Shown here: one piece after another, positions 1 through 64,000 of the stretch
Layout: each line of letters starts with the position of its first letter
How positions within the stretch are numbered: the first letter of the stretch is position 1
Origin: Alphaproteobacteria bacterium
GTDB lineage: Bacteria; Pseudomonadota; Alphaproteobacteria; UBA828
Reading direction: 5' to 3'
NCBI GenBank assembly: GCA_965220745.1
Contig: CBDCQT010000005.1
Span: 32,001 to 96,000 of the forward strand
Length of the DNA stretch: 64,000 bases
Notes under the pieces: generated by a model
What the model was told of the DNA's origin: nothing
The model's input: the letters and a program-made list of their open reading frames with translations, nothing else
Databases searched by the model: none
Made by a program: the position numbers and the translations under genes

Positions 1-1
1 C

Positions 2-1237
2 GCGTTCGGGGAGGCCATTGCCGAGTTCGCCGACGCACCTCTGGACTGGCTCGCTCGCATCACGGAAGCGCTTCATGAGTTGTCCCAGGAAGATCGCGAC
101 TTTGACCTGCTGTCTGGCTACCTCGTGGGGATCAACAAAGAGTTTCCCGAGGAGGTCGCGTCGTTCAAGGGAAGGGCCGCGAAGTCGGACGTGCTTGCGC
201 CCGCGCTTCCACTCGTTTGCTGGCGGCTTGGGATCGTTGCTTCCGACATTCCCTTGGTATTGGCGGCCCTCCACGCGGATCGGTTGCCCCCTTGGCGACT
301 GATGCAGTGGACACTTGGCGGAGTGCTCGGAGCGGTAGAGGCGCGCGCCGTCGCACCGGCATTCAACACGCTGCTAGACCACAGCGTTGATGGGTACGCG
401 GTCGCGCTGGACCTGATCGGAATGTATGCCTTTGGTAGGCACGAGGTGCTGGAAGACTTCCGACCTCAACTGCGAAGTATCGCCGAGAATCTCAGGCGGT
501 GGGAGCCCGCAGGGCGCCATACCAGCGCCGCGCATCACTTCGGGAACCTCATGCAGTGGCTTCTGAAGAAGGGTCGCGACGATCCTGACGCGCGCGTTGC
601 CGCTCTGGCCCTTTCCCGGGCGCTTGCGGACCGTGAGGACGACTCCACGGAGGGCATGCTCCGTGCGCGCATGATCGAGGAGCGCATGATCGAGCCGGTC
701 ATCCGGCTTCTCCTCGGAAACTTCCCGGAGATTGCATGGCCCGTCGTCGGCCAGACGATCCTCTCGGACCCTGTTCGGGGTTGGCGTCTGGGCTATCTGC
801 TGGGGAGCCGCCTGTCCTCTGATGAACGCCACGACGCCGCCATTCTCAGTCTTCCGGAGGACGTTCTGTTCGAGTGGTGCCGAGCCCATCCCGATGGCGC
901 CCCGGCGTTCACGGCAACGGTAGTTCCCGTACTCACGACCTACGACCGGGATGCGCAAGAGCACACCCTGCACCCGTGCATGGCTCGATTGCTCGAAGAG
1001 TTCGGGGACCGTGAAGACGTGCTGCGCGCCATCGGAAGCAACATCCACTCCTACTGCGGCTGGGGCTCACCGACGGGATACTTCGCGCTCTACGAGGCGC
1101 CTTTGTCGGTGCTGCGTGACGAACATCCCTCCGCAAGGGTACGGCGTTGGGCCAAGGTGACCCTGCGCGGACTTGCCGCCGAGAGCGAGGGGATCCGTGC
1201 CGAGGAAGATGAATGGGCAGCCCGCCATGACGCCTAG
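2..1237 (+). CDS. 3' part of a large hypothetical protein (5' end outside the window)
   Basis: Frame is open from base 2 (AFGEAIAEF...) to the stop at 1237. The helical C-terminus (WGSPTGYF...VRRWAK...EEDEW) resembles large island-borne HTH/NTPase proteins. Confidence 0.6.
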   Translation, partial: AFGEAIAEFADAPLDWLARITEALHELSQEDRDFDLLSGYLVGINKEFPEEVASFKGRAAKSDVLAPALPLVCWRLGIVASDIPLVLAALHADRLPPWRLMQWTLGGVLGAVEARAVAPAFNTLLDHSVDGYAVALDLIGMYAFGRHEVLEDFRPQLRSIAENLRRWEPAGRHTSAAHHFGNLMQWLLKKGRDDPDARVAALALSRALADREDDSTEGMLRARMIEERMIEPVIRLLLGNFPEIAWPVVGQTILSDPVRGWRLGYLLGSRLSSDERHDAAILSLPEDVLFEWCRAHPDGAPAFTATVVPVLTTYDRDAQEHTLHPCMARLLEEFGDREDVLRAIGSNIHSYCGWGSPTGYFALYEAPLSVLRDEHPSARVRRWAKVTLRGLAAESEGIRAEEDEWAARHDA

Positions 1238-1323
1238 CACACACCGTATTCGCCTTTCGGACCGTCCGGCATTCGGTGTCTAGCGATCGGCCACCTGGGG
1301 GACGTCAAGAACGCACGGCAGAC

Positions 1324-1542
1324 ATGACCTCTGTGCTCAACAAACTCTTGGTGATTGTGGCCTGCGGGCTCGGCGCGGTTGGCGGCCCCCTCCTTGCTCC
1401 GTGGAGGGCCAGGAGAGAGGCGAAGGCCAGCATCATTGCGGCAAGGGCCGATGCAGCGGTTCTGGAGATCCGGGTCAAAGCGCACGTGAGGGCACGAGCA
1501 CTGGCCGCGACGGGCGAAGCCGCGCTCGAGAGGCGAGCTTGA
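1324..1542 (+). pseudogene. Short remnant resembling the N-terminus of DUF2806 proteins
   Basis: KLLVIVACGLGAVGGPLLAPWRARREAKA matches my recollection of that N-terminus; the ORF stops after 72 aa. Confidence 0.35.
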
Positions 1543-1606
1543 ACTATCTGGCCTAGCAGGGCGACCAGGGACGGCCGTTGTCCCCTGCCCCGGCTAACAG
1601 GAGCGC

Positions 1607-2080
1607 ATGGTGAAACACGAAGACATCGACGCGGACCTCCAGGAACTCGCGTTCCTCTTTTTCTACAAATACTCAAGGTTCGAGTTCGCGTTGAAGGAGA
1701 ACGGCTTTCTGAGGAACCCCAGCCCCGGCGGTCCAGCGAGCCCCGGCTGGCGCGAGTTTGCCGGTACTCGGTACGCGGCGTATCGCCTCTCGCCCGAGGC
1801 GGAGGACCTCGTTGGCGCTGCTCCGAAGTGCCAGGTCGTCGGAGCCAATGGTCACCTGGAATGGAGGGAGGTCGAATTTGGCGGTTTCCCTGGCGATCTC
1901 GGGAAGGTCGTTCGACTCCTGCAGACGGTTCGAAACAATCTGTTCCATGGAGGCAAGCACGGCGCGGATGGCTGGGACGATCCCGCGAGAACGGCAATGC
2001 TTTTGAGGTTGGGGGCCGACGTGCTCGACCAAATCGCACGGGGGTCTGGCCTCGAAGCAGATTACTTCGAGTGCTACTGA
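1607..2080 (+). CDS. Small HEPN-like protein
   Basis: R-x4-H motif in VRNNLFHGGK, N-terminal SRFEFALK, upstream AGGAG RBS. Confidence 0.6.
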   Translation: MVKHEDIDADLQELAFLFFYKYSRFEFALKENGFLRNPSPGGPASPGWREFAGTRYAAYRLSPEAEDLVGAAPKCQVVGANGHLEWREVEFGGFPGDLGKVVRLLQTVRNNLFHGGKHGADGWDDPARTAMLLRLGADVLDQIARGSGLEADYFECY

Positions 2081-2143
2081 CGGGCTTGGTTCGGGGTTTC
2101 GGCTAACGCGGTTTTGTCCACAATGTCCCAGGGATTGTCTTCC

Positions 2144-3316
2144 TTATGGCGCGGCGACGAGATCGTTGTCGATGCTGTCGCCGATGCGTGCCGCGGACGC
2201 CTTCACGGTATCACGGGCAAGGTGGGCGTAGCGGGCGGTCGTCTGCACCTGCGTGTGACCCAACAGCTTGCCGATCATCGGGAGCCCTTCGCCAAGCGCC
2301 AGAGCGCGCGAGGCAAAGCTATGACGAAGGTCATGGATGCGGACGTCGTCGAGCTCGGCGCGCGCCCGGATGCGGCGCCAGGGGTGCTGTAGGTCGGTCA
2401 GGTGGCTCCCCGGTTTCTTGCCGGCGATCACCCACGGGTTGTCCTCTTCGCGCGGCAGTGACTCCAGGAGCCGCACCGCCGAGGGCGCGAGCGGCACCGC
2501 GCGCCCGCCAGTCTTGGTGTCCGGCAACCGCAGCTCGCCGGCCTCCAGATCGACATGCTCCCATCGCAGCGTCTGGATTTCCGAAAGGCGGCAGCCGGTA
2601 AGCATCAGCAGCCGGATCGCGGCGACCGCGGAGCGGGTCTCGGAACCGTCCTCAAGGATTTCGTCGAGGACCGCGCCCAGGCGCTGGAACTCCTCGGCGC
2701 TGAGGAAGCGCTCCCGTTTCTCCTCCTTGAACCGCTTGACGTGTAGACAGGGGTTCGAGCCGTCGGGACGCAGGCCCCACATCTCGGCCAGGTTGAACAT
2801 CTTCGAGAGCACGCCGAGCGTCCGGTTGGCCTGGTAGGGTGTCTTGCGCAGGCCGTGGTGCAGCTCGGCGATGTCGCTTCTCTGTATCTCCACCACCTTG
2901 CGGCGGCCGATCCTCGGGTAGATGAAGAGCTCGACCGAACGACGGTACTCATAGGCCGTGCTCGGCTTGCAGTGGGCGGGGACATACTCGTCGAGAAACC
3001 GCTCCCCGAGAGCCTTCACGGTGGCGGCTTTGCGGTCGGCGTCGCGCTGTGCGGCCGGGTCGCCGCCGGCCTTGGCCTCGGAGAGGAGGGCCATGGCACG
3101 CCGGCGCGCGTCTTCCGGCGCGAAGGCCGTGACGGGTCCAAGGGTCATGCGGCGCGACCGGCCCTTGGCGCGGTACTGGGCGACGAAGAACTTGCGGCCG
3201 GAGGCACGCACGCGCACACCGAAGCCCGGCAGCTCCCGGTCCCAGTAGAAGCGATCCGTCCCGTCGGTCTCGAGCTGGTCGATGGCGCGCTTGGTGATCT
3301 TGATCTCTGCCGGCAC
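2144..3316 (-). CDS. Tyrosine recombinase/integrase with N-terminal arm-binding domain
   Basis: WDRELPGFGVRV arm domain; catalytic motifs TGCRLSE, DTKTG, HDLRH, LGH, TARY; adjacent to the tRNA 3' repeat. Confidence 0.93.
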   Translation of the reverse strand: MPAEIKITKRAIDQLETDGTDRFYWDRELPGFGVRVRASGRKFFVAQYRAKGRSRRMTLGPVTAFAPEDARRRAMALLSEAKAGGDPAAQRDADRKAATVKALGERFLDEYVPAHCKPSTAYEYRRSVELFIYPRIGRRKVVEIQRSDIAELHHGLRKTPYQANRTLGVLSKMFNLAEMWGLRPDGSNPCLHVKRFKEEKRERFLSAEEFQRLGAVLDEILEDGSETRSAVAAIRLLMLTGCRLSEIQTLRWEHVDLEAGELRLPDTKTGGRAVPLAPSAVRLLESLPREEDNPWVIAGKKPGSHLTDLQHPWRRIRARAELDDVRIHDLRHSFASRALALGEGLPMIGKLLGHTQVQTTARYAHLARDTVKASAARIGDSIDNDLVAAP

Positions 3317-3341
3317 GGTGTCCCTCCGGTTCGCTTGATCG

Positions 3342-3390
3342 TGGGAAGCACCCTATCAGGCTGGGAAGCGCATGGGAAGCACTGGGAATC
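3342..3390 (+). repeat. Four TGGGAA(G/T)C direct repeats, putative integrase arm-type sites
   Basis: Copies at 3342, 3362, 3373 and 3383, between the integrase start and the att core. Confidence 0.6.
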
Positions 3391-3536
3391 AAAAGCGGCG
3401 GTAATGGACGTCTCGGTTTGTCGACGAACTAGGGTCTTGTGTTTCCTGCTAATGCGTTGTAAGTTCGCACTATTGTCGAATGTTGGCGGTCAGGAGCGAA
3501 CCGGCGTCGGGATATGTCGACGGGCACTTAGGCAAA

Positions 3537-3581
3537 CTCATAACCTGAAGGTCTAAGGTTCAAATCCTGCCCCCGCAACCA
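3537..3581 (+). repeat. 3' half of tRNA-Met(CAT), att site (left boundary of the island)
   Basis: CTCATAACCTGAAGGTCTAAGGTTCAAATCCTGCCCCCGCAACCA has the anticodon loop, T-arm and CCA but no 5' half; 44/45 identical to 34987-35031. Confidence 0.9.
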
Positions 3582-3584
3582 CTG

Positions 3585-3622
3585 AAAGCCCTTGAAAACA
3601 CTGATGTTTTCAAGGGCTTTTT
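3585..3622 (+). terminator. Intrinsic terminator just downstream of the tRNA 3' end
   Basis: Perfect 16-bp inverted repeat AAAGCCCTTGAAAACA-ctga-TGTTTTCAAGGGCTTT followed by TT. Confidence 0.75.
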
Positions 3623-3652
3623 GATTCGCAGAATTCGGTGGAAACGGGTGCT

Positions 3653-3671
3653 GTCAACACATAGTCAACAC
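3653..3671 (+). repeat. GTCAACAC x2, putative arm-type sites (left end)
   Basis: Copies at 3653 and 3664; the same octamer pair occurs at 34824 and 34836. Confidence 0.6.
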
Positions 3672-3752
3672 CGCATGCGTCCGTGCGTAGAGCGTTGGTG
3701 GCGACACAGGAATCCGTTCGGGCGAGGCGGCTCGGCAGGCGCGCGCCGAAAC

Positions 3753-4025
3753 ATGCTCTCACGGCCGGCCTGCGCCTACACGAACAAGGTCGACCACGCC
3801 GGCTACGGGGACATGCTGACCCTGCTCGGTTGCGGGGACGAGGAACTGCTGGGGAAAGTCGAACGACTGCAACAGGCGAGGCGCGAGCTCGTCCACGAGA
3901 AGGCGCACCTCGAATTCAACGATGCAGGGGAGTTCACGGGGGAGTCGAGGACAGCCCAGGACGAAGCTGAAAATGCGCGGACGGTGGTGCTCGCCGTCGA
4001 GAAGTGGTTCGGTCTGCCTGATTGA
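3753..4025 (+). pseudogene. C-terminal fragment of a HEPN-like protein
   Basis: ARRELVHEKA contains R-x4-H; no convincing start or N-terminal half. Confidence 0.4.
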
Positions 4026-4352
4026 TGCAACCGACCCGGCGACGGGTCGGGTCTATGGCGCTCGTAGGGATCGGAGGAACGGGCGTCGCGGGGGACGCTG
4101 GAGGAGGTTTGCCCGTCGAGTGGCCGTTGAGACCGCAAGCGGTCGGGATTGGCGTTATCGGTCCGTTCGAGGACCGCGCCAGACTAGCCATGCGTGCGTC
4201 GAAAGCGATCCGGGCCGGCACCGGAGAACAGGCCGTGCGATGGTTCCGTCGACGATGAGCGGGATTACGTGCATCGTGCTCCTGGCGCGGCGCGGGCGCG
4301 ACCGGCGAAGAGCGGGGAGCATGGCGGCGAGCCGAGGCGGCGCGACGGAGAC

Positions 4353-4886
4353 ATGGCGATGGCGACGTCCATTCGTGCCGTCCTGAAGCGATGGGCGACC
4401 CAGCGGGTGGCGGCCGCGGCCCTGGCTGGCGCCGCCGCCTGCGTGGCGGGTCTGGTCTGGCGACAGCACAGGCTGGGCGGCCTCGAGCTTCTGGACAGCC
4501 GGGGCTGGTACACGCCCGGCGAGGCCGCCGCGCTGTTCGACGCCCTCGACCGGCTCGACGCAAACGCCCGGCTCGTCTATGCGGCGACCGGGCTCACGAT
4601 CGACATGGTGTTCCCCGTCGCCTACGGCCTGCTGCTGGCGATCCTGCTGGTCCGCCTGTGGCGAGGCGCCGCGCCACTGTATCTGCTGCCGCTCGCGATG
4701 GCGGCGGCCGACATGCTGGAGAACCTGACCGTGGCCGCGCTGGCTCTGAGTTATGCCGGGGCGCCGACGCCGCTGGCGTGGCCGGCGGCGATCTTCACCC
4801 TGGTCAAGACGGTTCTGATGGCCGCCACGGCGGCAGCGGTGGGCATCGGCGCGATACGCTGGCTGTGGGAGCGCCTGCGGCGGTAG
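4353..4886 (+). CDS. Hypothetical membrane protein
   Basis: About 4 hydrophobic segments; LDSRGWYT, DMVFPVAYG and ADMLEN motifs; GGAG RBS. Confidence 0.7.
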   Translation: MAMATSIRAVLKRWATQRVAAAALAGAAACVAGLVWRQHRLGGLELLDSRGWYTPGEAAALFDALDRLDANARLVYAATGLTIDMVFPVAYGLLLAILLVRLWRGAAPLYLLPLAMAAADMLENLTVAALALSYAGAPTPLAWPAAIFTLVKTVLMAATAAAVGIGAIRWLWERLRR

Positions 4887-5277
4887 GTCCCTCATGCCTC
4901 GCCGCGCCCTGGCATGCAGCACCCGCGCCGCCGCCCCTGCGAAACATCGCCGGCGCACGGCGGTCGTGCCGCAAGCGGTCGATCACGCGTCGTGATGCGA
5001 GATGAGGCGGGCGATCCCGATATCGCGGCATGCGGAGCGGCCGGAACCCAACGGTCCGCCGGCGTCGCGGGCCGATCCGGTTCGCCCGTCCTGCCTTGTT
5101 TTCCCCCATGCCTCGCGGGCATGAATCCCGCGCGCATCGGCATTTTCTTTTCCCGCGCGGGGCCGCTATCGACGGGAAGCGGAAAGGGGAGAGCGCGGTC
5201 CGGACGGGCCGGCAGCCCGGCAGCCCGGCAGCTTGCGATGCCGGATAAGGGTTTTCAACAGCCGCCGTCGCAAAATC

Positions 5278-5371
5278 CAACTGGCCCCGGACGGCCGCGT
5301 TCCCACCTGACTGCCGAAGCGCATCCCCTTCGGACGCGCCCCTGCCGAGATACGGGGGAACCGGGCGATGA
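5278..5371 (+). repeat. Diverged ~93-bp structured repeat, copy 1
   Basis: Shares blocks CAACTGG, CCGCGTTCCCACCTGA, AGCGCATCC, CCCCTG and GGGGAACCGGGCGATGA with 6202-6293. Confidence 0.65.
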
Positions 5372-5560
5372 ACGCGCGAAGCCATGAGTGCCGGAAAGCC
5401 GGACACGATCCCGGCCGCGGGACGCGCCGGCCCGCGCCTTTCGCCAGCCGGGCCGGCCAGGCCCGGGTCCGTCCTCGATGACGGCGCTCCGCATCCGGAA
5501 GGCGTCTTCCGACGGCGTGGACGTCCGGTGCAGGGCTGCCCCAGGACAGGGAAGTGGCCC

Positions 5561-5660
5561 ATGACCGGGGCTGCCGGCGACGGCGACCGGGAGCGGCTCG
5601 AAGCGCTGGAACGGGAGAACCGGGAATTGCGCCGGGCGAACCAGGCTCTGCTGACGATCC
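5561..5660 (+). pseudogene. Possible IS3-family OrfA remnant
   Basis: Translates to RERLEALERENRELRRANQAL, like the OrfA leucine zipper; no other IS parts are clear. Confidence 0.4.
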
Positions 5661-5707
5661 TGGCGCTGGTCGTTTGCGCTGCGCCGCCGACGACCGCGCC
5701 GCCCGGT

Positions 5708-6025
5708 TCCGGCACGGACGAGGACGCAGTTCCGTCGACGAATCCCGGCGCTCTGGCGGACGAAGGAGCGCGGTGGGAAGCGGATCTGGAAGGCGAGGCG
5801 CCCTGGGAGACCGTGCTCGTTCCGCGAGGCACGTCGAAGTGGTGATGCCTCCGGCGCCCGGCGTGTCGAAGGTGGCCTGTGGGCGAGGCTGGCCGGCGCG
5901 GGCATTCCGGGCCGAAAAAGCGCGGAACGACAAACATTTGCGCCGGCATCGGGGTCGCCCGAATGGCGGCAAAGATTCTTCCCGATTCTCCCCAAAGTCG
6001 GGGACGCGCAATCCGCGGCCGCGCC
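5708..6025 (+). repeat. 318-bp direct repeat, copy 1
   Basis: Near-identical to 7243-7560, with only a few substitutions. Confidence 0.92.
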
Positions 6026-6201
6026 CTAGACTTCGACTTCACGGCATGCCGCCTGCGCATGAATGTTCCGGCGACCGGCATTATCCATGCGGGTCCGGGT
6101 TCGCTAACAAGGAGGAACGGAGCAGGGAGAACGCAGGGTCCGGACCAGCTTTGCTGCGGCGCCCGCCGACAGGCATCGCCATTGGACGGCATTGACAAAG
6201 G

Positions 6202-6293
6202 CAACTGGACGCAAGCGACCGCGTTCCCACCTGATTCCGTAGCGCATCCTCGGAGGATGCACCCCTGTCAAGACGCGGGGAACCGGGCGATGA
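6202..6293 (+). repeat. Diverged ~93-bp structured repeat, copy 2
   Basis: See 5278-5371; contains the hairpin GCATCCT-cgg-AGGATGC. Confidence 0.65.
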
Positions 6294-6434
6294 GCGTCCC
6301 AGGCGCGGGCAATCGGGCAGCGAAACGGGGCCTCGGCGGCTGGAGGCGCCGAACGGCGTCCGATATGCGTGGAATATCAGTCTCTTGCGCGGGTTTCCAA
6401 GCAGGGCGGAGCCGGTTGCTCCGGCCCGCGACGG

Positions 6435-6460
6435 CGCCCGATAACTGTTGTTATCGGGCG
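6435..6460. other. Palindrome, putative tyrosine-recombinase crossover site
   Basis: CGCCCGATAA-CTGTTG-TTATCGGGCG. The left arm plus most of the spacer recurs at 6653-6669, next to the Cre-like gene fragment. Confidence 0.5.
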
Positions 6461-6759
6461 TCGGTCAACTGATTCCCTCTACTCCACAGGCGACCGTCGG
6501 GTCGCCCCCACCACGTGCAAGGAATGCTAGGGGACGCCTGGACACAATTCAAGCCGTTGTTGTACCGAGCGGTTCCTGCCTCCCGCCGCACCGGCACCAT
6601 GTCGCGGCCTGCATCCGCACCCGGGAGTCGACGCCGCTCGCTCGCTGAAATCGACGCCCGATAACTGTTTTGGGAAAACCGCGACCCGCCACAATTCTCG
6701 TCGGTCGGAGGCGGCGGACACCCCCCTGTGCGCACGCCCGATGGTACGCCATCGCGCCC

Positions 6760-7233
6760 CTATGCGCGATGTTGAATCCGTGCGAGCTGGGCCGCCCCGC
6801 TTCGCTGCGCGATGAGTTGCTCGCCGTAGCGATGGACCATGACGGTGGTCTTCCACCGTCCCGCGTGCAGGATGGCGGGCATGCCGATCCCCTCCGCGAC
6901 CATGTCCTGCGCCGCTCCCACCCGCGTGCTGTGCCCGGAGATGCGCGCGACCACCTCATCGGGCAGGTCGGCTGCGCAGGCCATTCGCTTGAAGATGCGC
7001 GAGACGTGGCACGCGTCGAGCCCCTCGCCGACGGCGCCCCGGCTGAGCGAGCGGAACAGCCGGCCCTCGCACACCCCACTGCGCTCAAGCCACTCGTGCA
7101 CCAGAACCATGGAGTCCGGCGCGAGGTACGCGGTCGCGCCCCGACCCTCGGGATCGGCCTTGGAGCGGCGCACCAGCACGGTCGCCGCGCCGTCTGAATC
7201 CTCCACGATGTCCGTAACTTGCAGTGCCACCAA
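6760..7233 (-). pseudogene. C-terminal fragment of a Cre-like tyrosine recombinase
   Basis: RRSKADPEG, SGHSTRVGAAQDM and GRWKTTVMVHRY motifs; the 5' part is replaced by the 318-bp repeat. Confidence 0.85.
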
Positions 7234-7242
7234 CCGCCCGTG

Positions 7243-7560
7243 TCCGGCACGGACGAGGGCGCAGTTCCGTCAACAAGCCCTGGCGCTCTGGCGGACGAAG
7301 GAGCGCGGTGGGAAGCGGATCTGGAAGGCGAGGCGCCCTGGGAGACCGTGCTCGTTCCGCGAGGCACGTCGAAGTGGTGATGCCTCCGGCGCCCGGCGTG
7401 TCGAAGGTGGCCTGTGGGCGAGGCCGGCCGGCGCGGGCATTCCGGGCCGAAAAAGCGCGGAACGACAAACATTTGCGCCGGCATCGGGGTCGCCCGAATG
7501 GCGGCAAAGATTCTTCCCGATTCTCCCCAAAGTCGGGGACGCGCAATCCGCGGCCGCGCC
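7243..7560 (+). repeat. 318-bp direct repeat, copy 2
   Basis: Near-identical to 5708-6025. Confidence 0.92.
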
Positions 7561-7604
7561 ATACACTCCGCTCTCTCGTCGACGTTGCGGGGACGGCTCC
7601 GGGG

Positions 7605-7982
7605 AACCCACGCGACTTCGACATGATGGCCGCGGCGCTGATCCCGCAGCAGAAGGACACGGTCGATCCCTTCTGGGTGACGGCGGCAAGGCAGTTGTTC
7701 GCCAACGGCGCCGGGGTGCTGCGCGGCAAGGGCGAGACGCGCAACAAGGTCCTGGTCGACCACCTGCTCAAGACGGACCTGACGGCGCTCGCGCAAGCCA
7801 TGGAGGGCACGGTCGCGCAGTCGATCGTGGATCCGGAGAACCCCAAGACTGCGCTCAGCGTGCGCGCGATGCTCACCGCCAACCTGTCGGCGCTGGAGTT
7901 CCTGCCCGACGAGGGCAAGCCGTTCTCGATCCGGGAGTGGATATCGGACGAGGAGCGGGGCGGGTTCCTGTTCCTCACGTCG
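7605..7982 (+). pseudogene. Internal fragment of a TraD/TrwB type IV coupling protein
   Basis: AALIP...DPFWVTAARQLF...SVRAML...PFSIREWI...FLFLTS; no Walker motifs remain. Confidence 0.75.
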
Positions 7983-8512
7983 GCCGCACAGGGCGCGTCC
8001 TACTACGAGCGCGACGGCTATTACGCGAAGGACGATCCCGAGCACCGGGAAGCGAGCGGCTGGGCCGGCAAGGGGGCGGAAGAGCTGGGACTCACCGGGC
8101 CGGTCGATCGCGGCACGTTTCGCGCGGTGCTCGAAGGCAAGGTGCCGGACGGGTCCGGAACCGAGCTCGGGCGGCGCGGCAAGGACGGGGAAATCCTGCA
8201 CCGCCCCGGCCGCGACCTCACCTTCTCGGCCCCGAAATCGGCCTCCCTCGCCGCCCTGGTCGGCGATGACCGGCGCATCGTCGAGGTCCACGACCGCGCC
8301 GTGGCGGCGGCGCTCGACTGGGTGGAGCGGAACGCGGCGGAAACCCGCATGAAGGACCCGGACACCGGCCGGATGGTGCGCGCCGGCAACCAGAAGATCG
8401 TCGCCGCCACGTTCCGGCACGACACGTCGCGCAATCTCGACCCGCAGCTCCATACCCATGCCGTGCTCGCCAACATGGTCAAGGGAGAGGACGACAAGTG
8501 GCGCTCGATGGC
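7983..8512 (+). pseudogene. N-terminal fragment of a MobF (TrwC/TraI) relaxase, cut by an IS
   Basis: SYYERDGYY, DLTFSAPKS and HDTSRNLDPQLHTH motifs; ends exactly at the IS terminus at 8513. Confidence 0.88.
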
Positions 8513-8546
8513 TGACCTGCCCCCGTCGACTGGTCCAGGTCGAATG

Positions 8547-9365
8547 TTAGTGCATCGCGGGTTCCTCGGCCAAGCTGGGTGGCCGGCGGAGCGTAGCGGA
8601 GCCGGGCGGCCAGCTTGGCATGATGATCGTCTCCGGGGCCGGCGGCCGGTATCCCAGGCTGCCGTGTGGGCGGATCGCGTTGTAATGGCACCGCCACGAT
8701 TCGATGAGAACCTGGGCTTCCTTCAGGGTGTAGAAGATCTCCCCGTTCAGGAGCTCGTCGCGCAGCCGCGCATTGAAGCTCTCGATGTAGCCGTTCTCCC
8801 AGGGTGAGCCCGGCTCGATGAAGGCGGTGCGGGCGCTGACCGCAGCGATCCACCGCCTGACGGCCTCGGCGACGAACTCCGGACCGTTGTCGGAACGGAT
8901 CCAGGTCGGAATGCCGCGCAGGATGAACAGGTCGGTCAGCACATCGATGACGTCGATCGAGGAAAGCCTCCTGCGCACCCGGATGACCAGGCTCTCGCGG
9001 GTGAACTCGTCCAGGACGTTGAGCATGCGGAAGGCCCTGCCGTCATACGTCCGGTGATGGACGAAGTCGTAGGACCAGACGTGATCCGCCCTCTCGGCGC
9101 GCAGCCGGATGCAGGAGCCGTCATTGAGCCAAAGCCGGCCCCGCTTCGGTTGCTTGCCGGGCACCTTCAGCCCCTCGCGCCGCCACAAGCGCTCGATCCG
9201 CTTGTCGTTGACCTGCCAGCCGGCATCGCGAAGCAGGGCCGCGATGCGGCGATAGCCGTAACGGCCGTACTGGCGGGCCAGCTCGATCATGTACGCGACC
9301 AGGCGGTCCTCGTCGTCGCGGCCGCGCGGGATGCGGCGCTGGGTCGAGCGGTGCTGCCCCAGCAC
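8547..9365 (-). CDS. IS3 transposase OrfB (DDE), probably expressed by -1 frameshift from OrfA
   Basis: YGYRRI, WSYDF, IRSDNGPEF and ENGYIESFN motifs; G-run plus AAAC at the end of orfA. Confidence 0.92.
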   Translation of the reverse strand: MLGQHRSTQRRIPRGRDDEDRLVAYMIELARQYGRYGYRRIAALLRDAGWQVNDKRIERLWRREGLKVPGKQPKRGRLWLNDGSCIRLRAERADHVWSYDFVHHRTYDGRAFRMLNVLDEFTRESLVIRVRRRLSSIDVIDVLTDLFILRGIPTWIRSDNGPEFVAEAVRRWIAAVSARTAFIEPGSPWENGYIESFNARLRDELLNGEIFYTLKEAQVLIESWRCHYNAIRPHGSLGYRPPAPETIIMPSWPPGSATLRRPPSLAEEPAMH

Positions 9366-9439
9366 CCGGCAAGCGCGGCGTTCCGAGACCCCGAGCCGGT
9401 CACAGACATGATCGATGCACTGGCGCCGGCGCGAGGGGC

Positions 9440-9718
9440 TTAGAAGTTTCCCCCTGCGGCCTCTTTGAGAATCTGCTTGTCCAGCGTCAGATCGGAGACC
9501 GCACGGCGCAGCCGCTCGTTCTCCTTCTCGAGCTCCTTCAAACGGCGGAGCTGATCGCCGCTCATCCCGGCATACTCCTTGCGCCAGCGGTAGAAGGTAA
9601 CCTCGCTGATCCCAAGCTCGCGGATCGCGTCCGCCATCGACATGCCCTGGCCGTTCAGAACCTCAGCCCGCCGCAGCAGGCTCACGATCTCCTCGGGCTT
9701 GTAACGCTTCCTTGCCAT
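9440..9718 (-). CDS. IS3 transposase OrfA
   Basis: MARKRYKPEEI HTH plus LKELEKENERLRR zipper. Confidence 0.92.
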   Translation of the reverse strand: MARKRYKPEEIVSLLRRAEVLNGQGMSMADAIRELGISEVTFYRWRKEYAGMSGDQLRRLKELEKENERLRRAVSDLTLDKQILKEAAGGNF

Positions 9719-9775
9719 CGTCGGTCCTCCTCTTTCCATAACCTAAGGGTGGACCAATCCGATGGGGGAGGATCA

Positions 9776-9907
9776 GACGATCAAATGCACATTCCCGTGC
9801 CAAGTGCTGCGTTTCCAGGGCAGGACTCGGTTGCAGTTCCACCCCGATTGGCTGCCAAGCTTGCACTTTACAGCGGGATGCAGAACCAGGATGCTCCCCC
9901 TGAATGA
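9776..9907 (+). pseudogene. HicB-like antitoxin remnant truncated by the IS
   Basis: The frame from 9776 reads IPVPSAAFPGQDSVAVPPRLAAKLALYSGM, resembling the middle of HicB proteins. Confidence 0.45.
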
Positions 9908-10095
9908 CGGAGTCATGGTCGCAGGACAATCTCTAGAGTTGGCAGAACTGACTTGCTACTCAGTCTCTGGTCCGTCCGATCTGAGCTTGGACACGGAGAT
10001 GCTGCAGTAAGTGGAGGTCAAAATCGGATGCCGCTTGACATGCACGGGCGCGCCGCGATCGCGGCTGTCACGCGTCCATCAAGGACTGACGCGCT

Positions 10096-11370
10096 CTAAT
10101 AGCCGAGACCCTGAGACATCTGGGCATAGCTGGTGAGAGGGACCGCGCACATCCGATTCCAGTCCGCCTTGTCGATGACGGGCCGATTTAACAGATCGAT
10201 CATATCATCGAATTTGCTGAGCGCGGCACAGCCCACCACCTCAGGCGCCGCTGCCTTGCGGTGTTGCGACCAGGCTCGGTCGCGGGCGTGGCGCCAAAAT
10301 GCGCTGTCGTACGTCGAGCCACAGGAATAGTGCCAACCGACGAACAAGCCGTAACAAAGCATGTTGTTGATGAGAAACCGATTGACCACCGGCGCGTCGC
10401 GCTCAAGATGCTCGACCGCGCGGTTCAGACGTATATGGAGAACCATCCCAATTTGCAACTGGGCGGATACGATCGCCGTTGCTTCGAGAGGCTCCATAAA
10501 GGCCGCAGCATTGCCGATGCGCGCCACCGCACCGTCGAAGATCCGACGGTGGACGAAATTGGGGAACGGAATGACGGCGCGCTGCTCGAACTCGGATACG
10601 CCATCGGCCTCAAGAAACGCGTCAAAGTCCGATTCGACGTCGGTTTGGCTGGAGACATTGCGGTTGAAGATGTACCCGTAGGATGTGTGCACGGTTAGCG
10701 GAATGACGAATACCCAACCATGCGGACGGGCAACCGCACGGGTATACGTATGCTGCAGAACCGGCCGGTCCTGTTCTTCCTCGATGATTGCCGGGCAGCG
10801 GCGGATGATGGCCGTATTGGTGGGGACGAAGGAAATGTCGATGTGGCGCTCGGGCTGGAGTTCCTTGGGAAAGCCGCGGGCATCGAAGACCAGGTCATAG
10901 CGTTCCGGCGCCAGGCCCTCGAGTTCCACTTGGGCACCGCCGTCCACCCTGGCGATGTCGAGTACTTTAGCGTCGATGTGGCGCGCGCGCGTGCTTTCGT
11001 GCAGCAGCTCCCCCATCAGGTCGGCGGAGAGGTGGTAGGCGTAGGAGACCTGCTGCGGCGTGAAGTAGTGCGTGAAGTCTCGATTGCGCCGGCCCCATCC
11101 CTCGAACGCGACGCCGTACTTGCGTGTTCCCTTCAGGCGCTGCTGGACGGTTTCGTGAGGCAGGTTCGTCAGTTTCTGCAATTCCTGAACGAGGCTCGGC
11201 CAGCTGCCTTCGCCGACGCCGATAACCGGGATGCGCGAATCATAAATGTGGTGGAGCTCGTGGTCGCCGTCGGGGAGAAGACTCGTCACGCGGGCAGCCG
11301 CCAGTGACCCTGCGGTTCCCCGCCCGATAACCGCGATCTTCCGCAGAGATTTAGTGCCCGGCTGTATCAT
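10096..11370 (-). CDS. Flavin-dependent tryptophan-halogenase-family enzyme, likely peptidyl brominase (SrpI-like)
   Basis: IGRGTAG, VGEGS, catalytic Lys in GTRKYGVAFEGW, GWVFVIPL and FMEPLEATAI; clustered with a precursor ending in Trp. Confidence 0.88.
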   Translation of the reverse strand: MIQPGTKSLRKIAVIGRGTAGSLAAARVTSLLPDGDHELHHIYDSRIPVIGVGEGSWPSLVQELQKLTNLPHETVQQRLKGTRKYGVAFEGWGRRNRDFTHYFTPQQVSYAYHLSADLMGELLHESTRARHIDAKVLDIARVDGGAQVELEGLAPERYDLVFDARGFPKELQPERHIDISFVPTNTAIIRRCPAIIEEEQDRPVLQHTYTRAVARPHGWVFVIPLTVHTSYGYIFNRNVSSQTDVESDFDAFLEADGVSEFEQRAVIPFPNFVHRRIFDGAVARIGNAAAFMEPLEATAIVSAQLQIGMVLHIRLNRAVEHLERDAPVVNRFLINNMLCYGLFVGWHYSCGSTYDSAFWRHARDRAWSQHRKAAAPEVVGCAALSKFDDMIDLLNRPVIDKADWNRMCAVPLTSYAQMSQGLGY

Positions 11371-11468
11371 CCCGCGTTGCTTTCAGGGCTGCCGGCCGAC
11401 TTGCTCTTCCTGAGATACTCGGATGCGCCTTGCAAACAACCAGCTGCCATGATCGTGGTCTCTCGCCG

Positions 11469-12698
11469 TCAGAAGCTGTAGGTGAAATCCATGCCCAGGT
11501 AACTGTCGCGTCGCCCACCGTAGGTCAAATCCTGCGCGTCGGCGCTCAAGTACGCGATCCCTTCCAGGCGCATCGTCCAGCTGTTCGTGAGGCGCCGTTT
11601 GAATTCCAGGTTTAGCGAACGCGTATCGTGGCGGAGGTCGGCAAGAACGCCCGCCACGAACTCGGTGCCCTGAACGTCGTTGAACGTGAGTGCGCCCGCG
11701 ACAAACAGGTCGTTCGCCCAGGCGCTCGTGGCGCGGCGTTCGCGGCCGTCGTAGCGCCACTCGGCGAGGACGGTCAGGTCCTCGCGGGACTGGAACACCG
11801 CGTAGAACGTGCGTTCCATGCCGAAGATGAAGGCGCCGTAATCCTCCTCCACGCCCAACAGATTGCGCGCGCCGCTACGGTGAATGGCTTCCAGCTTGTA
11901 AAGCCAGGGCTCGGTCGTGAGTTGCGCGTCCAGCCCGAACTGCCGGATTTGCTCGTAGTACGGGATCAAGCGCGTGCCGGTTCCTGCCGACGGCCCGGAT
12001 TGATGGCGGGCAAGAAAGGAAGGTTCGCGGCTCGTGCCGACAAAGGCAGTGAGGCCGAAATCAAGCAGGCCCACGGCATTGCTGTAGCGAAACGCAACAT
12101 CCAGATGGCGCTCTTCGGCACCGCTCTCGTACAGGGCGTCCCCGTCGATCAGGTGCTCCGAACGGTTGCGCCCGGCACGCCCCGGAAAGGTGCGCTTGCG
12201 ATGGTACGGCAGCAGAAAAGATTCGGCGATGCCCCAGTCGCCGGAAAGCGTCAGGTGCGCCATGGGCTGACCCAATTTGGGGCGGTCGCGCGGGTGCTCG
12301 ACGAGGTCCAGTTGGTTGACGATATCGACGAGGTTGTGCAGCTCGGCCACGCCCCAGAATACGCGGTCGACTCCCAGCCGAAGCTCCCAGGAATTCTCGT
12401 CCCAGTCTCCATACGTCAACACGTAGGCCTCGCGCAGGTCCGCATGTGTGCGCTCTGCATCGGCGCTGTCGTAACGATAAAAGGTGGTGAGGGTGAAGCT
12501 GGTTCTTTCGGCGACGTCCCCGTAGAGCGTCGGCTCGAGGACCAGCCCGCCGGTGGCCGAACGCTGACCGGCGAAGGCCGGCGATTGTGGATACCATTGC
12601 GCCTGCGTGCTCAGATCGCCGGAGAAATCAAGCGTCTGCGCCTCGGCACCGGCGGCGGCCAGGAGCACGAGGGCCGCAAGTGCGCCGCCGAATCGCAT
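11469..12698 (-). CDS. Putative outer-membrane beta-barrel protein
   Basis: Signal peptide (AEA-Q), DLREAY and VFWGVAE motifs, C-terminal YSF; translationally coupled to the LolA-like gene. Confidence 0.75.
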   Translation of the reverse strand: MRFGGALAALVLLAAAGAEAQTLDFSGDLSTQAQWYPQSPAFAGQRSATGGLVLEPTLYGDVAERTSFTLTTFYRYDSADAERTHADLREAYVLTYGDWDENSWELRLGVDRVFWGVAELHNLVDIVNQLDLVEHPRDRPKLGQPMAHLTLSGDWGIAESFLLPYHRKRTFPGRAGRNRSEHLIDGDALYESGAEERHLDVAFRYSNAVGLLDFGLTAFVGTSREPSFLARHQSGPSAGTGTRLIPYYEQIRQFGLDAQLTTEPWLYKLEAIHRSGARNLLGVEEDYGAFIFGMERTFYAVFQSREDLTVLAEWRYDGRERRATSAWANDLFVAGALTFNDVQGTEFVAGVLADLRHDTRSLNLEFKRRLTNSWTMRLEGIAYLSADAQDLTYGGRRDSYLGMDFTYSF

Positions 12699-13570
12699 CA
12701 GCGCACGCGTCGGAGTGCCGTTTGGGTAAACTCGCTTTCGGCAAGATCAGTGCGGAAGCGAAAATCGGTCCATTCAAGCACCGTGCTCGCACCGGTCAGG
12801 TGGTTCACCATCGTCTGTTCGTCTGCCCGCCAATACCGGTCCAGATATTGCTGATAGTCCGCAAAGGTGAGCGTCTTCAGGTGCGAGTTCTTGCGGTCGT
12901 AAAGCTCCATTTTCCAGGTTCGAAGCTCGACCGAATCCTGCCAAACGACCCTGCGGCTATATCCGGACTCCTCGTCCAGGGGAACCTGCTCGATCACCGT
13001 ACAGGTGAGGTTGCCGCAGGGCTCGTCGCGAAGATACTTGTAGGTGTATTCCCCTACCTCCAGCGAGCTCATGTCCTCGTACGAGAACTCGCTTCCCATG
13101 AAGGACCCCGAACGCCGCGCGGCATTAATTCGCTTCACTCTTTTCAGGGCCGGCAGATAGAGCCACTGGTCGTCCTGGGTGTTGATGTGAGCGTGAGTCA
13201 GGAGGGCAGTACCCTGCACGTCTCGCGGCTGGTCGAACACGAACAGGCTCTTGTCGCCGTCTCCCGGCACTTCCAGCACCTTGAAGCGCATCTGACGGAC
13301 GCTCTCGCGGCCGTGCCGATCGCGCAGCACCATCGTCATTCCGGCGGTGAAATCCTGGAAGCCGTCGTCGCGGGCGCTTGCTTCCTGCGCGATCCTCAGG
13401 CCCTTGTCCTCCGACGTTTCTTCCTGGGCGAGGGCATGTGCGCTCGGCAAGAAGAGGCACGCCAGCGCAAGAGCCAGGATACCGAACGAAGCACCTCGGG
13501 GGCGCCTGGAACTCCCTGTACCGCCTTGACTTCCAAACCGCCCCTTGGCGGTTACGCGGTCAGGCAACAT
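12698..13570 (-). CDS. Outer-membrane lipoprotein-sorting (LolA-like) protein
   Basis: FDQPRDVQGTALL, DDQWLYLPALKRVKRI and SFMGSEFSYED; start chosen at ATG 13570. Confidence 0.85.
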   Translation of the reverse strand: MLPDRVTAKGRFGSQGGTGSSRRPRGASFGILALALACLFLPSAHALAQEETSEDKGLRIAQEASARDDGFQDFTAGMTMVLRDRHGRESVRQMRFKVLEVPGDGDKSLFVFDQPRDVQGTALLTHAHINTQDDQWLYLPALKRVKRINAARRSGSFMGSEFSYEDMSSLEVGEYTYKYLRDEPCGNLTCTVIEQVPLDEESGYSRRVVWQDSVELRTWKMELYDRKNSHLKTLTFADYQQYLDRYWRADEQTMVNHLTGASTVLEWTDFRFRTDLAESEFTQTALRRVR

Positions 13571-14056
13571 CCGCGCAGATTCGGCGATTGACGTGTGGCA
13601 TCGTGCGTTGGTTTCCCGAAAACGTTGATGTCCTGGACGTTCTGGAAATACCAAAAGGAGCCGATTCTCGGCATCCGGTATTGACCGGAGAGGCACCCTG
13701 CGGCGAAGAGATTACCGGCGTCCATGCTCCCGCGCCAGGTCCTTTCGTCTTGATTAGGGGAAGGTCACCTGTGGACCCTTTGAGGCGCGAGCCGGCCGTT
13801 CCCGCACATTTCGGAGGTATCGCTCCGTATTCCACTGGTGTTGGATGCCGATCACGATATGTCGGCATGGTGGGCGGAGATCACTTGGCCGTCCGGACGC
13901 TCGACATCGCTCGGACAAGATGCCGTGCGCACCGCGTTCAAAACTTGAGGACTTGTTCTCTCCTGGTCGAGATTGTATAGGCTCTCCCAAGTTTTGCCGC
14001 ATCGAATCGATTTTCTTTGTCTCTGCTGGATCTCGGTGGGGAGGCGACGCACGGTT

Positions 14057-14596
14057 ATGTTTAATAGTCCGTTTGACTCATTTCATAATACTGTTGCCGA
14101 AGCGAAGGACGAAAGAGAACAACTCGACCGCTTGCTGACGATTTCCACACCACGGGAGCGTCTGCTTGTCGTCGGCATCGCTCTGCTGCTGTGCATCCTC
14201 CTGGCGTGGCTCTTCTTCGGCAGCGTAACCCGCAGCCTCGCGGTAGACGGCGTATTGCTCGAGCCGGGCATCGACTCGCCCGAAGGCCAGCGGTCCGTGC
14301 AAGCACTCGTCTGGATCGAGAGCGACGTTGCAGCGGATATCAAGGCCGGTATGCCGACGGTAATAGAGTTGGCCTTGGCAGGTGGCGACGCAGGCCAACT
14401 TGACGGCGTGATCGAGACGATTTCCCCCGCACCCCTGTCCGAGGAACTGGCGGCGTTTGCGTCTGCCGCGCCTGTGTCCGTGCACCGCGTCCATATCGGG
14501 CTCGACGAACACCTCGATTTTGAGTCGCTTGCGGACAGCAGGTGCCGAATCGTCATCGAACTGGACAGTCAGGCTCCGGTCGCCTTTTTCGAATAA
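14057..14596 (+). CDS. Short NHLP-system secretion adaptor (HlyD-like)
   Basis: EQLDRLLTISTPR...W.FFGSV N-terminus with one TM segment; only 179 aa; directly upstream of the NHLP ABC genes. Confidence 0.7.
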   Translation: MFNSPFDSFHNTVAEAKDEREQLDRLLTISTPRERLLVVGIALLLCILLAWLFFGSVTRSLAVDGVLLEPGIDSPEGQRSVQALVWIESDVAADIKAGMPTVIELALAGGDAGQLDGVIETISPAPLSEELAAFASAAPVSVHRVHIGLDEHLDFESLADSRCRIVIELDSQAPVAFFE

Positions 14597-14608
14597 GGCG
14601 GTCAAGAG

Positions 14609-16819
14609 ATGCTGCGACGCGCGTCAAAGAGGGCTGGGGACAAGGCCGACTCGGACTTCGCGAAACGAAGGGTAACCACGCCCATTCTGTTGCAGATGCA
14701 CGCATCGGAATGTGGGGCCGCCTGCCTCGGCAGCATATTGGCCTACTTCGGTCGCTGGGTGCCACTGACCGAACTTCGCGAAAAATGCGAGGTGAGCCGA
14801 GACGGCAGTAGTGCCGCGAGCATCTTGCGCGCATCCAGGCACTACGGTCTCGAGTGCAATGGCCTCAGCTTACGCGCCGAGCAACTGAAGAAGCTGGAAT
14901 TGCCTCTGATCCTGTTCTGGCAATTCAGTCATTTCGTTGTCTTCGAAGGGTTCGATGGCCGCCATTACCATCTCAATGACCCGTCCATGGGGCGGCGCAG
15001 GCTCTCCGCTGAGGAATTCGAGAAGGATTACAGCGGCATCGCGCTGAGGTTCAAGCGCGGCGCCGATTTCAGCCCCGGCGGCAGGCAGCCCAACCTGTTC
15101 AGGCAACTGAGCGCCTCGCTCGTCGACTCATGGAGCATGCTCACCGGCGTGGTCGCCTGCGGATTCATGTTGACGCTGCTGGCACTGATCGTTCCCGCGT
15201 CTCTCGGTGTGTTCGTGGACGAAGTTCTGGAAAATCACGGGAGCTGGGGCGGATTGGTGGCAGCCCTGCTGGGCGGCGGTGCGCTGGTCTACATCCTGTC
15301 CCTTCTCAGGCACCGGTTCCTAAAGCGGCTTGCCGTCCGGATTTCGGTGATCGGCTACAGCCGGAGCCTGTCGCGGCTGCTGCGATTGCCCGTGGAGTTC
15401 TTCGAGCACAGGCTGGTCGGCGACCTGACCGATCGAGTCTCGTCCGTCGACAGAATAGCGAAGAACCTGACGGACCAGTTTCTCGTGCTCATCATAGACA
15501 TGGCAATGAGCGCCGTGCTGCTCATCGCGATGTTCGCCTACGACGTCGTGCTCACGCTGATCGTGCTGTTGCTGGCGATCGTGCACGGATTGCTTGCGCA
15601 TGGTCTCAACGCGCTCCGGGCTGTTCGAAGCCAGGCGATGAGGCGCGAGCAGGGATTGCTGATCGGCGTGGGCATGCAGATGTTGAGTCATGCCGAGAAC
15701 CTGCGCATGACGGGCGCGGACGACCGCTTCTTCTCGCGCTGGAGCGGTCAACAGGCGCGCGAATTGCATGCGCGCCAGCTTTATTCCGAGCTGGGCTCCG
15801 TCAATACCGCGCTGCCGGGCCTCGTTGCCGTGCTGCGCGCAGCGGCCATCCTGGGCCTCGGGGGCAGCATGGTCATGGCCGGAGACATGACCCTGGGAAC
15901 GCTGGTCGGGTTCTATATCCTGGCAGAGATGTTTCTGGCGCCTGTCGGGCGCTTCCTGGAGTTTGCCGACAGACGCAAGGCGCTCGAAACCGACCTGCAA
16001 CGACTGGATGACATATCCAAAGCCGCACAAGATCCAGTCATCAGCCGCCGAAGTGAGGAATCGGAGTCGATCTCCACGTTCAACGGCCGGCTCCAGCTTG
16101 CAGGCCATCTCGAACTGCGAAACGTCACGTTCGGTTTCAACAAGAGCCGGCCGCCTCTGCTCAAGGACTTCAACCTCGTGCTGAAGCCGGGGCAGCGGGT
16201 TGCCATCGTCGGCCCCAGCGGTTCCGGCAAGTCGACGCTCGCGCGTCTCGTTTCGGGCATCTGTCAGCCCTGGTCGGGCGAAGTGCTGTTCGACGGCCAT
16301 CTTCGGGAGGAGATTCCGGAGGACGTGCTGCGGCGGTCCATTTCCATGGTGGATCAGGAGGTCGTGCTCTTTTCCGCGTCACTGCGGGACAACATCACAT
16401 TGTGGAACCCGGCCGTTCCGGACGAAGCCATCGTCGTCGCGACGCGGGATGCCCAGATCCACGACGAGATCCTGCTCAGGCCGCAGGGATACGCGACCCC
16501 CGTCGAGGAAGGCGGGGTGAATTTCAGCGGCGGCCAGCGGCAGCGGCTGGAAATCGCCCGTGCGCTGGTGGGCAACCCGACGGTAATCATTCTGGACGAG
16601 GCGACCAGCGCCCTCGACGCCGCGACGGAGGAACATGTCGACGACGCCTTGCGGCGCCGCGGCGTCACCTGCCTGATCGTGGCGCACCGGCTGAGCACCG
16701 TGCGGGATTGCGACGAGATCATCGTGCTCGACAAGGGCGCAGAGGTGCAGCGCGGAACGCACGACGCGCTGATCGCGGACAGGGACGGCGCGTACTACAA
16801 GCTGATCATGTCAGGCTGA
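14609..16819 (+). CDS. NHLP bacteriocin export ABC transporter (C39 peptidase/permease/ATPase)
   Basis: Q...ECGAACL, HFVV and LNDP peptidase residues; GPSGSGKST, FSGGQRQR and ILDEATS. Confidence 0.93.
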   Translation: MLRRASKRAGDKADSDFAKRRVTTPILLQMHASECGAACLGSILAYFGRWVPLTELREKCEVSRDGSSAASILRASRHYGLECNGLSLRAEQLKKLELPLILFWQFSHFVVFEGFDGRHYHLNDPSMGRRRLSAEEFEKDYSGIALRFKRGADFSPGGRQPNLFRQLSASLVDSWSMLTGVVACGFMLTLLALIVPASLGVFVDEVLENHGSWGGLVAALLGGGALVYILSLLRHRFLKRLAVRISVIGYSRSLSRLLRLPVEFFEHRLVGDLTDRVSSVDRIAKNLTDQFLVLIIDMAMSAVLLIAMFAYDVVLTLIVLLLAIVHGLLAHGLNALRAVRSQAMRREQGLLIGVGMQMLSHAENLRMTGADDRFFSRWSGQQARELHARQLYSELGSVNTALPGLVAVLRAAAILGLGGSMVMAGDMTLGTLVGFYILAEMFLAPVGRFLEFADRRKALETDLQRLDDISKAAQDPVISRRSEESESISTFNGRLQLAGHLELRNVTFGFNKSRPPLLKDFNLVLKPGQRVAIVGPSGSGKSTLARLVSGICQPWSGEVLFDGHLREEIPEDVLRRSISMVDQEVVLFSASLRDNITLWNPAVPDEAIVVATRDAQIHDEILLRPQGYATPVEEGGVNFSGGQRQRLEIARALVGNPTVIILDEATSALDAATEEHVDDALRRRGVTCLIVAHRLSTVRDCDEIIVLDKGAEVQRGTHDALIADRDGAYYKLIMSG

Positions 16820-19182
16820 TGCGGGCCGGGCCGGAACACACAGCGATCGCTGAGCTCGCCGCCCGCTCCGGTACGTCCGTGCCCTGCGCCGGCAACCTGC
16901 CGGTCAAGCTCGACGACCCGGACAGTGTCTGGTTCATCGATCGGGGCGCCGTCGATCTGTTCTACGTCGAATTCAAGGACGGGGTGGAGCAGGCAGCGCC
17001 GCAGCACCTGCTGCGCCGCGAGTCGGGCAATTTGCTGCCGGGTGTCGCGCCGGACGAGCAGGGCGACGGCAAGGACACGCGGCTCAGCCTGATCGCCAAG
17101 GGATTGCCGGGCACCCTACTGAAACGCCTGCCGGCATCCCTGCTGTCCGAGGCCCATCCGGAAGAGCTGGCGGAGCAGGTCGATACGTGGCTGGTCGCCA
17201 TCACCGACGAGCTGTCGCGTTTCGTTGGCTATCTTCCGCGCAAGACCGCGCTGGCCGAGCCCGGCCTGACTCAGACGCTGGCTCCCTGCACGCTATCCGT
17301 GAGACGCGGCGTGGTGTGGATGTCCGAGCCGTCGCGCGGCGCGAGCCTGTTCATGGACATGATCGATCAGGCGGAATTTGCCGGGGTGGGCGGCGCACAC
17401 GAAGCTGCAATACCGCTGACGCGGACGAGTTGGCTCACCCTGCTGGACGAGGCGACGGTATCGGGCAAATCGACCGAGACACTGGTGCGGCAAGGCCTGC
17501 TGCTGCCGACGCTTGCCTCCTTTCACTCGGTCGCCTTCGCCCTGGAACGCCTCAACCGCCGACTGGCCGTGGTCGATGACGCGAATCTCGAGCGCGCCCG
17601 GGTGGCCAGCCGCCGCACGGCCGAAAAATCTGCCCGACAGCGACTCTTCAATATCTATGACCTGCCGACTGACCGGGATGCCGATGTCGAGGACACGGCT
17701 CTGGCGGATGCCCTGAAGATCATCGGCCGCCACCGGGGCATCGATTTCAGGATTCCGGTTCGCTCGGGGCCTTCCGAGCCTCCGGTCAGCCTCGTCGACA
17801 TTCTCAATGCGTCCGGCGTGCGCGCCCGGCGCGTGAGATTCAAGGACGCGGGCAAATGGTGGCACGGCGACAGCAACGCCATGCTGGCATTCCGCGCCGA
17901 GGACGGCCAGCCCGTCGCGCTGCTACCGGGAACGTTCGGGCGCTACCGGGAAATCGACCCGGTCAGCGGGCGCAGCGTGCGGGTCACGGCGGAGCGCGCC
18001 GGCGCGCTGGAGAACGAAGCCTGGATGTTCTATCGCCCCCTGCCGTCGGGGCGCGTGAAGCCGAGCGACCTGCTGCGGCTCGCCCTGCAAGGCTCGGGCC
18101 CGGACCTCGCGCGGCTGGTGCTTGCCGGGCTTCCGGGGGGTCTCATCAAGTTGCTGCCGGCATTCGCACTCGGATTCGTCGCGAACCATATCGTGGCGGG
18201 CGGAAGCGCCGGAGCGATCTATGCCGCGGCCGCCACGCTGGCGGGGTTCGGCCTGCTTGGCGCGATGCTTCACTTGTTTCAAAGCGCGGCGATGATGCGG
18301 CTCGAGGGGCGCTCGGCGTCGCGGGTCGAAGCCGCCTTCTGGGACCGCCTCATGCGCCTTCCGCCGGCCGTTCTGCACCGCCATCCAGCCGGCGACCTGG
18401 CCATGTCGGGGATGACATTCCAGAATCTTCGCGACGGCCTGCAAGGGGTCGTCGCCGACAGCCTGCTGTCGGTCGTATTTCTGCTTCCGGTCTTCGGGGT
18501 CATGTTCTTCTACGATGCCACGCTAGGCGGCATCGCTCTCGTCTTCAGCCTGGGCTCGCTGTTGGTCACCGTCGCCATCGGGTTGCGCCAGATTTCGCCT
18601 TACGGGCGGATGATCAGTGCGGTACGCCGCGTTGCCGGCCGCCTGTTCCAGATCGTGGGCAGCATCGCCAAGCTGCGCGTGGAAAACGCGGAGGGGTCGG
18701 CGTTCGCCATCTGGGCGCGGGATTATCGCGAGCAGAAACGGGCGGAGCTCGAGCTGGGTGCGCTCGAGGGACATTCGCGGGCATTCGGCGCCGCGCTCCC
18801 CTTCCTAGCCGGCGGCGTGCTGCTTTGCGCAGTGGTCACGGTGGGCGAGCGGAACGTCCCGGTCGGCGACTTTCTCGTCGTTTACATCGTCTTCATCGCC
18901 TTCCAGGCCGCCATCGCCCGCTCGCTGATCGGCAGCCCGCGAATCATGCTGCTCGACGAGGCGACCAACTGGCTCGACAACGAAAGCCAGGCCGAGGTCA
19001 TGCAGAACCTGGCCCTCCTCACCTCCACGCGGATCGTCATCGCCCACCGGCTGTCTACGCTGCAGCAGGCCGACCGTATCTACGTGCTGCGGGCCGGACG
19101 AGTCGTGCAAAGCGGCTCGTTCAACGAACTCATGGAGGTCGACGGGGTTTTCAGGGAACTGGTCAGGAGGCAGGTCGCATGA
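16819..19182 (+). CDS. NHLP ABC transporter permease/ATPase subunit with internal in-frame deletion of the ATPase core
   Basis: TGATG overlap with the previous gene. The TM domain runs straight into IARSLIGSPRIMLLDEAT with no Walker A or signature motif. Confidence 0.8.
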   Translation: MRAGPEHTAIAELAARSGTSVPCAGNLPVKLDDPDSVWFIDRGAVDLFYVEFKDGVEQAAPQHLLRRESGNLLPGVAPDEQGDGKDTRLSLIAKGLPGTLLKRLPASLLSEAHPEELAEQVDTWLVAITDELSRFVGYLPRKTALAEPGLTQTLAPCTLSVRRGVVWMSEPSRGASLFMDMIDQAEFAGVGGAHEAAIPLTRTSWLTLLDEATVSGKSTETLVRQGLLLPTLASFHSVAFALERLNRRLAVVDDANLERARVASRRTAEKSARQRLFNIYDLPTDRDADVEDTALADALKIIGRHRGIDFRIPVRSGPSEPPVSLVDILNASGVRARRVRFKDAGKWWHGDSNAMLAFRAEDGQPVALLPGTFGRYREIDPVSGRSVRVTAERAGALENEAWMFYRPLPSGRVKPSDLLRLALQGSGPDLARLVLAGLPGGLIKLLPAFALGFVANHIVAGGSAGAIYAAAATLAGFGLLGAMLHLFQSAAMMRLEGRSASRVEAAFWDRLMRLPPAVLHRHPAGDLAMSGMTFQNLRDGLQGVVADSLLSVVFLLPVFGVMFFYDATLGGIALVFSLGSLLVTVAIGLRQISPYGRMISAVRRVAGRLFQIVGSIAKLRVENAEGSAFAIWARDYREQKRAELELGALEGHSRAFGAALPFLAGGVLLCAVVTVGERNVPVGDFLVVYIVFIAFQAAIARSLIGSPRIMLLDEATNWLDNESQAEVMQNLALLTSTRIVIAHRLSTLQQADRIYVLRAGRVVQSGSFNELMEVDGVFRELVRRQVA

Positions 19183-19263
19183 TCCGAGCAGTCAGACCGG
19201 GTCGGATTGCTCTCGGCGTAGCGCGCGCCCCGGGCGGCGTCCGCAACTAGGGGCCCCGGTCCC

Positions 19264-21648
19264 GTGGACACGCGCGACATGGCAAGGGAGCCGTTCGCAA
19301 CGCGGTTTGCGAAGCGGGTGCTAGGCGCCCGCTGGATCGTCATCGTGGCGTCGGTGCTGGTAGTTGCGCTCGCGGCGATGGGCGTTACGCAGCTCGAGTT
19401 CTCCGCCAACTACCGGATCTTCTTCGACGAGGACAATCCGCAGCTTCTGGGGCTGGAAGCGCTGGAGAACACCTATGGGAAGAACGAGAACGTCGTCTTT
19501 CTGATCGTTCCCGACGATGGCGACGCCACGTCCGAAGACGCGCTCACGGCCGCCGCCTGGCTCACCAAGGCCGCCTGGAACACGCCGTTTTCGCGGCGCG
19601 TCGATTCGCTCGCCAATTTTCAGTACACGACCGCCGACGGCGACGATCTGTACGTGCGGGACCTGGTCGATCTGCAGGAGCTGTCGGACGCCGAGGCGCG
19701 CGCGCGAATCCGCGACATCGCCCTGTCCGACCCGCGTATCGCCGGCAGCATTCTGGGTCTGAACGGCGATGTCAGCGTCGTCAACGTCACCGTCGAGCTG
19801 CCGGAAGACGGCCTGCTGGAGGCTGTGGCCGAGGTTGCCGAATTCGCCAGATCGCTTGCTGCGGAGGCAGAAGAACGATTTCCCGGCATGGACCTCCGCG
19901 TCGTCGGCACGGCCATGGTCAACCAGACGTTCCTGGAAGCCTCGGTCAGCAGCCAGATGATGTTTCTGCCGGCGAGCCTGCTGCTCATGGCCGTGATCCT
20001 TGGCATCCTCACTCGCAGCTGGACGGGCGTTGTGGGAACCGGGATCGTCATCGTCTTTTCCATTCTCGTCTCGGTCGGCTTGGGCGTATGGCTCGGTCTG
20101 CCCTTTTCTCCGCCCGTAACCCCGGCGCCGACCATCGTGCTGATGATCGTCGTGGCGAACTGCGTGCACCTGCTGGTGGCCTTGCAGCAGCGTCTTCGCG
20201 CCGGGGATTCCAAGCGCGATGCCATTGTCGAAGCCGTGAGGCTCAACCTGCATCCGGTGTTCCTGGCGAGCCTCACGACGACGCTCGGATTCCTGAGCAT
20301 GAACTTTTCCGAAGTGCCGCCCTACCGCGATCTCGGCAACTTCGTGGCTATCGGCATCGCGGCCTCCTTCATTCTCTCCGTTACGTTCATGCCGGCCGTG
20401 CTCTCGCTTCTCCCGCTGCGTGCGCCGAAGGACCGCCGGCTTCTGCCGGCCCTGCTCTCGCTTCTTCCGTTTCCTGCCGCGAAGGAGCGCCGGCTCCGCC
20501 TGCCGCACACGAACGTCCTGGCGGACTCCGTGCTCCGCCACAGGAAGGCGCTGTTCCTGGGGTGGGTGGTGTTCGTGCTGGCAATGGCTGCGGCCATTCC
20601 GCGCAACGAGCTCAACGATGTCCTGGTTCATTTCTTCGACAAAGGCGTCGAGTTTCGCCAGGACACCGATTTCATGGACGAGCACCTGAGCGGCAATACC
20701 CTGCTCGAATACTCGCTGGAAGCGCATGCCGAGGGCGGCGCGACCGATCCGCTTTTCCTCGCCGACGTCTCGAATTTCGCCGAGTGGTACCGTGCGCAGG
20801 CGCCGGTCCGTGACGTGGCGGTCATCACCGATACCTTCCGGCAGCTCAACAAGAGCATGCACGGCGACGACCCGGCGGCCTACCGGCTTCCGGAAAGCCA
20901 GGAGCTGGTGGCGCAATACCTGCTGCTTTACGAGCTTTCGCTTCCGCAGGGTCTGGACGTGAACAACCAGATCGACAGATCCAGGTCCGCCACGCGCGTG
21001 TCGGTGTCGGCGGAGACGCTATCGTCGCAAGAGGTGCTCGACCTGAACGCGCACGCCGAGGCGTGGCTAAAGGAAAACGCGCCGCATGTCGCCAGCGTCA
21101 ACAGCACCGGCCCCGCGGCGCTGTTCGCCTACATCGGGCAGCGCAACATCCGCGCCATGTTGATCGGGACGATGGTGGTGCTCCTGGCCATTTCCGCCAT
21201 TCTCCTCTTCGCCTTCCGATCGCTCCGGCTGGGCCTGATCAGCATCGTTCCCAATCTGGTTCCCGCCGCGCTGGGCTTCGGCGTCTGGGGATTGGCGGTC
21301 GGGCAGGTGGGACTCTCGCTCTCCGTCGTGGTGGCCATGACCGTAGGCATTGTCGTGGACGATACGGTGCACTTTCTCAGCAAGTACCGACGCGCGCGGC
21401 AGGAATTGGGCCAGAGCCCCGAAGAAGCGGTGCGTTACGCCTATGACACGGCCGGCCGGGCCGTGTTCACGACGACGATCGTGCTGGTGGCCGGTTTCCT
21501 GATATTCGCGGTCTCTCCGTTCGTCCCCACCGCGCAGGTCGGGATCCTGACCGCGACAATCATTGCCTTTGCGTTCATCGCCGACCTGACGCTGCTGCCG
21601 GTGCTGTTGACTGCGTTGGACCGGAAATCTGCGAAGCCGCGCGCCTGA
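19264..21648 (+). CDS. MMPL/RND-family transporter
   Basis: Two-repeat topology; ASLTTTLGFLS and GIVVDDTVHFL motifs. Confidence 0.9.
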   Translation: MDTRDMAREPFATRFAKRVLGARWIVIVASVLVVALAAMGVTQLEFSANYRIFFDEDNPQLLGLEALENTYGKNENVVFLIVPDDGDATSEDALTAAAWLTKAAWNTPFSRRVDSLANFQYTTADGDDLYVRDLVDLQELSDAEARARIRDIALSDPRIAGSILGLNGDVSVVNVTVELPEDGLLEAVAEVAEFARSLAAEAEERFPGMDLRVVGTAMVNQTFLEASVSSQMMFLPASLLLMAVILGILTRSWTGVVGTGIVIVFSILVSVGLGVWLGLPFSPPVTPAPTIVLMIVVANCVHLLVALQQRLRAGDSKRDAIVEAVRLNLHPVFLASLTTTLGFLSMNFSEVPPYRDLGNFVAIGIAASFILSVTFMPAVLSLLPLRAPKDRRLLPALLSLLPFPAAKERRLRLPHTNVLADSVLRHRKALFLGWVVFVLAMAAAIPRNELNDVLVHFFDKGVEFRQDTDFMDEHLSGNTLLEYSLEAHAEGGATDPLFLADVSNFAEWYRAQAPVRDVAVITDTFRQLNKSMHGDDPAAYRLPESQELVAQYLLLYELSLPQGLDVNNQIDRSRSATRVSVSAETLSSQEVLDLNAHAEAWLKENAPHVASVNSTGPAALFAYIGQRNIRAMLIGTMVVLLAISAILLFAFRSLRLGLISIVPNLVPAALGFGVWGLAVGQVGLSLSVVVAMTVGIVVDDTVHFLSKYRRARQELGQSPEEAVRYAYDTAGRAVFTTTIVLVAGFLIFAVSPFVPTAQVGILTATIIAFAFIADLTLLPVLLTALDRKSAKPRA
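20391..20497 (+). repeat. 54-bp in-frame tandem duplication inside the MMPL gene
   Basis: PAVLSLLPLRAPKDRRLL followed by PALLSLLPFPAAKERRLR; DNA period 54 (20391, 20445). Confidence 0.8.
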
Positions 21649-21938
21649 GGGCGCCGGCCGATTATCGCGGCGCCGTGCGTATCGCCAACATGCCGCAACG
21701 GTTGTTCCCTCAAGAGCGACGACCGACGATTATCCCTGTCACCTTCGGCGAGAAGCCAATCCTCGAACGCAAGCTGCGAGCCGATGTGCATCAAACCAGG
21801 ATTCCCTGAACCCATAACATTTACTTACTGTTGCCATAACCATTTTGTTTAACCCGAATGCTTGATCTTGTGACATACTGGTGATAACGGTGCGCGCTCA
21901 AGGGAGCCGCCCGTCGTCCGGAACAATGGAGGATTGCC

Positions 21939-22190
21939 ATGAGAAGTGGCGATGAAATGCTGCAACACATTATCCAGAAGTCCTCTCTGGATTCGGACTT
22001 CAGGCAACAGCTTCTTGCAGACCCCAAGAGTACCATCAGCGAGGAATTGGGCGTCACGATACCCGAGTCGATGACCATCAAGATCCATGAGAGCGACATG
22101 CAGACGGTGCATCTGGCGTTGCCGCCGGATCCGAACATCACCGAAGAGCAGCTCGAAGCGATCTCAGCGGGACTCTGCTGCTGCTGGTAA
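21939..22190 (+). CDS. NHLP/proteusin RiPP precursor, 78-aa leader plus core LCCCW (SrpE-like)
   Basis: DSDFRQQLLADPK...HLALPP...ITEEQLEAISAG|LCCCW; GGGAGG RBS. Confidence 0.95.
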   Translation: MRSGDEMLQHIIQKSSLDSDFRQQLLADPKSTISEELGVTIPESMTIKIHESDMQTVHLALPPDPNITEEQLEAISAGLCCCW

Positions 22191-22299
22191 ATCCTGGGGC
22201 GAAATGACCCCAATCTGCAATTGTGCAAAGCTTAATCATGCCTAGCCCGTTCCCGGCCGGAGATGTGCTAAGGCATGGTACGTCCGATTGGGGCTGATT

Positions 22300-23418
22300 T
22301 TAGGGGGAGACCGCTCCGGAAAGCACCATGAACACGTAGGCCTTCGCTTTTCGCAGCCGATCTCCAGATATGACCAGCTTTATGTGGTGAATGCCACGCA
22401 GCAACACATAACGGCCTGACTTCGCAAAGAGCATTGACGGTGTCGAAACCCAATCGGCAAGCGCTGCAAGCTTCTCCGGGACGACGATGTCCTCATGGCT
22501 CAAGGCTTCCAGGAACGGGTCCCAATCGGTCAGGCCGTCGAGCCAATAGCGCGAATCTTTGGTGTATCTCTGCTTGACGATAAGCGTGAGGCCGAGCGTC
22601 GGGCCGACACCCTCTTCGTGCACGTCAATATTCGCCCCGGCCCTGACAATGTTCGCGCGTTCCCTGAAGCGTGCGATCACGGATTCCACGGCCGAGGTCT
22701 CGCCCGGCCAGCCCGCGTCTTCGAGATAGGAACACGTTTCCCGCCCCGACTTGAATCCCATAATCGCGAGCCGGATTGCCCGTGAGCGGGACGGAAACAC
22801 GCCGAACGAATCCATGCGCGTGTCGTCCGGCTGCGCCAGGTAAGCGCGCTTGACGTTCTCCCGCGTGGCGGCGTTCGCCTCCCAGCCCAGGCAGGAAACG
22901 AGCGCGTCAACCACCGTGGCGGCATCGTCCGCCTGACCGCAGCCGCCCATGATCGGGCGCTCGCCGGGCCGCAGGAACAGCCCCGGCAGCGAACGTTCAC
23001 CGCCCTGCGCCGAGCCGATGTCGTATTCCAGCATCAGCTTGCGGCCGACGATGTCGCGCAGCGGCGAGTCTTCGGCATCCATCTGACCGAACAGCCGTGT
23101 GATTGCACCCGCGGTCTCATCCGTCTTGTCGGCGAGGGCGCGCTCCCGGAAGAACGCGGCAGGCCGGGTGCCGCTCGCGAGCGAGACGCCGAAATCCGCC
23201 TGGGGTTCGCGTTCATGCAGCGGAAGCTCGAAGCCGAAGGGAAGGGCCCCCATCGTGATGGGAAGCGTGCCGGCGCAATCGAGCACGCGCTGCCATTCCC
23301 GATCTCCCACGAGAGTCGTCGAAACCCTGTTGCGGAAGTGCCCGAGCAGATCGCCCATGGTGCCGCCCTCTTCGGCGAGACGGTCCTGAGTGAGCGTGAC
23401 TGCCTCGTCAATGTCCAT
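22300..23418 (-). CDS. Hypothetical RiPP-cluster protein, possibly prenyltransferase (ABBA/LynF-like) fold
   Basis: Directly downstream of YcaO; FGFELPL, MLEYD, AIRL and HHIKL...KAKAY motifs. The fold assignment is inference. Confidence 0.5.
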   Translation of the reverse strand: MDIDEAVTLTQDRLAEEGGTMGDLLGHFRNRVSTTLVGDREWQRVLDCAGTLPITMGALPFGFELPLHEREPQADFGVSLASGTRPAAFFRERALADKTDETAGAITRLFGQMDAEDSPLRDIVGRKLMLEYDIGSAQGGERSLPGLFLRPGERPIMGGCGQADDAATVVDALVSCLGWEANAATRENVKRAYLAQPDDTRMDSFGVFPSRSRAIRLAIMGFKSGRETCSYLEDAGWPGETSAVESVIARFRERANIVRAGANIDVHEEGVGPTLGLTLIVKQRYTKDSRYWLDGLTDWDPFLEALSHEDIVVPEKLAALADWVSTPSMLFAKSGRYVLLRGIHHIKLVISGDRLRKAKAYVFMVLSGAVSP

Positions 23419-23427
23419 CGTGTGTCC

Positions 23428-25746
23428 TCACGCAATCACGGGTGCGGGATTCAGGTCGGCTTCGGCGAGAGGACGCGGTTGGCGGCCCATGCCGACGGGC
23501 ACGTCGTAGAGGCGCCCCGGCGCAAATCGCGCCCAGAAGTGGCGCATGCCCGGCACGATGACCCGCGCCACGGGCATGCCGATGTCGGGCCGGGTCTGAT
23601 CCAGCACCAGGAACTCCATGCCCCTGGCTTCGACGAGCGCGCGGCACAGCTCCACATCGTCGCGCGTGTCCGTCGTCTCGATCGCCGGATAGTACGACGC
23701 CGTGCGGAGCGGCGCGTCGTCCGCCGGCGCCAGCCAGGAGCAATCGGCGAGCCGCGCGGTCTTCCACCACCGGAGTGCCAGCGGATCGTCGATCATGGGC
23801 CGGCCGTCTCCTTTGCCGGGGCGTGGCAGCCAGGTGAGGCACTGGTTCAACTCGCAGAGCGCACGGAGCGCCGCGAGCCGCGGGTCGGCGTGGGCGCCGG
23901 CGCCGTAGATGATGTCCTCGGTCCGGGCGTGCGTGCGGCGCGAGAGCGCGACGAACGCGGGAATGCCGATGTCCGACGTGACGTCGAGCAGCCAGAGCGC
24001 GCGCTCGTAGCGGGCGTATTGCTGCAGGGCGGAAGCGAGGTACGCGTCGTCGAAGCTGGCAAGATCGACCGCCGGCACCCGCAGCCGGTTGTACCACCAG
24101 ATGGCGAACGCATCGCGCTCGACCAGTTCGTAGAAGCCCTGGAGGATGGCCTCTTCCAGCGTGTTGCCCGCGGCGCAGCCGTTGGAATCGGCGATCAGGT
24201 CCGCGGGGCCGCGCTGCTCGGCCGCCATGCCGTAGAGCATCGAGGTCGGCAGGTAGCGATGCCGTTGCCGCGTGAGCGACCACACCGGCGTCCAGTCGCG
24301 CGCGGCGTCGGGGTCGAAGCGCGGAGGCACGATGTTGTACGGATGGCCCTTCGCGTTGATGCCCTTCGCGTTGTCGAGCTGAGCGTCGCTGAAGAGCTGC
24401 ACGTCGTTGGGATGGATCGCCTCGTCGCCCCCGCCGAACTCGACGAACCGCCTGCGGATGCAGATCTCGTCGCCATGACGGGCGCCCGAGTAGCGCTCGA
24501 CCGCCTCGCAAAGGGCGCTGACCTTCGACTGCTCCCGCGTGCTGCCCTTGCCCGCGCTCTTGCTGCGCAGGCTCCGCCTGAGCGAACTCAGGCTCCGGCT
24601 TCTCATGCCGAGATTGCTCCCGGCCCAGTAGACGTGCAGCCAGGGGTCGGTCTCATCGGTCGTGCGCGACAGCCAGGTCACGACCCCGCTGACCGGGCTC
24701 ACCAGGTGGCGGTACTTCGCGAGCGTGACCTCCGGCGCCACGGTGCGCGCGCCGCCGCTGTTGCGATGGGTCTTGGGGCTCGCTTTCAGAGCGAGCGGCA
24801 CCGGCGGGCGATCCGGCCGATGCAACGCGTCGTCGCTGCAGGCGAGGCACTGCGGCCGGCGCATCACGGGATGCTGCGCGCTTGCGAACGTGCCGACGTT
24901 CATCGTGATCGCGTGTTCGTGCAGGGGGGCCGCGTCGTCCAGCACCAGCCACTTGACGATCTCCGCCGCGATCAACCCGTAAAGCGCCTCCAGCACCGCG
25001 GGCTGAGCCGCGAACGGCTTGAAGGCAGCCTCCTCGCCGGCAACGCTGCGCAAGAAGCTGTGGACCTCCTGGTGGCCGCGCAGGCGGCTCGCCAGGCAGT
25101 CACAGCAGGGGCCTTGTCCGTCTGCGCGAAAGACGGGGCCGAACAGCACCTCCATGCCGCGCGGCCGCAGCAGTGTCCACGGCGCTTGCGCCTCGAGTTG
25201 GCGCCGGTTCACCTCAGCGAGGCGGGCGTCGAGATAGTCGTCGCAGACGACGACGGTGAGTGTGGGTTTGCCGGCCCCCGTGCTGACGCCGCTCTCTTGC
25301 AGATGCCGGACCAGGCGGCCGTCGTCGCCTTCGACCGCGATGCGCGATTCCGCGAGCCGCCGCTCGACCCAGCGCGGCGATGCGCCGAGCGACGACCAGT
25401 AGGCTGCCCGGCTCCGCTCCATGCCGTGATCGGCGGAGACGACGTAGCCCTTGGCGGCGAGCGCGGCAATGGTCCCAAGAACGTCCGCCGCGGCGTGGGC
25501 GCCCTCCAGTGCTGCGACGATCTCGTCCTGCGGGTGCCGGCCGTCAAGCAAGGGCAGCAGATCGCAGTGGAGCGCGTCGTGCAGCAGGGTATTGAACGAT
25601 TCCGAAACCAGCAGCGTCTGCCGCTCGCCGATGTCGCGGAACTGCAGGTGCGGGGCGAGCGCGGGACGCGTGACGGCGCCCCGGTCCGCAGGCGTCGTTC
25701 TGGTCAGTATCCCGTGCGGGGGCTGCGTGTCCGTCTGCGCTGGCAT
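23428..25746 (-). CDS. Fused RRE/E1-like/YcaO cyclodehydratase (SrpC-like)
   Basis: GPVF...CCDC, RRPQCLAC, SAGKG, CEAVERYS, SNGCAAGNTLEEAILQGFYELVERDA and PGMRHFWARF. Confidence 0.94.
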   Translation of the reverse strand: MPAQTDTQPPHGILTRTTPADRGAVTRPALAPHLQFRDIGERQTLLVSESFNTLLHDALHCDLLPLLDGRHPQDEIVAALEGAHAAADVLGTIAALAAKGYVVSADHGMERSRAAYWSSLGASPRWVERRLAESRIAVEGDDGRLVRHLQESGVSTGAGKPTLTVVVCDDYLDARLAEVNRRQLEAQAPWTLLRPRGMEVLFGPVFRADGQGPCCDCLASRLRGHQEVHSFLRSVAGEEAAFKPFAAQPAVLEALYGLIAAEIVKWLVLDDAAPLHEHAITMNVGTFASAQHPVMRRPQCLACSDDALHRPDRPPVPLALKASPKTHRNSGGARTVAPEVTLAKYRHLVSPVSGVVTWLSRTTDETDPWLHVYWAGSNLGMRSRSLSSLRRSLRSKSAGKGSTREQSKVSALCEAVERYSGARHGDEICIRRRFVEFGGGDEAIHPNDVQLFSDAQLDNAKGINAKGHPYNIVPPRFDPDAARDWTPVWSLTRQRHRYLPTSMLYGMAAEQRGPADLIADSNGCAAGNTLEEAILQGFYELVERDAFAIWWYNRLRVPAVDLASFDDAYLASALQQYARYERALWLLDVTSDIGIPAFVALSRRTHARTEDIIYGAGAHADPRLAALRALCELNQCLTWLPRPGKGDGRPMIDDPLALRWWKTARLADCSWLAPADDAPLRTASYYPAIETTDTRDDVELCRALVEARGMEFLVLDQTRPDIGMPVARVIVPGMRHFWARFAPGRLYDVPVGMGRQPRPLAEADLNPAPVIA

Positions 25747-25778
25747 TCAGGTCTTCCGCGCCGGATCGGCCGGCACCT

Positions 25779-28175
25779 TCACGCGCACGAACGAAGCGAG
25801 TCGATCCGGGCGGCTGCGCGGGATGCGGTGTCGGTGACCGCCGAGGTCAGCGCGTCGAAATCCTCGTGCCCGCACGCGCTCGCAACGAGAGACCTGACCT
25901 TGGGCCGCGCCTCAGCCGCGTCGAATCCTTCCTCGCCGATGAGGCGCGTGATGCCCTGCAAGTCCCGCCACATGGCCGCAGCCTGCGCCAGGTCCTCGGC
26001 GCCAGCGGCATCGAGCACCGCCGCAGCGCTCGGCGCCGGGTCGTCGAGGGCGGCGTCGGCATTCGTCAACTGCAGGACTCGCGCGGCACGCTCGACATCC
26101 TCCAGCCCGCCACGCATGCGGGCGTAGTTGGAGACGCCCGTTGCGGCCGGGTTTTCGCGCCGCGCACGAAGCTGGGCGATCAGGGACTCGTCCGCAGCGC
26201 ACGCGGCCAGCGCTTCGCCCCGAGCCTCGCCGAAGCGGCGGCCGATATCGGCATCGCCGCACTCGAACACGCAGCGTGCCCTGGTGAGGACGGGAATTCC
26301 GTCGGGAGAACGTTCCCGGCAATGCTCGGCCAGCTCGGACAGCGGCAGCGCAGAAAGGGCCTGCGAGCGGGGCGGAGCCGGGGAGAACAACAGACTGTCG
26401 CGCGCCAGGGCTGTCAGAGACTTTGCGAACTGCCGACACAGACGTTCATTCTCGCCGATCTTCCGGCCGTCGTGGACAAACAGCATGTCAATTGCAACGC
26501 CCGGATAAACGTCCCGGCTTGCGAGATCGCCGAGGAATACGGCAGCGATCCCGCCGTCCTGCAGCGGTCCGGCGAGGTCGACACGGTCCGCAGCCACGGC
26601 GGCCAGCGCGGCGGAAATTGATGCTTCGGCAAGATTAGAGAGCGCGGTCTTCGCCTCGGCCGGGGACAGGTTTCCGCGCACGACGTGCATGCCGATCTGG
26701 AACGCCTTGTCGTTCGACCAGTTCCGCACGATCTCGGCGGCCTCCTTCGCATCGGCCGTTGGCAACTCGGAGACCCGGTCCTTCATCTCCGGAACGCCCA
26801 TTTCGTGCGTCCAATAGAGTCGTGCGAGCCCACGCCGCGCGATCGTTTCGTATTCTTGATCCGGTCCGAATCCTTTCGGCAGGTCGAGATCGGTGAATTC
26901 CCGGTGTTGCAGGTTATCGAGGAGCTCGGAATTGCGTTCGATCCATGTGGCGAGCCGCGGGGCTGCGCCGAAGATTTCTACGATTGCCTCGAAGGCGTCA
27001 GGGCGCGCTGCGGAAAGACGACTGTCGTAGGCGCTCCAGTCATCGATCTGCGGGTAGAAATGCGCGCGCCATTGATCCACCAATGGATCCATCTTCGCGA
27101 ACCACCGCTTCGGCCGCAGAACGATATTCATCATGTCGGCGTAGGTTCCTGGCAAGACCGGGGATTCATCGGAGCCGAGGGCTTGGAGCAGGGGATAGTG
27201 GCGAGACGCTGCCGCGTGATGATCCGCATGGCGCTGCATGTTGAAGAACATCCAGTTGCTGAACTTCCAGTCGGCGCTCCACGAATGGCGCGGCAATACC
27301 TTTTCCCATCGGCCGTTCGGCAGACGGACCCGGCGAAGGCCGTAGTGCTGAAAGTAATTGCTGATCTTCATGGAAAAGACGCAGCAGAGCCCGAGGAAGG
27401 CGAAGACCGGCACCGCCCAGCCGCCGCTCATCCAGAACACCAGTCCGTACCAGCACGCGAGGGCGATGCCGTAGCGCCAGAACGGATTGCTGTAATGCCA
27501 CACGGGCAAACGGCGCCGTGCCAGGCGTTCGCCGACGACTTGCCAGGAATTGGTGAGGTTGCTTACGACTTCCCTGGGGAAATATCTCCAGAAACTTTCC
27601 CCCTTGGGCGCGGACCCAACGTCGTGTGGCGTGCCGACCTTGGCATGGTGAATATAGACATGCTCCGTGGCGTATTGCGGATAGGAGGCAGAGGCGAGGA
27701 GAAACTCCCCGAGCCGTCTTTCCCAGGTCGCGCGCCGATGAACCAGCTCGTGACCGACCACGAATACGGCCTGTGCTTCCATGGTCAACATGATCGCGAG
27801 CAGCACGTCTTCCCATAGGGCGAACTGATCCGCGACAAGGATTTGCCACATGGCGAAGATCAGCGTCGCCGGCCAGAGAAACGCCCAGATCCAGACCGGC
27901 AGATTGTGCCAGAAGAGGCGCCGCTCCGACGTTATCGCCGGGTCCATGTTGCGCCCGTCGACACCGAGCGCCCGGTCAAGCGGGCCCGAAACACCCATGA
28001 AGACGAAGGCCGGCAACAACCACCAGCTGCCATAGATCGCCGCAATAACGATCAGCGGGAATATGCCCAGTGGCAGATAATGCGGCAGGGCGTTGAGAAA
28101 CGACGGCACAATGTGCCGCGTGACGCCAGCCTTGTTCGGGGCCATGTCACCGCCAACGGCCGTGTCTTGCGGCAT
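25779..28175 (-). CDS. AlkB-like membrane diiron monooxygenase/desaturase fused to a degenerate GlnE-like domain
   Basis: His boxes HELVH, EHVYIHH, NYFQHYG and QRHADHH. The C-terminus has GlnE-like LSNLAEA, LGDLASRD...IDMLFV, LTRAR and GGLEDVE. Confidence 0.75.
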   Translation of the reverse strand: MPQDTAVGGDMAPNKAGVTRHIVPSFLNALPHYLPLGIFPLIVIAAIYGSWWLLPAFVFMGVSGPLDRALGVDGRNMDPAITSERRLFWHNLPVWIWAFLWPATLIFAMWQILVADQFALWEDVLLAIMLTMEAQAVFVVGHELVHRRATWERRLGEFLLASASYPQYATEHVYIHHAKVGTPHDVGSAPKGESFWRYFPREVVSNLTNSWQVVGERLARRRLPVWHYSNPFWRYGIALACWYGLVFWMSGGWAVPVFAFLGLCCVFSMKISNYFQHYGLRRVRLPNGRWEKVLPRHSWSADWKFSNWMFFNMQRHADHHAAASRHYPLLQALGSDESPVLPGTYADMMNIVLRPKRWFAKMDPLVDQWRAHFYPQIDDWSAYDSRLSAARPDAFEAIVEIFGAAPRLATWIERNSELLDNLQHREFTDLDLPKGFGPDQEYETIARRGLARLYWTHEMGVPEMKDRVSELPTADAKEAAEIVRNWSNDKAFQIGMHVVRGNLSPAEAKTALSNLAEASISAALAAVAADRVDLAGPLQDGGIAAVFLGDLASRDVYPGVAIDMLFVHDGRKIGENERLCRQFAKSLTALARDSLLFSPAPPRSQALSALPLSELAEHCRERSPDGIPVLTRARCVFECGDADIGRRFGEARGEALAACAADESLIAQLRARRENPAATGVSNYARMRGGLEDVERAARVLQLTNADAALDDPAPSAAAVLDAAGAEDLAQAAAMWRDLQGITRLIGEEGFDAAEARPKVRSLVASACGHEDFDALTSAVTDTASRAAARIDSLRSCA

Positions 28176-28252
28176 GGCAGCTTCTCTAATGGATTAGAGA
28201 TAGATCGTAGTGAAATCCATGTTACCACCGAGTAACGCAGTCTGTAAATCCT

Positions 28253-29554
28253 TCAGGACTCCAATAATTCTACAAGCCGCTCCAGAGCTTCGATACAAAA
28301 GGCAGAGGTCACGGCTTCGGAGCCATGCCCAATTTGTCCTACCGCTCCCCACTTCAATGATTGGTCGCCAAACGCGAGTAGCTCCGGCCAGCTACCGTCC
28401 TCACGTTGCGTACTTGTGAACTCTTCCACCAGGCGTTTCGCGTCGAGCCTTTCAAGGTGTCCGACATTGCATAGCGCCGAGACGGCCTGAGCGGTCTTGA
28501 GGATATTACCATAGCCTCCCTCTTCGTCGCGCAAGTTCAGGATGCGCTCTGCGAGGATCGGGCGCGAGCGTTCGAGGGCGGGCGCCGCGCGGATCATGGC
28601 GCGGGCGATTGCATAACAGATCGCGGCCGTGTCGGGATACCACTTGGAGGAGCCTTCGAGTCTGTCTTCAGCAACCAATTTTTCCAGCCACCGTTGGGCA
28701 TCCCTCGTCTCGGGGCGGTCGCCGAGATAGGCGATGACGTTCGCATTGACGACGGGGTCGGCTTCGATGCGAAAGGGCGCCACGACGTCGGGTTCGCCTG
28801 CCGCCAGCACCCAGGTCGTGAACAGCCCTTTCTCGTCGCGGTTCGCCAATATCGCCGGAACGTTTCGTCCCAGAAGAATCCAGGGATGGGTCCCGATGAC
28901 AAGCGAGCAGAGTGTCGTGCTATCGAGGTCCTGAGGCAGATGGCGGTAGTAGCGCCACAGCCCCGGATACTCGATGGCATCGGCGAGATACGCCCTTGTG
29001 GCGGTGCAAATGGCCTTGGCCCGCGCGTCGCCGCAACGTTCCAGGGCAAGCACGCAGAGGCCGGAAACGAAGGCAGGTCTTTCGAAATGCCGGGGTATAT
29101 CCGGGTCGGCGATGTTGAACCGGATGCAGTGCCAGGCGCCGTTTTCGTCAATTGCGGTTTCCAGGAAATCGAGACCGCGGCGGATGCTCTCTCTGCCCGC
29201 TCTTGCAAGTGCCGCGGAGGTAGCAGCGTCCTCTCGGGTTTCCGCCTGTTCAGGGGCGGGGGGGCGACGCAGCGGCGCGGGGTCGTAGAGCGTCTTGCGA
29301 AGGAACGCGAGCGATGCTGCGCCGGTTCTTGCCGCCTCCCGTTCTTCCTCACTGAGTTTGCTGCGCGGTGGAAGCACCAGATGTATCGCGGTATCGGTTT
29401 CTTCGTGCACGTGAATCTCATGATCCTCGGCCAGAGTTATGCCGAGTTCCCTTTCGATAGTTTCCTTGGGCTTTACGAGAAGACGCGCGCGAAAATCGGC
29501 ATCTTCTCCAGCCCTTGATAGGAGGAGTGCTTCCGCGTCAATAGGTTTCCTCAC
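28253..29554 (-). CDS. NHLP leader domain fused to a class II terpene cyclase/prenyltransferase-repeat (alpha6/alpha6) domain
   Basis: Residues 1-78 align without gaps to the precursor leader; then DENGAW, DLDST, DPVVNAN, QREDGSW and GSEAVTSA. GGAGG RBS. Confidence 0.75.
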   Translation of the reverse strand: MRKPIDAEALLLSRAGEDADFRARLLVKPKETIERELGITLAEDHEIHVHEETDTAIHLVLPPRSKLSEEEREAARTGAASLAFLRKTLYDPAPLRRPPAPEQAETREDAATSAALARAGRESIRRGLDFLETAIDENGAWHCIRFNIADPDIPRHFERPAFVSGLCVLALERCGDARAKAICTATRAYLADAIEYPGLWRYYRHLPQDLDSTTLCSLVIGTHPWILLGRNVPAILANRDEKGLFTTWVLAAGEPDVVAPFRIEADPVVNANVIAYLGDRPETRDAQRWLEKLVAEDRLEGSSKWYPDTAAICYAIARAMIRAAPALERSRPILAERILNLRDEEGGYGNILKTAQAVSALCNVGHLERLDAKRLVEEFTSTQREDGSWPELLAFGDQSLKWGAVGQIGHGSEAVTSAFCIEALERLVELLES

Positions 29555-29964
29555 TAATCTCCTCCATCTTCACGGGTTCCGGTCGAGCGTGAATTCTCGG
29601 CAGTAAAATCCATGCAAGCGCGCGAATTATAGCGAACCCGCAATTCTCTCTGTCAAGGGGGTGAGATCGTGTGCCGGGCGCTACGGCCGGCGATCGACCC
29701 CCTGAATTGCAGGAGCCCGTGCCACGATATAGGGCCAGATGTGGCCTCTAAGCCGTTGATACTGCGCCGGTTGTCCTCGCGGTGCGCAAGGAACTCGTGC
29801 TGCCCGCAGTCGAAACTCACTCCCGCTAACGCAATCGAGTCCTCGGATTGTTGGGCCCCTCGCGTTGTGGGAGAGCATCCTGTACGACGGGGCGACTACG
29901 ATGAGGACTGTCGGCCGGCGAAGGGCACGGCGTGCTGGTCGGGCGGCTACTGGAGCCAGACTCG

Positions 29965-31146
29965 CTACACGTCCTCGACCTGCAATCGTTCACGACCAGT
30001 TTCCGATCGGTACACATTGTGAAAATGTTGTAGCGCCGCCTCGTTCCGCCCAAATACGACTTCCGACTGAATCCCACACTCAGCGTTTAACTGAACTTCT
30101 TCCAGCATTGCGTAGTCCTGTTTTTCGACAACATCTCTGAATCTAATCAGTCTGTCCTCATACGACATCCCTTGCTCTTCGAAGTGCTTTTGTATCTTGG
30201 GGTCGATGTACCAGGTATGAATCGTTCGAGATTTCGAAGGTGACCCTCCAAGAGGGAAGATGCGCATCAGATCGACCCCAAATGCGTCCATCATCATGAT
30301 GACGTTGGGGTAAAAGAAATAAACCGTGGATGTTATCTGCTTGTACGGCCAACGGCTTTGGATCGGCATGGACAATCGCATGAGATCGATCTTTCGGTTG
30401 GCGAATACCATGCGGAGGTTCCTTTCGAACCTGTCGAATGTCTGCACGTTCGCGTGCACTTCTTTGGCAGCCGTATCCGGGTGGAGGACGTTCAGATGAT
30501 AAATTTCACCGTAGGAATCGATGCCCAACTTCCAGTTTATCCGCGCATCGATGACTTGCTGGCCAGCATGAGGGTGATCCGATAGCTTCCAGTGAACCAG
30601 GTCGTTCTGAAGTCCAGCCAGGCACTCATCCTCGTCCAGGGGATCGCTTTGAGACGGTCGTACCCACAACGTCCCGTGCATTTCCGCCGAAGGCAGTTCG
30701 ATAAGCCGCAAACCCATACTTGAGACATTCCCGAAATGGCGCCTCTTGTTGACCGCCAACAAGCGGCCATCGATTCCGTAGGTCCATGCGTGGAAAGGAC
30801 ACGTAAAGCGAGTCCCGGAGCCGCGTCCCTCGGGCACCACCAGACTCCCGCGATGCCGACAGACGTTTGCGAACGCGCGAAATCGACCCTCACCATCCCG
30901 AACCATGAGTATTGGGGCACCGGTTGCATTGTCTGACCAATAGGTATTGGCCTTCGGCAGTTGGGACGAGAGACCCATCAGCAACGGTACGTTCCGAAAA
31001 AATGTCTCCTGCTCTTGCGCCAGGAGTTGCGGGCACGTGAATTCGGACATCGGTAGACGCATGATGCCGCCCGCATCGGCGGTCGTGCCGTTGTCGATGT
31101 GCTCGACAAGAGCCTTCAAAATGCCTTCTCGTTCAGAATGGTCCAT
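29965..31146 (-). CDS. Rieske non-heme iron oxygenase alpha subunit
   Basis: CRHRG...CPFHAW, EIYHLNVLHP and the C-terminal QD motif. Confidence 0.9.
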   Translation of the reverse strand: MDHSEREGILKALVEHIDNGTTADAGGIMRLPMSEFTCPQLLAQEQETFFRNVPLLMGLSSQLPKANTYWSDNATGAPILMVRDGEGRFRAFANVCRHRGSLVVPEGRGSGTRFTCPFHAWTYGIDGRLLAVNKRRHFGNVSSMGLRLIELPSAEMHGTLWVRPSQSDPLDEDECLAGLQNDLVHWKLSDHPHAGQQVIDARINWKLGIDSYGEIYHLNVLHPDTAAKEVHANVQTFDRFERNLRMVFANRKIDLMRLSMPIQSRWPYKQITSTVYFFYPNVIMMMDAFGVDLMRIFPLGGSPSKSRTIHTWYIDPKIQKHFEEQGMSYEDRLIRFRDVVEKQDYAMLEEVQLNAECGIQSEVVFGRNEAALQHFHNVYRSETGRERLQVEDV

Positions 31147-31365
31147 AAATCAAGATTCCGTGTGTAGTTCGGCGCGCGGGCTTGACACCGATCGACATTG
31201 TAACCCATTGAGAAAGCTAGCCTCTGAGAGGTCAAGAGTCGACGCTCAACAACAACCGCGCGGGAGCCGGGACTCGAAACCGGCTCTTGCGCATCCGAAG
31301 GGTCCACGCCATTGAGGATCTTCCTGCAACAGGACGGCGTCAGGACCCGACGGACGACCGTTCGG

Positions 31366-31656
31366 CTATCTGCGCCCCGCCCCCTCAACGATGATCCTCC
31401 CGCGGCCCCGTCTGATCAGATAGCCTCCACGCGGGATTGCCAGAGTGCCCCGCTCAGCCAGCGGCCACAGGGTATCGACGATCGTCGCCGCGTTGCCGTC
31501 CACCTTCACCGCAGCCCCGGGCTGTGACGCAAGCCACTCCGCGAAGGCACGCTCCGCGATCTCTTCACCTACTGATTTTCTCAGCGCGTTGAGCTTCCTC
31601 CGCTGCCCCTTGGTCAGTGCGCTCTCGTCTATCCCGCCCGATCGTGTCCGATCCAT
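31366..31656 (-). CDS. Small hypothetical protein
   Basis: GAGGA RBS; a paralogous C-terminus occurs at 38861-38953. Confidence 0.65.
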   Translation of the reverse strand: MDRTRSGGIDESALTKGQRRKLNALRKSVGEEIAERAFAEWLASQPGAAVKVDGNAATIVDTLWPLAERGTLAIPRGGYLIRRGRGRIIVEGAGRR

Positions 31657-31722
31657 TGTCCTCTTCCCGTCAGCCGACTCGAAGCTGCAGGCAATTGCAC
31701 AGCGACGCCCGTGCTGGCCGGC

Positions 31723-32034
31723 CTACGCCTCTTCACCGCTGCCGGCCATCCCAGTGGCGATCCGCTTCCTAAGGAGCTGCGAGGCCCGGAACACCACGAC
31801 CCGCCGTGGCAAGATCGGCGCCGGCTCTCCTGTCTTCGGATTGCGGCCCACACGCAAGCCCTTGTCGCGCAAGGTGAAGCGCCCGAACGACGATACCTTC
31901 ACATCCTCTCCGGCCTCGAGCCGCTCTGCGATCGCCTCGATGACCGTATCCACCAACTCCGCCGCGTCGCGGCGTGAAAGTCCGATCTCCCTGTGAACGG
32001 CGTCTGTCAGATCGGCTCTCGTCACCGTTGGCAT
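31723..32034 (-). CDS. ihfA: Integration host factor alpha subunit (island copy)
   Basis: TVTRADL...GEDVKVSSFGRF...GRNPKTGE...RRVVVFRAS. Confidence 0.88.
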   Translation of the reverse strand: MPTVTRADLTDAVHREIGLSRRDAAELVDTVIEAIAERLEAGEDVKVSSFGRFTLRDKGLRVGRNPKTGEPAPILPRRVVVFRASQLLRKRIATGMAGSGEEA

Positions 32035-32181
32035 GGCCCACCGCCCCTTCGGCTTCGCCGCAGCGTAGCCGGGCTGGGAAGTGGATCAAAGCGCAGGGAT
32101 GTCGCACCTGTCGGCTGGGATGCTGACACCATCGCGGCAGGATCGACGCCTGTACTTACGCTCGTATCCTCCTCACTGGAC

Positions 32182-32273
32182 TGTTGATCGGTGCGTAGAT
32201 TGGACGCCGATCGGCGTGCTAACTCGTTGATTTAGTGTGACCACGTAGGGTCAGATTTGGGCGCCGAACAACA
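32182..32273. mobile_element. 92-bp MITE-like element with IS21-type ends
   Basis: TGTTGATCGG...CCGAACAACA with imperfect 26-bp inverted repeats and an internal IHF consensus. Confidence 0.55.
32220..32232 (-). promoter_or_regulatory. IHF binding consensus
   Basis: The minus strand reads AATCAACGAGTTA, an exact match to WATCAANNNNTTR. Confidence 0.55.
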
Positions 32274-32275
32274 AC

Positions 32276-32629
32276 ATGACATATGCCCGCTTCACCGGCG
32301 AGATCGTCACTTTGAAATGGCGATTCTATCGCGAGGGCAAACTGTTCCTGCCCGATAGCAAGACCGGACCGCGCACGGTCTGGCTGTCGTCTGCCGCCCG
32401 CGCCATCCTCGACGGCCTGCCTCGCAAAACAACCTGGGTCTTCCCTTCACCTCTGACGGACGGCCATCTGAGCGCAACGGCGGTGGACCCGGTCTGGAAT
32501 CGCTCAAGAGTAGAAGCGGACCTGCGCGATGTCCGCCTTCACGATCTGCGACACACGTTCGCTAGCCATGCCGTCTTGCAAGGCATCCCGCTGCCGGTCG
32601 TCTCCCGACTGCTTGGCCACAAGCACCCG
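32276..32629 (+). pseudogene. Tyrosine integrase catalytic-domain fragment
   Basis: DSKTG, HDLRHTFAS and LLGH; cut by the IS before the catalytic Tyr. Confidence 0.85.
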
Positions 32630-33047
32630 TGATCCTCCCCCATCGAGTTGGTCCACCCTTAGGTTATGGAAAGAGGAGGACCGAGGATGGCCAGGAAACG
32701 TTACAAGCCGGAGGAGATTGTGAGCCTGCTGCGGCAGGCAGAAGTCCTGCACGGCCAGGGCATGTCGATGGCGGACGCGATCCGGCAACTCGGGATCAGC
32801 GAAGTTACCTTCTACAGGTGGCGCAAGGAGTACGCCGGGATGAGCGGCGATCAGCTTCGCCGTTTGAAGGAGCTCGAGAAGGAGAACGAGCGGCTGCGCC
32901 GTGCGGTCTCTGACCTGACGCTGGACAAGCAGATCCTGAAAGAGGCCGCGGGGGGAAACTTCTAAGCCCCTCGCGCCGGCGCCAGTGCATCGATCATGTC
33001 TGCGACCGGCTCGGGATTTCGGAGCGCCGGGCTTGCCGGGTGCTGGG
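32630..33047 (+). mobile_element. IS3-family partial copy B (left end, orfA 32687-32965; diverged variant)
   Basis: Starts TGATCCTCCCCCATCG; intact orfA; orfB lost. Confidence 0.88.
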
Positions 33048-33499
33048 TCGCGGCCGCGCGGGAGCTGGGTCGAGCTGCTGCCCCAGCACCCGGCAAGCGC
33101 GGCGTTCCGAGACCCCGAGCCGGTCACAGACATGATCGATGCACTGGCGCCGGCGCGAGGGGCTTAGAAGTTTCCCCCTGCGGCCTCTTTGAGAATCTGC
33201 TTGTCCAGCGTCAGATCGGAGACCGCACGGCGCAGCCGCTCGTTCTCCTTCTCGAGCTCCTTCAAACGGCGGAGCTGATCGCCGCTCATCCCGGCATACT
33301 CCTTGCGCCAGCGGTAGAAGGTAACCTCGCTGATCCCAAGCTCGCGGATCGCGTCCGCCATCGACATGCCCTGGCCGTTCAGAACCTCAGCCCGCCGCAG
33401 CAGGCTCACGATCTCCTCGGGCTTGTAACGCTTCCTTGCCATCGTCGGTCCTCCTCTTTCCATAACCTAAGGGTGGACCAACTCGATGGGGGAGGATCA
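33047..33499 (-). mobile_element. IS3-family partial copy C (left end, orfA 33164-33442)
   Basis: Matches copies A/D; small deletions near the junction with copy B. Confidence 0.88.
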
Positions 33500-33536
33500 T
33501 GAGGGAAACGTCGATCTGTGCGCCAGACGACCAGTT

Positions 33537-34793
33537 CTACGCTGCGGCCGCGGTATCTGCGATGCCTGTCATCAGCGCCTCGATCCGATCGGCGATCTTC
33601 TGCGCGGGCTCGCGAAGCTGGGCGATGGTCCAGTCGGCGGCATATCCCTGGGTGACGTCGTTGGGCCGGGCGTGGTTGACCAGCCGCTTGGTGAGCGAGG
33701 GGGGCAGCATCAGCTCGCGCTCGGCGACGGTGATGAAGCTGTTGCGCAGGCCGTGGAACCAGAACTTGGCACCGCCGGCCTTGCCGATGCGGTCGTAGAG
33801 ATGATGCGGATCCTGGACATGGCCAGTGGCGCTGGTCGGCGACGGGAACACCCAATCGCGGACGCCTTCGGGAAGATCCACGGCGGCGGTCTGGCGACGC
33901 TCAAGAATTGAGGCGAGCTGATCGGTGATGGGGAGCTCCAGGGGCACGCCGGTCTTGGTCTCCTCGACCCGGAAGGTGAGCGCGTCCATGTCGACCCGCT
34001 CCCAGCGGAGCGTCAGCACCTCGTCCCGGCGCATGCCGGTGTAGAGCCCGAACCAGAGAGCGTCGCGGATCGCCGGGTTGTTGACTTCGGCCTCGATCCC
34101 GGCGCGCCAGCAGGGCAGCACCTCGGACGGTGCCGAAATCTTGCGCCGCGCCTTGCGGTGGAACTTGCCGCCGCCGGCGAGCCAGAGATCGACCGGGTTG
34201 CGCAGCCCGTCATGGTCGACGCAGGGTCGGCGGTAGATCGAGCGCAGCAGCGACATCGCCCGGTTGGCGGCCGACCAGCCATGATCGGCGGTGATGCCGT
34301 TGAACCGGGCCTCGACGTCGGCACGGCCGATGGCGTCGAGCGGGCGGGGGAGCCAGTCGCCGAGATACCGGTTGGCCTCGTAGCGGTAGAGCTCGTTGGT
34401 CCGCTTCGAGCGGTCGGGGTTTGCGGCCATGTATTGCTCGAAGGTATCGCCGAGCGTGGGCATCCCCCGGGCCTCGGCGCGCTCTCCTGCCGGATCGTCG
34501 CCGCCGGCAACCTTGCCGAGAAGCTCCTGCGCCTTCCGCCGCGCCTGGTCGGCGGTGACCGGGCCGTAGCGGCCGATCACCACCCGCTTGTTGGGCGCCT
34601 TCCTGCCGCCGTCGCCGCTCCGGTAGTTGACGATGAAGGCCTTGGTCCCGGAGGGATGGATGCGGACCCCGAAACCCGTGAGCTTCGCGTCCCACGCGAT
34701 CCACGACTTCTCGCCCGGCTTCAGGGCATCGACGGTCCGCTTGGTGAGGTTCGCGCGCACCCTCGCGGTGCGTTTTCCGGTGCTGGTGTCCAT
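33537..34793 (-). CDS. Tyrosine integrase of the island
   Basis: WDAKLTGFGVRI arm domain; TGMRRDE, ETKTG, HGLR, VNH and TQGY. Confidence 0.92.
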   Translation of the reverse strand: MDTSTGKRTARVRANLTKRTVDALKPGEKSWIAWDAKLTGFGVRIHPSGTKAFIVNYRSGDGGRKAPNKRVVIGRYGPVTADQARRKAQELLGKVAGGDDPAGERAEARGMPTLGDTFEQYMAANPDRSKRTNELYRYEANRYLGDWLPRPLDAIGRADVEARFNGITADHGWSAANRAMSLLRSIYRRPCVDHDGLRNPVDLWLAGGGKFHRKARRKISAPSEVLPCWRAGIEAEVNNPAIRDALWFGLYTGMRRDEVLTLRWERVDMDALTFRVEETKTGVPLELPITDQLASILERRQTAAVDLPEGVRDWVFPSPTSATGHVQDPHHLYDRIGKAGGAKFWFHGLRNSFITVAERELMLPPSLTKRLVNHARPNDVTQGYAADWTIAQLREPAQKIADRIEALMTGIADTAAAA

Positions 34794-34823
34794 GGGAGGA
34801 CATTAGCGACCGTCAGGTTTACA

Positions 34824-34843
34824 GTCAACACCACGGTCAACAC
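34824..34843 (+). repeat. GTCAACAC x2, putative arm-type sites (right end)
   Basis: Copies at 34824 and 34836. Confidence 0.6.
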
Positions 34844-34986
34844 CAGAAAAGAACTCGGTGGCCGCGCTTGGACGCGCGTGGCCCTTTTGAGGGCTCGAAG
34901 ACCCTATACTAACCCATTGAATAATGGCTATTTAGGACGCTCTACTGTCCAGTCTGGCCGCGTGTGGCCGCAATATCAACGGGAGT

Positions 34987-35031
34987 CTCATAACCTGAAG
35001 GTCGAAGGTTCAAATCCTGCCCCCGCAACCA
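34987..35031 (+). repeat. 3' half of tRNA-Met(CAT), att site (right boundary)
   Basis: 44/45 identical to 3537-3581; followed by an imperfect hairpin at 35034-35070. Confidence 0.9.
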
Positions 35032-35149
35032 AAGAAAATGCCTCTAAGACAATATCTTAGCGGAATTTTCATTTTCAGACGACTCTTCCAAGACGGGCTT
35101 CGGAATGTCCTCGGAACGGAATCTGGAAATTCGAGGCGCCAACTTCCAG

Positions 35150-35178
35150 TTGACGTCTGTACGGCAATACCGTACATT
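35150..35178 (+). promoter_or_regulatory. Sigma70 promoter with overlapping operator for higBA
   Basis: TTGACG-17 bp-TACATT; palindrome TGTACGG-caata-CCGTACA at 35158-35176. Confidence 0.7.
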
Positions 35179-35184
35179 CCTGGC

Positions 35185-35469
35185 ATGGAGATTCGAAGCA
35201 TACGCCACAGGGGGCTAAGGTGGCTTGTTGAAGATGACGACACCAGGGGAATCCGGCCCGACTTGATCGTGAGGATACGGAGCATCCTGGCCTCCCTCAT
35301 CAGCGCGGCTGACATGGACGGTGTTGAGGGACCGCCGGGCTGGCGCATCCATCGGTTGTCCGGCGACCGGGCCGGAACCTGGAGCATCAGCGCCTCTGGC
35401 AACTGGCGGATCACCTTCGATATTGAGGATGGGGCAATCGCTAACCTGAATCTGGAGGACTACCACTGA
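35185..35469 (+). CDS. higB: HigB toxin (RelE/ParE superfamily)
   Basis: IRSIRHRGL...PGWRIHRLSGDRAGTWS...GNWRITF...EDYH. Confidence 0.88.
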   Translation: MEIRSIRHRGLRWLVEDDDTRGIRPDLIVRIRSILASLISAADMDGVEGPPGWRIHRLSGDRAGTWSISASGNWRITFDIEDGAIANLNLEDYH

Positions 35470-35531
35470 CGGGCAACCACTTGTCTCACCCATGACACGG
35501 GCCACGATCAGGATATGAAGGACTGTCACCG

Positions 35532-35837
35532 ATGAGCGATGAACAAATAAGGATCGGCATGACGCCGCCGCACCCTGGTAGCTTCATCCGCACTGAAATA
35601 CTGGATGAGCTGGGTCTCTCGGTGTCTCGCGCCGCCGACATACTCGGTGTACGCCGCGCAACGCTGTCGGATCTCGTCAACGAGAAGGCGGGTCTGTCGC
35701 CGGAAATGGCGCTCAGGATCGAGAAGGCCTTCGGCGTGTCCATGGACATGCTGTTGCGCATGGGAGCGTGGTACGACAGTCATGCGATGCGCCGCCGTGC
35801 CGACGAGATCAACGTCAAACGCTATCAATCTGCCTAG
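35532..35837 (+). CDS. higA: HigA antitoxin (XRE HTH)
   Basis: PPHPG...LSPEMALRIEKAFG. Confidence 0.9.
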   Translation: MSDEQIRIGMTPPHPGSFIRTEILDELGLSVSRAADILGVRRATLSDLVNEKAGLSPEMALRIEKAFGVSMDMLLRMGAWYDSHAMRRRADEINVKRYQSA

Positions 35838-36013
35838 AAACTGAAGACAGCCCTGGGTAGCGTTCCGAAAGAATTGTTGATGAGTGCCCTGACTCTCTCA
35901 TATATGCATTTCAGGCATTTTATCCATAAGACTAACGCATAGTGAATCGCTGCATGTCTCAGCCGAGAACGGAGACGGGTGACCTGCCCCCGTCGACTGG
36001 TCCAGGTCGAATG

Positions 36014-36832
36014 TTAGTGCATCGCGGGTTCCTCGGCCAAGCTGGGTGGCCGGCGGAGCGTAGCGGAGCCGGGCGGCCAGCTTGGCATGATGATCGTCTC
36101 CGGGGCCGGCGGCCGGTATCCCAGGCTGCCGTGTGGGCGGATCGCGTTGTAATGGCACCGCCACGATTCGATGAGAACCTGGGCTTCCTTCAGGGTGTAG
36201 AAGATCTCCCCGTTCAGGAGCTCGTCGCGCAGCCGCGCATTGAAGCTCTCGATGTAGCCGTTCTCCCAGGGTGAGCCCGGCTCGATGAAGGCGGTGCGGG
36301 CGCTGACCGCAGCGATCCACCGCCTGACGGCCTCGGCGACGAACTCCGGACCGTTGTCGGAACGGATCCAGGTCGGAATGCCGCGCAGGATGAACAGGTC
36401 GGTCAGCACATCGATGACGTCGATCGAGGAAAGCCTCCTGCGCACCCGGATGACCAGGCTCTCGCGGGTGAACTCGTCCAGGACGTTGAGCATGCGGAAG
36501 GCCCTGCCGTCATACGTCCGGTGATGGACGAAGTCGTAGGACCAGACGTGATCCGCCCTCTCGGCGCGCAGCCGGATGCAGGAGCCGTCATTGAGCCAAA
36601 GCCGGCCCCGCTTCGGTTGCTTGCCGGGCACCTTCAGCCCCTCGCGCCGCCACAAGCGCTCGATCCGCTTGTCGTTGACCTGCCAGCCGGCATCGCGAAG
36701 CAGGGCCGCGATGCGGCGATAGCCGTAACGGCCGTACTGGCGGGCCAGCTCGATCATGTACGCGACCAGGCGGTCCTCGTCGTCGCGGCCGCGCGGGATG
36801 CGGCGCTGGGTCGAGCGGTGCTGCCCCAGCAC
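36014..36832 (-). CDS. IS3 transposase OrfB
   Basis: Same translation as 8547-9365. Confidence 0.92.
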   Translation of the reverse strand: MLGQHRSTQRRIPRGRDDEDRLVAYMIELARQYGRYGYRRIAALLRDAGWQVNDKRIERLWRREGLKVPGKQPKRGRLWLNDGSCIRLRAERADHVWSYDFVHHRTYDGRAFRMLNVLDEFTRESLVIRVRRRLSSIDVIDVLTDLFILRGIPTWIRSDNGPEFVAEAVRRWIAAVSARTAFIEPGSPWENGYIESFNARLRDELLNGEIFYTLKEAQVLIESWRCHYNAIRPHGSLGYRPPAPETIIMPSWPPGSATLRRPPSLAEEPAMH

Positions 36833-36906
36833 CCGGCAAGCGCGGCGTTCCGAGACCCCGAGCCGGTCACAGACATGATCGATGCACTGGCGCCGGCGCG
36901 AGGGGC

Positions 36907-37185
36907 TTAGAAGTTTCCCCCTGCGGCCTCTTTGAGAATCTGCTTGTCCAGCGTCAGATCGGAGACCGCACGGCGCAGCCGCTCGTTCTCCTTCTCGAGC
37001 TCCTTCAAACGGCGGAGCTGATCGCCGCTCATCCCGGCATACTCCTTGCGCCAGCGGTAGAAGGTAACCTCGCTGATCCCAAGCTCGCGGATCGCGTCCG
37101 CCATCGACATGCCCTGGCCGTTCAGAACCTCAGCCCGCCGCAGCAGGCTCACGATCTCCTCGGGCTTGTAACGCTTCCTTGCCAT
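36907..37185 (-). CDS. IS3 transposase OrfA
   Basis: Same translation as 9440-9718. Confidence 0.92.
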   Translation of the reverse strand: MARKRYKPEEIVSLLRRAEVLNGQGMSMADAIRELGISEVTFYRWRKEYAGMSGDQLRRLKELEKENERLRRAVSDLTLDKQILKEAAGGNF

Positions 37186-37242
37186 CGTCGGTCCTCCTCT
37201 TTCCATAACCTAAGGGTGGACCAACTCGATGGGGGAGGATCA

Positions 37243-38088
37243 CTGCTCTATTGCGCCTTCCACGTGACCAATGCCCATCTGTTCAACATCGGCGTCTTCC
37301 CATGGATGACGATCGCGGCCACGACGATCCTGTTCTCTCCGGAATGGCCCACCGTCCTCGGCAGGCGGATCGGTGCTGCTCTGACGTGGCTCCGGCTGCC
37401 ACGGCCGCCCGTGCCGGCGTGGATCGGCCACACGGTACGGATCGTCGGCGGCAGGCCGGCGGCAGGCGAGGGAGGGCACGCCGCCTTCCGGCCCCTGCAC
37501 CCGGCGGCGCTGGCGGCGCTCGTCCTCTACGCCCTGGTTCAGGTCTGGCTACCGGTCCGCGACACCCTCTTCGAGGGATACGTGGGATGGACGGAAGAGG
37601 GCCAAAAATTCTCGTGGCGCATGATGCTCTACGTCCACGGCGCGGACGGGCGCCTCATCGCCGTCACGCCGGAGGGCGAGGCCTGGGTCATCGACATGCC
37701 GGCACACCTCGACCCCCTGCAGACCTGGATGGTGTTCGCCAAGCCCGAGATGCTGCTGCACTTCGCTCACCTGATGAAGGAGCACTACGCGGAGACCGGC
37801 GTGGGCGAGGTACGGATCTACGCCGACGTCGTCAAGAACGTGAACGGTCAGCCCTACCGGCGCCTCATCGACCCCGACACAGACCTCGCCGCCGTCGACG
37901 GGATGAACTGGTTCGCAGAAGACCCCTGGGTGCTCCGCCCCGGACGGATGCAGGCTGCCGAGGGTCTGGTCCCCGACTGGTATCCGCCCATCACTGCCGA
38001 CCGCTTCGACGTCATGCTGGATGCGTTCGGGAATGCGGAGCCATCCCCGCAAAGCGGGACCGCCGCCGCCCGCAAGGCGCAGGAGTGA
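37243..38088 (+). pseudogene. 3' part of an HTTM-domain (vitamin K-dependent carboxylase-like) protein, cut by the IS
   Basis: FHVTNAHLFNIGVFPW and WTEEGQKFSWRMML; begins at the IS end. Confidence 0.8.
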
Positions 38089-38103
38089 TCCGATGGCGCG
38101 GCC

Positions 38104-38514
38104 TCAGTCCCGGAAGCGCGGCGTGCCCTTGACCAGCAACGCCGCGCGCCGCAGCCGGCGCAGCCAGGGGTAGACCGCGCGCACCCGTGCAGGGCTCGAT
38201 GCGAACCAGCGCGCGAACGTGTTGAAGCGGCCGGGGCCTGCGCTCATGACCTTGAGCGCGACCATCGCCGCGGCGCCGTGGTAGTGCCGGCCGTCGAGGA
38301 GCAGGACCATGCCCTGCTCGAGATCGAAGCCTTCACGCCGCAGCCGGGCGACGAGGTCGGGCGCCTCCCTGCCGTCGATGAGCGTAAGCGGACGACCGGC
38401 GCGCGTCTCGAACCGGGACTTCGCGACATAGTAGCTGCAGAACGGGCATTCGCCGTCATAGAGCAGGAAGGGGTCCGGCGGGCAGGTGGCTGCGGCGTCG
38501 TCCGTCTCGGCCAT
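38104..38514 (-). CDS. DCC1-like thiol-disulfide oxidoreductase (DUF393)
   Basis: LLYDGECPFC motif. Confidence 0.8.
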   Translation of the reverse strand: MAETDDAAATCPPDPFLLYDGECPFCSYYVAKSRFETRAGRPLTLIDGREAPDLVARLRREGFDLEQGMVLLLDGRHYHGAAAMVALKVMSAGPGRFNTFARWFASSPARVRAVYPWLRRLRRAALLVKGTPRFRD

Positions 38515-38589
38515 CCGTAGGGTCACTCTGGCTCCGGCTCCCCGCTCCACCCGCGAACAGTGCGCCAACCGCGCGTGGAGAACAATACG

Positions 38590-38731
38590 GCATGGTCAGG
38601 CCCTGGCCGTGAAGAAATTCTGCCCGCCGCAACGGCCTCACAATTTTCTCAGGCTTGTAACGCTTCCTTGCCATCGCCGATCCTCCTCATTCCATAACCC
38701 AAGGGTGGACCAATCCTATGGGGGAGGATCG
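38590..38731 (-). mobile_element. Degenerate left-end remnant of the same IS3 element
   Basis: Diverged inverted repeat plus MARKRYKPEKIV...; about 140 bp only. Confidence 0.8.
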
Positions 38732-38860
38732 CGTCCGTGCGGCGCCAACCTGATGGCGCTCGAAATCCCGACGCAGAGGTGCGCCAGCGGCAGGTGGACA
38801 GGTGAAAGCTCGCTCTGTGTACAAGTGATACACAAATATTGAATGCCGATTGACAGGCCG

Positions 38861-38953
38861 ATGGTGCAGGACGGTCGCCTGGCCATTCCGCGTGGCGGTT
38901 ACCTGCTGAAGCGAGGCCGGGGCCGCATCTTAGTCGAGCGCCGAAAGGCCTAG
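38861..38953 (+). pseudogene. C-terminal remnant paralogous to 31366-31656
   Basis: MVQDGRLAIPRGGYLLKRGRGRILVE versus GTLAIPRGGYLIRRGRGRIIVE. Confidence 0.7.
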
Positions 38954-39082
38954 GCGCCGGGCCGTCGTGATGGCCTCGCGCCGAAGAGGCTGTCGGGGAT
39001 AGGGTCCAGTTGAGGACCGATTCGGCGGCAGAACAGCACCGGCACGTTGCATTGAACACTGTTCGTGTGTATATAATTGCGT

Positions 39083-39265
39083 ATGCCGCGCAACAGTCGC
39101 GAGATCGTCAAGCGTCTCAAGGCCGAAGGCTACGAGCTGGTGAGCGTCAAGGGTTCCCATCACAAGTTCAGGAAGGGCGAGATCACAGTCGTGGTGCCGC
39201 ACCCGAAGAAGGACTTGCCGTTGGGCACAGCGCGAAGCATCGCGAGGCGAGTCGGCTGGATCTGA
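39083..39265 (+). CDS. hicA: HicA toxin
   Basis: KGSHHKF...VPHPKKDLPLGT; TATAAT at 39072. Confidence 0.9.
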   Translation: MPRNSREIVKRLKAEGYELVSVKGSHHKFRKGEITVVVPHPKKDLPLGTARSIARRVGWI

Positions 39266-39275
39266 GGAGGCAGGC

Positions 39276-39665
39276 ATGCACTACGTGGCCGTCATCGACA
39301 AGGACCCCGGCAGCGCCTACGGGATCCAGTTCCCCGAGGTGCCGGGATGCTTTTCGGCCGCCGACAGCTTCGAGGAGATCGTGCCCAACGCGATCGAGGC
39401 GTTGAGCCTGTTCTTCGAGGACGGCGAGCCGGTGCCGCCGCGTGGCATCGAAGCCGTGCGCGATGAGGTTGCGGGGAACATCGCGGAGGGTGCTGTCCTC
39501 ATGATGATTCCTTACGTCCAGAACCGGAAGAGGGTAGTGCGGGTGAACCTGAGCCTGGAGAAGGGGTTCCTCGATACGCTGGACGAGGCGGCGCGGATGC
39601 GCGGGATGACGCGCTCGGCGTTCGTCCAGAAGGCGGCCACGCGGGAAATCATCGACCCGGCGTGA
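39276..39665 (+). CDS. hicB: HicB antitoxin
   Basis: YGIQFPEVPGCFSA plus C-terminal RHH (RVNLSL...TRSAF). Confidence 0.9.
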   Translation: MHYVAVIDKDPGSAYGIQFPEVPGCFSAADSFEEIVPNAIEALSLFFEDGEPVPPRGIEAVRDEVAGNIAEGAVLMMIPYVQNRKRVVRVNLSLEKGFLDTLDEAARMRGMTRSAFVQKAATREIIDPA

Positions 39666-39702
39666 CGCGGGCATGGGTGGTGGCGCCCGTCTCGGGTGCC
39701 TG

Positions 39703-39840
39703 CTTTGTCATCATCTCCAGGACCTCATGGCGCTCCATGACCGGCCTCCCCCAGGCTGTTGTAGCGTTGGCAGTCGGCCACGGGCTGGTGCCGCAGCTGC
39801 AGGCCCTCGGGTGTCGGGATGGTCGCCGGGGGCGCGGCCC
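39703..39840 (-). pseudogene. IS21-family istA/istB junction remnant
   Basis: PPATIPTPEGLQLRHQPVADCQRYNSL (IstA C-terminus) overlaps MERHEVLEMMTK (IstB start at 39738). Confidence 0.65.
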
Positions 39841-40078
39841 GCCAGACGGGTTCGCAGGCGGCCGAGTGTGTCGGGCAGCCGCCGGCCGGATGCTTACTGT
39901 CCGAACGCAGGGTGATTTCGCGTCTGGCAAACTACTGGTAAACAATGGGATTCCACATTCGGTCGGCGAATGGCGATGTTTCCGAGCGCTACCGCACCTG
40001 CTGGTGATCTTCTCTGTCGATACGCCAGACCGACTTGACGTGAGGCGCGGCCGGAAAACGATGCGCCGGCGGGGGCGT

Positions 40079-41158
40079 TCAGAGAGGGCCGTCGCGGTAG
40101 CCGTAAGGGGCGGTCTCCGCCTCGCACGCCTGCCAGGTGCCGATGGTGCCGGTGGTGTCCAGGCTCTCCAGGCACAGTGCCGCCACCGAGACCGCGAGCT
40201 TGAGGCCGCGCGGCACCGGCCACCCTTCGTGCAGGCCGTAGACGAGCCCGGCCGCGAAGGCGTCGCCTGCGCCGACCGCGCTCACGATGCGCGAATTGGG
40301 CCAGCGCACGGCCGCCTGCGCGTGCAGGGCGCCATCGGCATCGATCGCGACCCCGCCTTCGGGGAAGTGGATGGCCGCCACCTGCCGGACCCCCATCTCG
40401 CGGAGCCGCCGGCACGCCCGCCCCGCCGCCGCCCAGTCGAGGACCCCCTCGGGGCGGATGTCGATCTCCGTCGCCGCCTCGCCCTCCAGGTCGTTGATGA
40501 CGATGCTGTCGAGCAGGGGAAGGCACGGCCGCACGATGGGGCGCAGGATGTCGCCCTCCAGGCTCGCCATCTCCATGTTCGTGCGGAAGCCGAGCGCGCG
40601 GGCGCGCGCCAGGACCCGCGTCCAGCCGTTGCCGCCGTCCGGATGCGGCCGGTCCAGGCGAGGGTGAAGCCCAGGGGCGCCCACGTGGAAGATGCGGGCG
40701 CGCGACGCGGCGGGATCGGCGTGGCTCTCGTCCAGCAGGTCGGCGGTCCCGCGAAAGAAGAAGAAGGTCCGTCGGCCGGTCGCCTGCGACGCCAGCACCT
40801 CGACGTAGACTTGCGGCGCCTCGCGGGTGAGGGTCATGCCGTCCGCCGAGATGCCGTGCCGGGCGAGCGCGTCGAGGACCACTTGGCCGTTCTCGTCGTC
40901 GCCGAGGAGGCCGTGGCACTCGACCCGCATGTCCGGATCCAGCCGGCGCAGGTTCGCCGCGATGTTGTAGCCCGGCCCGCCGGGCGCGAGATGGCGGCGG
41001 CTGATGTAGGTCATCCGGTCCTCGGGCGGGTAGTCATCGATGACAAGGTTGTGGTCGGTGATGAAGGACCCGAAGGTCAACACGCCGCTTCTTCGTTTCG
41101 CCATCCGTCGTGCCTCCGCCCTGCCGCTGGCCCCCGCCGGTCGTCTCGTGCCGCTCAA
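40079..41158 (-). CDS. PfkB-family carbohydrate kinase (start may be 41104)
   Basis: PGGPGYN, GLLGDD, INDLE and SAVGAGDAFAAG. Confidence 0.88.
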   Translation of the reverse strand: MSGTRRPAGASGRAEARRMAKRRSGVLTFGSFITDHNLVIDDYPPEDRMTYISRRHLAPGGPGYNIAANLRRLDPDMRVECHGLLGDDENGQVVLDALARHGISADGMTLTREAPQVYVEVLASQATGRRTFFFFRGTADLLDESHADPAASRARIFHVGAPGLHPRLDRPHPDGGNGWTRVLARARALGFRTNMEMASLEGDILRPIVRPCLPLLDSIVINDLEGEAATEIDIRPEGVLDWAAAGRACRRLREMGVRQVAAIHFPEGGVAIDADGALHAQAAVRWPNSRIVSAVGAGDAFAAGLVYGLHEGWPVPRGLKLAVSVAALCLESLDTTGTIGTWQACEAETAPYGYRDGPL

Positions 41159-42150
41159 GCCCCAGGCAGAAGGGCCGGCTCGGTGATCCGGAGGTCCTCG
41201 TCGAGGGCGCGGGCCGGCACGAGGCCGTCCGCCCGGATCGCGGCGTGATATTCGTGCACGGCCTCCTCCGGCGACAGCGCGCCGTCGACCACCCGTCGCA
41301 TGTGGCGGACCATCTCAAGCGGAGCCTCCGCGAGCTTGATCTTGCGGCCGAAGAGGGCCACCCGAGCGCCGCCCCGCTGGGCATCCGCGAGGAGCTGGAA
41401 GGTGTCGCGGTTGGTCCCCGCCGCCCCGCCAAGGATTCCCACGACCAGCTCGGGGTCGTAGGAGCAGAGCTCGGTCATCGCGCGCGGGCCGTTGTAGGCG
41501 ATCTTGAGGAAGCTGGGCCGCTCCGCTCGCGTCAGACCCGCGAGGCAGCGGATGATACAGTCTCCGACGTAGGCGCCGGTCTCCTCTAGCGAGGCGAGGC
41601 CTGCGTCGACGTTGGGGTTGAACACCTCCAGGAAGTAGCGCATGCCGCAGCGCGCCGCGTCCTCGCGGAAGTCCGCGAACGCCTCGAGACTCCGCAGGTC
41701 GTCGTTCACGCTGTTGTTGAAGGTGATCGAGTAGAGACAGAGGTCGCACCCGAGCTCGCGCGCGCGGGAGAGCGAAGCGGTGCGGAACGGCCGCGACGGC
41801 GCGAGCGGGTAGCCGCCTCCCCGCACGCCCCAGATGTCCGTGGTGTCGTTGGCGCGAATAGCGGGGGTGACCGGCGAGCTCTCGAAGATCTCCTTCCCGA
41901 GCCGCTCCAGGGTCGAAGACGAGACCAGCATCACGTCCACGATTCCCTGGCTGGTGATCGCCCGGATCTCGTCGAGGTACCCAGAAAGCGGCCGGAACGC
42001 ATCGAGCAGCCGCCCGTCCGCGCCGCGCTCCGGGCCGGGGGCGGGCCGCCCGCCACCCATGTCGGCGTCCTTGGCGTCCGCGATGATGAAGTCGGTCCTC
42101 GCGCCGCTTCCCCGCAGGATTGCGCCGAGCTTTCGATCAAGTGTCTTCAT
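41155..42150 (-). CDS. Putative class I aldolase-like TIM-barrel protein
   Basis: FLEVF, FLKIAY (Schiff-base Lys candidate), ILGG and ALFGRKI; lies next to the PfkB gene. Confidence 0.6.
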   Translation of the reverse strand: MKTLDRKLGAILRGSGARTDFIIADAKDADMGGGRPAPGPERGADGRLLDAFRPLSGYLDEIRAITSQGIVDVMLVSSSTLERLGKEIFESSPVTPAIRANDTTDIWGVRGGGYPLAPSRPFRTASLSRARELGCDLCLYSITFNNSVNDDLRSLEAFADFREDAARCGMRYFLEVFNPNVDAGLASLEETGAYVGDCIIRCLAGLTRAERPSFLKIAYNGPRAMTELCSYDPELVVGILGGAAGTNRDTFQLLADAQRGGARVALFGRKIKLAEAPLEMVRHMRRVVDGALSPEEAVHEYHAAIRADGLVPARALDEDLRITEPALLPGA

Positions 42151-42337
42151 GCAGGTCGCTCCCCAGGGTCGTGTCGCCCGTCTCGTTCCGCGTCACATCG
42201 ACGGGCCGGATTCTCCGGATTCGCAAATCCTGGCGCAACCGAGCCGAAGGGCGCGATCGCGAAAGCGGCCTCTAGGCTTGCCTTGCAGCGGCCGGGAGTG
42301 ACAGGATTCCGGGGCGCCAGCAGGAAGGAGCCCTGCC

Positions 42338-43180
42338 ATACTCTCGCGCCGTCGCTTTCTCACAATCTCTGCCGCAGCGGCGCTGCTGCCCTCGGCGGCC
42401 CGCGCCGCCGGCGCGCCGCTGCCGATCTTCGACGCCCATATCCATTTCAGCCACGACGCAGCCGAGCGGTTATCCGCCGGCGAAGCTGTCGCGATTCTGG
42501 AGACGGCGGGGCTGAAGCGGGCGCTGGTGTCGAGTTCGGGCGATGCCGGCACCCGCGCGCTCTACGCCGCCGCGCCGGACCTTGTCCTGCCCAGCCTGCG
42601 CCCCTACCGCCGGCGTGGTGAGATCAGCAGCTGGGTCGACGATTCGTCGGTGATCGACTTCCTCGAGGACCGTCTGGAGCGCTTTAGGTGGGTCGCGGTC
42701 GGCGAGTTCCACCTCTTCGCTTCGCAGACAGACAAGGCCGTTCCGCGGCGCATGATCGAGCTGGCGCGGCAGCACAATCTTCTCCTGCACGCCCATTCGG
42801 ACGCCGGCGCGGTCGACGGGATCTTCGCCCAATGGCCGGAAGCGCGGGTGCTGTGGGCCCATGCCGGCTTCGTCGGCCCGGATGTCGTCGGCCCGATGCT
42901 CGGGAAGCACGCGAATCTCTGGACCGATCTGGCCTTCCGCAGCGAACACGCCTATGACGGCCTGGTCGACGACGACTGGCGAGGCCTGTTCGCCGCCTTC
43001 CCGGACCGCGTCATGGTCGGCACCGACACTTTCACGCCGGAGCGCTGGCACTATGTCGTCCAGCACGCCGAGTGGAGCAGGGAATGGCTGGCCGACCTGC
43101 CGCCCGACCTCGCCGAAAAGATCGCTTGGCGTAACGGCGAGGCGATGATCCGGCCGCACTTGGCAAACCTCCAAACATAA
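42338..43180 (+). CDS. Tat-exported amidohydrolase-family protein with apparent ATA start
   Basis: AAGGAG-7 nt-ATA, then LSRRRFL signal, FDAHIH, VGEFH, WAHAG and VGTD. Confidence 0.7.
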   Translation: MLSRRRFLTISAAAALLPSAARAAGAPLPIFDAHIHFSHDAAERLSAGEAVAILETAGLKRALVSSSGDAGTRALYAAAPDLVLPSLRPYRRRGEISSWVDDSSVIDFLEDRLERFRWVAVGEFHLFASQTDKAVPRRMIELARQHNLLLHAHSDAGAVDGIFAQWPEARVLWAHAGFVGPDVVGPMLGKHANLWTDLAFRSEHAYDGLVDDDWRGLFAAFPDRVMVGTDTFTPERWHYVVQHAEWSREWLADLPPDLAEKIAWRNGEAMIRPHLANLQT

Positions 43181-43182
43181 CC

Positions 43183-43593
43183 GTGGCCCGGTGGCGCCTC
43201 GGCGGAGCGGCGCTGGCGGCCGCGTTTGCCCTCGTTCTCGCGGCCGGCCAGGCGGCGGCCTGCGACCGTCCGCAGGGCTGGACTGGCGGCACGAAAACCG
43301 CCGGCGCGCTATGGACGGCATGGTGGCGATCGGAACCCGCCGCCATCCCGGTCGGCGCCCATTTTTCCATCCGTTTCCATCTGTGCGGGCCGCCGGTCGA
43401 CCGGGTCAAGGTGCGCGGCTGGATGCCGGACCACCGGCACGGCATGAACTATCGGCCAGGGGTGATCCTGGACGGCCTGTCCGGAACGGCCGAAGGCCTG
43501 ATGTTCCACATGCCGGGTCGCTGGCAACTGATTCTGGATGTCCGCGGTAAGGCGGGCCGGGAGACGCTGACCGCGGAGGCGGTGCTGGAGTGA
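43183..43593 (+). CDS. Secreted YtkA/FixH-like protein
   Basis: Signal peptide; MPDHRHGMN and FHMPGRWQL. Confidence 0.7.
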   Translation: MARWRLGGAALAAAFALVLAAGQAAACDRPQGWTGGTKTAGALWTAWWRSEPAAIPVGAHFSIRFHLCGPPVDRVKVRGWMPDHRHGMNYRPGVILDGLSGTAEGLMFHMPGRWQLILDVRGKAGRETLTAEAVLE

Positions 43594-44804
43594 CACCCTG
43601 GCGTTCCGGCGGGTCGCTCGCCGCCATGCTGTCGGGATTTGTATTCTTGATCTGCGTACTCTCGGGCATCGCCGAGCCAGCGCCGGCGCTCGACTTCACT
43701 GCCGAGGAAACGCGCCGAATCCTGCGCCACGGGCCATGGCCGCCGGCCTTGCAGCCCGATCCGAGCAACCGGGTCTCCGGCAAACCGGCCGCCATCGCCT
43801 TCGGCCGGGCGCTGTTCTTCGATCCGCGCCTGTCGTCCTCCGGCGCTGTCTCCTGCGCAACCTGTCATCAGCCGGACCGGGCCTGGACCGACGGCCTGCC
43901 GCGCAGTCGCGGGCATCGGACCGTCGGCCGCAACGCGCCCAGCCTGTTCAATCTGCGCTTCAACCGCTGGTTCGGCTGGGACGGCGCGCAGGACTCGCTG
44001 TGGGCGCAGAACCTGCGGCCCCTGCTCGACGGCCGCGAAATGGGTATCGGCCCCGGCGGCGCGGCGGGGCTGGTTCGCTCCGACCGGCAGCTTTCCTGCG
44101 GCTATCGGCGTGCTTTCGGCGAAGCGCCCGGCGCAGACGACGAACGGATATTCATCGATCTCGGCAAGGCGCTGGCGGCGTTCCTGGAAATCCAAGTCAC
44201 CGGCCGCACGCCGTTCGATGAGTTCCGCGACGCCCTGGCCCGCGACGATGCGGCCGGGCAGGCCCGCTATCCCGCCGCCGCCCAGCGCGGCCTGCGCCTT
44301 TTCGTGGGCCGGGGCAATTGCGCCTTCTGCCATTTCGGCCCGGCCTTCACCAACGGCGAGTTCGCCGATGCCGGCGTGCCGCATTTCGTCGAACCCGGCC
44401 GGGTCGATCCCGGCCGGCACGGCGGCATCCAGAAATTGCGCCAGAGCCCGTACACCCTGCTGGGCCGCTTCAACGACGATGCAGAGCGCTCCACCGCCGC
44501 CAAGACCCGCTATGTTGACCTGCGCCAGAGCAACTTCGGCGAGTTCCGGGTGCCGGGTCTGCGCAACGTGGCGCTCACCGCGCCCTACATGCATGCCGGC
44601 AGCCTCGCGACGCTCGCCGACGTCGCCCATCACTATTCGACGATCGACGAGGAACGGCTGCACGCCGGGGGTGAACGGATTCTGCGCCGCCTCGACCTGA
44701 GCGCACGTGAACAGGCCGATCTCGTCGCCTTTCTCGAAGCGCTGACGGAAAGGGAACCTCGTCACGAACTCGTAGAGAAAACCGGCAACGCCGTGTGCCG
44801 ATAG
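43590..44804 (+). CDS. Di-heme cytochrome c peroxidase/MauG (MbnH-like) family protein
   Basis: LFFDPRLS, CATCH, WDG, CAFCH and TAPYMHAG. Confidence 0.9.
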   Translation: MTPWRSGGSLAAMLSGFVFLICVLSGIAEPAPALDFTAEETRRILRHGPWPPALQPDPSNRVSGKPAAIAFGRALFFDPRLSSSGAVSCATCHQPDRAWTDGLPRSRGHRTVGRNAPSLFNLRFNRWFGWDGAQDSLWAQNLRPLLDGREMGIGPGGAAGLVRSDRQLSCGYRRAFGEAPGADDERIFIDLGKALAAFLEIQVTGRTPFDEFRDALARDDAAGQARYPAAAQRGLRLFVGRGNCAFCHFGPAFTNGEFADAGVPHFVEPGRVDPGRHGGIQKLRQSPYTLLGRFNDDAERSTAAKTRYVDLRQSNFGEFRVPGLRNVALTAPYMHAGSLATLADVAHHYSTIDEERLHAGGERILRRLDLSAREQADLVAFLEALTEREPRHELVEKTGNAVCR

Positions 44805-44871
44805 CATCCAGTCACCGCCATGCCTTGTTGCATCGAACAGAGGCGTTCATGTTGGCCGAACGATAGTGGCT

Positions 44872-45342
44872 TCAATCCCCCGCGAACGCGATCAATCGCC
44901 CACAGACAAGTGCTCCAAGCCAGCAAATCGTCGAGAGGACGGCGTGACCGATCAGGCGGGTGCGCGGGGTGTCCTTGAGCAGGAACCCATGGGACCAACA
45001 CAGAGCGAGAGTGGACAGGACCCCGACAGCGATGAATGCCAGCTTGAGTTGTAGGAATACGACGCCGCTGTATTCCTGCGCTCGGACCGAGAACAGCAGC
45101 GGTCCCGTGATCAGAGCAAGGGTCAGCCCGCTCGCCGCAACGGGCGCGAGCACCCGCACGACCGCTTCGCGAGTGATACCGCGCCACACGCCAAGGAGCC
45201 GCAGGTTGAGCGGGACGACGGATCCGATCAGCAAGGCGATTGCGAAGATGTGCGCGGCGTTGAGGGCGGCATAGCCCCAGCGGGAACCCCGCAGAGTTTG
45301 CGCCAGACCCGTCTCCTCGAGCGCTGCGAACAGGGCATCCAA
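44872..45342 (-). CDS. Membrane protein (DUF2214/DUF6644-like)
   Basis: Four TM segments; AAHIFAIALL, TGPLLF and GRLIAF. Confidence 0.7.
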   Translation of the reverse strand: MDALFAALEETGLAQTLRGSRWGYAALNAAHIFAIALLIGSVVPLNLRLLGVWRGITREAVVRVLAPVAASGLTLALITGPLLFSVRAQEYSGVVFLQLKLAFIAVGVLSTLALCWSHGFLLKDTPRTRLIGHAVLSTICWLGALVCGRLIAFAGD

Positions 45343-45346
45343 GGTC

Positions 45347-45715
45347 TCAGTCGCGCTCGGGGTAAAGGACGTACTCCCGTTTGCCCAGGAACAGCCGTTC
45401 CACCTTGACCAGTCTTTCCGACAAGTCGGCGGCCGGCTCGCCGATCACCCGGATCTCGACCCCTTCGGCCAGATCGCCGTCCTTGAGGCCGGCGCGTTCG
45501 TTGCGCCAGGGCTGACCGACCTCGGCCGTCCACACCTCGCCCTCCACGTCGATCTTCAGGATGCCGTGGGGATTCCCCAGGCGGACGGTCTTGATGATGC
45601 CGGTCAGATCGATATTACCGCCGGTCGTCCACGACCAGCCGTGATGGGCCAGAGCCCCGACCGTCGGAGCCGTGAGTCCCAGGGCCAAGACCGTGATGAA
45701 CAAGAGCCTCTTCAT
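45347..45715 (-). CDS. Secreted DUF6152-like protein
   Basis: Signal peptide followed by AHHGW and NPH; GGAGG RBS. Confidence 0.75.
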   Translation of the reverse strand: MKRLLFITVLALGLTAPTVGALAHHGWSWTTGGNIDLTGIIKTVRLGNPHGILKIDVEGEVWTAEVGQPWRNERAGLKDGDLAEGVEIRVIGEPAADLSERLVKVERLFLGKREYVLYPERD

Positions 45716-45870
45716 CGTACGCCTCCAATGCCTCAAGCGTTGCCGAGAAGGTTGCGTCATTCGGCCCGACGTTCCAGCCGACACTTCCCAGACAACCCTC
45801 AAGTCCATGACGATCATACTCTTGGAGAACAGATGACCGTACGGTTTAGCGAGGCATTTGCTCAGGCGAG

Positions 45871-45940
45871 TATCATGCCGCCGCCCGGCGCGGCCTGCGC
45901 CTGTTCGTGGACCGGGGCAACTGCGCCTTCTGCCATTTCG
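45871..45940 (+). repeat. 70-bp diverged copy of 44268-44337 (second heme motif region of the peroxidase)
   Basis: 64/70 identical by manual alignment; encodes GNCAFCHF. Confidence 0.8.
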
Positions 45941-45957
45941 TTCTCCGAGGCGACTCT

Positions 45958-46221
45958 TCAAGGTGTCCGCCGATAGACGTCCTGTCGGTGCGCGATGCGA
46001 ACCACCAGAACGACGAGCTCATCGTCCCGGATTTCGTACACCACGCGGTAGTCCCCAACCCGGAGCCGCCGCACGCCCCGCATGTCGCCTTTCAGCGCGG
46101 CACCGAGATGAGGGGTTTTGGCCAGCCGGTCGATGGCGGCAACGATCCGCGCCCGATCTGGCTTCGCTACACGCCTCAGCTCTTTGGCGGCGCTCTCCTT
46201 AATCCGTATCGAGGAGCTCAC
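45958..46221 (-). CDS. RelE/ParE toxin
   Basis: RRLRVGDYRVVYEI...IAHRQDVYR. Confidence 0.9.
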   Translation of the reverse strand: MSSSIRIKESAAKELRRVAKPDRARIVAAIDRLAKTPHLGAALKGDMRGVRRLRVGDYRVVYEIRDDELVVLVVRIAHRQDVYRRTP

Positions 46222-46423
46222 GCCGAACTTGGTCCCAGTCCAATACCGGATCGCTCGGATCGCGGAGCCGGTCGATGGCGACGGAAAGATCGTCGAAGTC
46301 CTCGAGATAGTGCTCTACGGCGAGGCGGATGACGTCCGCGCGGCTGCGTCTGAGCTGTTGCGCGGCCGTGTCCAGCGCATCGACCATCGGATCGGGCAAT
46401 CGCGCGGTCACCTGTTGGGGCAT
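46199..46423 (-). CDS. RHH (CopG/RelB-like) antitoxin
   Basis: VTARLP...RSRADVIR...YLEDFDD; overlaps the toxin start. Confidence 0.88.
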   Translation of the reverse strand: MPQQVTARLPDPMVDALDTAAQQLRRSRADVIRLAVEHYLEDFDDLSVAIDRLRDPSDPVLDWDQVRRELLDTD

Positions 46424-46561
46424 GGCGGTTCCAACGTGGCAATTGGAGTGAATGACATTACACTACTTCACTTCAATTGCAGGGTCAATCGGGTTTGGAA
46501 GCCAGACGAGCAGGTAGACGGAACCTCGCCCACTCTGCCTTGGCGAGCTCGCCGCGCGCGG

Positions 46562-48463
46562 TCAGATCAGTGTGCGCACGTAGCGGCCCTGCACGTCGTC
46601 GCACCAGTTGCCGACGTTCCAGCGCCCGTAGGCCCCCATGCCGCCCCTGGGGTCGTCCCCGAAGTAGACCGGGACGTGGATGAGGCTGAGGCCGTCGTAG
46701 TCGAACGCCTCTTCGAGCGCCGCGGTGAGCGAAGACGGATCGAACCCGCCCGAGAGCGCCTTCACGCCCGGCACCGACGCCGCCATCTGCACGTAATCCA
46801 CCGGCACGGAGTCCGAGGTGCGGAAATCCGCTCCGTACTGTGCCTGCTGCAACTGGCTGATCGCGCCCATGCGGCGGTTGTCGAACAGGACGATGGCGCC
46901 GCGCACGCCGTGCTCCACGCCGTCGATCAGTACCTGCGGATTCATGGTGAACGACCCGTCGCCGGTGAAGGCCACGCCATAGCGCCCGTTCTCGGCCAGC
47001 GCGCCGGCGAGCAGGGCCGACACCGAGAACCCCATGTAGGACGCGCCCGCCTCGGTGAAGGTCTCGTAGGGCTCGTCGTCCTCGACGATCTGGAAGCCGT
47101 TGGCCTGCACGTCGCCGGCGTCGAAGAATTTGATGGCGCCGCGCGCCTTGCAGAACGCCGCGGTCACCGCGATCGCCTGGGGCTGGGTCAGCACCTCCCG
47201 CTGCCAGACCGCGTCGACGGGTTGGGCGGCATCGAGCTGCGCGGTCCTGAATGCCCGCCACTCGGCCTTCTTCGCGGCGCAGGCGTCGAGCCAATTCCGC
47301 TTGCTCGCGGGCGCCCCCTGATGATCGCGGCGCAGCACGTCGTTCAGGCGCTCCAGCACCGCACCGGCATCGCCGCACAGCGCAGACGTGCGGTTGTAGT
47401 GCTGGACGTCCTCCGGATCGGCGTTGATGTTGACGACGTGGCGGACCTTCGGCCACCCGGTTCCCGAGCAGTCGCTCTGGCACACCGCCCGGCTGCCGAT
47501 GACCACCAGAAGGTCCGCTTCCTCCATCGCGAAGTTGCCGCTGATGCTCCCCTTGGAGCCGCCGACGTGCAGGTTTTGCGGGTGGTCGTCGGGCAGCACA
47601 CCGGTCGAGCCGGGGCTGAGCACTACCGCCGCGCCCGCCAGCTCCGCGAACTCCCGGATTTCTCGGGCGAAGGGGCGTGCCCCGCCACCCGCCTTGACCG
47701 CGACGCGCCGGGCGCCGGCGACGAGCGCCGCGGCCTCGGCGTAAGCGTCCTCGTCGGCGGGTGCGGCGGGGGAGAACGCGGGCGTCGCCGGCAGGGTATC
47801 GAGCCGGATCAGGGTCTCCGCCGGCTGCGTGTTGAGCGGCAAGTTGAGGTAGAACGGCCCGGCGTTCCACGGGTGGAACACCGTCATCGCGCTCCGGCGC
47901 AGCGCCGCCCGCAGCCCGCCGGGGCTGTGCAGGGTCCAGGACTCGCCCATCAGCGCGGTCATCTGCCCGAACAGCCCCTGCGCCGGCTTCGGCACCTGCT
48001 GCATGTTGTAGCCTTCGCCGTGCGTGGTCTCGTCGCCGTAGAGGTGATAGATGCCGACGCCGTTGGAGGCCGCCGCCAGCGATCCGGCCATCGCCTGCAT
48101 CGCGCCCGGCCCGATGGAGGTGACAACGGCGGAGGGCTCCCCGTAGACCCAGCGGAGCGCGGTCGCGGCGTGGGCCATCGCGACCTCGTTACGGAACTGC
48201 CAGCACCGGACCAGACCTTGGTCCTGGTAGACCCGCAGCACCTCGCCGACTGCGGTGGAGCCATGCCCGAAGATCGCGAGGTACTTGGTCACGCCCTGAC
48301 GCATCAGGCCCAGCACCAGCGCCTCGGCGAGGGGAAGGGCGACCGGCTCGCCGAGCCGCCCTGCGTCGATGGCCGCGTTCAGGCCGCCCGCATCGGCGAG
48401 CCATGCGGCTCTGCCGTCCATCGAAGATGGCAGCGGTTCGGGCGTGCCAGCAGTGTTCGTCAT
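46562..48463 (-). CDS. IolD-like thiamine-diphosphate enzyme
   Basis: AIFGHG, RNEVAMAHAA, TSIGPGA, SYMG and GDGSF...N; ATGA overlap with the upstream gene. Confidence 0.8.
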   Translation of the reverse strand: MTNTAGTPEPLPSSMDGRAAWLADAGGLNAAIDAGRLGEPVALPLAEALVLGLMRQGVTKYLAIFGHGSTAVGEVLRVYQDQGLVRCWQFRNEVAMAHAATALRWVYGEPSAVVTSIGPGAMQAMAGSLAAASNGVGIYHLYGDETTHGEGYNMQQVPKPAQGLFGQMTALMGESWTLHSPGGLRAALRRSAMTVFHPWNAGPFYLNLPLNTQPAETLIRLDTLPATPAFSPAAPADEDAYAEAAALVAGARRVAVKAGGGARPFAREIREFAELAGAAVVLSPGSTGVLPDDHPQNLHVGGSKGSISGNFAMEEADLLVVIGSRAVCQSDCSGTGWPKVRHVVNINADPEDVQHYNRTSALCGDAGAVLERLNDVLRRDHQGAPASKRNWLDACAAKKAEWRAFRTAQLDAAQPVDAVWQREVLTQPQAIAVTAAFCKARGAIKFFDAGDVQANGFQIVEDDEPYETFTEAGASYMGFSVSALLAGALAENGRYGVAFTGDGSFTMNPQVLIDGVEHGVRGAIVLFDNRRMGAISQLQQAQYGADFRTSDSVPVDYVQMAASVPGVKALSGGFDPSSLTAALEEAFDYDGLSLIHVPVYFGDDPRGGMGAYGRWNVGNWCDDVQGRYVRTLI

Positions 48464-49554
48464 GCGCTCGTTCCTCCTTCGGCAGCGACCGTCACCGGCC
48501 TGCCCAGGCGGGCGGACTCGAGCGCGGCGAGCGCGAAGCGCAGCACCTGCCGGCCCTCGCGCGCGGTCAGCACCGGCCGCCCGCCCTCGGACAGAACCTC
48601 CAGAAAGTGCCGTGTTGAGAGCACGAAGCTCTGCTCCCAACCGGTCTCAACGTCGCGGAACTCGGTGATGGCGCCATCCCGGTAGAGCGCGACCGGCGGC
48701 GCATCGGCGAGCCGTCCGTGGCCGCCGTTCAGCCAGATCACGCCCTTGCTGCCGGTGATCTCCACGCGGTCGTCCTGGGCATAGTGCCGGGTCGCGATCT
48801 CCAGCTCCGGCGAATGGACGATCTCCAGATTGCCGATGCGGTTGCCGGGAAAGCGGAACGACACGATCGAGGGCGCGTCCAGCCGCTCCCGGTGGTCTGC
48901 CGTCTCGGTCTCTCCGATGAAGGCGTGGACCTCCTCCGGCTCGCCCATGAAGTGCCAGGCCAGGGCGAACTTGTGGTGGCCGTCGTCGAACACCAGCGGC
49001 CCGCCGCCGGCGTGCTCGGGCCGCTGCCGCCAGGCGATCGCGCTTGCCGGCACGTCCCAAGCAGTCGCGCTCCGCCCCGGATTGCTCTTGATGCGGATGG
49101 AGAGCGGCGTGCCGATCGCGCCCTCTGCGATCAGCTTCCGCGCCCACACGACCGGGGGGTAGAACAGGAAGTTCTCGAACACCTTGAACGGGCGGTCCGA
49201 GGCGTCTGCGGCGGCGACCAGACGGTTGGCTTCCTCCAGCGAGACGCACATCGGCTTCTGGAGCGAGACGATCTTGCCGGCGTCGACCGCCTTCAGCGCC
49301 GCGTCCAGATGCAGGTGATGGGGCAGCAGGATCTCGACGAGATCCACGTCCGGGCGGGCGAGCAGGGCGTCGATGTCGTCATCGATGGCAACGTCGTCGA
49401 GGCCCCAGGCCGCCGCTCGCTCCGCCGCACGCGTCGTATCCACGTCGCAGAGCGCCACGATCCGCGCCAGCGGGTTGGCCAGATACTCGATGGCGTGCAG
49501 ATCGGAAATCCGGCCCGTGCCCACGATGCCCACTCCGATGGGACCGCTCTGCAT
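48460..49554 (-). CDS. Gfo/Idh/MocA-family oxidoreductase
   Basis: IVGTGRIS, PHHLH, QKPM and DDGHH. Confidence 0.9.
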   Translation of the reverse strand: MQSGPIGVGIVGTGRISDLHAIEYLANPLARIVALCDVDTTRAAERAAAWGLDDVAIDDDIDALLARPDVDLVEILLPHHLHLDAALKAVDAGKIVSLQKPMCVSLEEANRLVAAADASDRPFKVFENFLFYPPVVWARKLIAEGAIGTPLSIRIKSNPGRSATAWDVPASAIAWRQRPEHAGGGPLVFDDGHHKFALAWHFMGEPEEVHAFIGETETADHRERLDAPSIVSFRFPGNRIGNLEIVHSPELEIATRHYAQDDRVEITGSKGVIWLNGGHGRLADAPPVALYRDGAITEFRDVETGWEQSFVLSTRHFLEVLSEGGRPVLTAREGRQVLRFALAALESARLGRPVTVAAEGGTSA

Positions 49555-49818
49555 AACTTGTCAGCTCCCGTCGCGGCAGCGGGTGGACACGCCGGTCACG
49601 CGGGGTCGTCCCGCGTGGCCGATACGCTGCGAACCTAGGCGGTTTCCACGCCGTCGCGCAACGAATGCCGCCGATGCTTCATCGACAGTTCGGCATGCTC
49701 TGGCGCGATATCCCGGTGAATCGGCCCCGTTCTCGTTGACTCCGCGCGGAGCGATGCGCTTCACTTTCGAGTTGCTCAATCACAACGCTGGCATATCAAC
49801 CGCATGGGGGAAAATTCC

Positions 49819-51090
49819 ATGATCACTCTCAACAGGCGCGGGCTGCTGGCCGCCGTGGCGGTCGTGCCCGCGCTGGCGTTCGGCGCGCCCGCATTCGCGC
49901 AGGGCGGCGACGTCACGCTCACGCACTACTTCACCGGCGAGTTCGGACTCAAGATCTTCAACGAGCAGGTCGCGAAGTTCGAAGCCGCCACCGACTACAC
50001 CATCAAGAACAGCCCCATCGGTCACGAGGACTTCAAGACCGATATCCTGGTGCGCGCGGCCGGCGATAGCCTGCCCGATGTCTTCAGCTACTGGGCGGGC
50101 GCGCGGACGCAGTTCGTCGTCGATTCCGGAAGTCTCCACACCATCGACGACATGTGGGCCCGGGACGGCCTCGACAATGTCGTCGCGAAGTCCGTGGCCG
50201 ACAGCGCCACCATGTACAACGGCGCGCGCTACCTGGTGCCGTTCAACTACCACTACGCGGGCATGTTCTATAACACCCAGGTGCTCGCGGACGCGGGCGT
50301 CAGCGAGATGCCGACGACCTGGGACGGGTTCCTCGCGCTCTGCGAGACCCTGAAGGGTAAGGGCGTGACCCCGATCGCGCTCGGCTCCAAGAATCGTTGG
50401 CCCGCCCAGTTCTGGTTCGACTATCTGCTGCTCGGCACCGCCGGCCCCGACTACCGCGCCGGCCTGATGAACGGCTCCGCGTCCTACGACGACGCCGAGG
50501 TCAAGGCCGCCATGGCGATGTGGAAGGCCCTGGCGGACAAGGGCTACTTCGCCGCCAACGCCAACGCCGATTCATGGACGGATGCGTCGGACAAGGTGGC
50601 CCGCGGCGATGCGGCGATGACCTTGATGGGCACCTGGATCACCGGCTACTGGAACGGACTGGGGCTCGAGCCCGGCACGGACTACGACTTCTTCCCGTTC
50701 CCGGCCATCGCCGACGGCGTGCCAGTCTCGGTGGTCGGCCCGGTGGACGGCCTGGTCATCTCCAACGACGGGGAGAACCGCGCCGGCGCCGAGGCGTTCC
50801 TCAGCTTCATGATGTCGAACGCCGACGTGCAGGCGAGCTGGACCGGCGCATACGGGGCGCTCAGCGCCAACGTCAACGTCGATCCGGCGAACTACAACGT
50901 CGTGATGCAGCGGGTCTCCGGCATCGTGGCCGGGGCGGACAACTTCGCGTTCAACTACGACCTCGCGACACCGCCGCCGGTGGCGGAGGTCGGGCTCTCC
51001 ATGTTCTCGCGCTTCATGGACGACCCGAGCAAGGTGGACGATATCCTCGCGCAGGTCGCCGCGGACGCAGCCCAGGCGTTCACGGAGTAG
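49819..51090 (+). CDS. Sugar ABC transporter substrate-binding protein
   Basis: NRRGLL signal, LPDVF, FYN and GDAAMTLMGTW. Confidence 0.9.
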   Translation: MITLNRRGLLAAVAVVPALAFGAPAFAQGGDVTLTHYFTGEFGLKIFNEQVAKFEAATDYTIKNSPIGHEDFKTDILVRAAGDSLPDVFSYWAGARTQFVVDSGSLHTIDDMWARDGLDNVVAKSVADSATMYNGARYLVPFNYHYAGMFYNTQVLADAGVSEMPTTWDGFLALCETLKGKGVTPIALGSKNRWPAQFWFDYLLLGTAGPDYRAGLMNGSASYDDAEVKAAMAMWKALADKGYFAANANADSWTDASDKVARGDAAMTLMGTWITGYWNGLGLEPGTDYDFFPFPAIADGVPVSVVGPVDGLVISNDGENRAGAEAFLSFMMSNADVQASWTGAYGALSANVNVDPANYNVVMQRVSGIVAGADNFAFNYDLATPPPVAEVGLSMFSRFMDDPSKVDDILAQVAADAAQAFTE

Positions 51091-51107
51091 GCGCGGTTTC
51101 GTGCGGG

Positions 51108-51140
51108 CGGGCCGCCGGGCGGTACATCCCCGGCGGCCCG
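51108..51140 (+). terminator. GC stem-loop after the binding-protein gene (mRNA stabiliser/partial terminator)
   Basis: CGGGCCGCCGGG / CCCGGCGGCCCG 12-bp stem. Confidence 0.55.
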
Positions 51141-51167
51141 TTCACGTTCCGCCATGAGCAGTGATCG

Positions 51168-52049
51168 ATGGAACGGGAGAACCGTCTCTGGCGGGTAATC
51201 CTGCTGGCGTTGCCGCTTGCGGTGTTCGCAGCGTTCGTGGTCTGGCCGCTCGCCAGCTCCTTCTACTACAGCTTCACCGACTGGAACGGCTTCAATCCCG
51301 ACTACGACTTCGTCGGCTTCGATAACTTCCTCAAGATCCACACCGACAAGCTGTTCCTCAACGCCACGATCAACACGGCGTTCTGGATCGTCGCGGCGAT
51401 CGTCGTGCCGACTGCGCTCGGGCTCGGGCTCGCGCTCCTGATCGACAGCCGCATTCCCGGCGGCCCGGTGTTCAAGTCGATCTTCTACCTGCCGATCTGC
51501 CTCTCGGCCGTGGTGGTCGGGCAGATCTGGGTCTGGATCTACCAGCCGGACTGGGGGCTGCTGAACACCGTGGTGGAGGCGGTGACCGGCGAGAACTTCA
51601 ACTACGCGTGGCTGGCGAAGCCGGATAGCGCGCTCTGGTCGGTGATCCTCGCCTGGTCGTGGCAGCAGACCGGGCTCTCCATGGTGATCTTCCTGGCCGG
51701 GCTCACCACCATCCCCGAGGAGCTGCTGGAGGTGTGCGAGATCGAGGGCGCGAAGGTCTTTCAGCGCATCCGCCTGGTGGTCATCCCCCTGCTCACGCCG
51801 GCCACGGTGGTGGTGATCGCGCTCAACGTCATCAACTCGCTGAAGGGATTCGACATCCTCTACACCATGACCGGCGGCGGGCCGTTCAACAGCTCCGACA
51901 CGCTCGCCATGCACATGTACAACGAGTCCTTCAAGAAGTACCTGATGGGCTACGGCAGCGCGATCTCGGTGGTCCTGTTCCTGATCGCGCTCACCATCAT
52001 CCGCCTCTACTTCCGCCAGCTGCGCAAGGTGGACGAGCTCCATGGCTGA
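51168..52049 (+). CDS. Sugar ABC permease
   Basis: MalF-type: IFLAGL..IPEEL.E..IEGA and MTGGGP. Confidence 0.92.
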   Translation: MERENRLWRVILLALPLAVFAAFVVWPLASSFYYSFTDWNGFNPDYDFVGFDNFLKIHTDKLFLNATINTAFWIVAAIVVPTALGLGLALLIDSRIPGGPVFKSIFYLPICLSAVVVGQIWVWIYQPDWGLLNTVVEAVTGENFNYAWLAKPDSALWSVILAWSWQQTGLSMVIFLAGLTTIPEELLEVCEIEGAKVFQRIRLVVIPLLTPATVVVIALNVINSLKGFDILYTMTGGGPFNSSDTLAMHMYNESFKKYLMGYGSAISVVLFLIALTIIRLYFRQLRKVDELHG

Positions 52050-52902
52050 CGTGGCCCTCGTCCCGGCTTCGGCCAAGCGGTTCAACCCGTGGCCTGCGGT
52101 GATCTTCATCTCGCTCGCGGTTCTGGCGGTGCTGTTCCTGGCGCCGACCGCCGGGGTGCTGCTCTCCTCGATCAAGACCACCCGCGACATCGCCCTCGGC
52201 CAGCTGTGGACGATCCCGTCGGAGCTTTTCTGGGGCAACTACGCCGAGGTGCTGGCCAACCCGGCCGTGCACCGCTACTTCCTCAACACGCTGCTCGTCA
52301 CCGCGCCGGCGACGGTGGCCTCGATCGCGCTGGGCTCGCTGGCCGGCTACGTCTTCGCCAAGCTGCCGTTCCGCGGCAGCAACCTGCTCTTCCTCGTCAT
52401 CGTCTCCGGCATGTTCTTCCCGCCGCAGGTGATCCTGATTCCCCTGTTCCGGCTCTTCAACGCCATGGATCTGATCGACACCCTCTACCCCATCGTCATC
52501 ATCCACACCGCGATGGGGATCCCCATCTGCACGCTCTTGATGCGCAACTTCTTCGCCACCGTCCCCAATGCGCTGCGCGAGGCGGCGATCCTGGAAGGCG
52601 CGAACGAGTGGCAGGTGCTGACCCGGGTGGCGCTGCCGCTCAGCCTGCCGGCGCTGGCCGTACTGGCGACGCTCCAGTTCACCTGGATCTGGAACGACTT
52701 CCTGTGGCCGCTCATCTTCACCCAGTCCGACGAGAAGCGGACCATCATGCTGGGAATCGTGAACCTGCAGGGGCAGTACTCGGTTGCCTGGGGGGTGCAG
52801 GGATCGCTGTCGCTGATCGCGAGCTTGCCGACGCTCATCGTGTTCCTGTTCTTCCAGCGCTATTTCATCAAGGGGATGACCATGGGCGCGGTGAAGGGTT
52901 GA
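52042..52902 (+). CDS. Sugar ABC permease
   Basis: MalG-type: EAAILEGA and WNDFLWP. Confidence 0.92.
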   Translation: MADVALVPASAKRFNPWPAVIFISLAVLAVLFLAPTAGVLLSSIKTTRDIALGQLWTIPSELFWGNYAEVLANPAVHRYFLNTLLVTAPATVASIALGSLAGYVFAKLPFRGSNLLFLVIVSGMFFPPQVILIPLFRLFNAMDLIDTLYPIVIIHTAMGIPICTLLMRNFFATVPNALREAAILEGANEWQVLTRVALPLSLPALAVLATLQFTWIWNDFLWPLIFTQSDEKRTIMLGIVNLQGQYSVAWGVQGSLSLIASLPTLIVFLFFQRYFIKGMTMGAVKG

Positions 52903-52904
52903 CG

Positions 52905-55429
<2,525 letters not shown>

Positions 55430-55506
55430 GCTAGCCCGCATGTCTCGCCGGGGTCACGGCCAGCGCGGCACTGGCGCTGCGCGAACAGGACCATATATGT
55501 TCATCC

Positions 55507-57024
55507 ATGGGCGCGAGAGATTCGGCGCCGCGCACGGTCGACCTGCTCGTCATCGGCGGCGGCATTAACGGCACCGGCATCGCACGGGACGCGGCGGGGC
55601 GCGGTCTCGACGTGCTGCTGTGCGAGCAGGACGATCTGGCCGCGCACACCTCGTCTGCTAGCACCAAGCTGATCCACGGCGGGCTTCGCTACCTGGAGCA
55701 CCGCGACTTCCGGCTCGTGCGCCAGTCGCTGCGCGAGCGCGCGGTGCTGTTGCGCATCGCCCCGCACATCGTCTGGCCGCTGCGCTTCGTGCTGCCGCAC
55801 CACGCCGGGCTGCGCCCCTGGTGGATGATCCGCCTCGGCCTCTTTCTCTACGACCGCCTCGGCGGGCGCGGCCCGCTACCGCCGTGTGCGAGCGTCGATC
55901 TCGGCCGGCACCCGAGCGGGCGCGCGCTGCAGGGGCGCTATCGCCGGGCCTTCGAATACTCGGACTGCTGGGTGCAGGATTCGCGGCTCGTGGTCCTCAA
56001 CGCCCGCGATGCGCACGCCCGCGGAGCGGAGGTGCGCACCCGCACGCAATGCGTGTCGCTCGCGCCGAATGGCTCGGGCTGGACGGCGGTTCTTGCCGAT
56101 GGGCTGTCGGGCGAGCGCGTCACTGTCGAGGCGCGTGGCGTCGTCAACGCGAGCGGCCCTTGGGTCGGCCGCACCCGCGCGCTCACGGGTGGCGCCCAAG
56201 CAAAGCAGGGTGTCAGGCTCATCAAGGGCAGCCACATCGTGGTGCGCAGGCTCTTCGACCACGCGCACCCCTACATCTTCCAGACCGGCGACGGCCGCGT
56301 GCTGTTCGCGATCCCCTACGAGGGGGACTTCACCCTGCTGGGGACGACCGACGTGGAGTTCGGGGGCGCGCCGGGGCCGGTCGAGATCACGCCCGAGGAG
56401 ATCGACTACATCTGCGCGGCGGCCAATCTCTACTTCGAAACCCCCGTGACTCCGGACGACGTGGTGTGGAGCTACGCCGGCATCCGTCCGCTGATCGACG
56501 ATCACGCGGAGAACGCGAGCGAGGTCACCCGCGACTACGTGCTGCACCTCGATGCGGCGCCGGCCCCGATGCTATCGGTCCACGGCGGCAAGATCACGAC
56601 CTACCGGAGGCTCGCCGAGCGGGCGGTGGACATGCTCGCGGGGCCTCTCGGTGCCAGTGGATCGCGGTGGACGGCCGACGCGCCTCTCCCCGGTGGGGAA
56701 ATCCCCAACGCCGATATCGGTGGGTTCACCGCGCAATGCGCCGCGCGGTACTCATGGCTGCCGGAGGGGTTGCTCCGTCATTTCGTGCGGCACTACGGCA
56801 CCGATATGCACGTGCTGCTCAACGGCTGCAGCAGCATCGACGACCTGGGCGAGCACTTCGGGGCCGGGCTTTACGCGGCGGAGGTCGCGTATCTGGTCAG
56901 GCACGAGTGGGCCCGGACCGCCGAGGACATCCTGTGGCGCCGCACCCGCAAGGGCCTGGGCGTCTCCGCAGGCGGCGTCGAGCGACTGCAGGCGTACCTT
57001 GGGGAGACGTACGGCGAGCGGTGA
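55507..57024 (+). CDS. glpD: Aerobic glycerol-3-phosphate dehydrogenase
   Basis: IGGGING, TSSASTKLIHGGLRYLE and GGKITTYR. Confidence 0.94.
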   Translation: MGARDSAPRTVDLLVIGGGINGTGIARDAAGRGLDVLLCEQDDLAAHTSSASTKLIHGGLRYLEHRDFRLVRQSLRERAVLLRIAPHIVWPLRFVLPHHAGLRPWWMIRLGLFLYDRLGGRGPLPPCASVDLGRHPSGRALQGRYRRAFEYSDCWVQDSRLVVLNARDAHARGAEVRTRTQCVSLAPNGSGWTAVLADGLSGERVTVEARGVVNASGPWVGRTRALTGGAQAKQGVRLIKGSHIVVRRLFDHAHPYIFQTGDGRVLFAIPYEGDFTLLGTTDVEFGGAPGPVEITPEEIDYICAAANLYFETPVTPDDVVWSYAGIRPLIDDHAENASEVTRDYVLHLDAAPAPMLSVHGGKITTYRRLAERAVDMLAGPLGASGSRWTADAPLPGGEIPNADIGGFTAQCAARYSWLPEGLLRHFVRHYGTDMHVLLNGCSSIDDLGEHFGAGLYAAEVAYLVRHEWARTAEDILWRRTRKGLGVSAGGVERLQAYLGETYGER

Positions 57025-57031
57025 TTCTGTT

Positions 57032-58369
57032 TTAGCCCTCGCCCCGGTCTCGGCCGACGACCATCTCGCCCTTGACGTAGACTGCGCGGACGGCGCGGTC
57101 GTCGCCCAGCATCATCAACGCGAACAGCATGTCCTCCAGGCTCTCGGAGAGCTCGTTACGGGCGGCGAGCACCGGCGTCGCACACGGATCGAGCACGACG
57201 ACATCGGCCCAGCGTCCGGCATCGAGCGTGCCGATCTCGGCATCCAGACCAAGGCCGCGCGCATTGCCCAGGGTGGCGAGGTAGAACCCGTCGAAGGCGC
57301 TGAAGCTGCAGCCCTTCAGCCGGGCGATCTTGTAGGCCTCCGCGAGCGTCTGCAGCAGCGAATAGCTGGTGCCGCCGCCGATATCGGTGGCGATGCCGAC
57401 CCTGACCGGGCGCGGGGCCGCGTACAGATGCTCGATGTCGAACAGTCCCGATCCCAAAAACGCGTTCGAGGTCGGGCTGTGGACGACCATAGAGCCCGCG
57501 TCGTGCAGGGCCTGGCATTCGCGTTCCGAGAGATGGATACCGTGGGCGAAAACGGAGGTTTCGCCCACGAGGCCGAAACGCGCATAGACGTCGGTGTAGT
57601 CCTTCGACCAGGGAAACAGCCGCTGCACCAGCTCGATCTCCGCGGCGCTCTCGGAGAGGTGCGTATGGAGCAGGCAACCGGGATGGTCGGCCAGGAGCTC
57701 GCCGGCAAGCCGAAGCTGCGCTTCACTCGACGTGACGGCGAAACGCACCGTGAGCGCGTAGCGCAGGCGTTCGACCTCGTGCCACGAGGCGATGAGGTCG
57801 GCGCTCTCCCGCGCGCTCGCTTCGGCGCTCTGAGTCACGGCCGGGGGCGCGTTGCAGTCCATCATGGTCGCCCCCGTCATCAGGCAGAGGCCGCGCCGAT
57901 TTGCCGCCCGAAAGAGGCAGTCGGCCGCGTTACCGTGCACGGTGGAGAAGACGAGGGCGCTGGTGGTGCCGTGGCTCACGAGCTTGTCGAGGAAGTTCTC
58001 CGCCGCTGCCGCGGCATGGTCCTCGTCGGCGTACCGCGCCTCCTCGGGGAAGGCGAAGCGCTCGAGCCATTCGAGCAGGTCGTGCGCAGGCGCCGCCAGC
58101 ATGCGGTGTTGCGGAAAGTGAACATGCGCATCGATCAATCCCGGCAGGATGACCTCGCGGCCATAGCGCTCGCACGGAGCCTCGGCGTGCTCCCGCGGCA
58201 GGTCGACGAAGGCGCCGTGCCACAGGATCCGGCCCTGCTGGCTCACGACCACCGCCCCGTCCTCGTGGCTCCGCATCGCCTGGTCGGGGCCGACGACGCG
58301 GGGATCGTCCCGGAAACTTACCGTGCGGCCGCGCAGAACCCGTGCCGCGGCATCGGCGCCCGCCGTCAT
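57032..58369 (-). CDS. guaD: Guanine deaminase
   Basis: PGLIDAHVHFPQ, HTHLSE, SNAFLGSG and ATDIGGGTS. Confidence 0.92.
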   Translation of the reverse strand: MTAGADAAARVLRGRTVSFRDDPRVVGPDQAMRSHEDGAVVVSQQGRILWHGAFVDLPREHAEAPCERYGREVILPGLIDAHVHFPQHRMLAAPAHDLLEWLERFAFPEEARYADEDHAAAAAENFLDKLVSHGTTSALVFSTVHGNAADCLFRAANRRGLCLMTGATMMDCNAPPAVTQSAEASARESADLIASWHEVERLRYALTVRFAVTSSEAQLRLAGELLADHPGCLLHTHLSESAAEIELVQRLFPWSKDYTDVYARFGLVGETSVFAHGIHLSERECQALHDAGSMVVHSPTSNAFLGSGLFDIEHLYAAPRPVRVGIATDIGGGTSYSLLQTLAEAYKIARLKGCSFSAFDGFYLATLGNARGLGLDAEIGTLDAGRWADVVVLDPCATPVLAARNELSESLEDMLFALMMLGDDRAVRAVYVKGEMVVGRDRGEG

Positions 58370-58899
58370 CCCGCGACCCGATCCTCGATGCGGAAGCGCA
58401 TGATGCGGCAGACATTGTCGATCGCGTTCTCGACTTCGACCTCCCGCCCGTTGGCGATACGCTCCTCGAAGGCGGCGAGGATCATGTCCTTGGTCGCGCC
58501 CTTGACCGCGAAGATGAAGGGAATCGCGAAGCGTTGTTTGTAAGCGGCATTGAGCGCGGTGAAGCGCTCGAACTCATCGGGAGTCAACCGGCCGAGTCCT
58601 GCGCCCGCCTGTTCCCTGCGGGAGTCCTCGCTCAAATCACCGGCGATCGCCGCGCGGCCGGCGAGATCCGGATGCGCGCGCAGCACAGCCAGCTGTTCGT
58701 CCCGCGAAGCGTCGCGCAGGGCGGCGGCAAAGGCATCGGCGACCGCGTCCCGGTCGGCGAAGGGACGCGCGCCGGCGGCACGCTCGGCCACCCAGGGCGA
58801 GTGTTCCGCCACGTCGCCGAACCGGTTGGTGAAATCGGAGACGGCCATCCGGTTGAGATCGTCGATGGAAAGGACCATGCCCGCCGCCCTGCTGCTCAC
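58366..58899 (-). CDS. uraD: OHCU decarboxylase
   Basis: EHSPWVA, AHPDLA, S..EQ..AGL and PFIFAVKG. Confidence 0.92.
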   Translation of the reverse strand: MSSRAAGMVLSIDDLNRMAVSDFTNRFGDVAEHSPWVAERAAGARPFADRDAVADAFAAALRDASRDEQLAVLRAHPDLAGRAAIAGDLSEDSRREQAGAGLGRLTPDEFERFTALNAAYKQRFAIPFIFAVKGATKDMILAAFEERIANGREVEVENAIDNVCRIMRFRIEDRVAG

Positions 58900-58902
58900 G
58901 TC

Positions 58903-60084
58903 TTACCGGTTGTCGTCGATCCAGGCGCCGAGCTGCGCGCGCTCTTCGTCCGTCATCTCGGTCTCGTTGCCGAGCGGCATGGAGCGGGTCTGGACGGTGA
59001 ATTTGTCCACCAGCTCCGCGTGACGGTGCAGGTCGTCGATGGTCTCCAGCACGATGTCCTTGGGCGGCGTGTCGAAGCTCTCGTGAGTCGGACTCGCGGC
59101 GTGGCAGGACACGCAGTGCTTGTCGACGATGGCCATGACCTCCACGTCCGAAACATCGAGGTCCAGGGTCTCCCGTTGCTGGGGCGAGGTCATCCACACG
59201 GCCGCGGCGAGGGCGACCAGCATGACAGGCAGGGTCCAAACGTATCGGGGAAACGGATCGCCGGCCTCGTGGCGGACAAAGGCATGGCGCAGGCTGGCGC
59301 CGCCGACGATGACGAAGGCGACGATCAGCCAGGCTTGCGGGTGCACCGACAGCATCGGGTAATGCCCGCCCACCATGGTCACGAGCACCGGCAGCGTCAG
59401 ATAGGTGTTGTGGACCGAGCGCTGCTTGCCGATGGCGCCGAACTTCGGGTCCGGCTCCCGCCCCGCCAGCAGGGCCTTGGTGATCTTCTTCTGGTTGGGA
59501 ATGATCACCGCGAACACGTTGGCCGCCATGAGGGTGCCGATGAAGGCGCCGACATGAATCAACGCGGCGCGGCCGGAGAACACGTTGGTGTAGAGGTAGG
59601 CCGCCAGAAGAATCCACAGGAACGTTACGATGGCGAGCAGGGTGGGCCGCGTGCCGACGGGCGAGCGGCAGAGGCCGTCATAAGCGAACCAGCCGACCGC
59701 AAGGCTCCCCACCGAGATACCGACCGCGTGCAGGGGCTCGAGGTCCAGGATCGCGGGGTCGATCATCCACGTCCCGGCACTGAGGTAGAACTGCACGATC
59801 AGAAGCAGGAAGCCGGTGAACCACGTCAGATACGCTTCCCACTTGAACCAGACCAGGTCGCCGGGCAGCTCCTTCGGCGCAACGGTGAACTTCTCGACGT
59901 GGTAGAAGCCGCCGCCGTGCACCTGCCACGCGGTGCCCAGCACGCCTTCCTTCATCTTCTCCCGCTTCCTCAGCTTGACGTCGAGAGCGATGAAATAGAA
60001 CGAGGTGCCGATCCAGCCGATGCCGGCGATCATGTGCGCCCAGCGAATCAGGAGATTGAGCCAGTCGAGGGCGAAAGCGGCCAA
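58903..60084 (-). CDS. puuD: Membrane urate hydroxylase with C-terminal cytochrome c
   Basis: RWAHMIAGIGWIGTSFYF, VHGGGFY, WFKWEAY, RSVHNTY and CVSCH. Confidence 0.88.
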   Translation of the reverse strand: MAAFALDWLNLLIRWAHMIAGIGWIGTSFYFIALDVKLRKREKMKEGVLGTAWQVHGGGFYHVEKFTVAPKELPGDLVWFKWEAYLTWFTGFLLLIVQFYLSAGTWMIDPAILDLEPLHAVGISVGSLAVGWFAYDGLCRSPVGTRPTLLAIVTFLWILLAAYLYTNVFSGRAALIHVGAFIGTLMAANVFAVIIPNQKKITKALLAGREPDPKFGAIGKQRSVHNTYLTLPVLVTMVGGHYPMLSVHPQAWLIVAFVIVGGASLRHAFVRHEAGDPFPRYVWTLPVMLVALAAAVWMTSPQQRETLDLDVSDVEVMAIVDKHCVSCHAASPTHESFDTPPKDIVLETIDDLHRHAELVDKFTVQTRSMPLGNETEMTDEERAQLGAWIDDNR

Positions 60085-60170
60085 GCGCGTGTCTCCTCGC
60101 GCTCACAACGACCGGCGCACCGGGCCCGCCTCGCGGCAGGAACGGTGCGCCGGCCAGTATCGGTAACGGA

Positions 60171-61241
60171 CTATTCTGGCAAGGTGTCGTCGACGCCCTG
60201 GACATACCAGTTGATGCCCGCGAGCGTCCCGTCGTCCATGACCTCGCCTTCCGCCACGGCCAGCGTGCCGTCCTGCTTGTACACGGGACCGGCAAAGGGG
60301 TTGAGTTCCCCGGAGGCGATTGCGGCTGCCGTTTCCGCAGCCGCCGCCGCGACGTCATCGGGCATGTTGGTGTAGGGCGCCATTACCACCGTACCTGCAG
60401 CCATCCCGGTCCATGTGTCCCCCGACTCCCAGGTTCCGTCGAGCACCGCCTGGGCGCGCTCAACGTAGTAGGGGCCCCACTCGTCGATGATCGCTGTGAG
60501 CTGCGCCTTGGGCGCGAAGTGGATCATGTCAGAGGCCTGACCGAAGCCGAGCACGCCCTGTTCTTCGGCGATCTGTAGCGGCGCCGTCGAATCGGTGTGC
60601 TGGGTGATGATGTCGGCACCCTGGCCGATCAGCACCTTCGCGGCATCGGCTTCCTTGCCCGGATCGAACCACGTGTTGACCCAGACCACCTTGAGCTTGA
60701 AATCGGGGTTCACGGTCTGCGCGCCCAGGATGAACGCGTTAATGCCCATCACGACCTCAGGAATGGGGAAGGACGCGATGTAGCCGGCAACCCCCGACTT
60801 CGACATCTTCGCGGCGATCTGGCCGATGACGTATCGGCCTTCATGGAAGCGCGCGTTGTAGGACGCGACGTTCTCGGACTGCTTGTAGCCGGTCGCGTGC
60901 TCGAACTTCACGTCGGGAAATCGCTTGGCGACCTTGATCGTCGGGTCCATGTAGCCGAAGGACGTGGTGAAGATCAGCCCGACACCCTGGCGCGCCAGTC
61001 GCTCGATGGCGCGTTCGGCGTCCGGCCCCTCCGGCACGTTTTCGACATACACGGTCTCGACCTGGTCACCCAGTGCCTCCTCGACCGCGAGGCGCCCCTG
61101 GTCATGAGCGTAGGTCCAGCCATGATCGCCGATGGGCCCGATATAGATGAACCCAACCTTGAGCTTGTCGGCAGCGGACGCGGCACCCGCGGCGAATGTC
61201 ATCGCCAGCGCGAGCGCGACCATTCCAATGAGCTTCTTCAT
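60171..61241 (-). CDS. BMP-family (purine/nucleoside) ABC substrate-binding protein
   Basis: GPIGDHGWTYAH, TSFGY and WFDPGKE. Confidence 0.92.
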   Translation of the reverse strand: MKKLIGMVALALAMTFAAGAASAADKLKVGFIYIGPIGDHGWTYAHDQGRLAVEEALGDQVETVYVENVPEGPDAERAIERLARQGVGLIFTTSFGYMDPTIKVAKRFPDVKFEHATGYKQSENVASYNARFHEGRYVIGQIAAKMSKSGVAGYIASFPIPEVVMGINAFILGAQTVNPDFKLKVVWVNTWFDPGKEADAAKVLIGQGADIITQHTDSTAPLQIAEEQGVLGFGQASDMIHFAPKAQLTAIIDEWGPYYVERAQAVLDGTWESGDTWTGMAAGTVVMAPYTNMPDDVAAAAAETAAAIASGELNPFAGPVYKQDGTLAVAEGEVMDDGTLAGINWYVQGVDDTLPE

Positions 61242-61334
61242 GATGCCTCCTTTCACGTCAGCAAGTTTTCTTGCGGTGCAACGATTCATTCCGCCAACGT
61301 TCATCGTAACGCGCCGGCGGCCGGCCGTCCCACT

Positions 61335-62255
61335 CTACCTCTCGGGCGCGAAGGGCTGCCCGATCATTGCGGGCGTGTTCATCCTGATCAAAGACCTGTT
61401 CCCAGAAATGATCACCAGCACCACTATCGTGACGAGGTAGGGCAGGGACGACAATAGCTGGGACGGGATTCCGACACCCAGACCCTGGACGTAGAGGCCC
61501 ATGATCCAGACCGTGCCAAAGAGATAGGCCCCGATCAGCAGACGCCCGGGCAGCCACGTGGAAAAGACCACCAGCGCGAGCGCGATCCAGCCGCGGCCCG
61601 CGCTCATGTTCTCGATCCACTGCGGTGTGTAGGCGAGCGCCAGATACGCGCCGGCGAGGCCCGAGCAGGCGCCGCCGAAGGCGATGCAGGCGTAGCGCAC
61701 CCTAATCACGCCGTAGCCCAAAGCATGGGCGGAATGGTGGTTGTTGCCCACTGCGTTGATGACCAGACCGATCCGGGTGCGAAACAGCACGTAGCTGACG
61801 GCCGCGATCAGCGCCAGCGAGATGTAAACCAGGATGTCCTGGCCGAACAGGATGGGCCCGATAAAGGGGATGTTTGTGAGCAGAGGGATGTGGATCGATT
61901 CGAGCTTCTCGCCGGGAAGCCCCGTGAACCCTTCGCCAATCAGGCCGGACAGCCCCAGGCCCAGCAGAGTGAGCGACAGCCCGGTCGCAACCTGCGAGGT
62001 CATCAAGGTTTGGGTCAGAAAGGCGAAGAGCATCGACGTGGCGACGCCCGCGTAGAGCCCGACCAGAATGCCGAGCAGTGCCGAGCCGGTCGTGTAGGCG
62101 GCGGCGAAGCTGCAGACCGCGCCCATGATCATCATACCCTCGACGCCCAGGTTGAGGACGCCCGAGCGCTCCGTGACGAGCTCTCCGGTCGCCGCCAGCA
62201 GCAACGGCGTGGACGCCGTGATGATCGTCAGAATAACGGCTTCGAGCGCTTCCAT
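61335..62255 (-). CDS. Nucleoside/purine ABC permease
   Basis: ERSGVLNLGVEG and GRGWIALALV. Confidence 0.92.
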   Translation of the reverse strand: MEALEAVILTIITASTPLLLAATGELVTERSGVLNLGVEGMMIMGAVCSFAAAYTTGSALLGILVGLYAGVATSMLFAFLTQTLMTSQVATGLSLTLLGLGLSGLIGEGFTGLPGEKLESIHIPLLTNIPFIGPILFGQDILVYISLALIAAVSYVLFRTRIGLVINAVGNNHHSAHALGYGVIRVRYACIAFGGACSGLAGAYLALAYTPQWIENMSAGRGWIALALVVFSTWLPGRLLIGAYLFGTVWIMGLYVQGLGVGIPSQLLSSLPYLVTIVVLVIISGNRSLIRMNTPAMIGQPFAPER

Positions 62256-62286
62256 CGACCGGTGCCTAAATCTCTCAGTTCAACTT

Positions 62287-63345
62287 CTAGCTGCGAACGA
62301 GCCTGATGCGGTAACGGATCAGCGTGTCGCAGGCCAGGATGAGGAACAGCAGCATGCCCTGGAACACCTGAGTCGTCTTGTCGGAGATGCCGAGTATCAC
62401 CTGCACCCCTTCTCCGCCCATGTAGCTGATCGCGAGCAGGACGCCCGCGAAGAAGACGCCGATCGGGTTCAGGCGACCCAGGAAGGCGACGATGATCGCG
62501 GTGAAACCGTAGCCCGGCGAGACGTGCGGTTGCAGTTGCCCACTCGGACCCGCGACTTCGCAGATGCCGGCCAGCCCCGCGAGGGCGCCTGACAGCATGA
62601 AGCAGAACAGGACCACCCGCTTCCCCTTGAAGCCGGCGAACGAGCCGGCGCGCGGCGAGGTGCCGACGACGCGGATTTCGAATCCGCGCAGCGTCCGTCC
62701 CATCATGAAGGCGACGATGATGACGGCGACGACGGCGAAGATGGCGCCGATATGCACCCGTCCCTCGCCCAGAGGCGGTATGACTTGCCAGCCCTCGAAC
62801 AATATGGACTGTGGGAAGTTGTAGCCGTCCGGGTCGCGCCAGGGCCCCCGTATCAGCCAGTCCAGCAGCAACTGGGCGACGTAGACCAGCATCAGGCTGG
62901 TCAGGATCTCGTTGGCGGAGAAACGGTTCTTCAGGAACGCCGGGATCGCGGCAAAGAGCGCACCGCCCGCGATGCCGAGAACGAGCATGAGGATCAGGAC
63001 CAGCGGCGACTGCCAGTCGGGGAAATAGATCGGGATGGAGGCGCCGACCAGGGCGCCCATCGTAAGTTGGCCCTCCGCACCGATGTTCCAGACATTGGCG
63101 GTGTAGCAGACGGCGAGACCGACGCCGATCAGGATGAGCGGTGCGGCCTTGACGATCACCTCTTCGATGGACCAGGCGCTGGTCAGTGGGTCGATGAAGT
63201 AAATGTAGAGCGCTTCGCCGGGATCGAACCCCAAGGCCACGAACATGATGGCGCCGAGCGCGAGCGTGATGCCGATCGCCAGCACAGGCGACAGAAACGC
63301 CATCAGCGTCGAACGCTGGCTGCGCCTTTCCAGCCTGAGGATCAC
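62287..63345 (-). CDS. Nucleoside/purine ABC permease
   Basis: WNIGAEGQ, NEILTSLML and GYGFTAIIVAFLG. Confidence 0.92.
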   Translation of the reverse strand: MILRLERRSQRSTLMAFLSPVLAIGITLALGAIMFVALGFDPGEALYIYFIDPLTSAWSIEEVIVKAAPLILIGVGLAVCYTANVWNIGAEGQLTMGALVGASIPIYFPDWQSPLVLILMLVLGIAGGALFAAIPAFLKNRFSANEILTSLMLVYVAQLLLDWLIRGPWRDPDGYNFPQSILFEGWQVIPPLGEGRVHIGAIFAVVAVIIVAFMMGRTLRGFEIRVVGTSPRAGSFAGFKGKRVVLFCFMLSGALAGLAGICEVAGPSGQLQPHVSPGYGFTAIIVAFLGRLNPIGVFFAGVLLAISYMGGEGVQVILGISDKTTQVFQGMLLFLILACDTLIRYRIRLVRS

Positions 63346-63998
63346 GCCTCTGCCCCGCGCTCGGCATCCCGGCCGGCTCTCTCGTGGGTGCCCGCCATCA
63401 GCAGGCCGATCCGTTCCGGGCTGAGCTCGCCCGCCGGGTAGGCGTCCGATAGCTCGCCGCGCGAGATCACCGCGATGCGATCGGCAATCTCGAAAATCTC
63501 GTCGAGGTCCTGGCTGATCATCAGCACCGCCGAGCCGCTCCGAGCCATGTCAACCAGGGACTGGCGAATGAACGCTGCCGCGCCCGCGTCGACTCCCCAG
63601 GTCGGCTGATGCACCACCAGGATACGAGGCCTGCGGGTCATCTCGCGGCCGACGACGAACTTCTGCAGGTTGCCGCCGGACAGCGCGCTCGCTTCAGGAT
63701 CAGCCAGGTTCTTGCGCACGTCGTAGTGCTCGGCGACGCCGGCCATCACATCCTTTGCCGCGCTACGGTTGATCAGGCCGTGCCGCACGACATCGTTACC
63801 GACGGCATGATGGGTGAGAACGAGGTTCTCCGAGAGTGGCAGGTCCGCAATGGCGGCGTGGCCGACGCGCTCCTCCGGCACGAAGGCAGCATCGCGGCGG
63901 CGCCTCTGCGTGATGTTATCGCGGCCGCAGGGTGCGCCCGCCAGCTTGACCGCATCTCCAGATTTGCTCGTTCGTTCGCCCGAGATGGCGTCGAAGAG
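63342..63998 (-). CDS. ABC ATP-binding protein, 3' part (continues beyond the window)
   Basis: Frame open to the window edge; LSGGNLQK, QPTWGVD and ISQDLDE. Confidence 0.9.
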   Translation of the reverse strand, partial: LFDAISGERTSKSGDAVKLAGAPCGRDNITQRRRRDAAFVPEERVGHAAIADLPLSENLVLTHHAVGNDVVRHGLINRSAAKDVMAGVAEHYDVRKNLADPEASALSGGNLQKFVVGREMTRRPRILVVHQPTWGVDAGAAAFIRQSLVDMARSGSAVLMISQDLDEIFEIADRIAVISRGELSDAYPAGELSPERIGLLMAGTHERAGRDAERGAEA

Positions 63999-64000
63999 CT

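Follow-up and report, generated by a model that had tools for sequence, protein, structure and literature searches.

A core gene of the srp proteusin cluster of sponge symbionts encodes an AlkB-type membrane domain fused to a degenerate GlnE half-module

The 798-residue protein encoded from an ATG start on the reverse strand at positions 25779–28175 of the analysed DNA (the whole 64-kb stretch, hereafter 'the window') combines an AlkB-type diiron membrane domain with a GlnE-derived pseudo-nucleotidyltransferase domain, and its gene belongs to the core of the srp proteusin RiPP cluster already described from sponge symbionts. Judged from its sequence, the N-terminal domain, for which six long helices are predicted, is a genuine member of the AlkB diiron family that retains its metal site. 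The C-terminal domain is an entire GlnE half that lost the Lys and Asp for nucleotidyl transfer long ago. We propose, with a probability of roughly 45%, that a greasy portion of the modified peptide, probably derived from a prenyl group, is what the fusion enzyme oxidises, and that the dead GlnE domain has a docking or regulatory task in the cytoplasm.

Results

The single open reading frame of the initial annotation was borne out by the open reading frame listing. The window DNA is 65% G+C and long frames arise in it by chance, for example a listed antisense frame of 970 residues; for the fusion frame, chance is excluded by the E-values of its matches and by conservation across 80 loci. An assembly artefact or chance fusion was also ruled out, as 236 genome loci encode an AlkB–GlnE fusion, and a further 13 full-length fusion clusters with identity down to 30% were found. 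The fusion is thus kept in homologues and is not unique to this assembly, a point on which the initial annotation had made its reading depend. Domain search and structure prediction, which it had also proposed, returned FA_desaturase and GlnE matches and a model whose C-terminal domain fits E. coli GlnE.

The AlkB-type domain (residues 1–385, with nine conserved His; 27021–28175, reverse strand) was delimited by alignment to 8f6t_A and by family alignments. Residues 121–345 match the Pfam family FA_desaturase (PF00487; E = 1.4e-27, 97.5 bits against a cut-off of 29.7), and a phmmer search of the PDB sequences matched residues 47–396 to the alkane monooxygenase 8f6t_A (E = 1.5e-47), with 8sbb_A also found (E = 4.7e-38). 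Identity of the AlkB part to genuine alkane monooxygenases is about 30–40%. In the 8f6t_A alignment the motifs HELVHR, EHVYIHH, NYFQHYGL and QRHADHH lie over HELGHK, EHNRGHH, NYIEHYGL and QRHSDHH, and this alignment to a solved alkane monooxygenase establishes both that the four His motifs are present and that the Glu-to-Gln change in NYFQHYGL is real. The claim that all AlkB His boxes are present therefore holds, with nine iron-binding His (H142, H146, H172, H176, H177, H277, H316, H319 and H320) in the four motifs. All nine are invariant in alignment A1 (36 sequences, 57–90% identity), each is kept in 78–80 of the 81 close-family sequences, and they are kept in 12/12 sequences of the distant-fusion alignment A3.

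The substituted residue, Gln276 (codon 27348–27350, reverse strand), stands in the alignments at the site of the only carboxylate ligand of AlkB, Glu271 of FtAlkB, in agreement with the first reading of NYFQHYG for NYxEHYG. In the available text of PMC10113152 and PMC10110569, Glu271 is a ligand of Fe2 and a proposed proton donor. Since the Glu-to-Gln change removes this proposed Fe2 ligand and proton deliverer (PMC10113152, available text), hydroxylation of the AlkB kind may be hampered or changed. The proposed check of whether the change is conserved in homologues came out positive for the close family, in which Gln occupies the position in 78 of the 79 sequences with a residue there and is invariant in the 36 sequences of A1. 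In the wider fusion family the change is not universal, as the 13 distant fusion clusters have Gln in ten cases and Glu in three.

Rubredoxin docks on six basic residues of FtAlkB according to the available text of PMC10113152. In the 8f6t_A alignment five of the six are Arg or Lys in the fusion (R148, R153, R220, R289 and K292) and the sixth is Y174. The same alignment suggests the small residue V58 at the chain-length gate, I54 in FtAlkB. Long helices of the predicted structure span residues 26–47, 51–70, 92–113, 120–145, 226–250 and 254–277; the pLDDT is about 50–80 in these helices and about 40–75 for the AlkB part, and because of this low confidence the model is silent on a tunnel or a domain interface. 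No rubredoxin is encoded in the 64-kb window, as had been stated, and the sole rubredoxin match of the genome lies on another contig (contig 10). No other AlkB was found in the organism's own genome.

The C-terminal domain (residues ∼386–798; 25782–27020, reverse strand) was recognised as a complete, catalytically degenerate GlnE half-module by BLASTP, alignment and fold match. The Pfam family GlnE (PF03710) matches at 25 bits against a cut-off of 24, and the NCBIfam model PRK14108 at 69 bits, far under its equivalog cut-off of 724. BLASTP against L082, a GlnE paralogue encoded in the same genome, matched its C-terminal half at 36% identity over residues 389–794 (E = 6e-60) and, in a second comparison, at 39% identity (E = 4e-58). 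The model, from residue 370 or 374 to residue 798, matches the E. coli GlnE structures 1v4a (Z = 30.3) and 3k7d (Z = 28.9). The GlnE relation first noted is thus upheld by BLASTP and fold, while the length given for it, ∼350 residues, is corrected to ∼410. This corresponds to one GlnE module; GlnE itself has two in tandem (removase and transferase) in ∼950–1000 residues.

The nucleotidyltransferase motif GK.G...SDLD of this domain is degenerate in the alignments (residues 549–563, GDLASRDVYPGVAID; 26487–26531, reverse strand). The fusion reads FLGDLASRDVYPGVAIDMLFVHD, whereas the canonical GlnE of the same genome (L083) reads GMGKHGSRELTFDSDLDVVFLY and E. coli 3k7d is canonical too; the reported GDLA...VAID is exact. 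Among the 13 distant fusion clusters the motif Lys is kept in none and the first Asp in one, and in the close family the first-Asp position is occupied by A (53 sequences), E (8), S (6), G (4) or D (3). An RGGLxDxE-type stretch is partly retained, and the RLRPSG stretch is missing from the alignment. The C-terminal motif of L082 is itself already degenerate, with SPLD for SDLD. Residues 391–520 are rich in positions that are invariant across the 36 sequences of A1, and at 6 of 80 loci a shorter fusion of 669–687 residues lacks the last ∼130 residues. Degenerate as it is, the GlnE domain is nevertheless maintained under selection.

The setting of the gene is a RiPP cluster, not an alkane-degradation operon. 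Adjoining the fusion downstream is a YcaO cyclodehydratase with an E1-like/leader-binding N-terminal part (SrpC-like; 23428–25746, reverse strand; Pfam and NCBIfam matches). An SrpE-like NHLP precursor of 83 residues (21939–22190, forward strand; TIGR03793, 70.8 bits) ends in ...EAISAGLCCCW, and a C39-peptidase ABC exporter (14609–16819, forward strand; domain match), syntenic in 63 of 80 loci, probably cleaves the leader after the AG of ...SAG/LCCCW. A complex prediction for the full fusion and this precursor, made without controls, scored 0.00, which speaks neither for nor against binding. A tryptophan halogenase family protein (SrpI-like; 10096–11370, reverse strand; Trp_halogenase, E = 2.1e-42) is found in 35 of 80 loci and an MMPL/RND-type transporter (19264–21648, forward strand; domain match) in 38 of 80; a LolA-like export gene also lies in the window. 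An IS copy lies on the left cluster flank (8507–9651, with the rve transposase at 8547–9365) and a second on the right flank (35974–37118) that is 99–100% identical, in direct orientation and 27467 bp from the first. A Rieske oxygenase (29965–31146) was ruled out as a partner, since only two of the 80 loci have a match to it, one of them at 29%. Among the window frames scanned with Pfam there is no nitroreductase-type dehydrogenase.

The srp assignment was made by matching the LCCCW core, the YcaO enzyme, the Trp halogenase and the multi-phylum sponge spread to published descriptions. The founding srp paper is reportedly that of Nguyen et al. (J Am Chem Soc, 2021). The srp clusters, for sponge-derived RiPP proteusins, are treated in PMC10286304, PMC10858898, PMC9426513 and bioRxiv 10.1101/2023.06.09.544420, each available in part. 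The available text of the first two gives the LCCCW core of the precursor and describes thiazoline formation and Trp bromination only, with no mention of a prenyl group. The cluster is said to hold 'several genes of unknown function' (PMC11832590, available text) and to be highly transcribed (bioRxiv 10.1101/2023.06.09.544420, available text). Contigs of the metatranscriptome library X20 cover 26 of 30 bins of positions 21900–29600, with a 217-nt piece inside the fusion gene at one mismatch; they are a weak hint of expression, since RNA-library contigs can hold DNA and show neither level nor strand.

Next, the neighbours of the fusion gene were counted across 80 genome loci, 'with room' denoting a flank long enough to show the neighbour. 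These loci (56–90% identity) are from MAGs of Alpha- and Gammaproteobacteria, Terriglobia/Bryobacterales/Vicinamibacterales, Binatia, Latescibacterota and Thermodesulfobacteriota; the stretch is also present in sponge and coral metagenome runs, and the srp cluster is patchy in its genus. YcaO lies directly downstream of the fusion in 72 of 73 loci with room, an NHLP-cyclase-like gene directly upstream in 64 of 74, the gene for a 372-residue protein of prenyltransferase-type fold is present in 69 of 80, and tblastn found a precursor ending in LCCCW in 58 of 80. In the fetched flanks of L055, L056, L061 and L064 the fusion and YcaO occur without the prenyltransferase-fold and cyclase-like genes. 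A metagenome scan with the distant-fusion alignment kept 80 loci, 76 of them plain AlkB, the only fusions being L087, L088, L089 and L101. The L089/L101 clade (52–53% identity) has no YcaO within 8 kb; its surroundings are pumps and a polyprenyl synthetase with no peptide genes nearby, and in L101 the polyprenyl synthetase directly follows the fusion gene. Used as a query, the L101 synthetase found a counterpart in 0 of the 80 genome loci.

Two further conserved srp genes look isoprenoid-handling, a context newly found here. The 372-residue protein (orf372; 22300–23418, reverse strand) has no Pfam match and is predicted to adopt an ABBA aromatic prenyltransferase fold (model pLDDT 90). A fold search gave 85 PDB matches at E ≤ 0.001, and all among the matches listed are ABBA prenyltransferases, including the peptide enzyme LimF; the orf372 family profile matched no PDB sequence at E ≤ 10, and the protein was identified by fold search only. 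The 433-residue protein adjoining the fusion upstream (28253–29554, reverse strand) has, by domain matches and alignments, an NHLP leader-like domain and a class II terpene-cyclase-like domain with an invariant D209-L-D211-S-T, and aligns with the drimenol synthase 9mhs (E = 3.9e-5), its QDLDST lying over DDLDTT. The ABBA and cyclase assignments are predictions from fold and weak profile matches (TM 0.45–0.55; 26 bits).

Discussion

In the proposal that we favour, the AlkB-type domain would hydroxylate or desaturate a hydrophobic portion of the SrpE product during its maturation, with O2 as oxidant and a small redox protein, provided in trans, as electron donor. The oxidised part would most likely be an isoprenoid group. 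The ABBA-fold prenyltransferase encoded nearby would attach this group, and the class II cyclase-like protein with the NHLP tag may cyclise it. Supply of rubredoxin in trans is consistent with the five docking residues kept out of six and with the single rubredoxin gene of the genome. The pseudo-GlnE domain would be cytoplasmic, like the AlkB C-terminus. It would adenylylate nothing; its role, docking or regulatory, would be played without catalysis and would involve the NHLP leader, a partner enzyme or a small ligand.

Oxidation of an isoprenoid group is suggested by the ABBA fold, the drimenol synthase match, the MMPL and LolA-like genes, the polyprenyl synthetase of L101 and the precedent of PalQ, by which the C-terminal Trp of an NHLP peptide is prenylated (PMC10853753, available text). 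Counting against it are the 0 of 80 loci with a polyprenyl synthetase in the search with the L101 query and the silence of PMC10286304 and PMC10858898, in their available text, on a prenyl group. Moreover, as L055, L056, L061 and L064 keep the fusion and YcaO alone, a role directed at the peptide fits no worse than one directed at an isoprenoid. If the isoprenoid reading is true, a membrane diiron oxygenase would join the RiPP toolbox, and a natural Glu-to-Gln variant would be at hand to probe the proposed role of the sole carboxylate of the AlkB iron site.

It is possible, though in our view doubtful, that the srp product is a peptide–terpenoid hybrid and not just a brominated tris-thiazoline pentapeptide. 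ABBA prenylation of the C-terminal part would then be followed by leader-tagged cyclisation and by oxidation by the fusion enzyme, with the pseudo-adenylyltransferase recruiting the leader-bound substrate and the Glu-to-Gln change retuning the chemistry. The fusion would in that case be the first membrane diiron oxygenase of AlkB type to take part in RiPP maturation.

The main rival to isoprenoid oxidation, which we hold to be unlikely, is a desaturase acting on the peptide itself: the three thiazolines made by YcaO would be converted to thiazoles (−2 Da each), with the enzyme replacing an FMN-dependent azoline dehydrogenase and the GlnE relic holding the leader. Azoline oxidation by a membrane diiron enzyme has no precedent known to us, three distant fusion clusters retain Glu, and the L089/L101 clade has no YcaO nearby. 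Yet YcaO is the tightest association of the fusion gene, this link survives the absence of the prenyltransferase-fold and cyclase-like genes in L061, and no nitroreductase-type dehydrogenase is among the window frames scanned. The srp products are, in addition, termed 'azol(in)e' in the available literature. The missing carboxylate by the iron also suits a desaturase, for stearoyl-CoA desaturase has just water at that place (PMC10110569, available text), and its loss here could shift the chemistry from hydroxylation to desaturation. The AlkB site is, however, a narrow hydrophobic tunnel opening into the membrane (PMC10113152, available text), an unlikely place for a leader-bound backbone.

Less probable again is an enzyme that acts on a membrane lipid or a free hydrocarbon or isoprenoid and not on the peptide, for a lipid carrier, a co-metabolite or self-protection, ordinary alkane or alkyl hydroxylation included. 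Such a role would fit the complete His site and the ∼30–40% identity to genuine alkane monooxygenases, as well as the adjoining lipid-type transport genes (MMPL/RND and LolA-like) and the pumps and polyprenyl synthetase that surround L089/L101 in place of peptide genes. It sits poorly with the very tight synteny within a RiPP operon, between an NHLP-tagged protein and YcaO, with the lack of another AlkB in the genome and with the invariant Gln that separates the fusion family from alkane-degrading AlkBs.

E. coli GlnE has allosteric sites for glutamine or PII, and a C-terminal domain that senses rather than docks, coupling the oxygenase to nitrogen status through such sites, would be compatible with any of the catalytic readings; we consider it improbable. 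The whole GlnE half-fold is retained (Z 28.9–30.3), and the most conserved stretch, residues 391–520, is the linker/regulatory side of GlnE, but that stretch abuts the AlkB domain and may be a mere interdomain interface, and six of the 80 loci dispense with the last ∼130 residues. The SPLD motif of L082, the closest relative, suggests descent from a module that was already non-catalytic and possibly regulatory. That the whole protein is inert, a membrane scaffold gathering the srp enzymes and the exporter, is highly improbable: there is no doubt that the C-terminal domain is a pseudo-enzyme, and the AlkB domain has lost its Fe2 carboxylate, but nine His that are invariant at 57–90% identity and present throughout A3 would hardly be expected unless the metal site were used.

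The AlkB part of the favoured oxygenase resembles FtAlkB/FtAlkBG of Fontimonas thermophila (8f6t, 8sbb) and GPo1 AlkB in its four His motifs, its nine His, five of six rubredoxin-docking residues and, in the low-confidence AlkB part of the model, long helices at the expected transmembrane positions. It differs from AlkB in the Gln at the Glu271 site, the C-terminal GlnE relic, the RiPP operon and the lack of a rubredoxin fused or nearby. Known AlkB fusions have a C-terminal rubredoxin or an N-terminal ferredoxin-reductase/ferredoxin in the available text of the review PMC8918992, with which the initial statement that AlkB is normally fused to rubredoxin or ferredoxin agrees. An extra domain is shared with these proteins, C-terminal as in the rubredoxin class, whereas the part fused here has a nucleotidyltransferase fold, is no electron carrier and shows no metal-cluster motif.

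When compared with GlnE (3k7d for the AT domain and 1v4a for the AR domain; L082 and L083), the C-terminal domain retains the full half-module fold and the 36–39% identity to L082, and differs in having a single module, no GK.G/SDLD and a tether to a membrane enzyme. It is a clean example of half of a housekeeping regulatory enzyme being reused as a non-catalytic domain.

The precursor of the PalQ/PalX system (PMC10853753, available text) is likewise of NHLP type and carries a conserved C-terminal Trp, there lipidated. By analogy, the system sets a precedent for a prenyl step, as proposed here, from which an AlkB-type enzyme would gain its substrate. Unlike the srp protein, PalQ has an isoprenoid-synthase fold and not an ABBA fold, and its cluster is without an AlkB-type enzyme, YcaO or cyclase. 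With the published srp cluster the window shares the LCCCW NHLP precursor, YcaO, the Trp halogenase and the spread over many bacterial phyla in sponges, and there is no cluster-level difference. The srp cluster is among the few natural-product clusters common to sponge symbionts of many phyla. In the literature examined, as available, functions are published for two srp enzymes only; the fusion gene is equally conserved, and knowledge of its role would help to define the real srp product.

A widespread AlkB/GlnE fusion gene

The fusion ORF (25779-28175, minus strand) is a genuine gene and encodes a protein of 798 aa. Its Pfam FA_desaturase domain covers residues 121-345 (E 1.4e-27), and a search of PDB sequences matched residues 47-396 to the Fontimonas thermophila alkane monooxygenase FtAlkB (8f6t_A, E 1.5e-47), with 8sbb_A as a second match (E 4.7e-38). 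The four His motifs all line up, and NYFQHYGL of the fusion protein is aligned on NYIEHYGL of the solved alkane monooxygenase. The alignment to 8f6t_A confirms the NYFQHYG sequence, in place of NYxEHYG, reported in the initial annotation, and the AlkB-type metal site is intact, with Gln replacing the carboxylate.

The fusion is general and not limited to the genome of the window. A word-indexed protein search returned 930 matches, the best 120 of which are nearly all 784-824 aa long and 74-90% identical to the query. Scanning species-representative genomes gave 236 fusion loci, of which 80 (56-90% identity) were retained for the locus counts given here. When 50%-identity representatives were searched exhaustively, 3227 matches reached E <= 0.001, and the best 150 of these include another 13 clusters of full-length fusions, at 30-53% identity. 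With 236 genome loci and at least 13 distant full-length clusters, the fusion is indeed conserved in homologues.

The nine His are kept in 78-80 of 81 close-family sequences, and both they and Q276 are invariant in a 36-sequence alignment (57-90% identity). Conservation of the Gln holds within the close family (78 of the 79 sequences having a residue there, 81 being compared) but not beyond it, as the 13 distant clusters comprise 10 with Gln and three (P0131, P0137 and P0138) with Glu. Judged from these alignments, the E-to-Q change is frequent, not universal.

A shorter form of 669-687 aa, without about the last 130 residues, occurs at 6/80 loci. The gammaproteobacterial loci L046-L051, which carry this form, have a second NHLP precursor ending GMCCCGI (for example L046:16284-16529) besides the LCCCW one. 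A second precursor at locus L065 ends GFSMCF, and the precursor at L013 ends LCCSW.

Membership of the srp cluster

The window encodes an 83-aa NHLP precursor ending EAISAGLCCCW (21939-22190). In SrpE the core is reported to be LCCCW; SrpE is acted on by the YcaO SrpC and the Trp-6-brominase SrpI, all three belonging to the 'sponge-derived RiPP proteusin' (srp) cluster (PMC10286304, PMC10858898). Also present are a YcaO/E1-like cyclodehydratase (23428-25746), a Trp halogenase (10096-11370), a C39-peptidase ABC exporter, an MMPL transporter and a LolA-like protein. Across the 80 loci, the gene immediately downstream of the fusion is YcaO in 72 of the 73 where 2.5 kb or more of sequence is available, and an NHLP-tagged 433-aa gene lies immediately upstream in 64 of 74 with room. 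A precursor-like ORF is found at 70/80 loci, a precursor ending LCCCW at 58, a 372-aa gene at 69 and a halogenase inside the 8-kb flanks at 35. The fusion gene is a core member of the srp operon.

The published srp-cluster papers examined assign the fusion gene no function, and one source refers to 'several genes of unknown function' in such clusters (PMC11832590). Full-text literature searches for an AlkB-type enzyme tied to a RiPP or YcaO returned nothing relevant. An already published cluster harbours a variant of a known enzyme kind, the function of which is directly testable.

Two neighbouring genes deserve mention. A Rieske-type ring-hydroxylating oxygenase alpha subunit (29965-31146, minus strand) adjoins the cluster, is found at 2/80 loci and lies outside the conserved srp set. 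A second ABC-type gene (16402-19182, plus strand) shows only a membrane domain in Pfam and its homologues at loci L088 and L089 an ATPase domain too; the nucleotide-binding domain may be absent from the window's copy, or its ORF may have been miscalled.

Possible isoprenoid-handling neighbours

The 372-aa protein (22300-23418, minus strand) had zero matches in Pfam, NCBIfam or PDB sequences, and its atlas leads were prenyltransferase families. A fold search of the PDB with its confident model (pLDDT 90, pTM 0.89) found 85 matches at E <= 0.001, and the protein is predicted to have an ABBA prenyltransferase fold; among the matches listed, all are ABBA aromatic prenyltransferases (TM 0.45-0.55), namely EpzP, DMATS1, 6-DMATS, NphB/Orf2, CloQ, TleC, IptA and the peptide prenyltransferase LimF.

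In the 433-aa protein (28253-29554, minus strand), a class II terpene-cyclase-like domain is fused to an NHLP leader-like domain, which scores 49.9 bits with TIGR03793 (cut-off 50.9). The family profile of its C-terminal part matches the bacterial drimenol synthase 9mhs_B (E 3.9e-5) as well as squalene-hopene/tetraprenyl-curcumene cyclase, SHC and GGTase-beta. In class II cyclases the motif that supplies the catalytic acid is DxD(T/D), and the invariant QDLDST of the 433-aa family is aligned on DDLDTT of drimenol synthase and DDLNTT of a second match, 9m7d_A. It is unusual for a 'leader' to be attached to a domain as large as an enzyme, and here it may tether the cyclase-like protein to the SrpE-binding machinery.

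At one variant locus, L101, a polyprenyl synthetase gene directly follows the fusion gene; used as a query, this synthetase matched 0/80 genome loci. PalQ is reported to prenylate the C-terminal Trp of an NHLP peptide (PMC10853753), and the published srp papers examined make no mention of a prenyl step.

Distribution and mobility

Going by their record titles, the 80 loci belong to MAGs of Alpha- and Gammaproteobacteria, of three acidobacterial orders, and of Binatia, Latescibacterota and Thermodesulfobacteriota/'Deltaproteobacteria', and fusion protein identity is still 56-90% across these phyla. Of 20 other species genomes in the genus to which the window belongs, six carry a close homologue (68-96% identity, one partial); the other 14, of 62-100% completeness, gave none. 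The stretch was found in sponge and coral metagenome runs.

The srp cluster is flanked by two directly repeated IS copies (8507-9651 and 35974-37118) that are 99-100% identical and 27467 bp apart, an arrangement resembling a composite transposon. A third, partial copy of 300 nt (33076-33375) lies beside an integrase gene, and phage-type integrases are encoded at 2144-3316 and 33537-34793. Just past the right IS copy, an ORF (37216-38088, plus strand) that encodes the last part of an HTTM domain together with a vitamin K-dependent gamma-carboxylase lumenal domain is possibly cut by the insertion.

Single metagenome contigs join 23217 to 25842 (runs X20 and X3) and 23419 to 28279 (X3) through an insert of 24-29 other letters, as though the cluster occurred in part of the community without YcaO, or without both YcaO and the fusion gene. 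These joining contigs are single, at 90% likeness, and may come from other organisms.

Proposed function of the fusion enzyme

We favour, with a probability of about 0.45, a joint reading in which electrons would reach the enzyme from a rubredoxin-type protein in trans, the enzyme would oxidise a hydrophobic moiety, most likely a chain of prenyl origin, on the maturing product, and the GlnE relic, facing the cytoplasm, would serve as a dock for a partner or for the leader-bound substrate, or else as a ligand sensor.

Six basic residues form the rubredoxin-docking patch of FtAlkB (PMC10113152). When these positions are read from the PDB alignment, after correction for the offset in chain numbering, five of six are R/K in the fusion protein (R148, R153, R220, R289 and K292) and the sixth is Y174. 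The window's genome has one rubredoxin gene, on a different contig, and a homology search of that genome found no second AlkB.

The FtAlkB diiron site has nine His and one carboxylate as ligands, the latter being Glu271, immediately before His272 of the HYG motif (PMC10113152, PMC10110569). Glu271 is modelled as an Fe2 ligand lying 3.2 A away from the methyl group of the substrate and proposed as the proton donor for water release (PMC10113152); in stearoyl-CoA desaturase only water occupies the site of that Glu (E281 in PMC10110569). In the fusion family this sole carboxylate is swapped for an amide, which could alter reactivity, for example towards desaturation. Such a shift, and the YcaO neighbour, bring to mind dehydrogenation of thiazoline to thiazole, which we consider unlikely.

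Variant contexts cut both ways. Locus L061 (61% identity) retains fusion, YcaO and MMPL genes, with the prenyltransferase-fold and cyclase-like genes both missing nearby. At L089 and L101 (52-53% identity) YcaO is absent within 8 kb and an RND pump adjoins the fusion, with srp-related ABC transporter genes also near L089. Action on a free lipid or hydrocarbon, set against the core place of the gene in the srp operon, ranks behind thiazoline dehydrogenation as an improbable alternative.

The GlnE-derived domain

Family models place the C-terminal domain barely above the Pfam GlnE threshold (25 bits against 24) and far below the NCBIfam equivalog cut-off (69 against 724). Residues 387-794 match the C-terminal half of the GlnE paralogue L082 from the window's own genome (G000:C13:1037217-1041533), their closest relative, at 36-39% identity (E 4e-58 and 6e-60), which supports a GlnE origin more strongly than those scores. 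Superposing the AlphaFold model (pLDDT 80-90 across the domain) on the two E. coli GlnE half-structures gave Z 30.3 over 382 residues for 1v4a and Z 28.9 over 367 for 3k7d, and Foldseek likewise matched the model to GlnE. The domain therefore amounts to one entire GlnE half-module, some 410 aa long. Together, the PDB sequence, paralogue and fold matches bear out the AlkB/GlnE architecture originally proposed.

L082 and a second paralogue, L083 (G000:C13:539492-543538), each exceed the PRK14108 cut-off of NCBIfam. The N-terminal motif of L082 is intact (GKLGAGEL..SSDVD), but its C-terminal adenylyltransferase motif has SPLD where SDLD is expected.

In the 81 close-family sequences the first catalytic Asp position is A in 53, E in 8, S in 6, G in 4 and D in 3; in the 13 distant clusters this Asp is found once and the nucleotidyltransferase-motif Lys never. 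These counts indicate that loss of the nucleotidyl-transfer residues is ancient and general. A C-domain acting as a sensor, which overlaps the other readings, is doubtful, less probable than either alternative above. That the whole protein is an inert scaffold is very improbable, given its intact metal site.

The C-domain is a complete GlnE half that is catalytically dead. Alignment with L083 and E. coli GlnE upholds the loss of the catalytic motif first read from the ORF: the canonical GlnE L083 has GKHGSRELTFDSDLD, whereas the corresponding stretch of the fusion protein is the degenerate GDLASRDVYPGVAID.

Follow-up and report, generated by a model that had tools for sequence, protein, structure and literature searches.

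This locus raises the question of what a protein that joins a RiPP leader to a terpene-cyclase-like domain does in a peptide biosynthetic cluster. The gene lies at 28253..29554 on the minus strand of the window, which is the whole 64,000-nucleotide stretch of DNA that was analysed. It is single-copy in the window's own genome, has a GGAGGAG Shine-Dalgarno sequence directly 5' of its GTG start codon, and encodes 433 amino acids plus a stop codon. Its product is composed of an NHLP-leader-like domain (residues 1-78, 29321..29554), a leader paralogue that ends at an invariant Gly78, a conserved linker (residues 79-112, 29219..29320), located where a core peptide would be, and a single alpha/alpha-toroid resembling the beta domain of class II terpene cyclases (residues 113-433, 28256..29218), all on the minus strand. 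The toroid contains a DLDSTT motif (D209-T214, 28913..28930, minus strand). On balance, we favour the reading that the protein is a core enzyme of the srp cluster, namely a class II cyclase with Asp211 as its putative general acid and an attached leader paralogue, acting in a proposed prenyl-peptide pathway.

Judging by the surroundings of the gene, there is good support that the window carries the srp (sponge-derived RiPP proteusin) cluster known from the literature. An NHLP precursor with an LCCCW core, a YcaO cyclodehydratase and a tryptophan halogenase are all present. The precursor gene (SrpE-like, 21939..22190, plus strand) is 252 bp long and encodes 83 amino acids ending in EAISAG-LCCCW, that is, an NHLP leader, the residues AG and the core. 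It is the last in a series of plus-strand genes, where a mini-HlyD-like gene is followed by two NHLP-system ABC exporters, the first with a C39 peptidase domain (14609..16819) and the second an ABC subunit of uncertain start (16819..19182), and then by an MMPL/RND (HAE3, HpnN-like) transporter (19264..21648). Since about 189 residues of the ATPase domain are missing from the second ABC subunit, the cluster copy in the window may be decaying. On the minus strand, the fusion gene opens an operon in which it is followed, with gaps of 77, 32 and 9 nt, by a 798-residue protein with a membrane fatty-acid-desaturase/AlkB-type domain joined to a GlnE-like region (25779..28175), the YcaO cyclodehydratase (SrpC-like, 772 aa, joined to leader-binding/E1-like domains, 23428..25746) and a 372-aa protein (22300..23418), which closes the operon. 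The flavin-dependent tryptophan halogenase (SrpI-like, 424 aa) is encoded at 10096..11370, also on the minus strand. In metatranscriptome run X20, short contigs 90-99% alike were placed over 28 of the 30 operon bins, DNA carry-over being possible in such libraries; one of them, at 28623-28827, falls within the fusion gene, and here too the library may contain DNA. A second RNA run, X23, had no contigs placed on the operon.

According to the available parts of two reports (PMC10858898, PMC10286304), SrpE has the core LCCCW, the YcaO enzyme SrpC forms three thiazolines and SrpI brominates the C-terminal Trp. The srp literature covered here, outside of which the primary JACS 2021 paper falls, reports no modification beyond thiazolines and bromination. 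The accessible part of a preprint ranks srp with the peptide clusters that are most widespread and most strongly transcribed in sponge microbiomes; it also describes a precursor gene of 252 bp that is highly transcribed and occurs in sponges across phyla, and calls the ecological role of the compounds elusive.

The fusion gene is a core gene of the srp cluster. A database search with the fusion protein gave more than 1000 clusters at E <= 0.001, and the 120 matches listed were 73-100% identical and nearly all 433 aa long. Among contigs representing one genome per species, 178 stretches encode a relative, and 80 of these 178 were used for counting. All 80 carry the fusion gene, with orthologues of about 433 aa and 68-86% identity, in metagenome-assembled genomes labelled Alpha-, Gamma- and Deltaproteobacteria, Nitrospirota, Nitrospinota, Acidobacteriota, Gemmatimonadota, Binatia and Latescibacterota. 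Since the match begins at residue 1 in 69 of the 80 independent loci, we reject an artefact of assembly or fusion. In the 49 loci having at least 9 kb on each side, the neighbours were the 372-aa gene (48 loci), YcaO (47), a separate precursor (44), the halogenase (43), the desaturase fusion (42) and the second ABC gene (42). Precursor C-termini were LCCCW in 61/64 cases and W/MCCCG variants in the other three. Immediately downstream of the fusion gene stood the desaturase fusion (42 of the 80 loci), YcaO (28) or the 372-aa gene (7). The initial annotation had tied its reading to a family that always keeps the leader and is linked to LCCCW clusters; this holds for the orthologues but not for more distant homologues, some of which are leaderless.

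The homology of residues 1-78 to NHLP leaders is clear from sequence comparison, despite a TIGR03793 score (49.9 bits, E 2.1e-13, residues 7-74) narrowly below the cut-off of 50.9. As annotated initially (30/78 identities, no gaps, a common Gly78), this part aligns gap-free with the 83-aa precursor, with 29 identities, or 30 when the GTG start is read as Met, and Gly is position 78 in both proteins. A single pairwise BLASTP comparison of the two gave 28/68 identities, 0 gaps and E 6e-18. The leader part also matched PDB 8tb1, an NHLP solution structure (E 9.5e-6), while PF02979 scored 24.9 bits, below its cut-off of 27.2. SrpE and other NHLP precursors (TIGR03793; MprE7, 8tb1) thus share the fold signature, the length and the Gly at 78 with the fusion leader, but they have a 5-aa core where the fusion has a 355-aa enzyme, and L(X)4L where the fusion has (L/F)(X)4R; a short core and an intact L(X)4L motif are both lacking in the fusion, in which R72 replaces the second Leu. 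Helix alpha-1 of the leader part differs from that of the precursor as well. An Atlas search with residues 1-95 returned only NHLP-type clusters, with scores of at most 0.83, and no further leader-enzyme fusions.

The end of the leader differs between the two proteins. The precursor reads I67-TEEQ-L72-EA-I75-SAG and the fusion L67-SEEE-R72-EA-A75-RTG, residues that the initial annotation had quoted correctly as differing at the protease-recognition site. The second Leu of L(X)4L is Arg72 in 40/40 orthologues, Ala75, at position -4, takes the place of the precursor's I75 in 39/40, and position -2 of the fusion is Thr. Two of the three hydrophobic positions used by C39 peptidases (-4 and -7, the latter being the second L(X)4L residue) have therefore been lost; the claim that the C39 positions are changed stands for these two but not for the third, which remains L/F67. 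As far as the available text of PMC12455567 goes, the L(X)4L motif and helix alpha-1 of NHLP leaders are needed for the RRE of the YcaO enzyme; L(X)4L is also the main SrpI contact, in a way compared to how C39 proteases bind leaders (PMC12455567, PMC12537861, both seen in part). The loss of L(X)4L and of the C39 hydrophobic positions suggests that the leader-like domain stays attached for good as a targeting module, which would be neither cleaved nor canonically bound by the RRE or SrpI. It also argues against canonical docking on the YcaO RRE, as envisaged in the initial annotation.

The same residues bear on the idea that the leader is still functional, with the C39 ABC exporter recognizing the fusion, cleaving after Gly78 and exporting the cyclase to act outside the cytoplasm. 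Gly78 is invariant in 40/40 orthologues, and the fusion gene stands directly after the second ABC gene, on the same strand, in 56 of the 80 loci; both facts speak for this idea. We nevertheless regard it as very unlikely: besides Ala, Arg and Thr at -4, -7 and -2, in place of Ile and Leu at the first two, the residues that follow Gly78 are conserved in the manner of a folded linker (S81, L85, T88, D91-P94 and R97 invariant in 40/40 orthologues), and a folded toroid of 355 aa would be an implausible cargo for a peptide exporter.

The C-terminal part is well supported, by profile searches and modelling, as a predicted single-domain class II terpene-cyclase fold. The segments DENGAW, QREDGSW, DLDST and DPVVNAN noted initially are all found in the translation. 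A single-sequence search already matched drimenol synthase 9mhs (E 6.6e-5), with HLPQDLDSTT aligned with NFPDDLDTTS. A profile built from 68 family members matched 9mhs at E 2.7e-29, squalene-hopene cyclase (SHC) at 1.9e-24, AstC at 4e-20 and MstE at 2.9e-6, and also monodomain SHC-like proteins and SsDMS. The AF2 model (pLDDT 86.9, pTM 0.79) gave AsDMS as first Foldseek match (E 2.8e-12), then MstE (E 4.6e-9, TMt 0.66), with monodomain SHC-like proteins, SsDMS and SHC also among the top matches and 55 matches at E <= 0.001. Thus the AlphaFold and Foldseek comparison proposed for this part, with AsDMS and MstE in the lead, agrees with the profile search and with the invariant acidic motif, and the initial assignment to a drimenyl-diphosphate-synthase/MstE-type beta domain is borne out. 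Toroids of two other kinds were considered and rejected: no LanC-like structure occurs among the listed fold or profile matches, and the protein-prenyltransferase beta subunit is absent from them too.

The fold and a DxDD-type motif are both present, and scores for curated families fall below their cut-offs. PF13243 reached 24.4 bits against 26.1, with one QW-like segment matching, and TIGR01787 reached 14.7 bits against 322.7. These scores, together with the change of the canonical DxDD to DLDS, in which the residue after the second Asp is Ser, neither Asp nor Thr, would suit a fusion that is not a working cyclase, with the leader serving as a decoy or regulator, or the toroid holding the product as a lipid-binding or immunity protein. 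This seems quite unlikely to us. D209, L210, D211 and S212 are invariant in 40/40 orthologues, so the general-acid Asp and its surroundings are kept throughout, and D211 aligns with D323 of AsDMS, the general acid of its DXDT motif; AsDMS is active with this variant motif (PMC12232559, in the portion available). The consensus of the wider cyclase family is LPPDLDDTA. In addition, a co-conserved prenyltransferase-like partner and the fused relatives described below suggest catalysis.

This partner is the 372-aa protein that closes the operon, which is predicted from its modelled fold to be ABBA-prenyltransferase-like. The model (pLDDT 88.1, pTM 0.89) has five alpha-beta-beta-alpha units, and all the Foldseek matches listed were ABBA aromatic prenyltransferases (AmbP1, 6-DMATS, EpzP, NphB/Orf2, IptA, PriB, CloQ and FgaPT2; E 1.3e-5 to 6e-4, TM 0.33-0.53). 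The protein has about 1000 close relatives. It matched no Pfam family, and in a profile search of the PDB the matches were confined to the toroid part of fused rows, none being to a prenyltransferase by sequence. Along its entire length it can be aligned with the N-terminal half of P0205 (E 5.4e-9), a 670-aa protein whose C-terminal half is a toroid homologue. An HMM of the 372-aa orthologues likewise found P0205 (1.3e-9) and P0260 (3.6e-5), these being 2 of 150 representatives; the other 148 were without a match.

P0205 and P0260 share the P-C fusion layout of NctPC. In the description accessible in the review PMC13290415, on which the comparison here is based, NctPC, with an ABBA-type P domain, and ChrPC, whose P domain is trans-IDS-like, first prenylate Trp and afterwards cyclise the chain, so that an MstE-like cyclase acts on a prenylated peptide Trp. 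The srp cluster differs from them, as far as described, in that P and C are separate genes (22300-23418 and 28253-29554) and in that C bears a leader-like domain. Hence the one-polypeptide P+C layout of the RiPP PC enzymes is absent from srp, and an MstE-like cyclase near a Trp-core precursor is present. Prenylation of the C-terminal Trp of an NHLP precursor is also on record, for PalQ (PMC10853753, seen in part). MstE itself (PDB 6sbb-6sbg) is a monodomain toroid that cyclises prenyl chains after their attachment to an aromatic acceptor; it shares the fold with the fusion but lacks a leader, acts on a small molecule and was matched by the profile at E 2.9e-6 only.

The most likely function of the fusion is therefore cyclisation of a peptide-bound prenyl group. 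In the proposed pathway, the LCCCW core would receive thiazolines from the YcaO enzyme and bromine, on its C-terminal Trp, from the halogenase, both steps being known from published work on SrpC and SrpI. A polyprenyl chain would be attached to the core, probably at the C-terminal Trp, by the 372-aa ABBA-fold protein, and the fusion cyclase would protonate the terminal double bond and cyclise the attached chain. Oxidation and export of the greasy product may then fall to the AlkB-type enzyme and the MMPL transporter. A terpenylated product is predicted from the combined presence of a conserved cyclase, the prenyltransferase-like 372-aa protein, the AlkB-type oxygenase and the lipid-type transporter. 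Observations that weigh against this reading include the modest TM values (0.33-0.53) of the 372-aa fold, the Ser at the third motif position and the use of free FPP by the nearest solved cyclase relatives.

The latter observation leads to a different order of events, in which the cyclase would act on a free prenyl diphosphate (e.g. FPP to drimenyl diphosphate) and the ABBA-fold protein would then transfer the pre-cyclised terpenyl group. The closest solved relatives, AsDMS, SsDMS and AstC, form drimenyl diphosphate, and K304-W305 of the fusion align with the AsDMS phosphate ligands R415-Y416, so that a diphosphate substrate is possible from the match of K304 with R415. AsDMS (Aquimarina spongiae, PDB 9mhs, 9m7d) is moreover the best sequence and fold match of the fusion cyclase, and resembles it in its single beta-domain class II fold, its DxD(T/S)T motif and the aligned general acid; it differs in having an N-terminal HAD phosphatase domain instead of an NHLP domain, in its substrate, free FPP, and in sequence (18-19% identity). 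Against free-diphosphate chemistry, AsDMS R368 and R370 align with E254 and D256 of the fusion in a pairwise comparison whose loop alignment is uncertain, NctPC transfers before cyclising according to the accessible text of PMC13290415, and a leader-like domain would be of no obvious use to a small-molecule enzyme. We consider this order unlikely and retain cyclisation on the peptide as the preferred reading.

The distribution of cyclase relatives throws light on what the leader adds. An exhaustive search with residues 100-433 gave 812 representatives at E <= 0.001, many of them bare proteins of about 320 aa and some joined to P450, acyltransferase, sulfotransferase-like or weakly DMATS-like domains. 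Since such distant leaderless homologues exist, the leader is best seen as an addition confined to srp clusters. Metagenome contigs contained 103 cyclase relatives, 80 of which were used for the figures given here. Twenty of these 80 loci are srp-type fusions with the leader directly upstream of the toroid. At five loci (L082, L092, L096, L118 and L122) a leaderless toroid of 39-45% identity adjoins NHLP precursor genes, and leaderless toroids near prenyltransferase-like genes and NHLP precursors show 36-45% identity overall. At L082, L092 and L096 the gene directly upstream is prenyltransferase-like, its product sharing 30-31% identity with the 372-aa protein; such a gene is also found upstream at L103-L105, with no precursor on the retrieved piece. 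The ten precursor ORFs of the five loci all have a Trp in the short core (YGMMWG, FGMMWG, GDIWSE.., EDVWTPW.., VFVW, LTIGIW), and the three that were scanned with Pfam (two from L096, one from L122) all exceed the NHase_alpha cut-off.

At L122, the toroid gene is preceded, about 60 nt away and in the same orientation, by a precursor gene. From such an arrangement, loss of the core and the stop codon could yield an srp-type fusion, and the fusion in srp could have arisen in this simple way. The mean identity of the fused leaders is 34% to SrpE leaders, 43% to L082-type and 37% to L122-type leaders; the low value for SrpE indicates that the fused leaders are not recent SrpE copies. A tree of the leader domains (73 rows by 78 columns, one row mis-anchored) was uninformative, its three-group split being trivial and long branches having met, and the relationships given here come from the pairwise identities.

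The leader-like domain might bring the cyclase to the precursor or to a different protein of the cluster, and such a docking role is plausible. Related clusters evidently manage with bare, leaderless toroids, which leaves the need for docking unaccounted for. When the whole fusion was modelled with the precursor, the predicted complex scored 0.36 (runs 0.36, 0.03 and 0.36), and the best of three controls scored 0.00. Of 80 solved complexes, 58 reached the mark applied, as did 2 of 110 mismatched pairs, and scores up to 0.60 comprise 7 of the 80 solved complexes and both of the passing mismatches. Contacts agreed to at least 86% between runs and partner pLDDT was at least 68; no interface was reported. 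The modelling thus weakly suggests a fusion-precursor complex. A fuller version of the docking idea, in which the leader acts in cis, pairing with the precursor's structured NHLP nucleus or with an enzyme that binds leaders, so as to guide the cyclase, and in which the product, made by sponge symbionts of many phyla, is a brominated tris-thiazoline peptide with a cyclised, oxidised terpene, is offered as a tentative possibility that we hold doubtful at present. If true, it would add a new mode of substrate recognition for RiPP enzymes.

Leader peptides have been covalently attached to RiPP tailoring enzymes, as in the srp fusion, by engineering: the leader fusions to LctM or LynD are man-made and use the enzyme's own leader-binding site. 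We know of no leader-enzyme fusion with a terpene cyclase. In agreement with the initial annotation, which knew of no characterised enzyme of this architecture, a literature search whose reach left out the JACS 2021 srp paper and Hubrich et al. 2024 found no NHLP-leader/terpene-cyclase architecture described; enzymes that prenylate and cyclise on RiPPs, however, have been on record since 2024. With NctPC and ChrPC (Hubrich et al. 2024) as precedents, terpene cyclisation in RiPPs is no longer unprecedented. The chemistry is of an already known kind, and the novelty is a cyclase split from its transferase and carrying a degenerate leader, alongside thiazolines and a bromo-Trp. The prediction of a terpenylated product gives chemists a mass and a structure class to seek, and a leader-tagged cyclase would be a natural example of a leader on an enzyme, relevant to the engineering of lipidated peptides. 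As to nomenclature, a literature search for SrpA with proteusin gave no match; going by gene order alone, our guess is that the fusion gene is srpA.

The srp region of the window is flanked by two IS copies (8507-9651 and 35974-37118), the transposase ORFs of which (819 nt) match each other at all 819 bases. A partial IS copy (33076-33375) and two tyrosine integrase genes (2144-3316 and 33537-34793) were also found. With its flanking IS copies and the integrases, the srp region has the appearance of a composite transposon or an island, and this agrees with the spread of the srp cluster across phyla.

The second ABC subunit of the NHLP system (16819-19182, plus strand) has a shortened ATPase domain. 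Four further srp loci were inspected for comparison (L012, L010, L022 and L002). Relative to these, about 189 aa of this domain, from Walker A to the signature region, are missing from the window copy, and all four loci carry approximately 560-570 additional bases between the two matching parts of the gene. The window copy of the exporter may be inactive. The HlyD-like adaptor (13973-14596, plus strand) is only 207 aa long and its match to the NHLP HlyD model covers only positions 6-55 of 421.

In run X5, one DNA contig links the start of the 372-aa gene, whose product has a predicted ABBA fold, straight to the end of the leader-cyclase fusion gene (joint 23419/28279), thereby skipping 4859 nt of the window. 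This is the same arrangement as in the cluster variants in which the 372-aa gene directly follows the fusion gene (7 of 80 loci). The 798-aa protein that joins a membrane FA_desaturase/AlkB-type domain to a GlnE-like region (25779-28175, minus strand) is kept in 42 of the 49 full-flank loci (at least 9 kb on both sides of the fusion gene), and some loci bear elsewhere a second variant, about 50-55% identical.

In the metagenome locus L082, the leaderless prenyltransferase-cyclase cluster has on its upstream side a long repeat array (4600-6700), which encodes in several frames ...GPSPRGRGN...SIPAWAGKP...VHPRVGGET... and may represent a CRISPR-like or REP-like region. Locus L137 (401-1585) encodes a toroid with 33% identity to the query and, about 276 nt upstream, a weak NHLP-like match (30%); this may be a further pair of precursor and cyclase or a fusion from another habitat.
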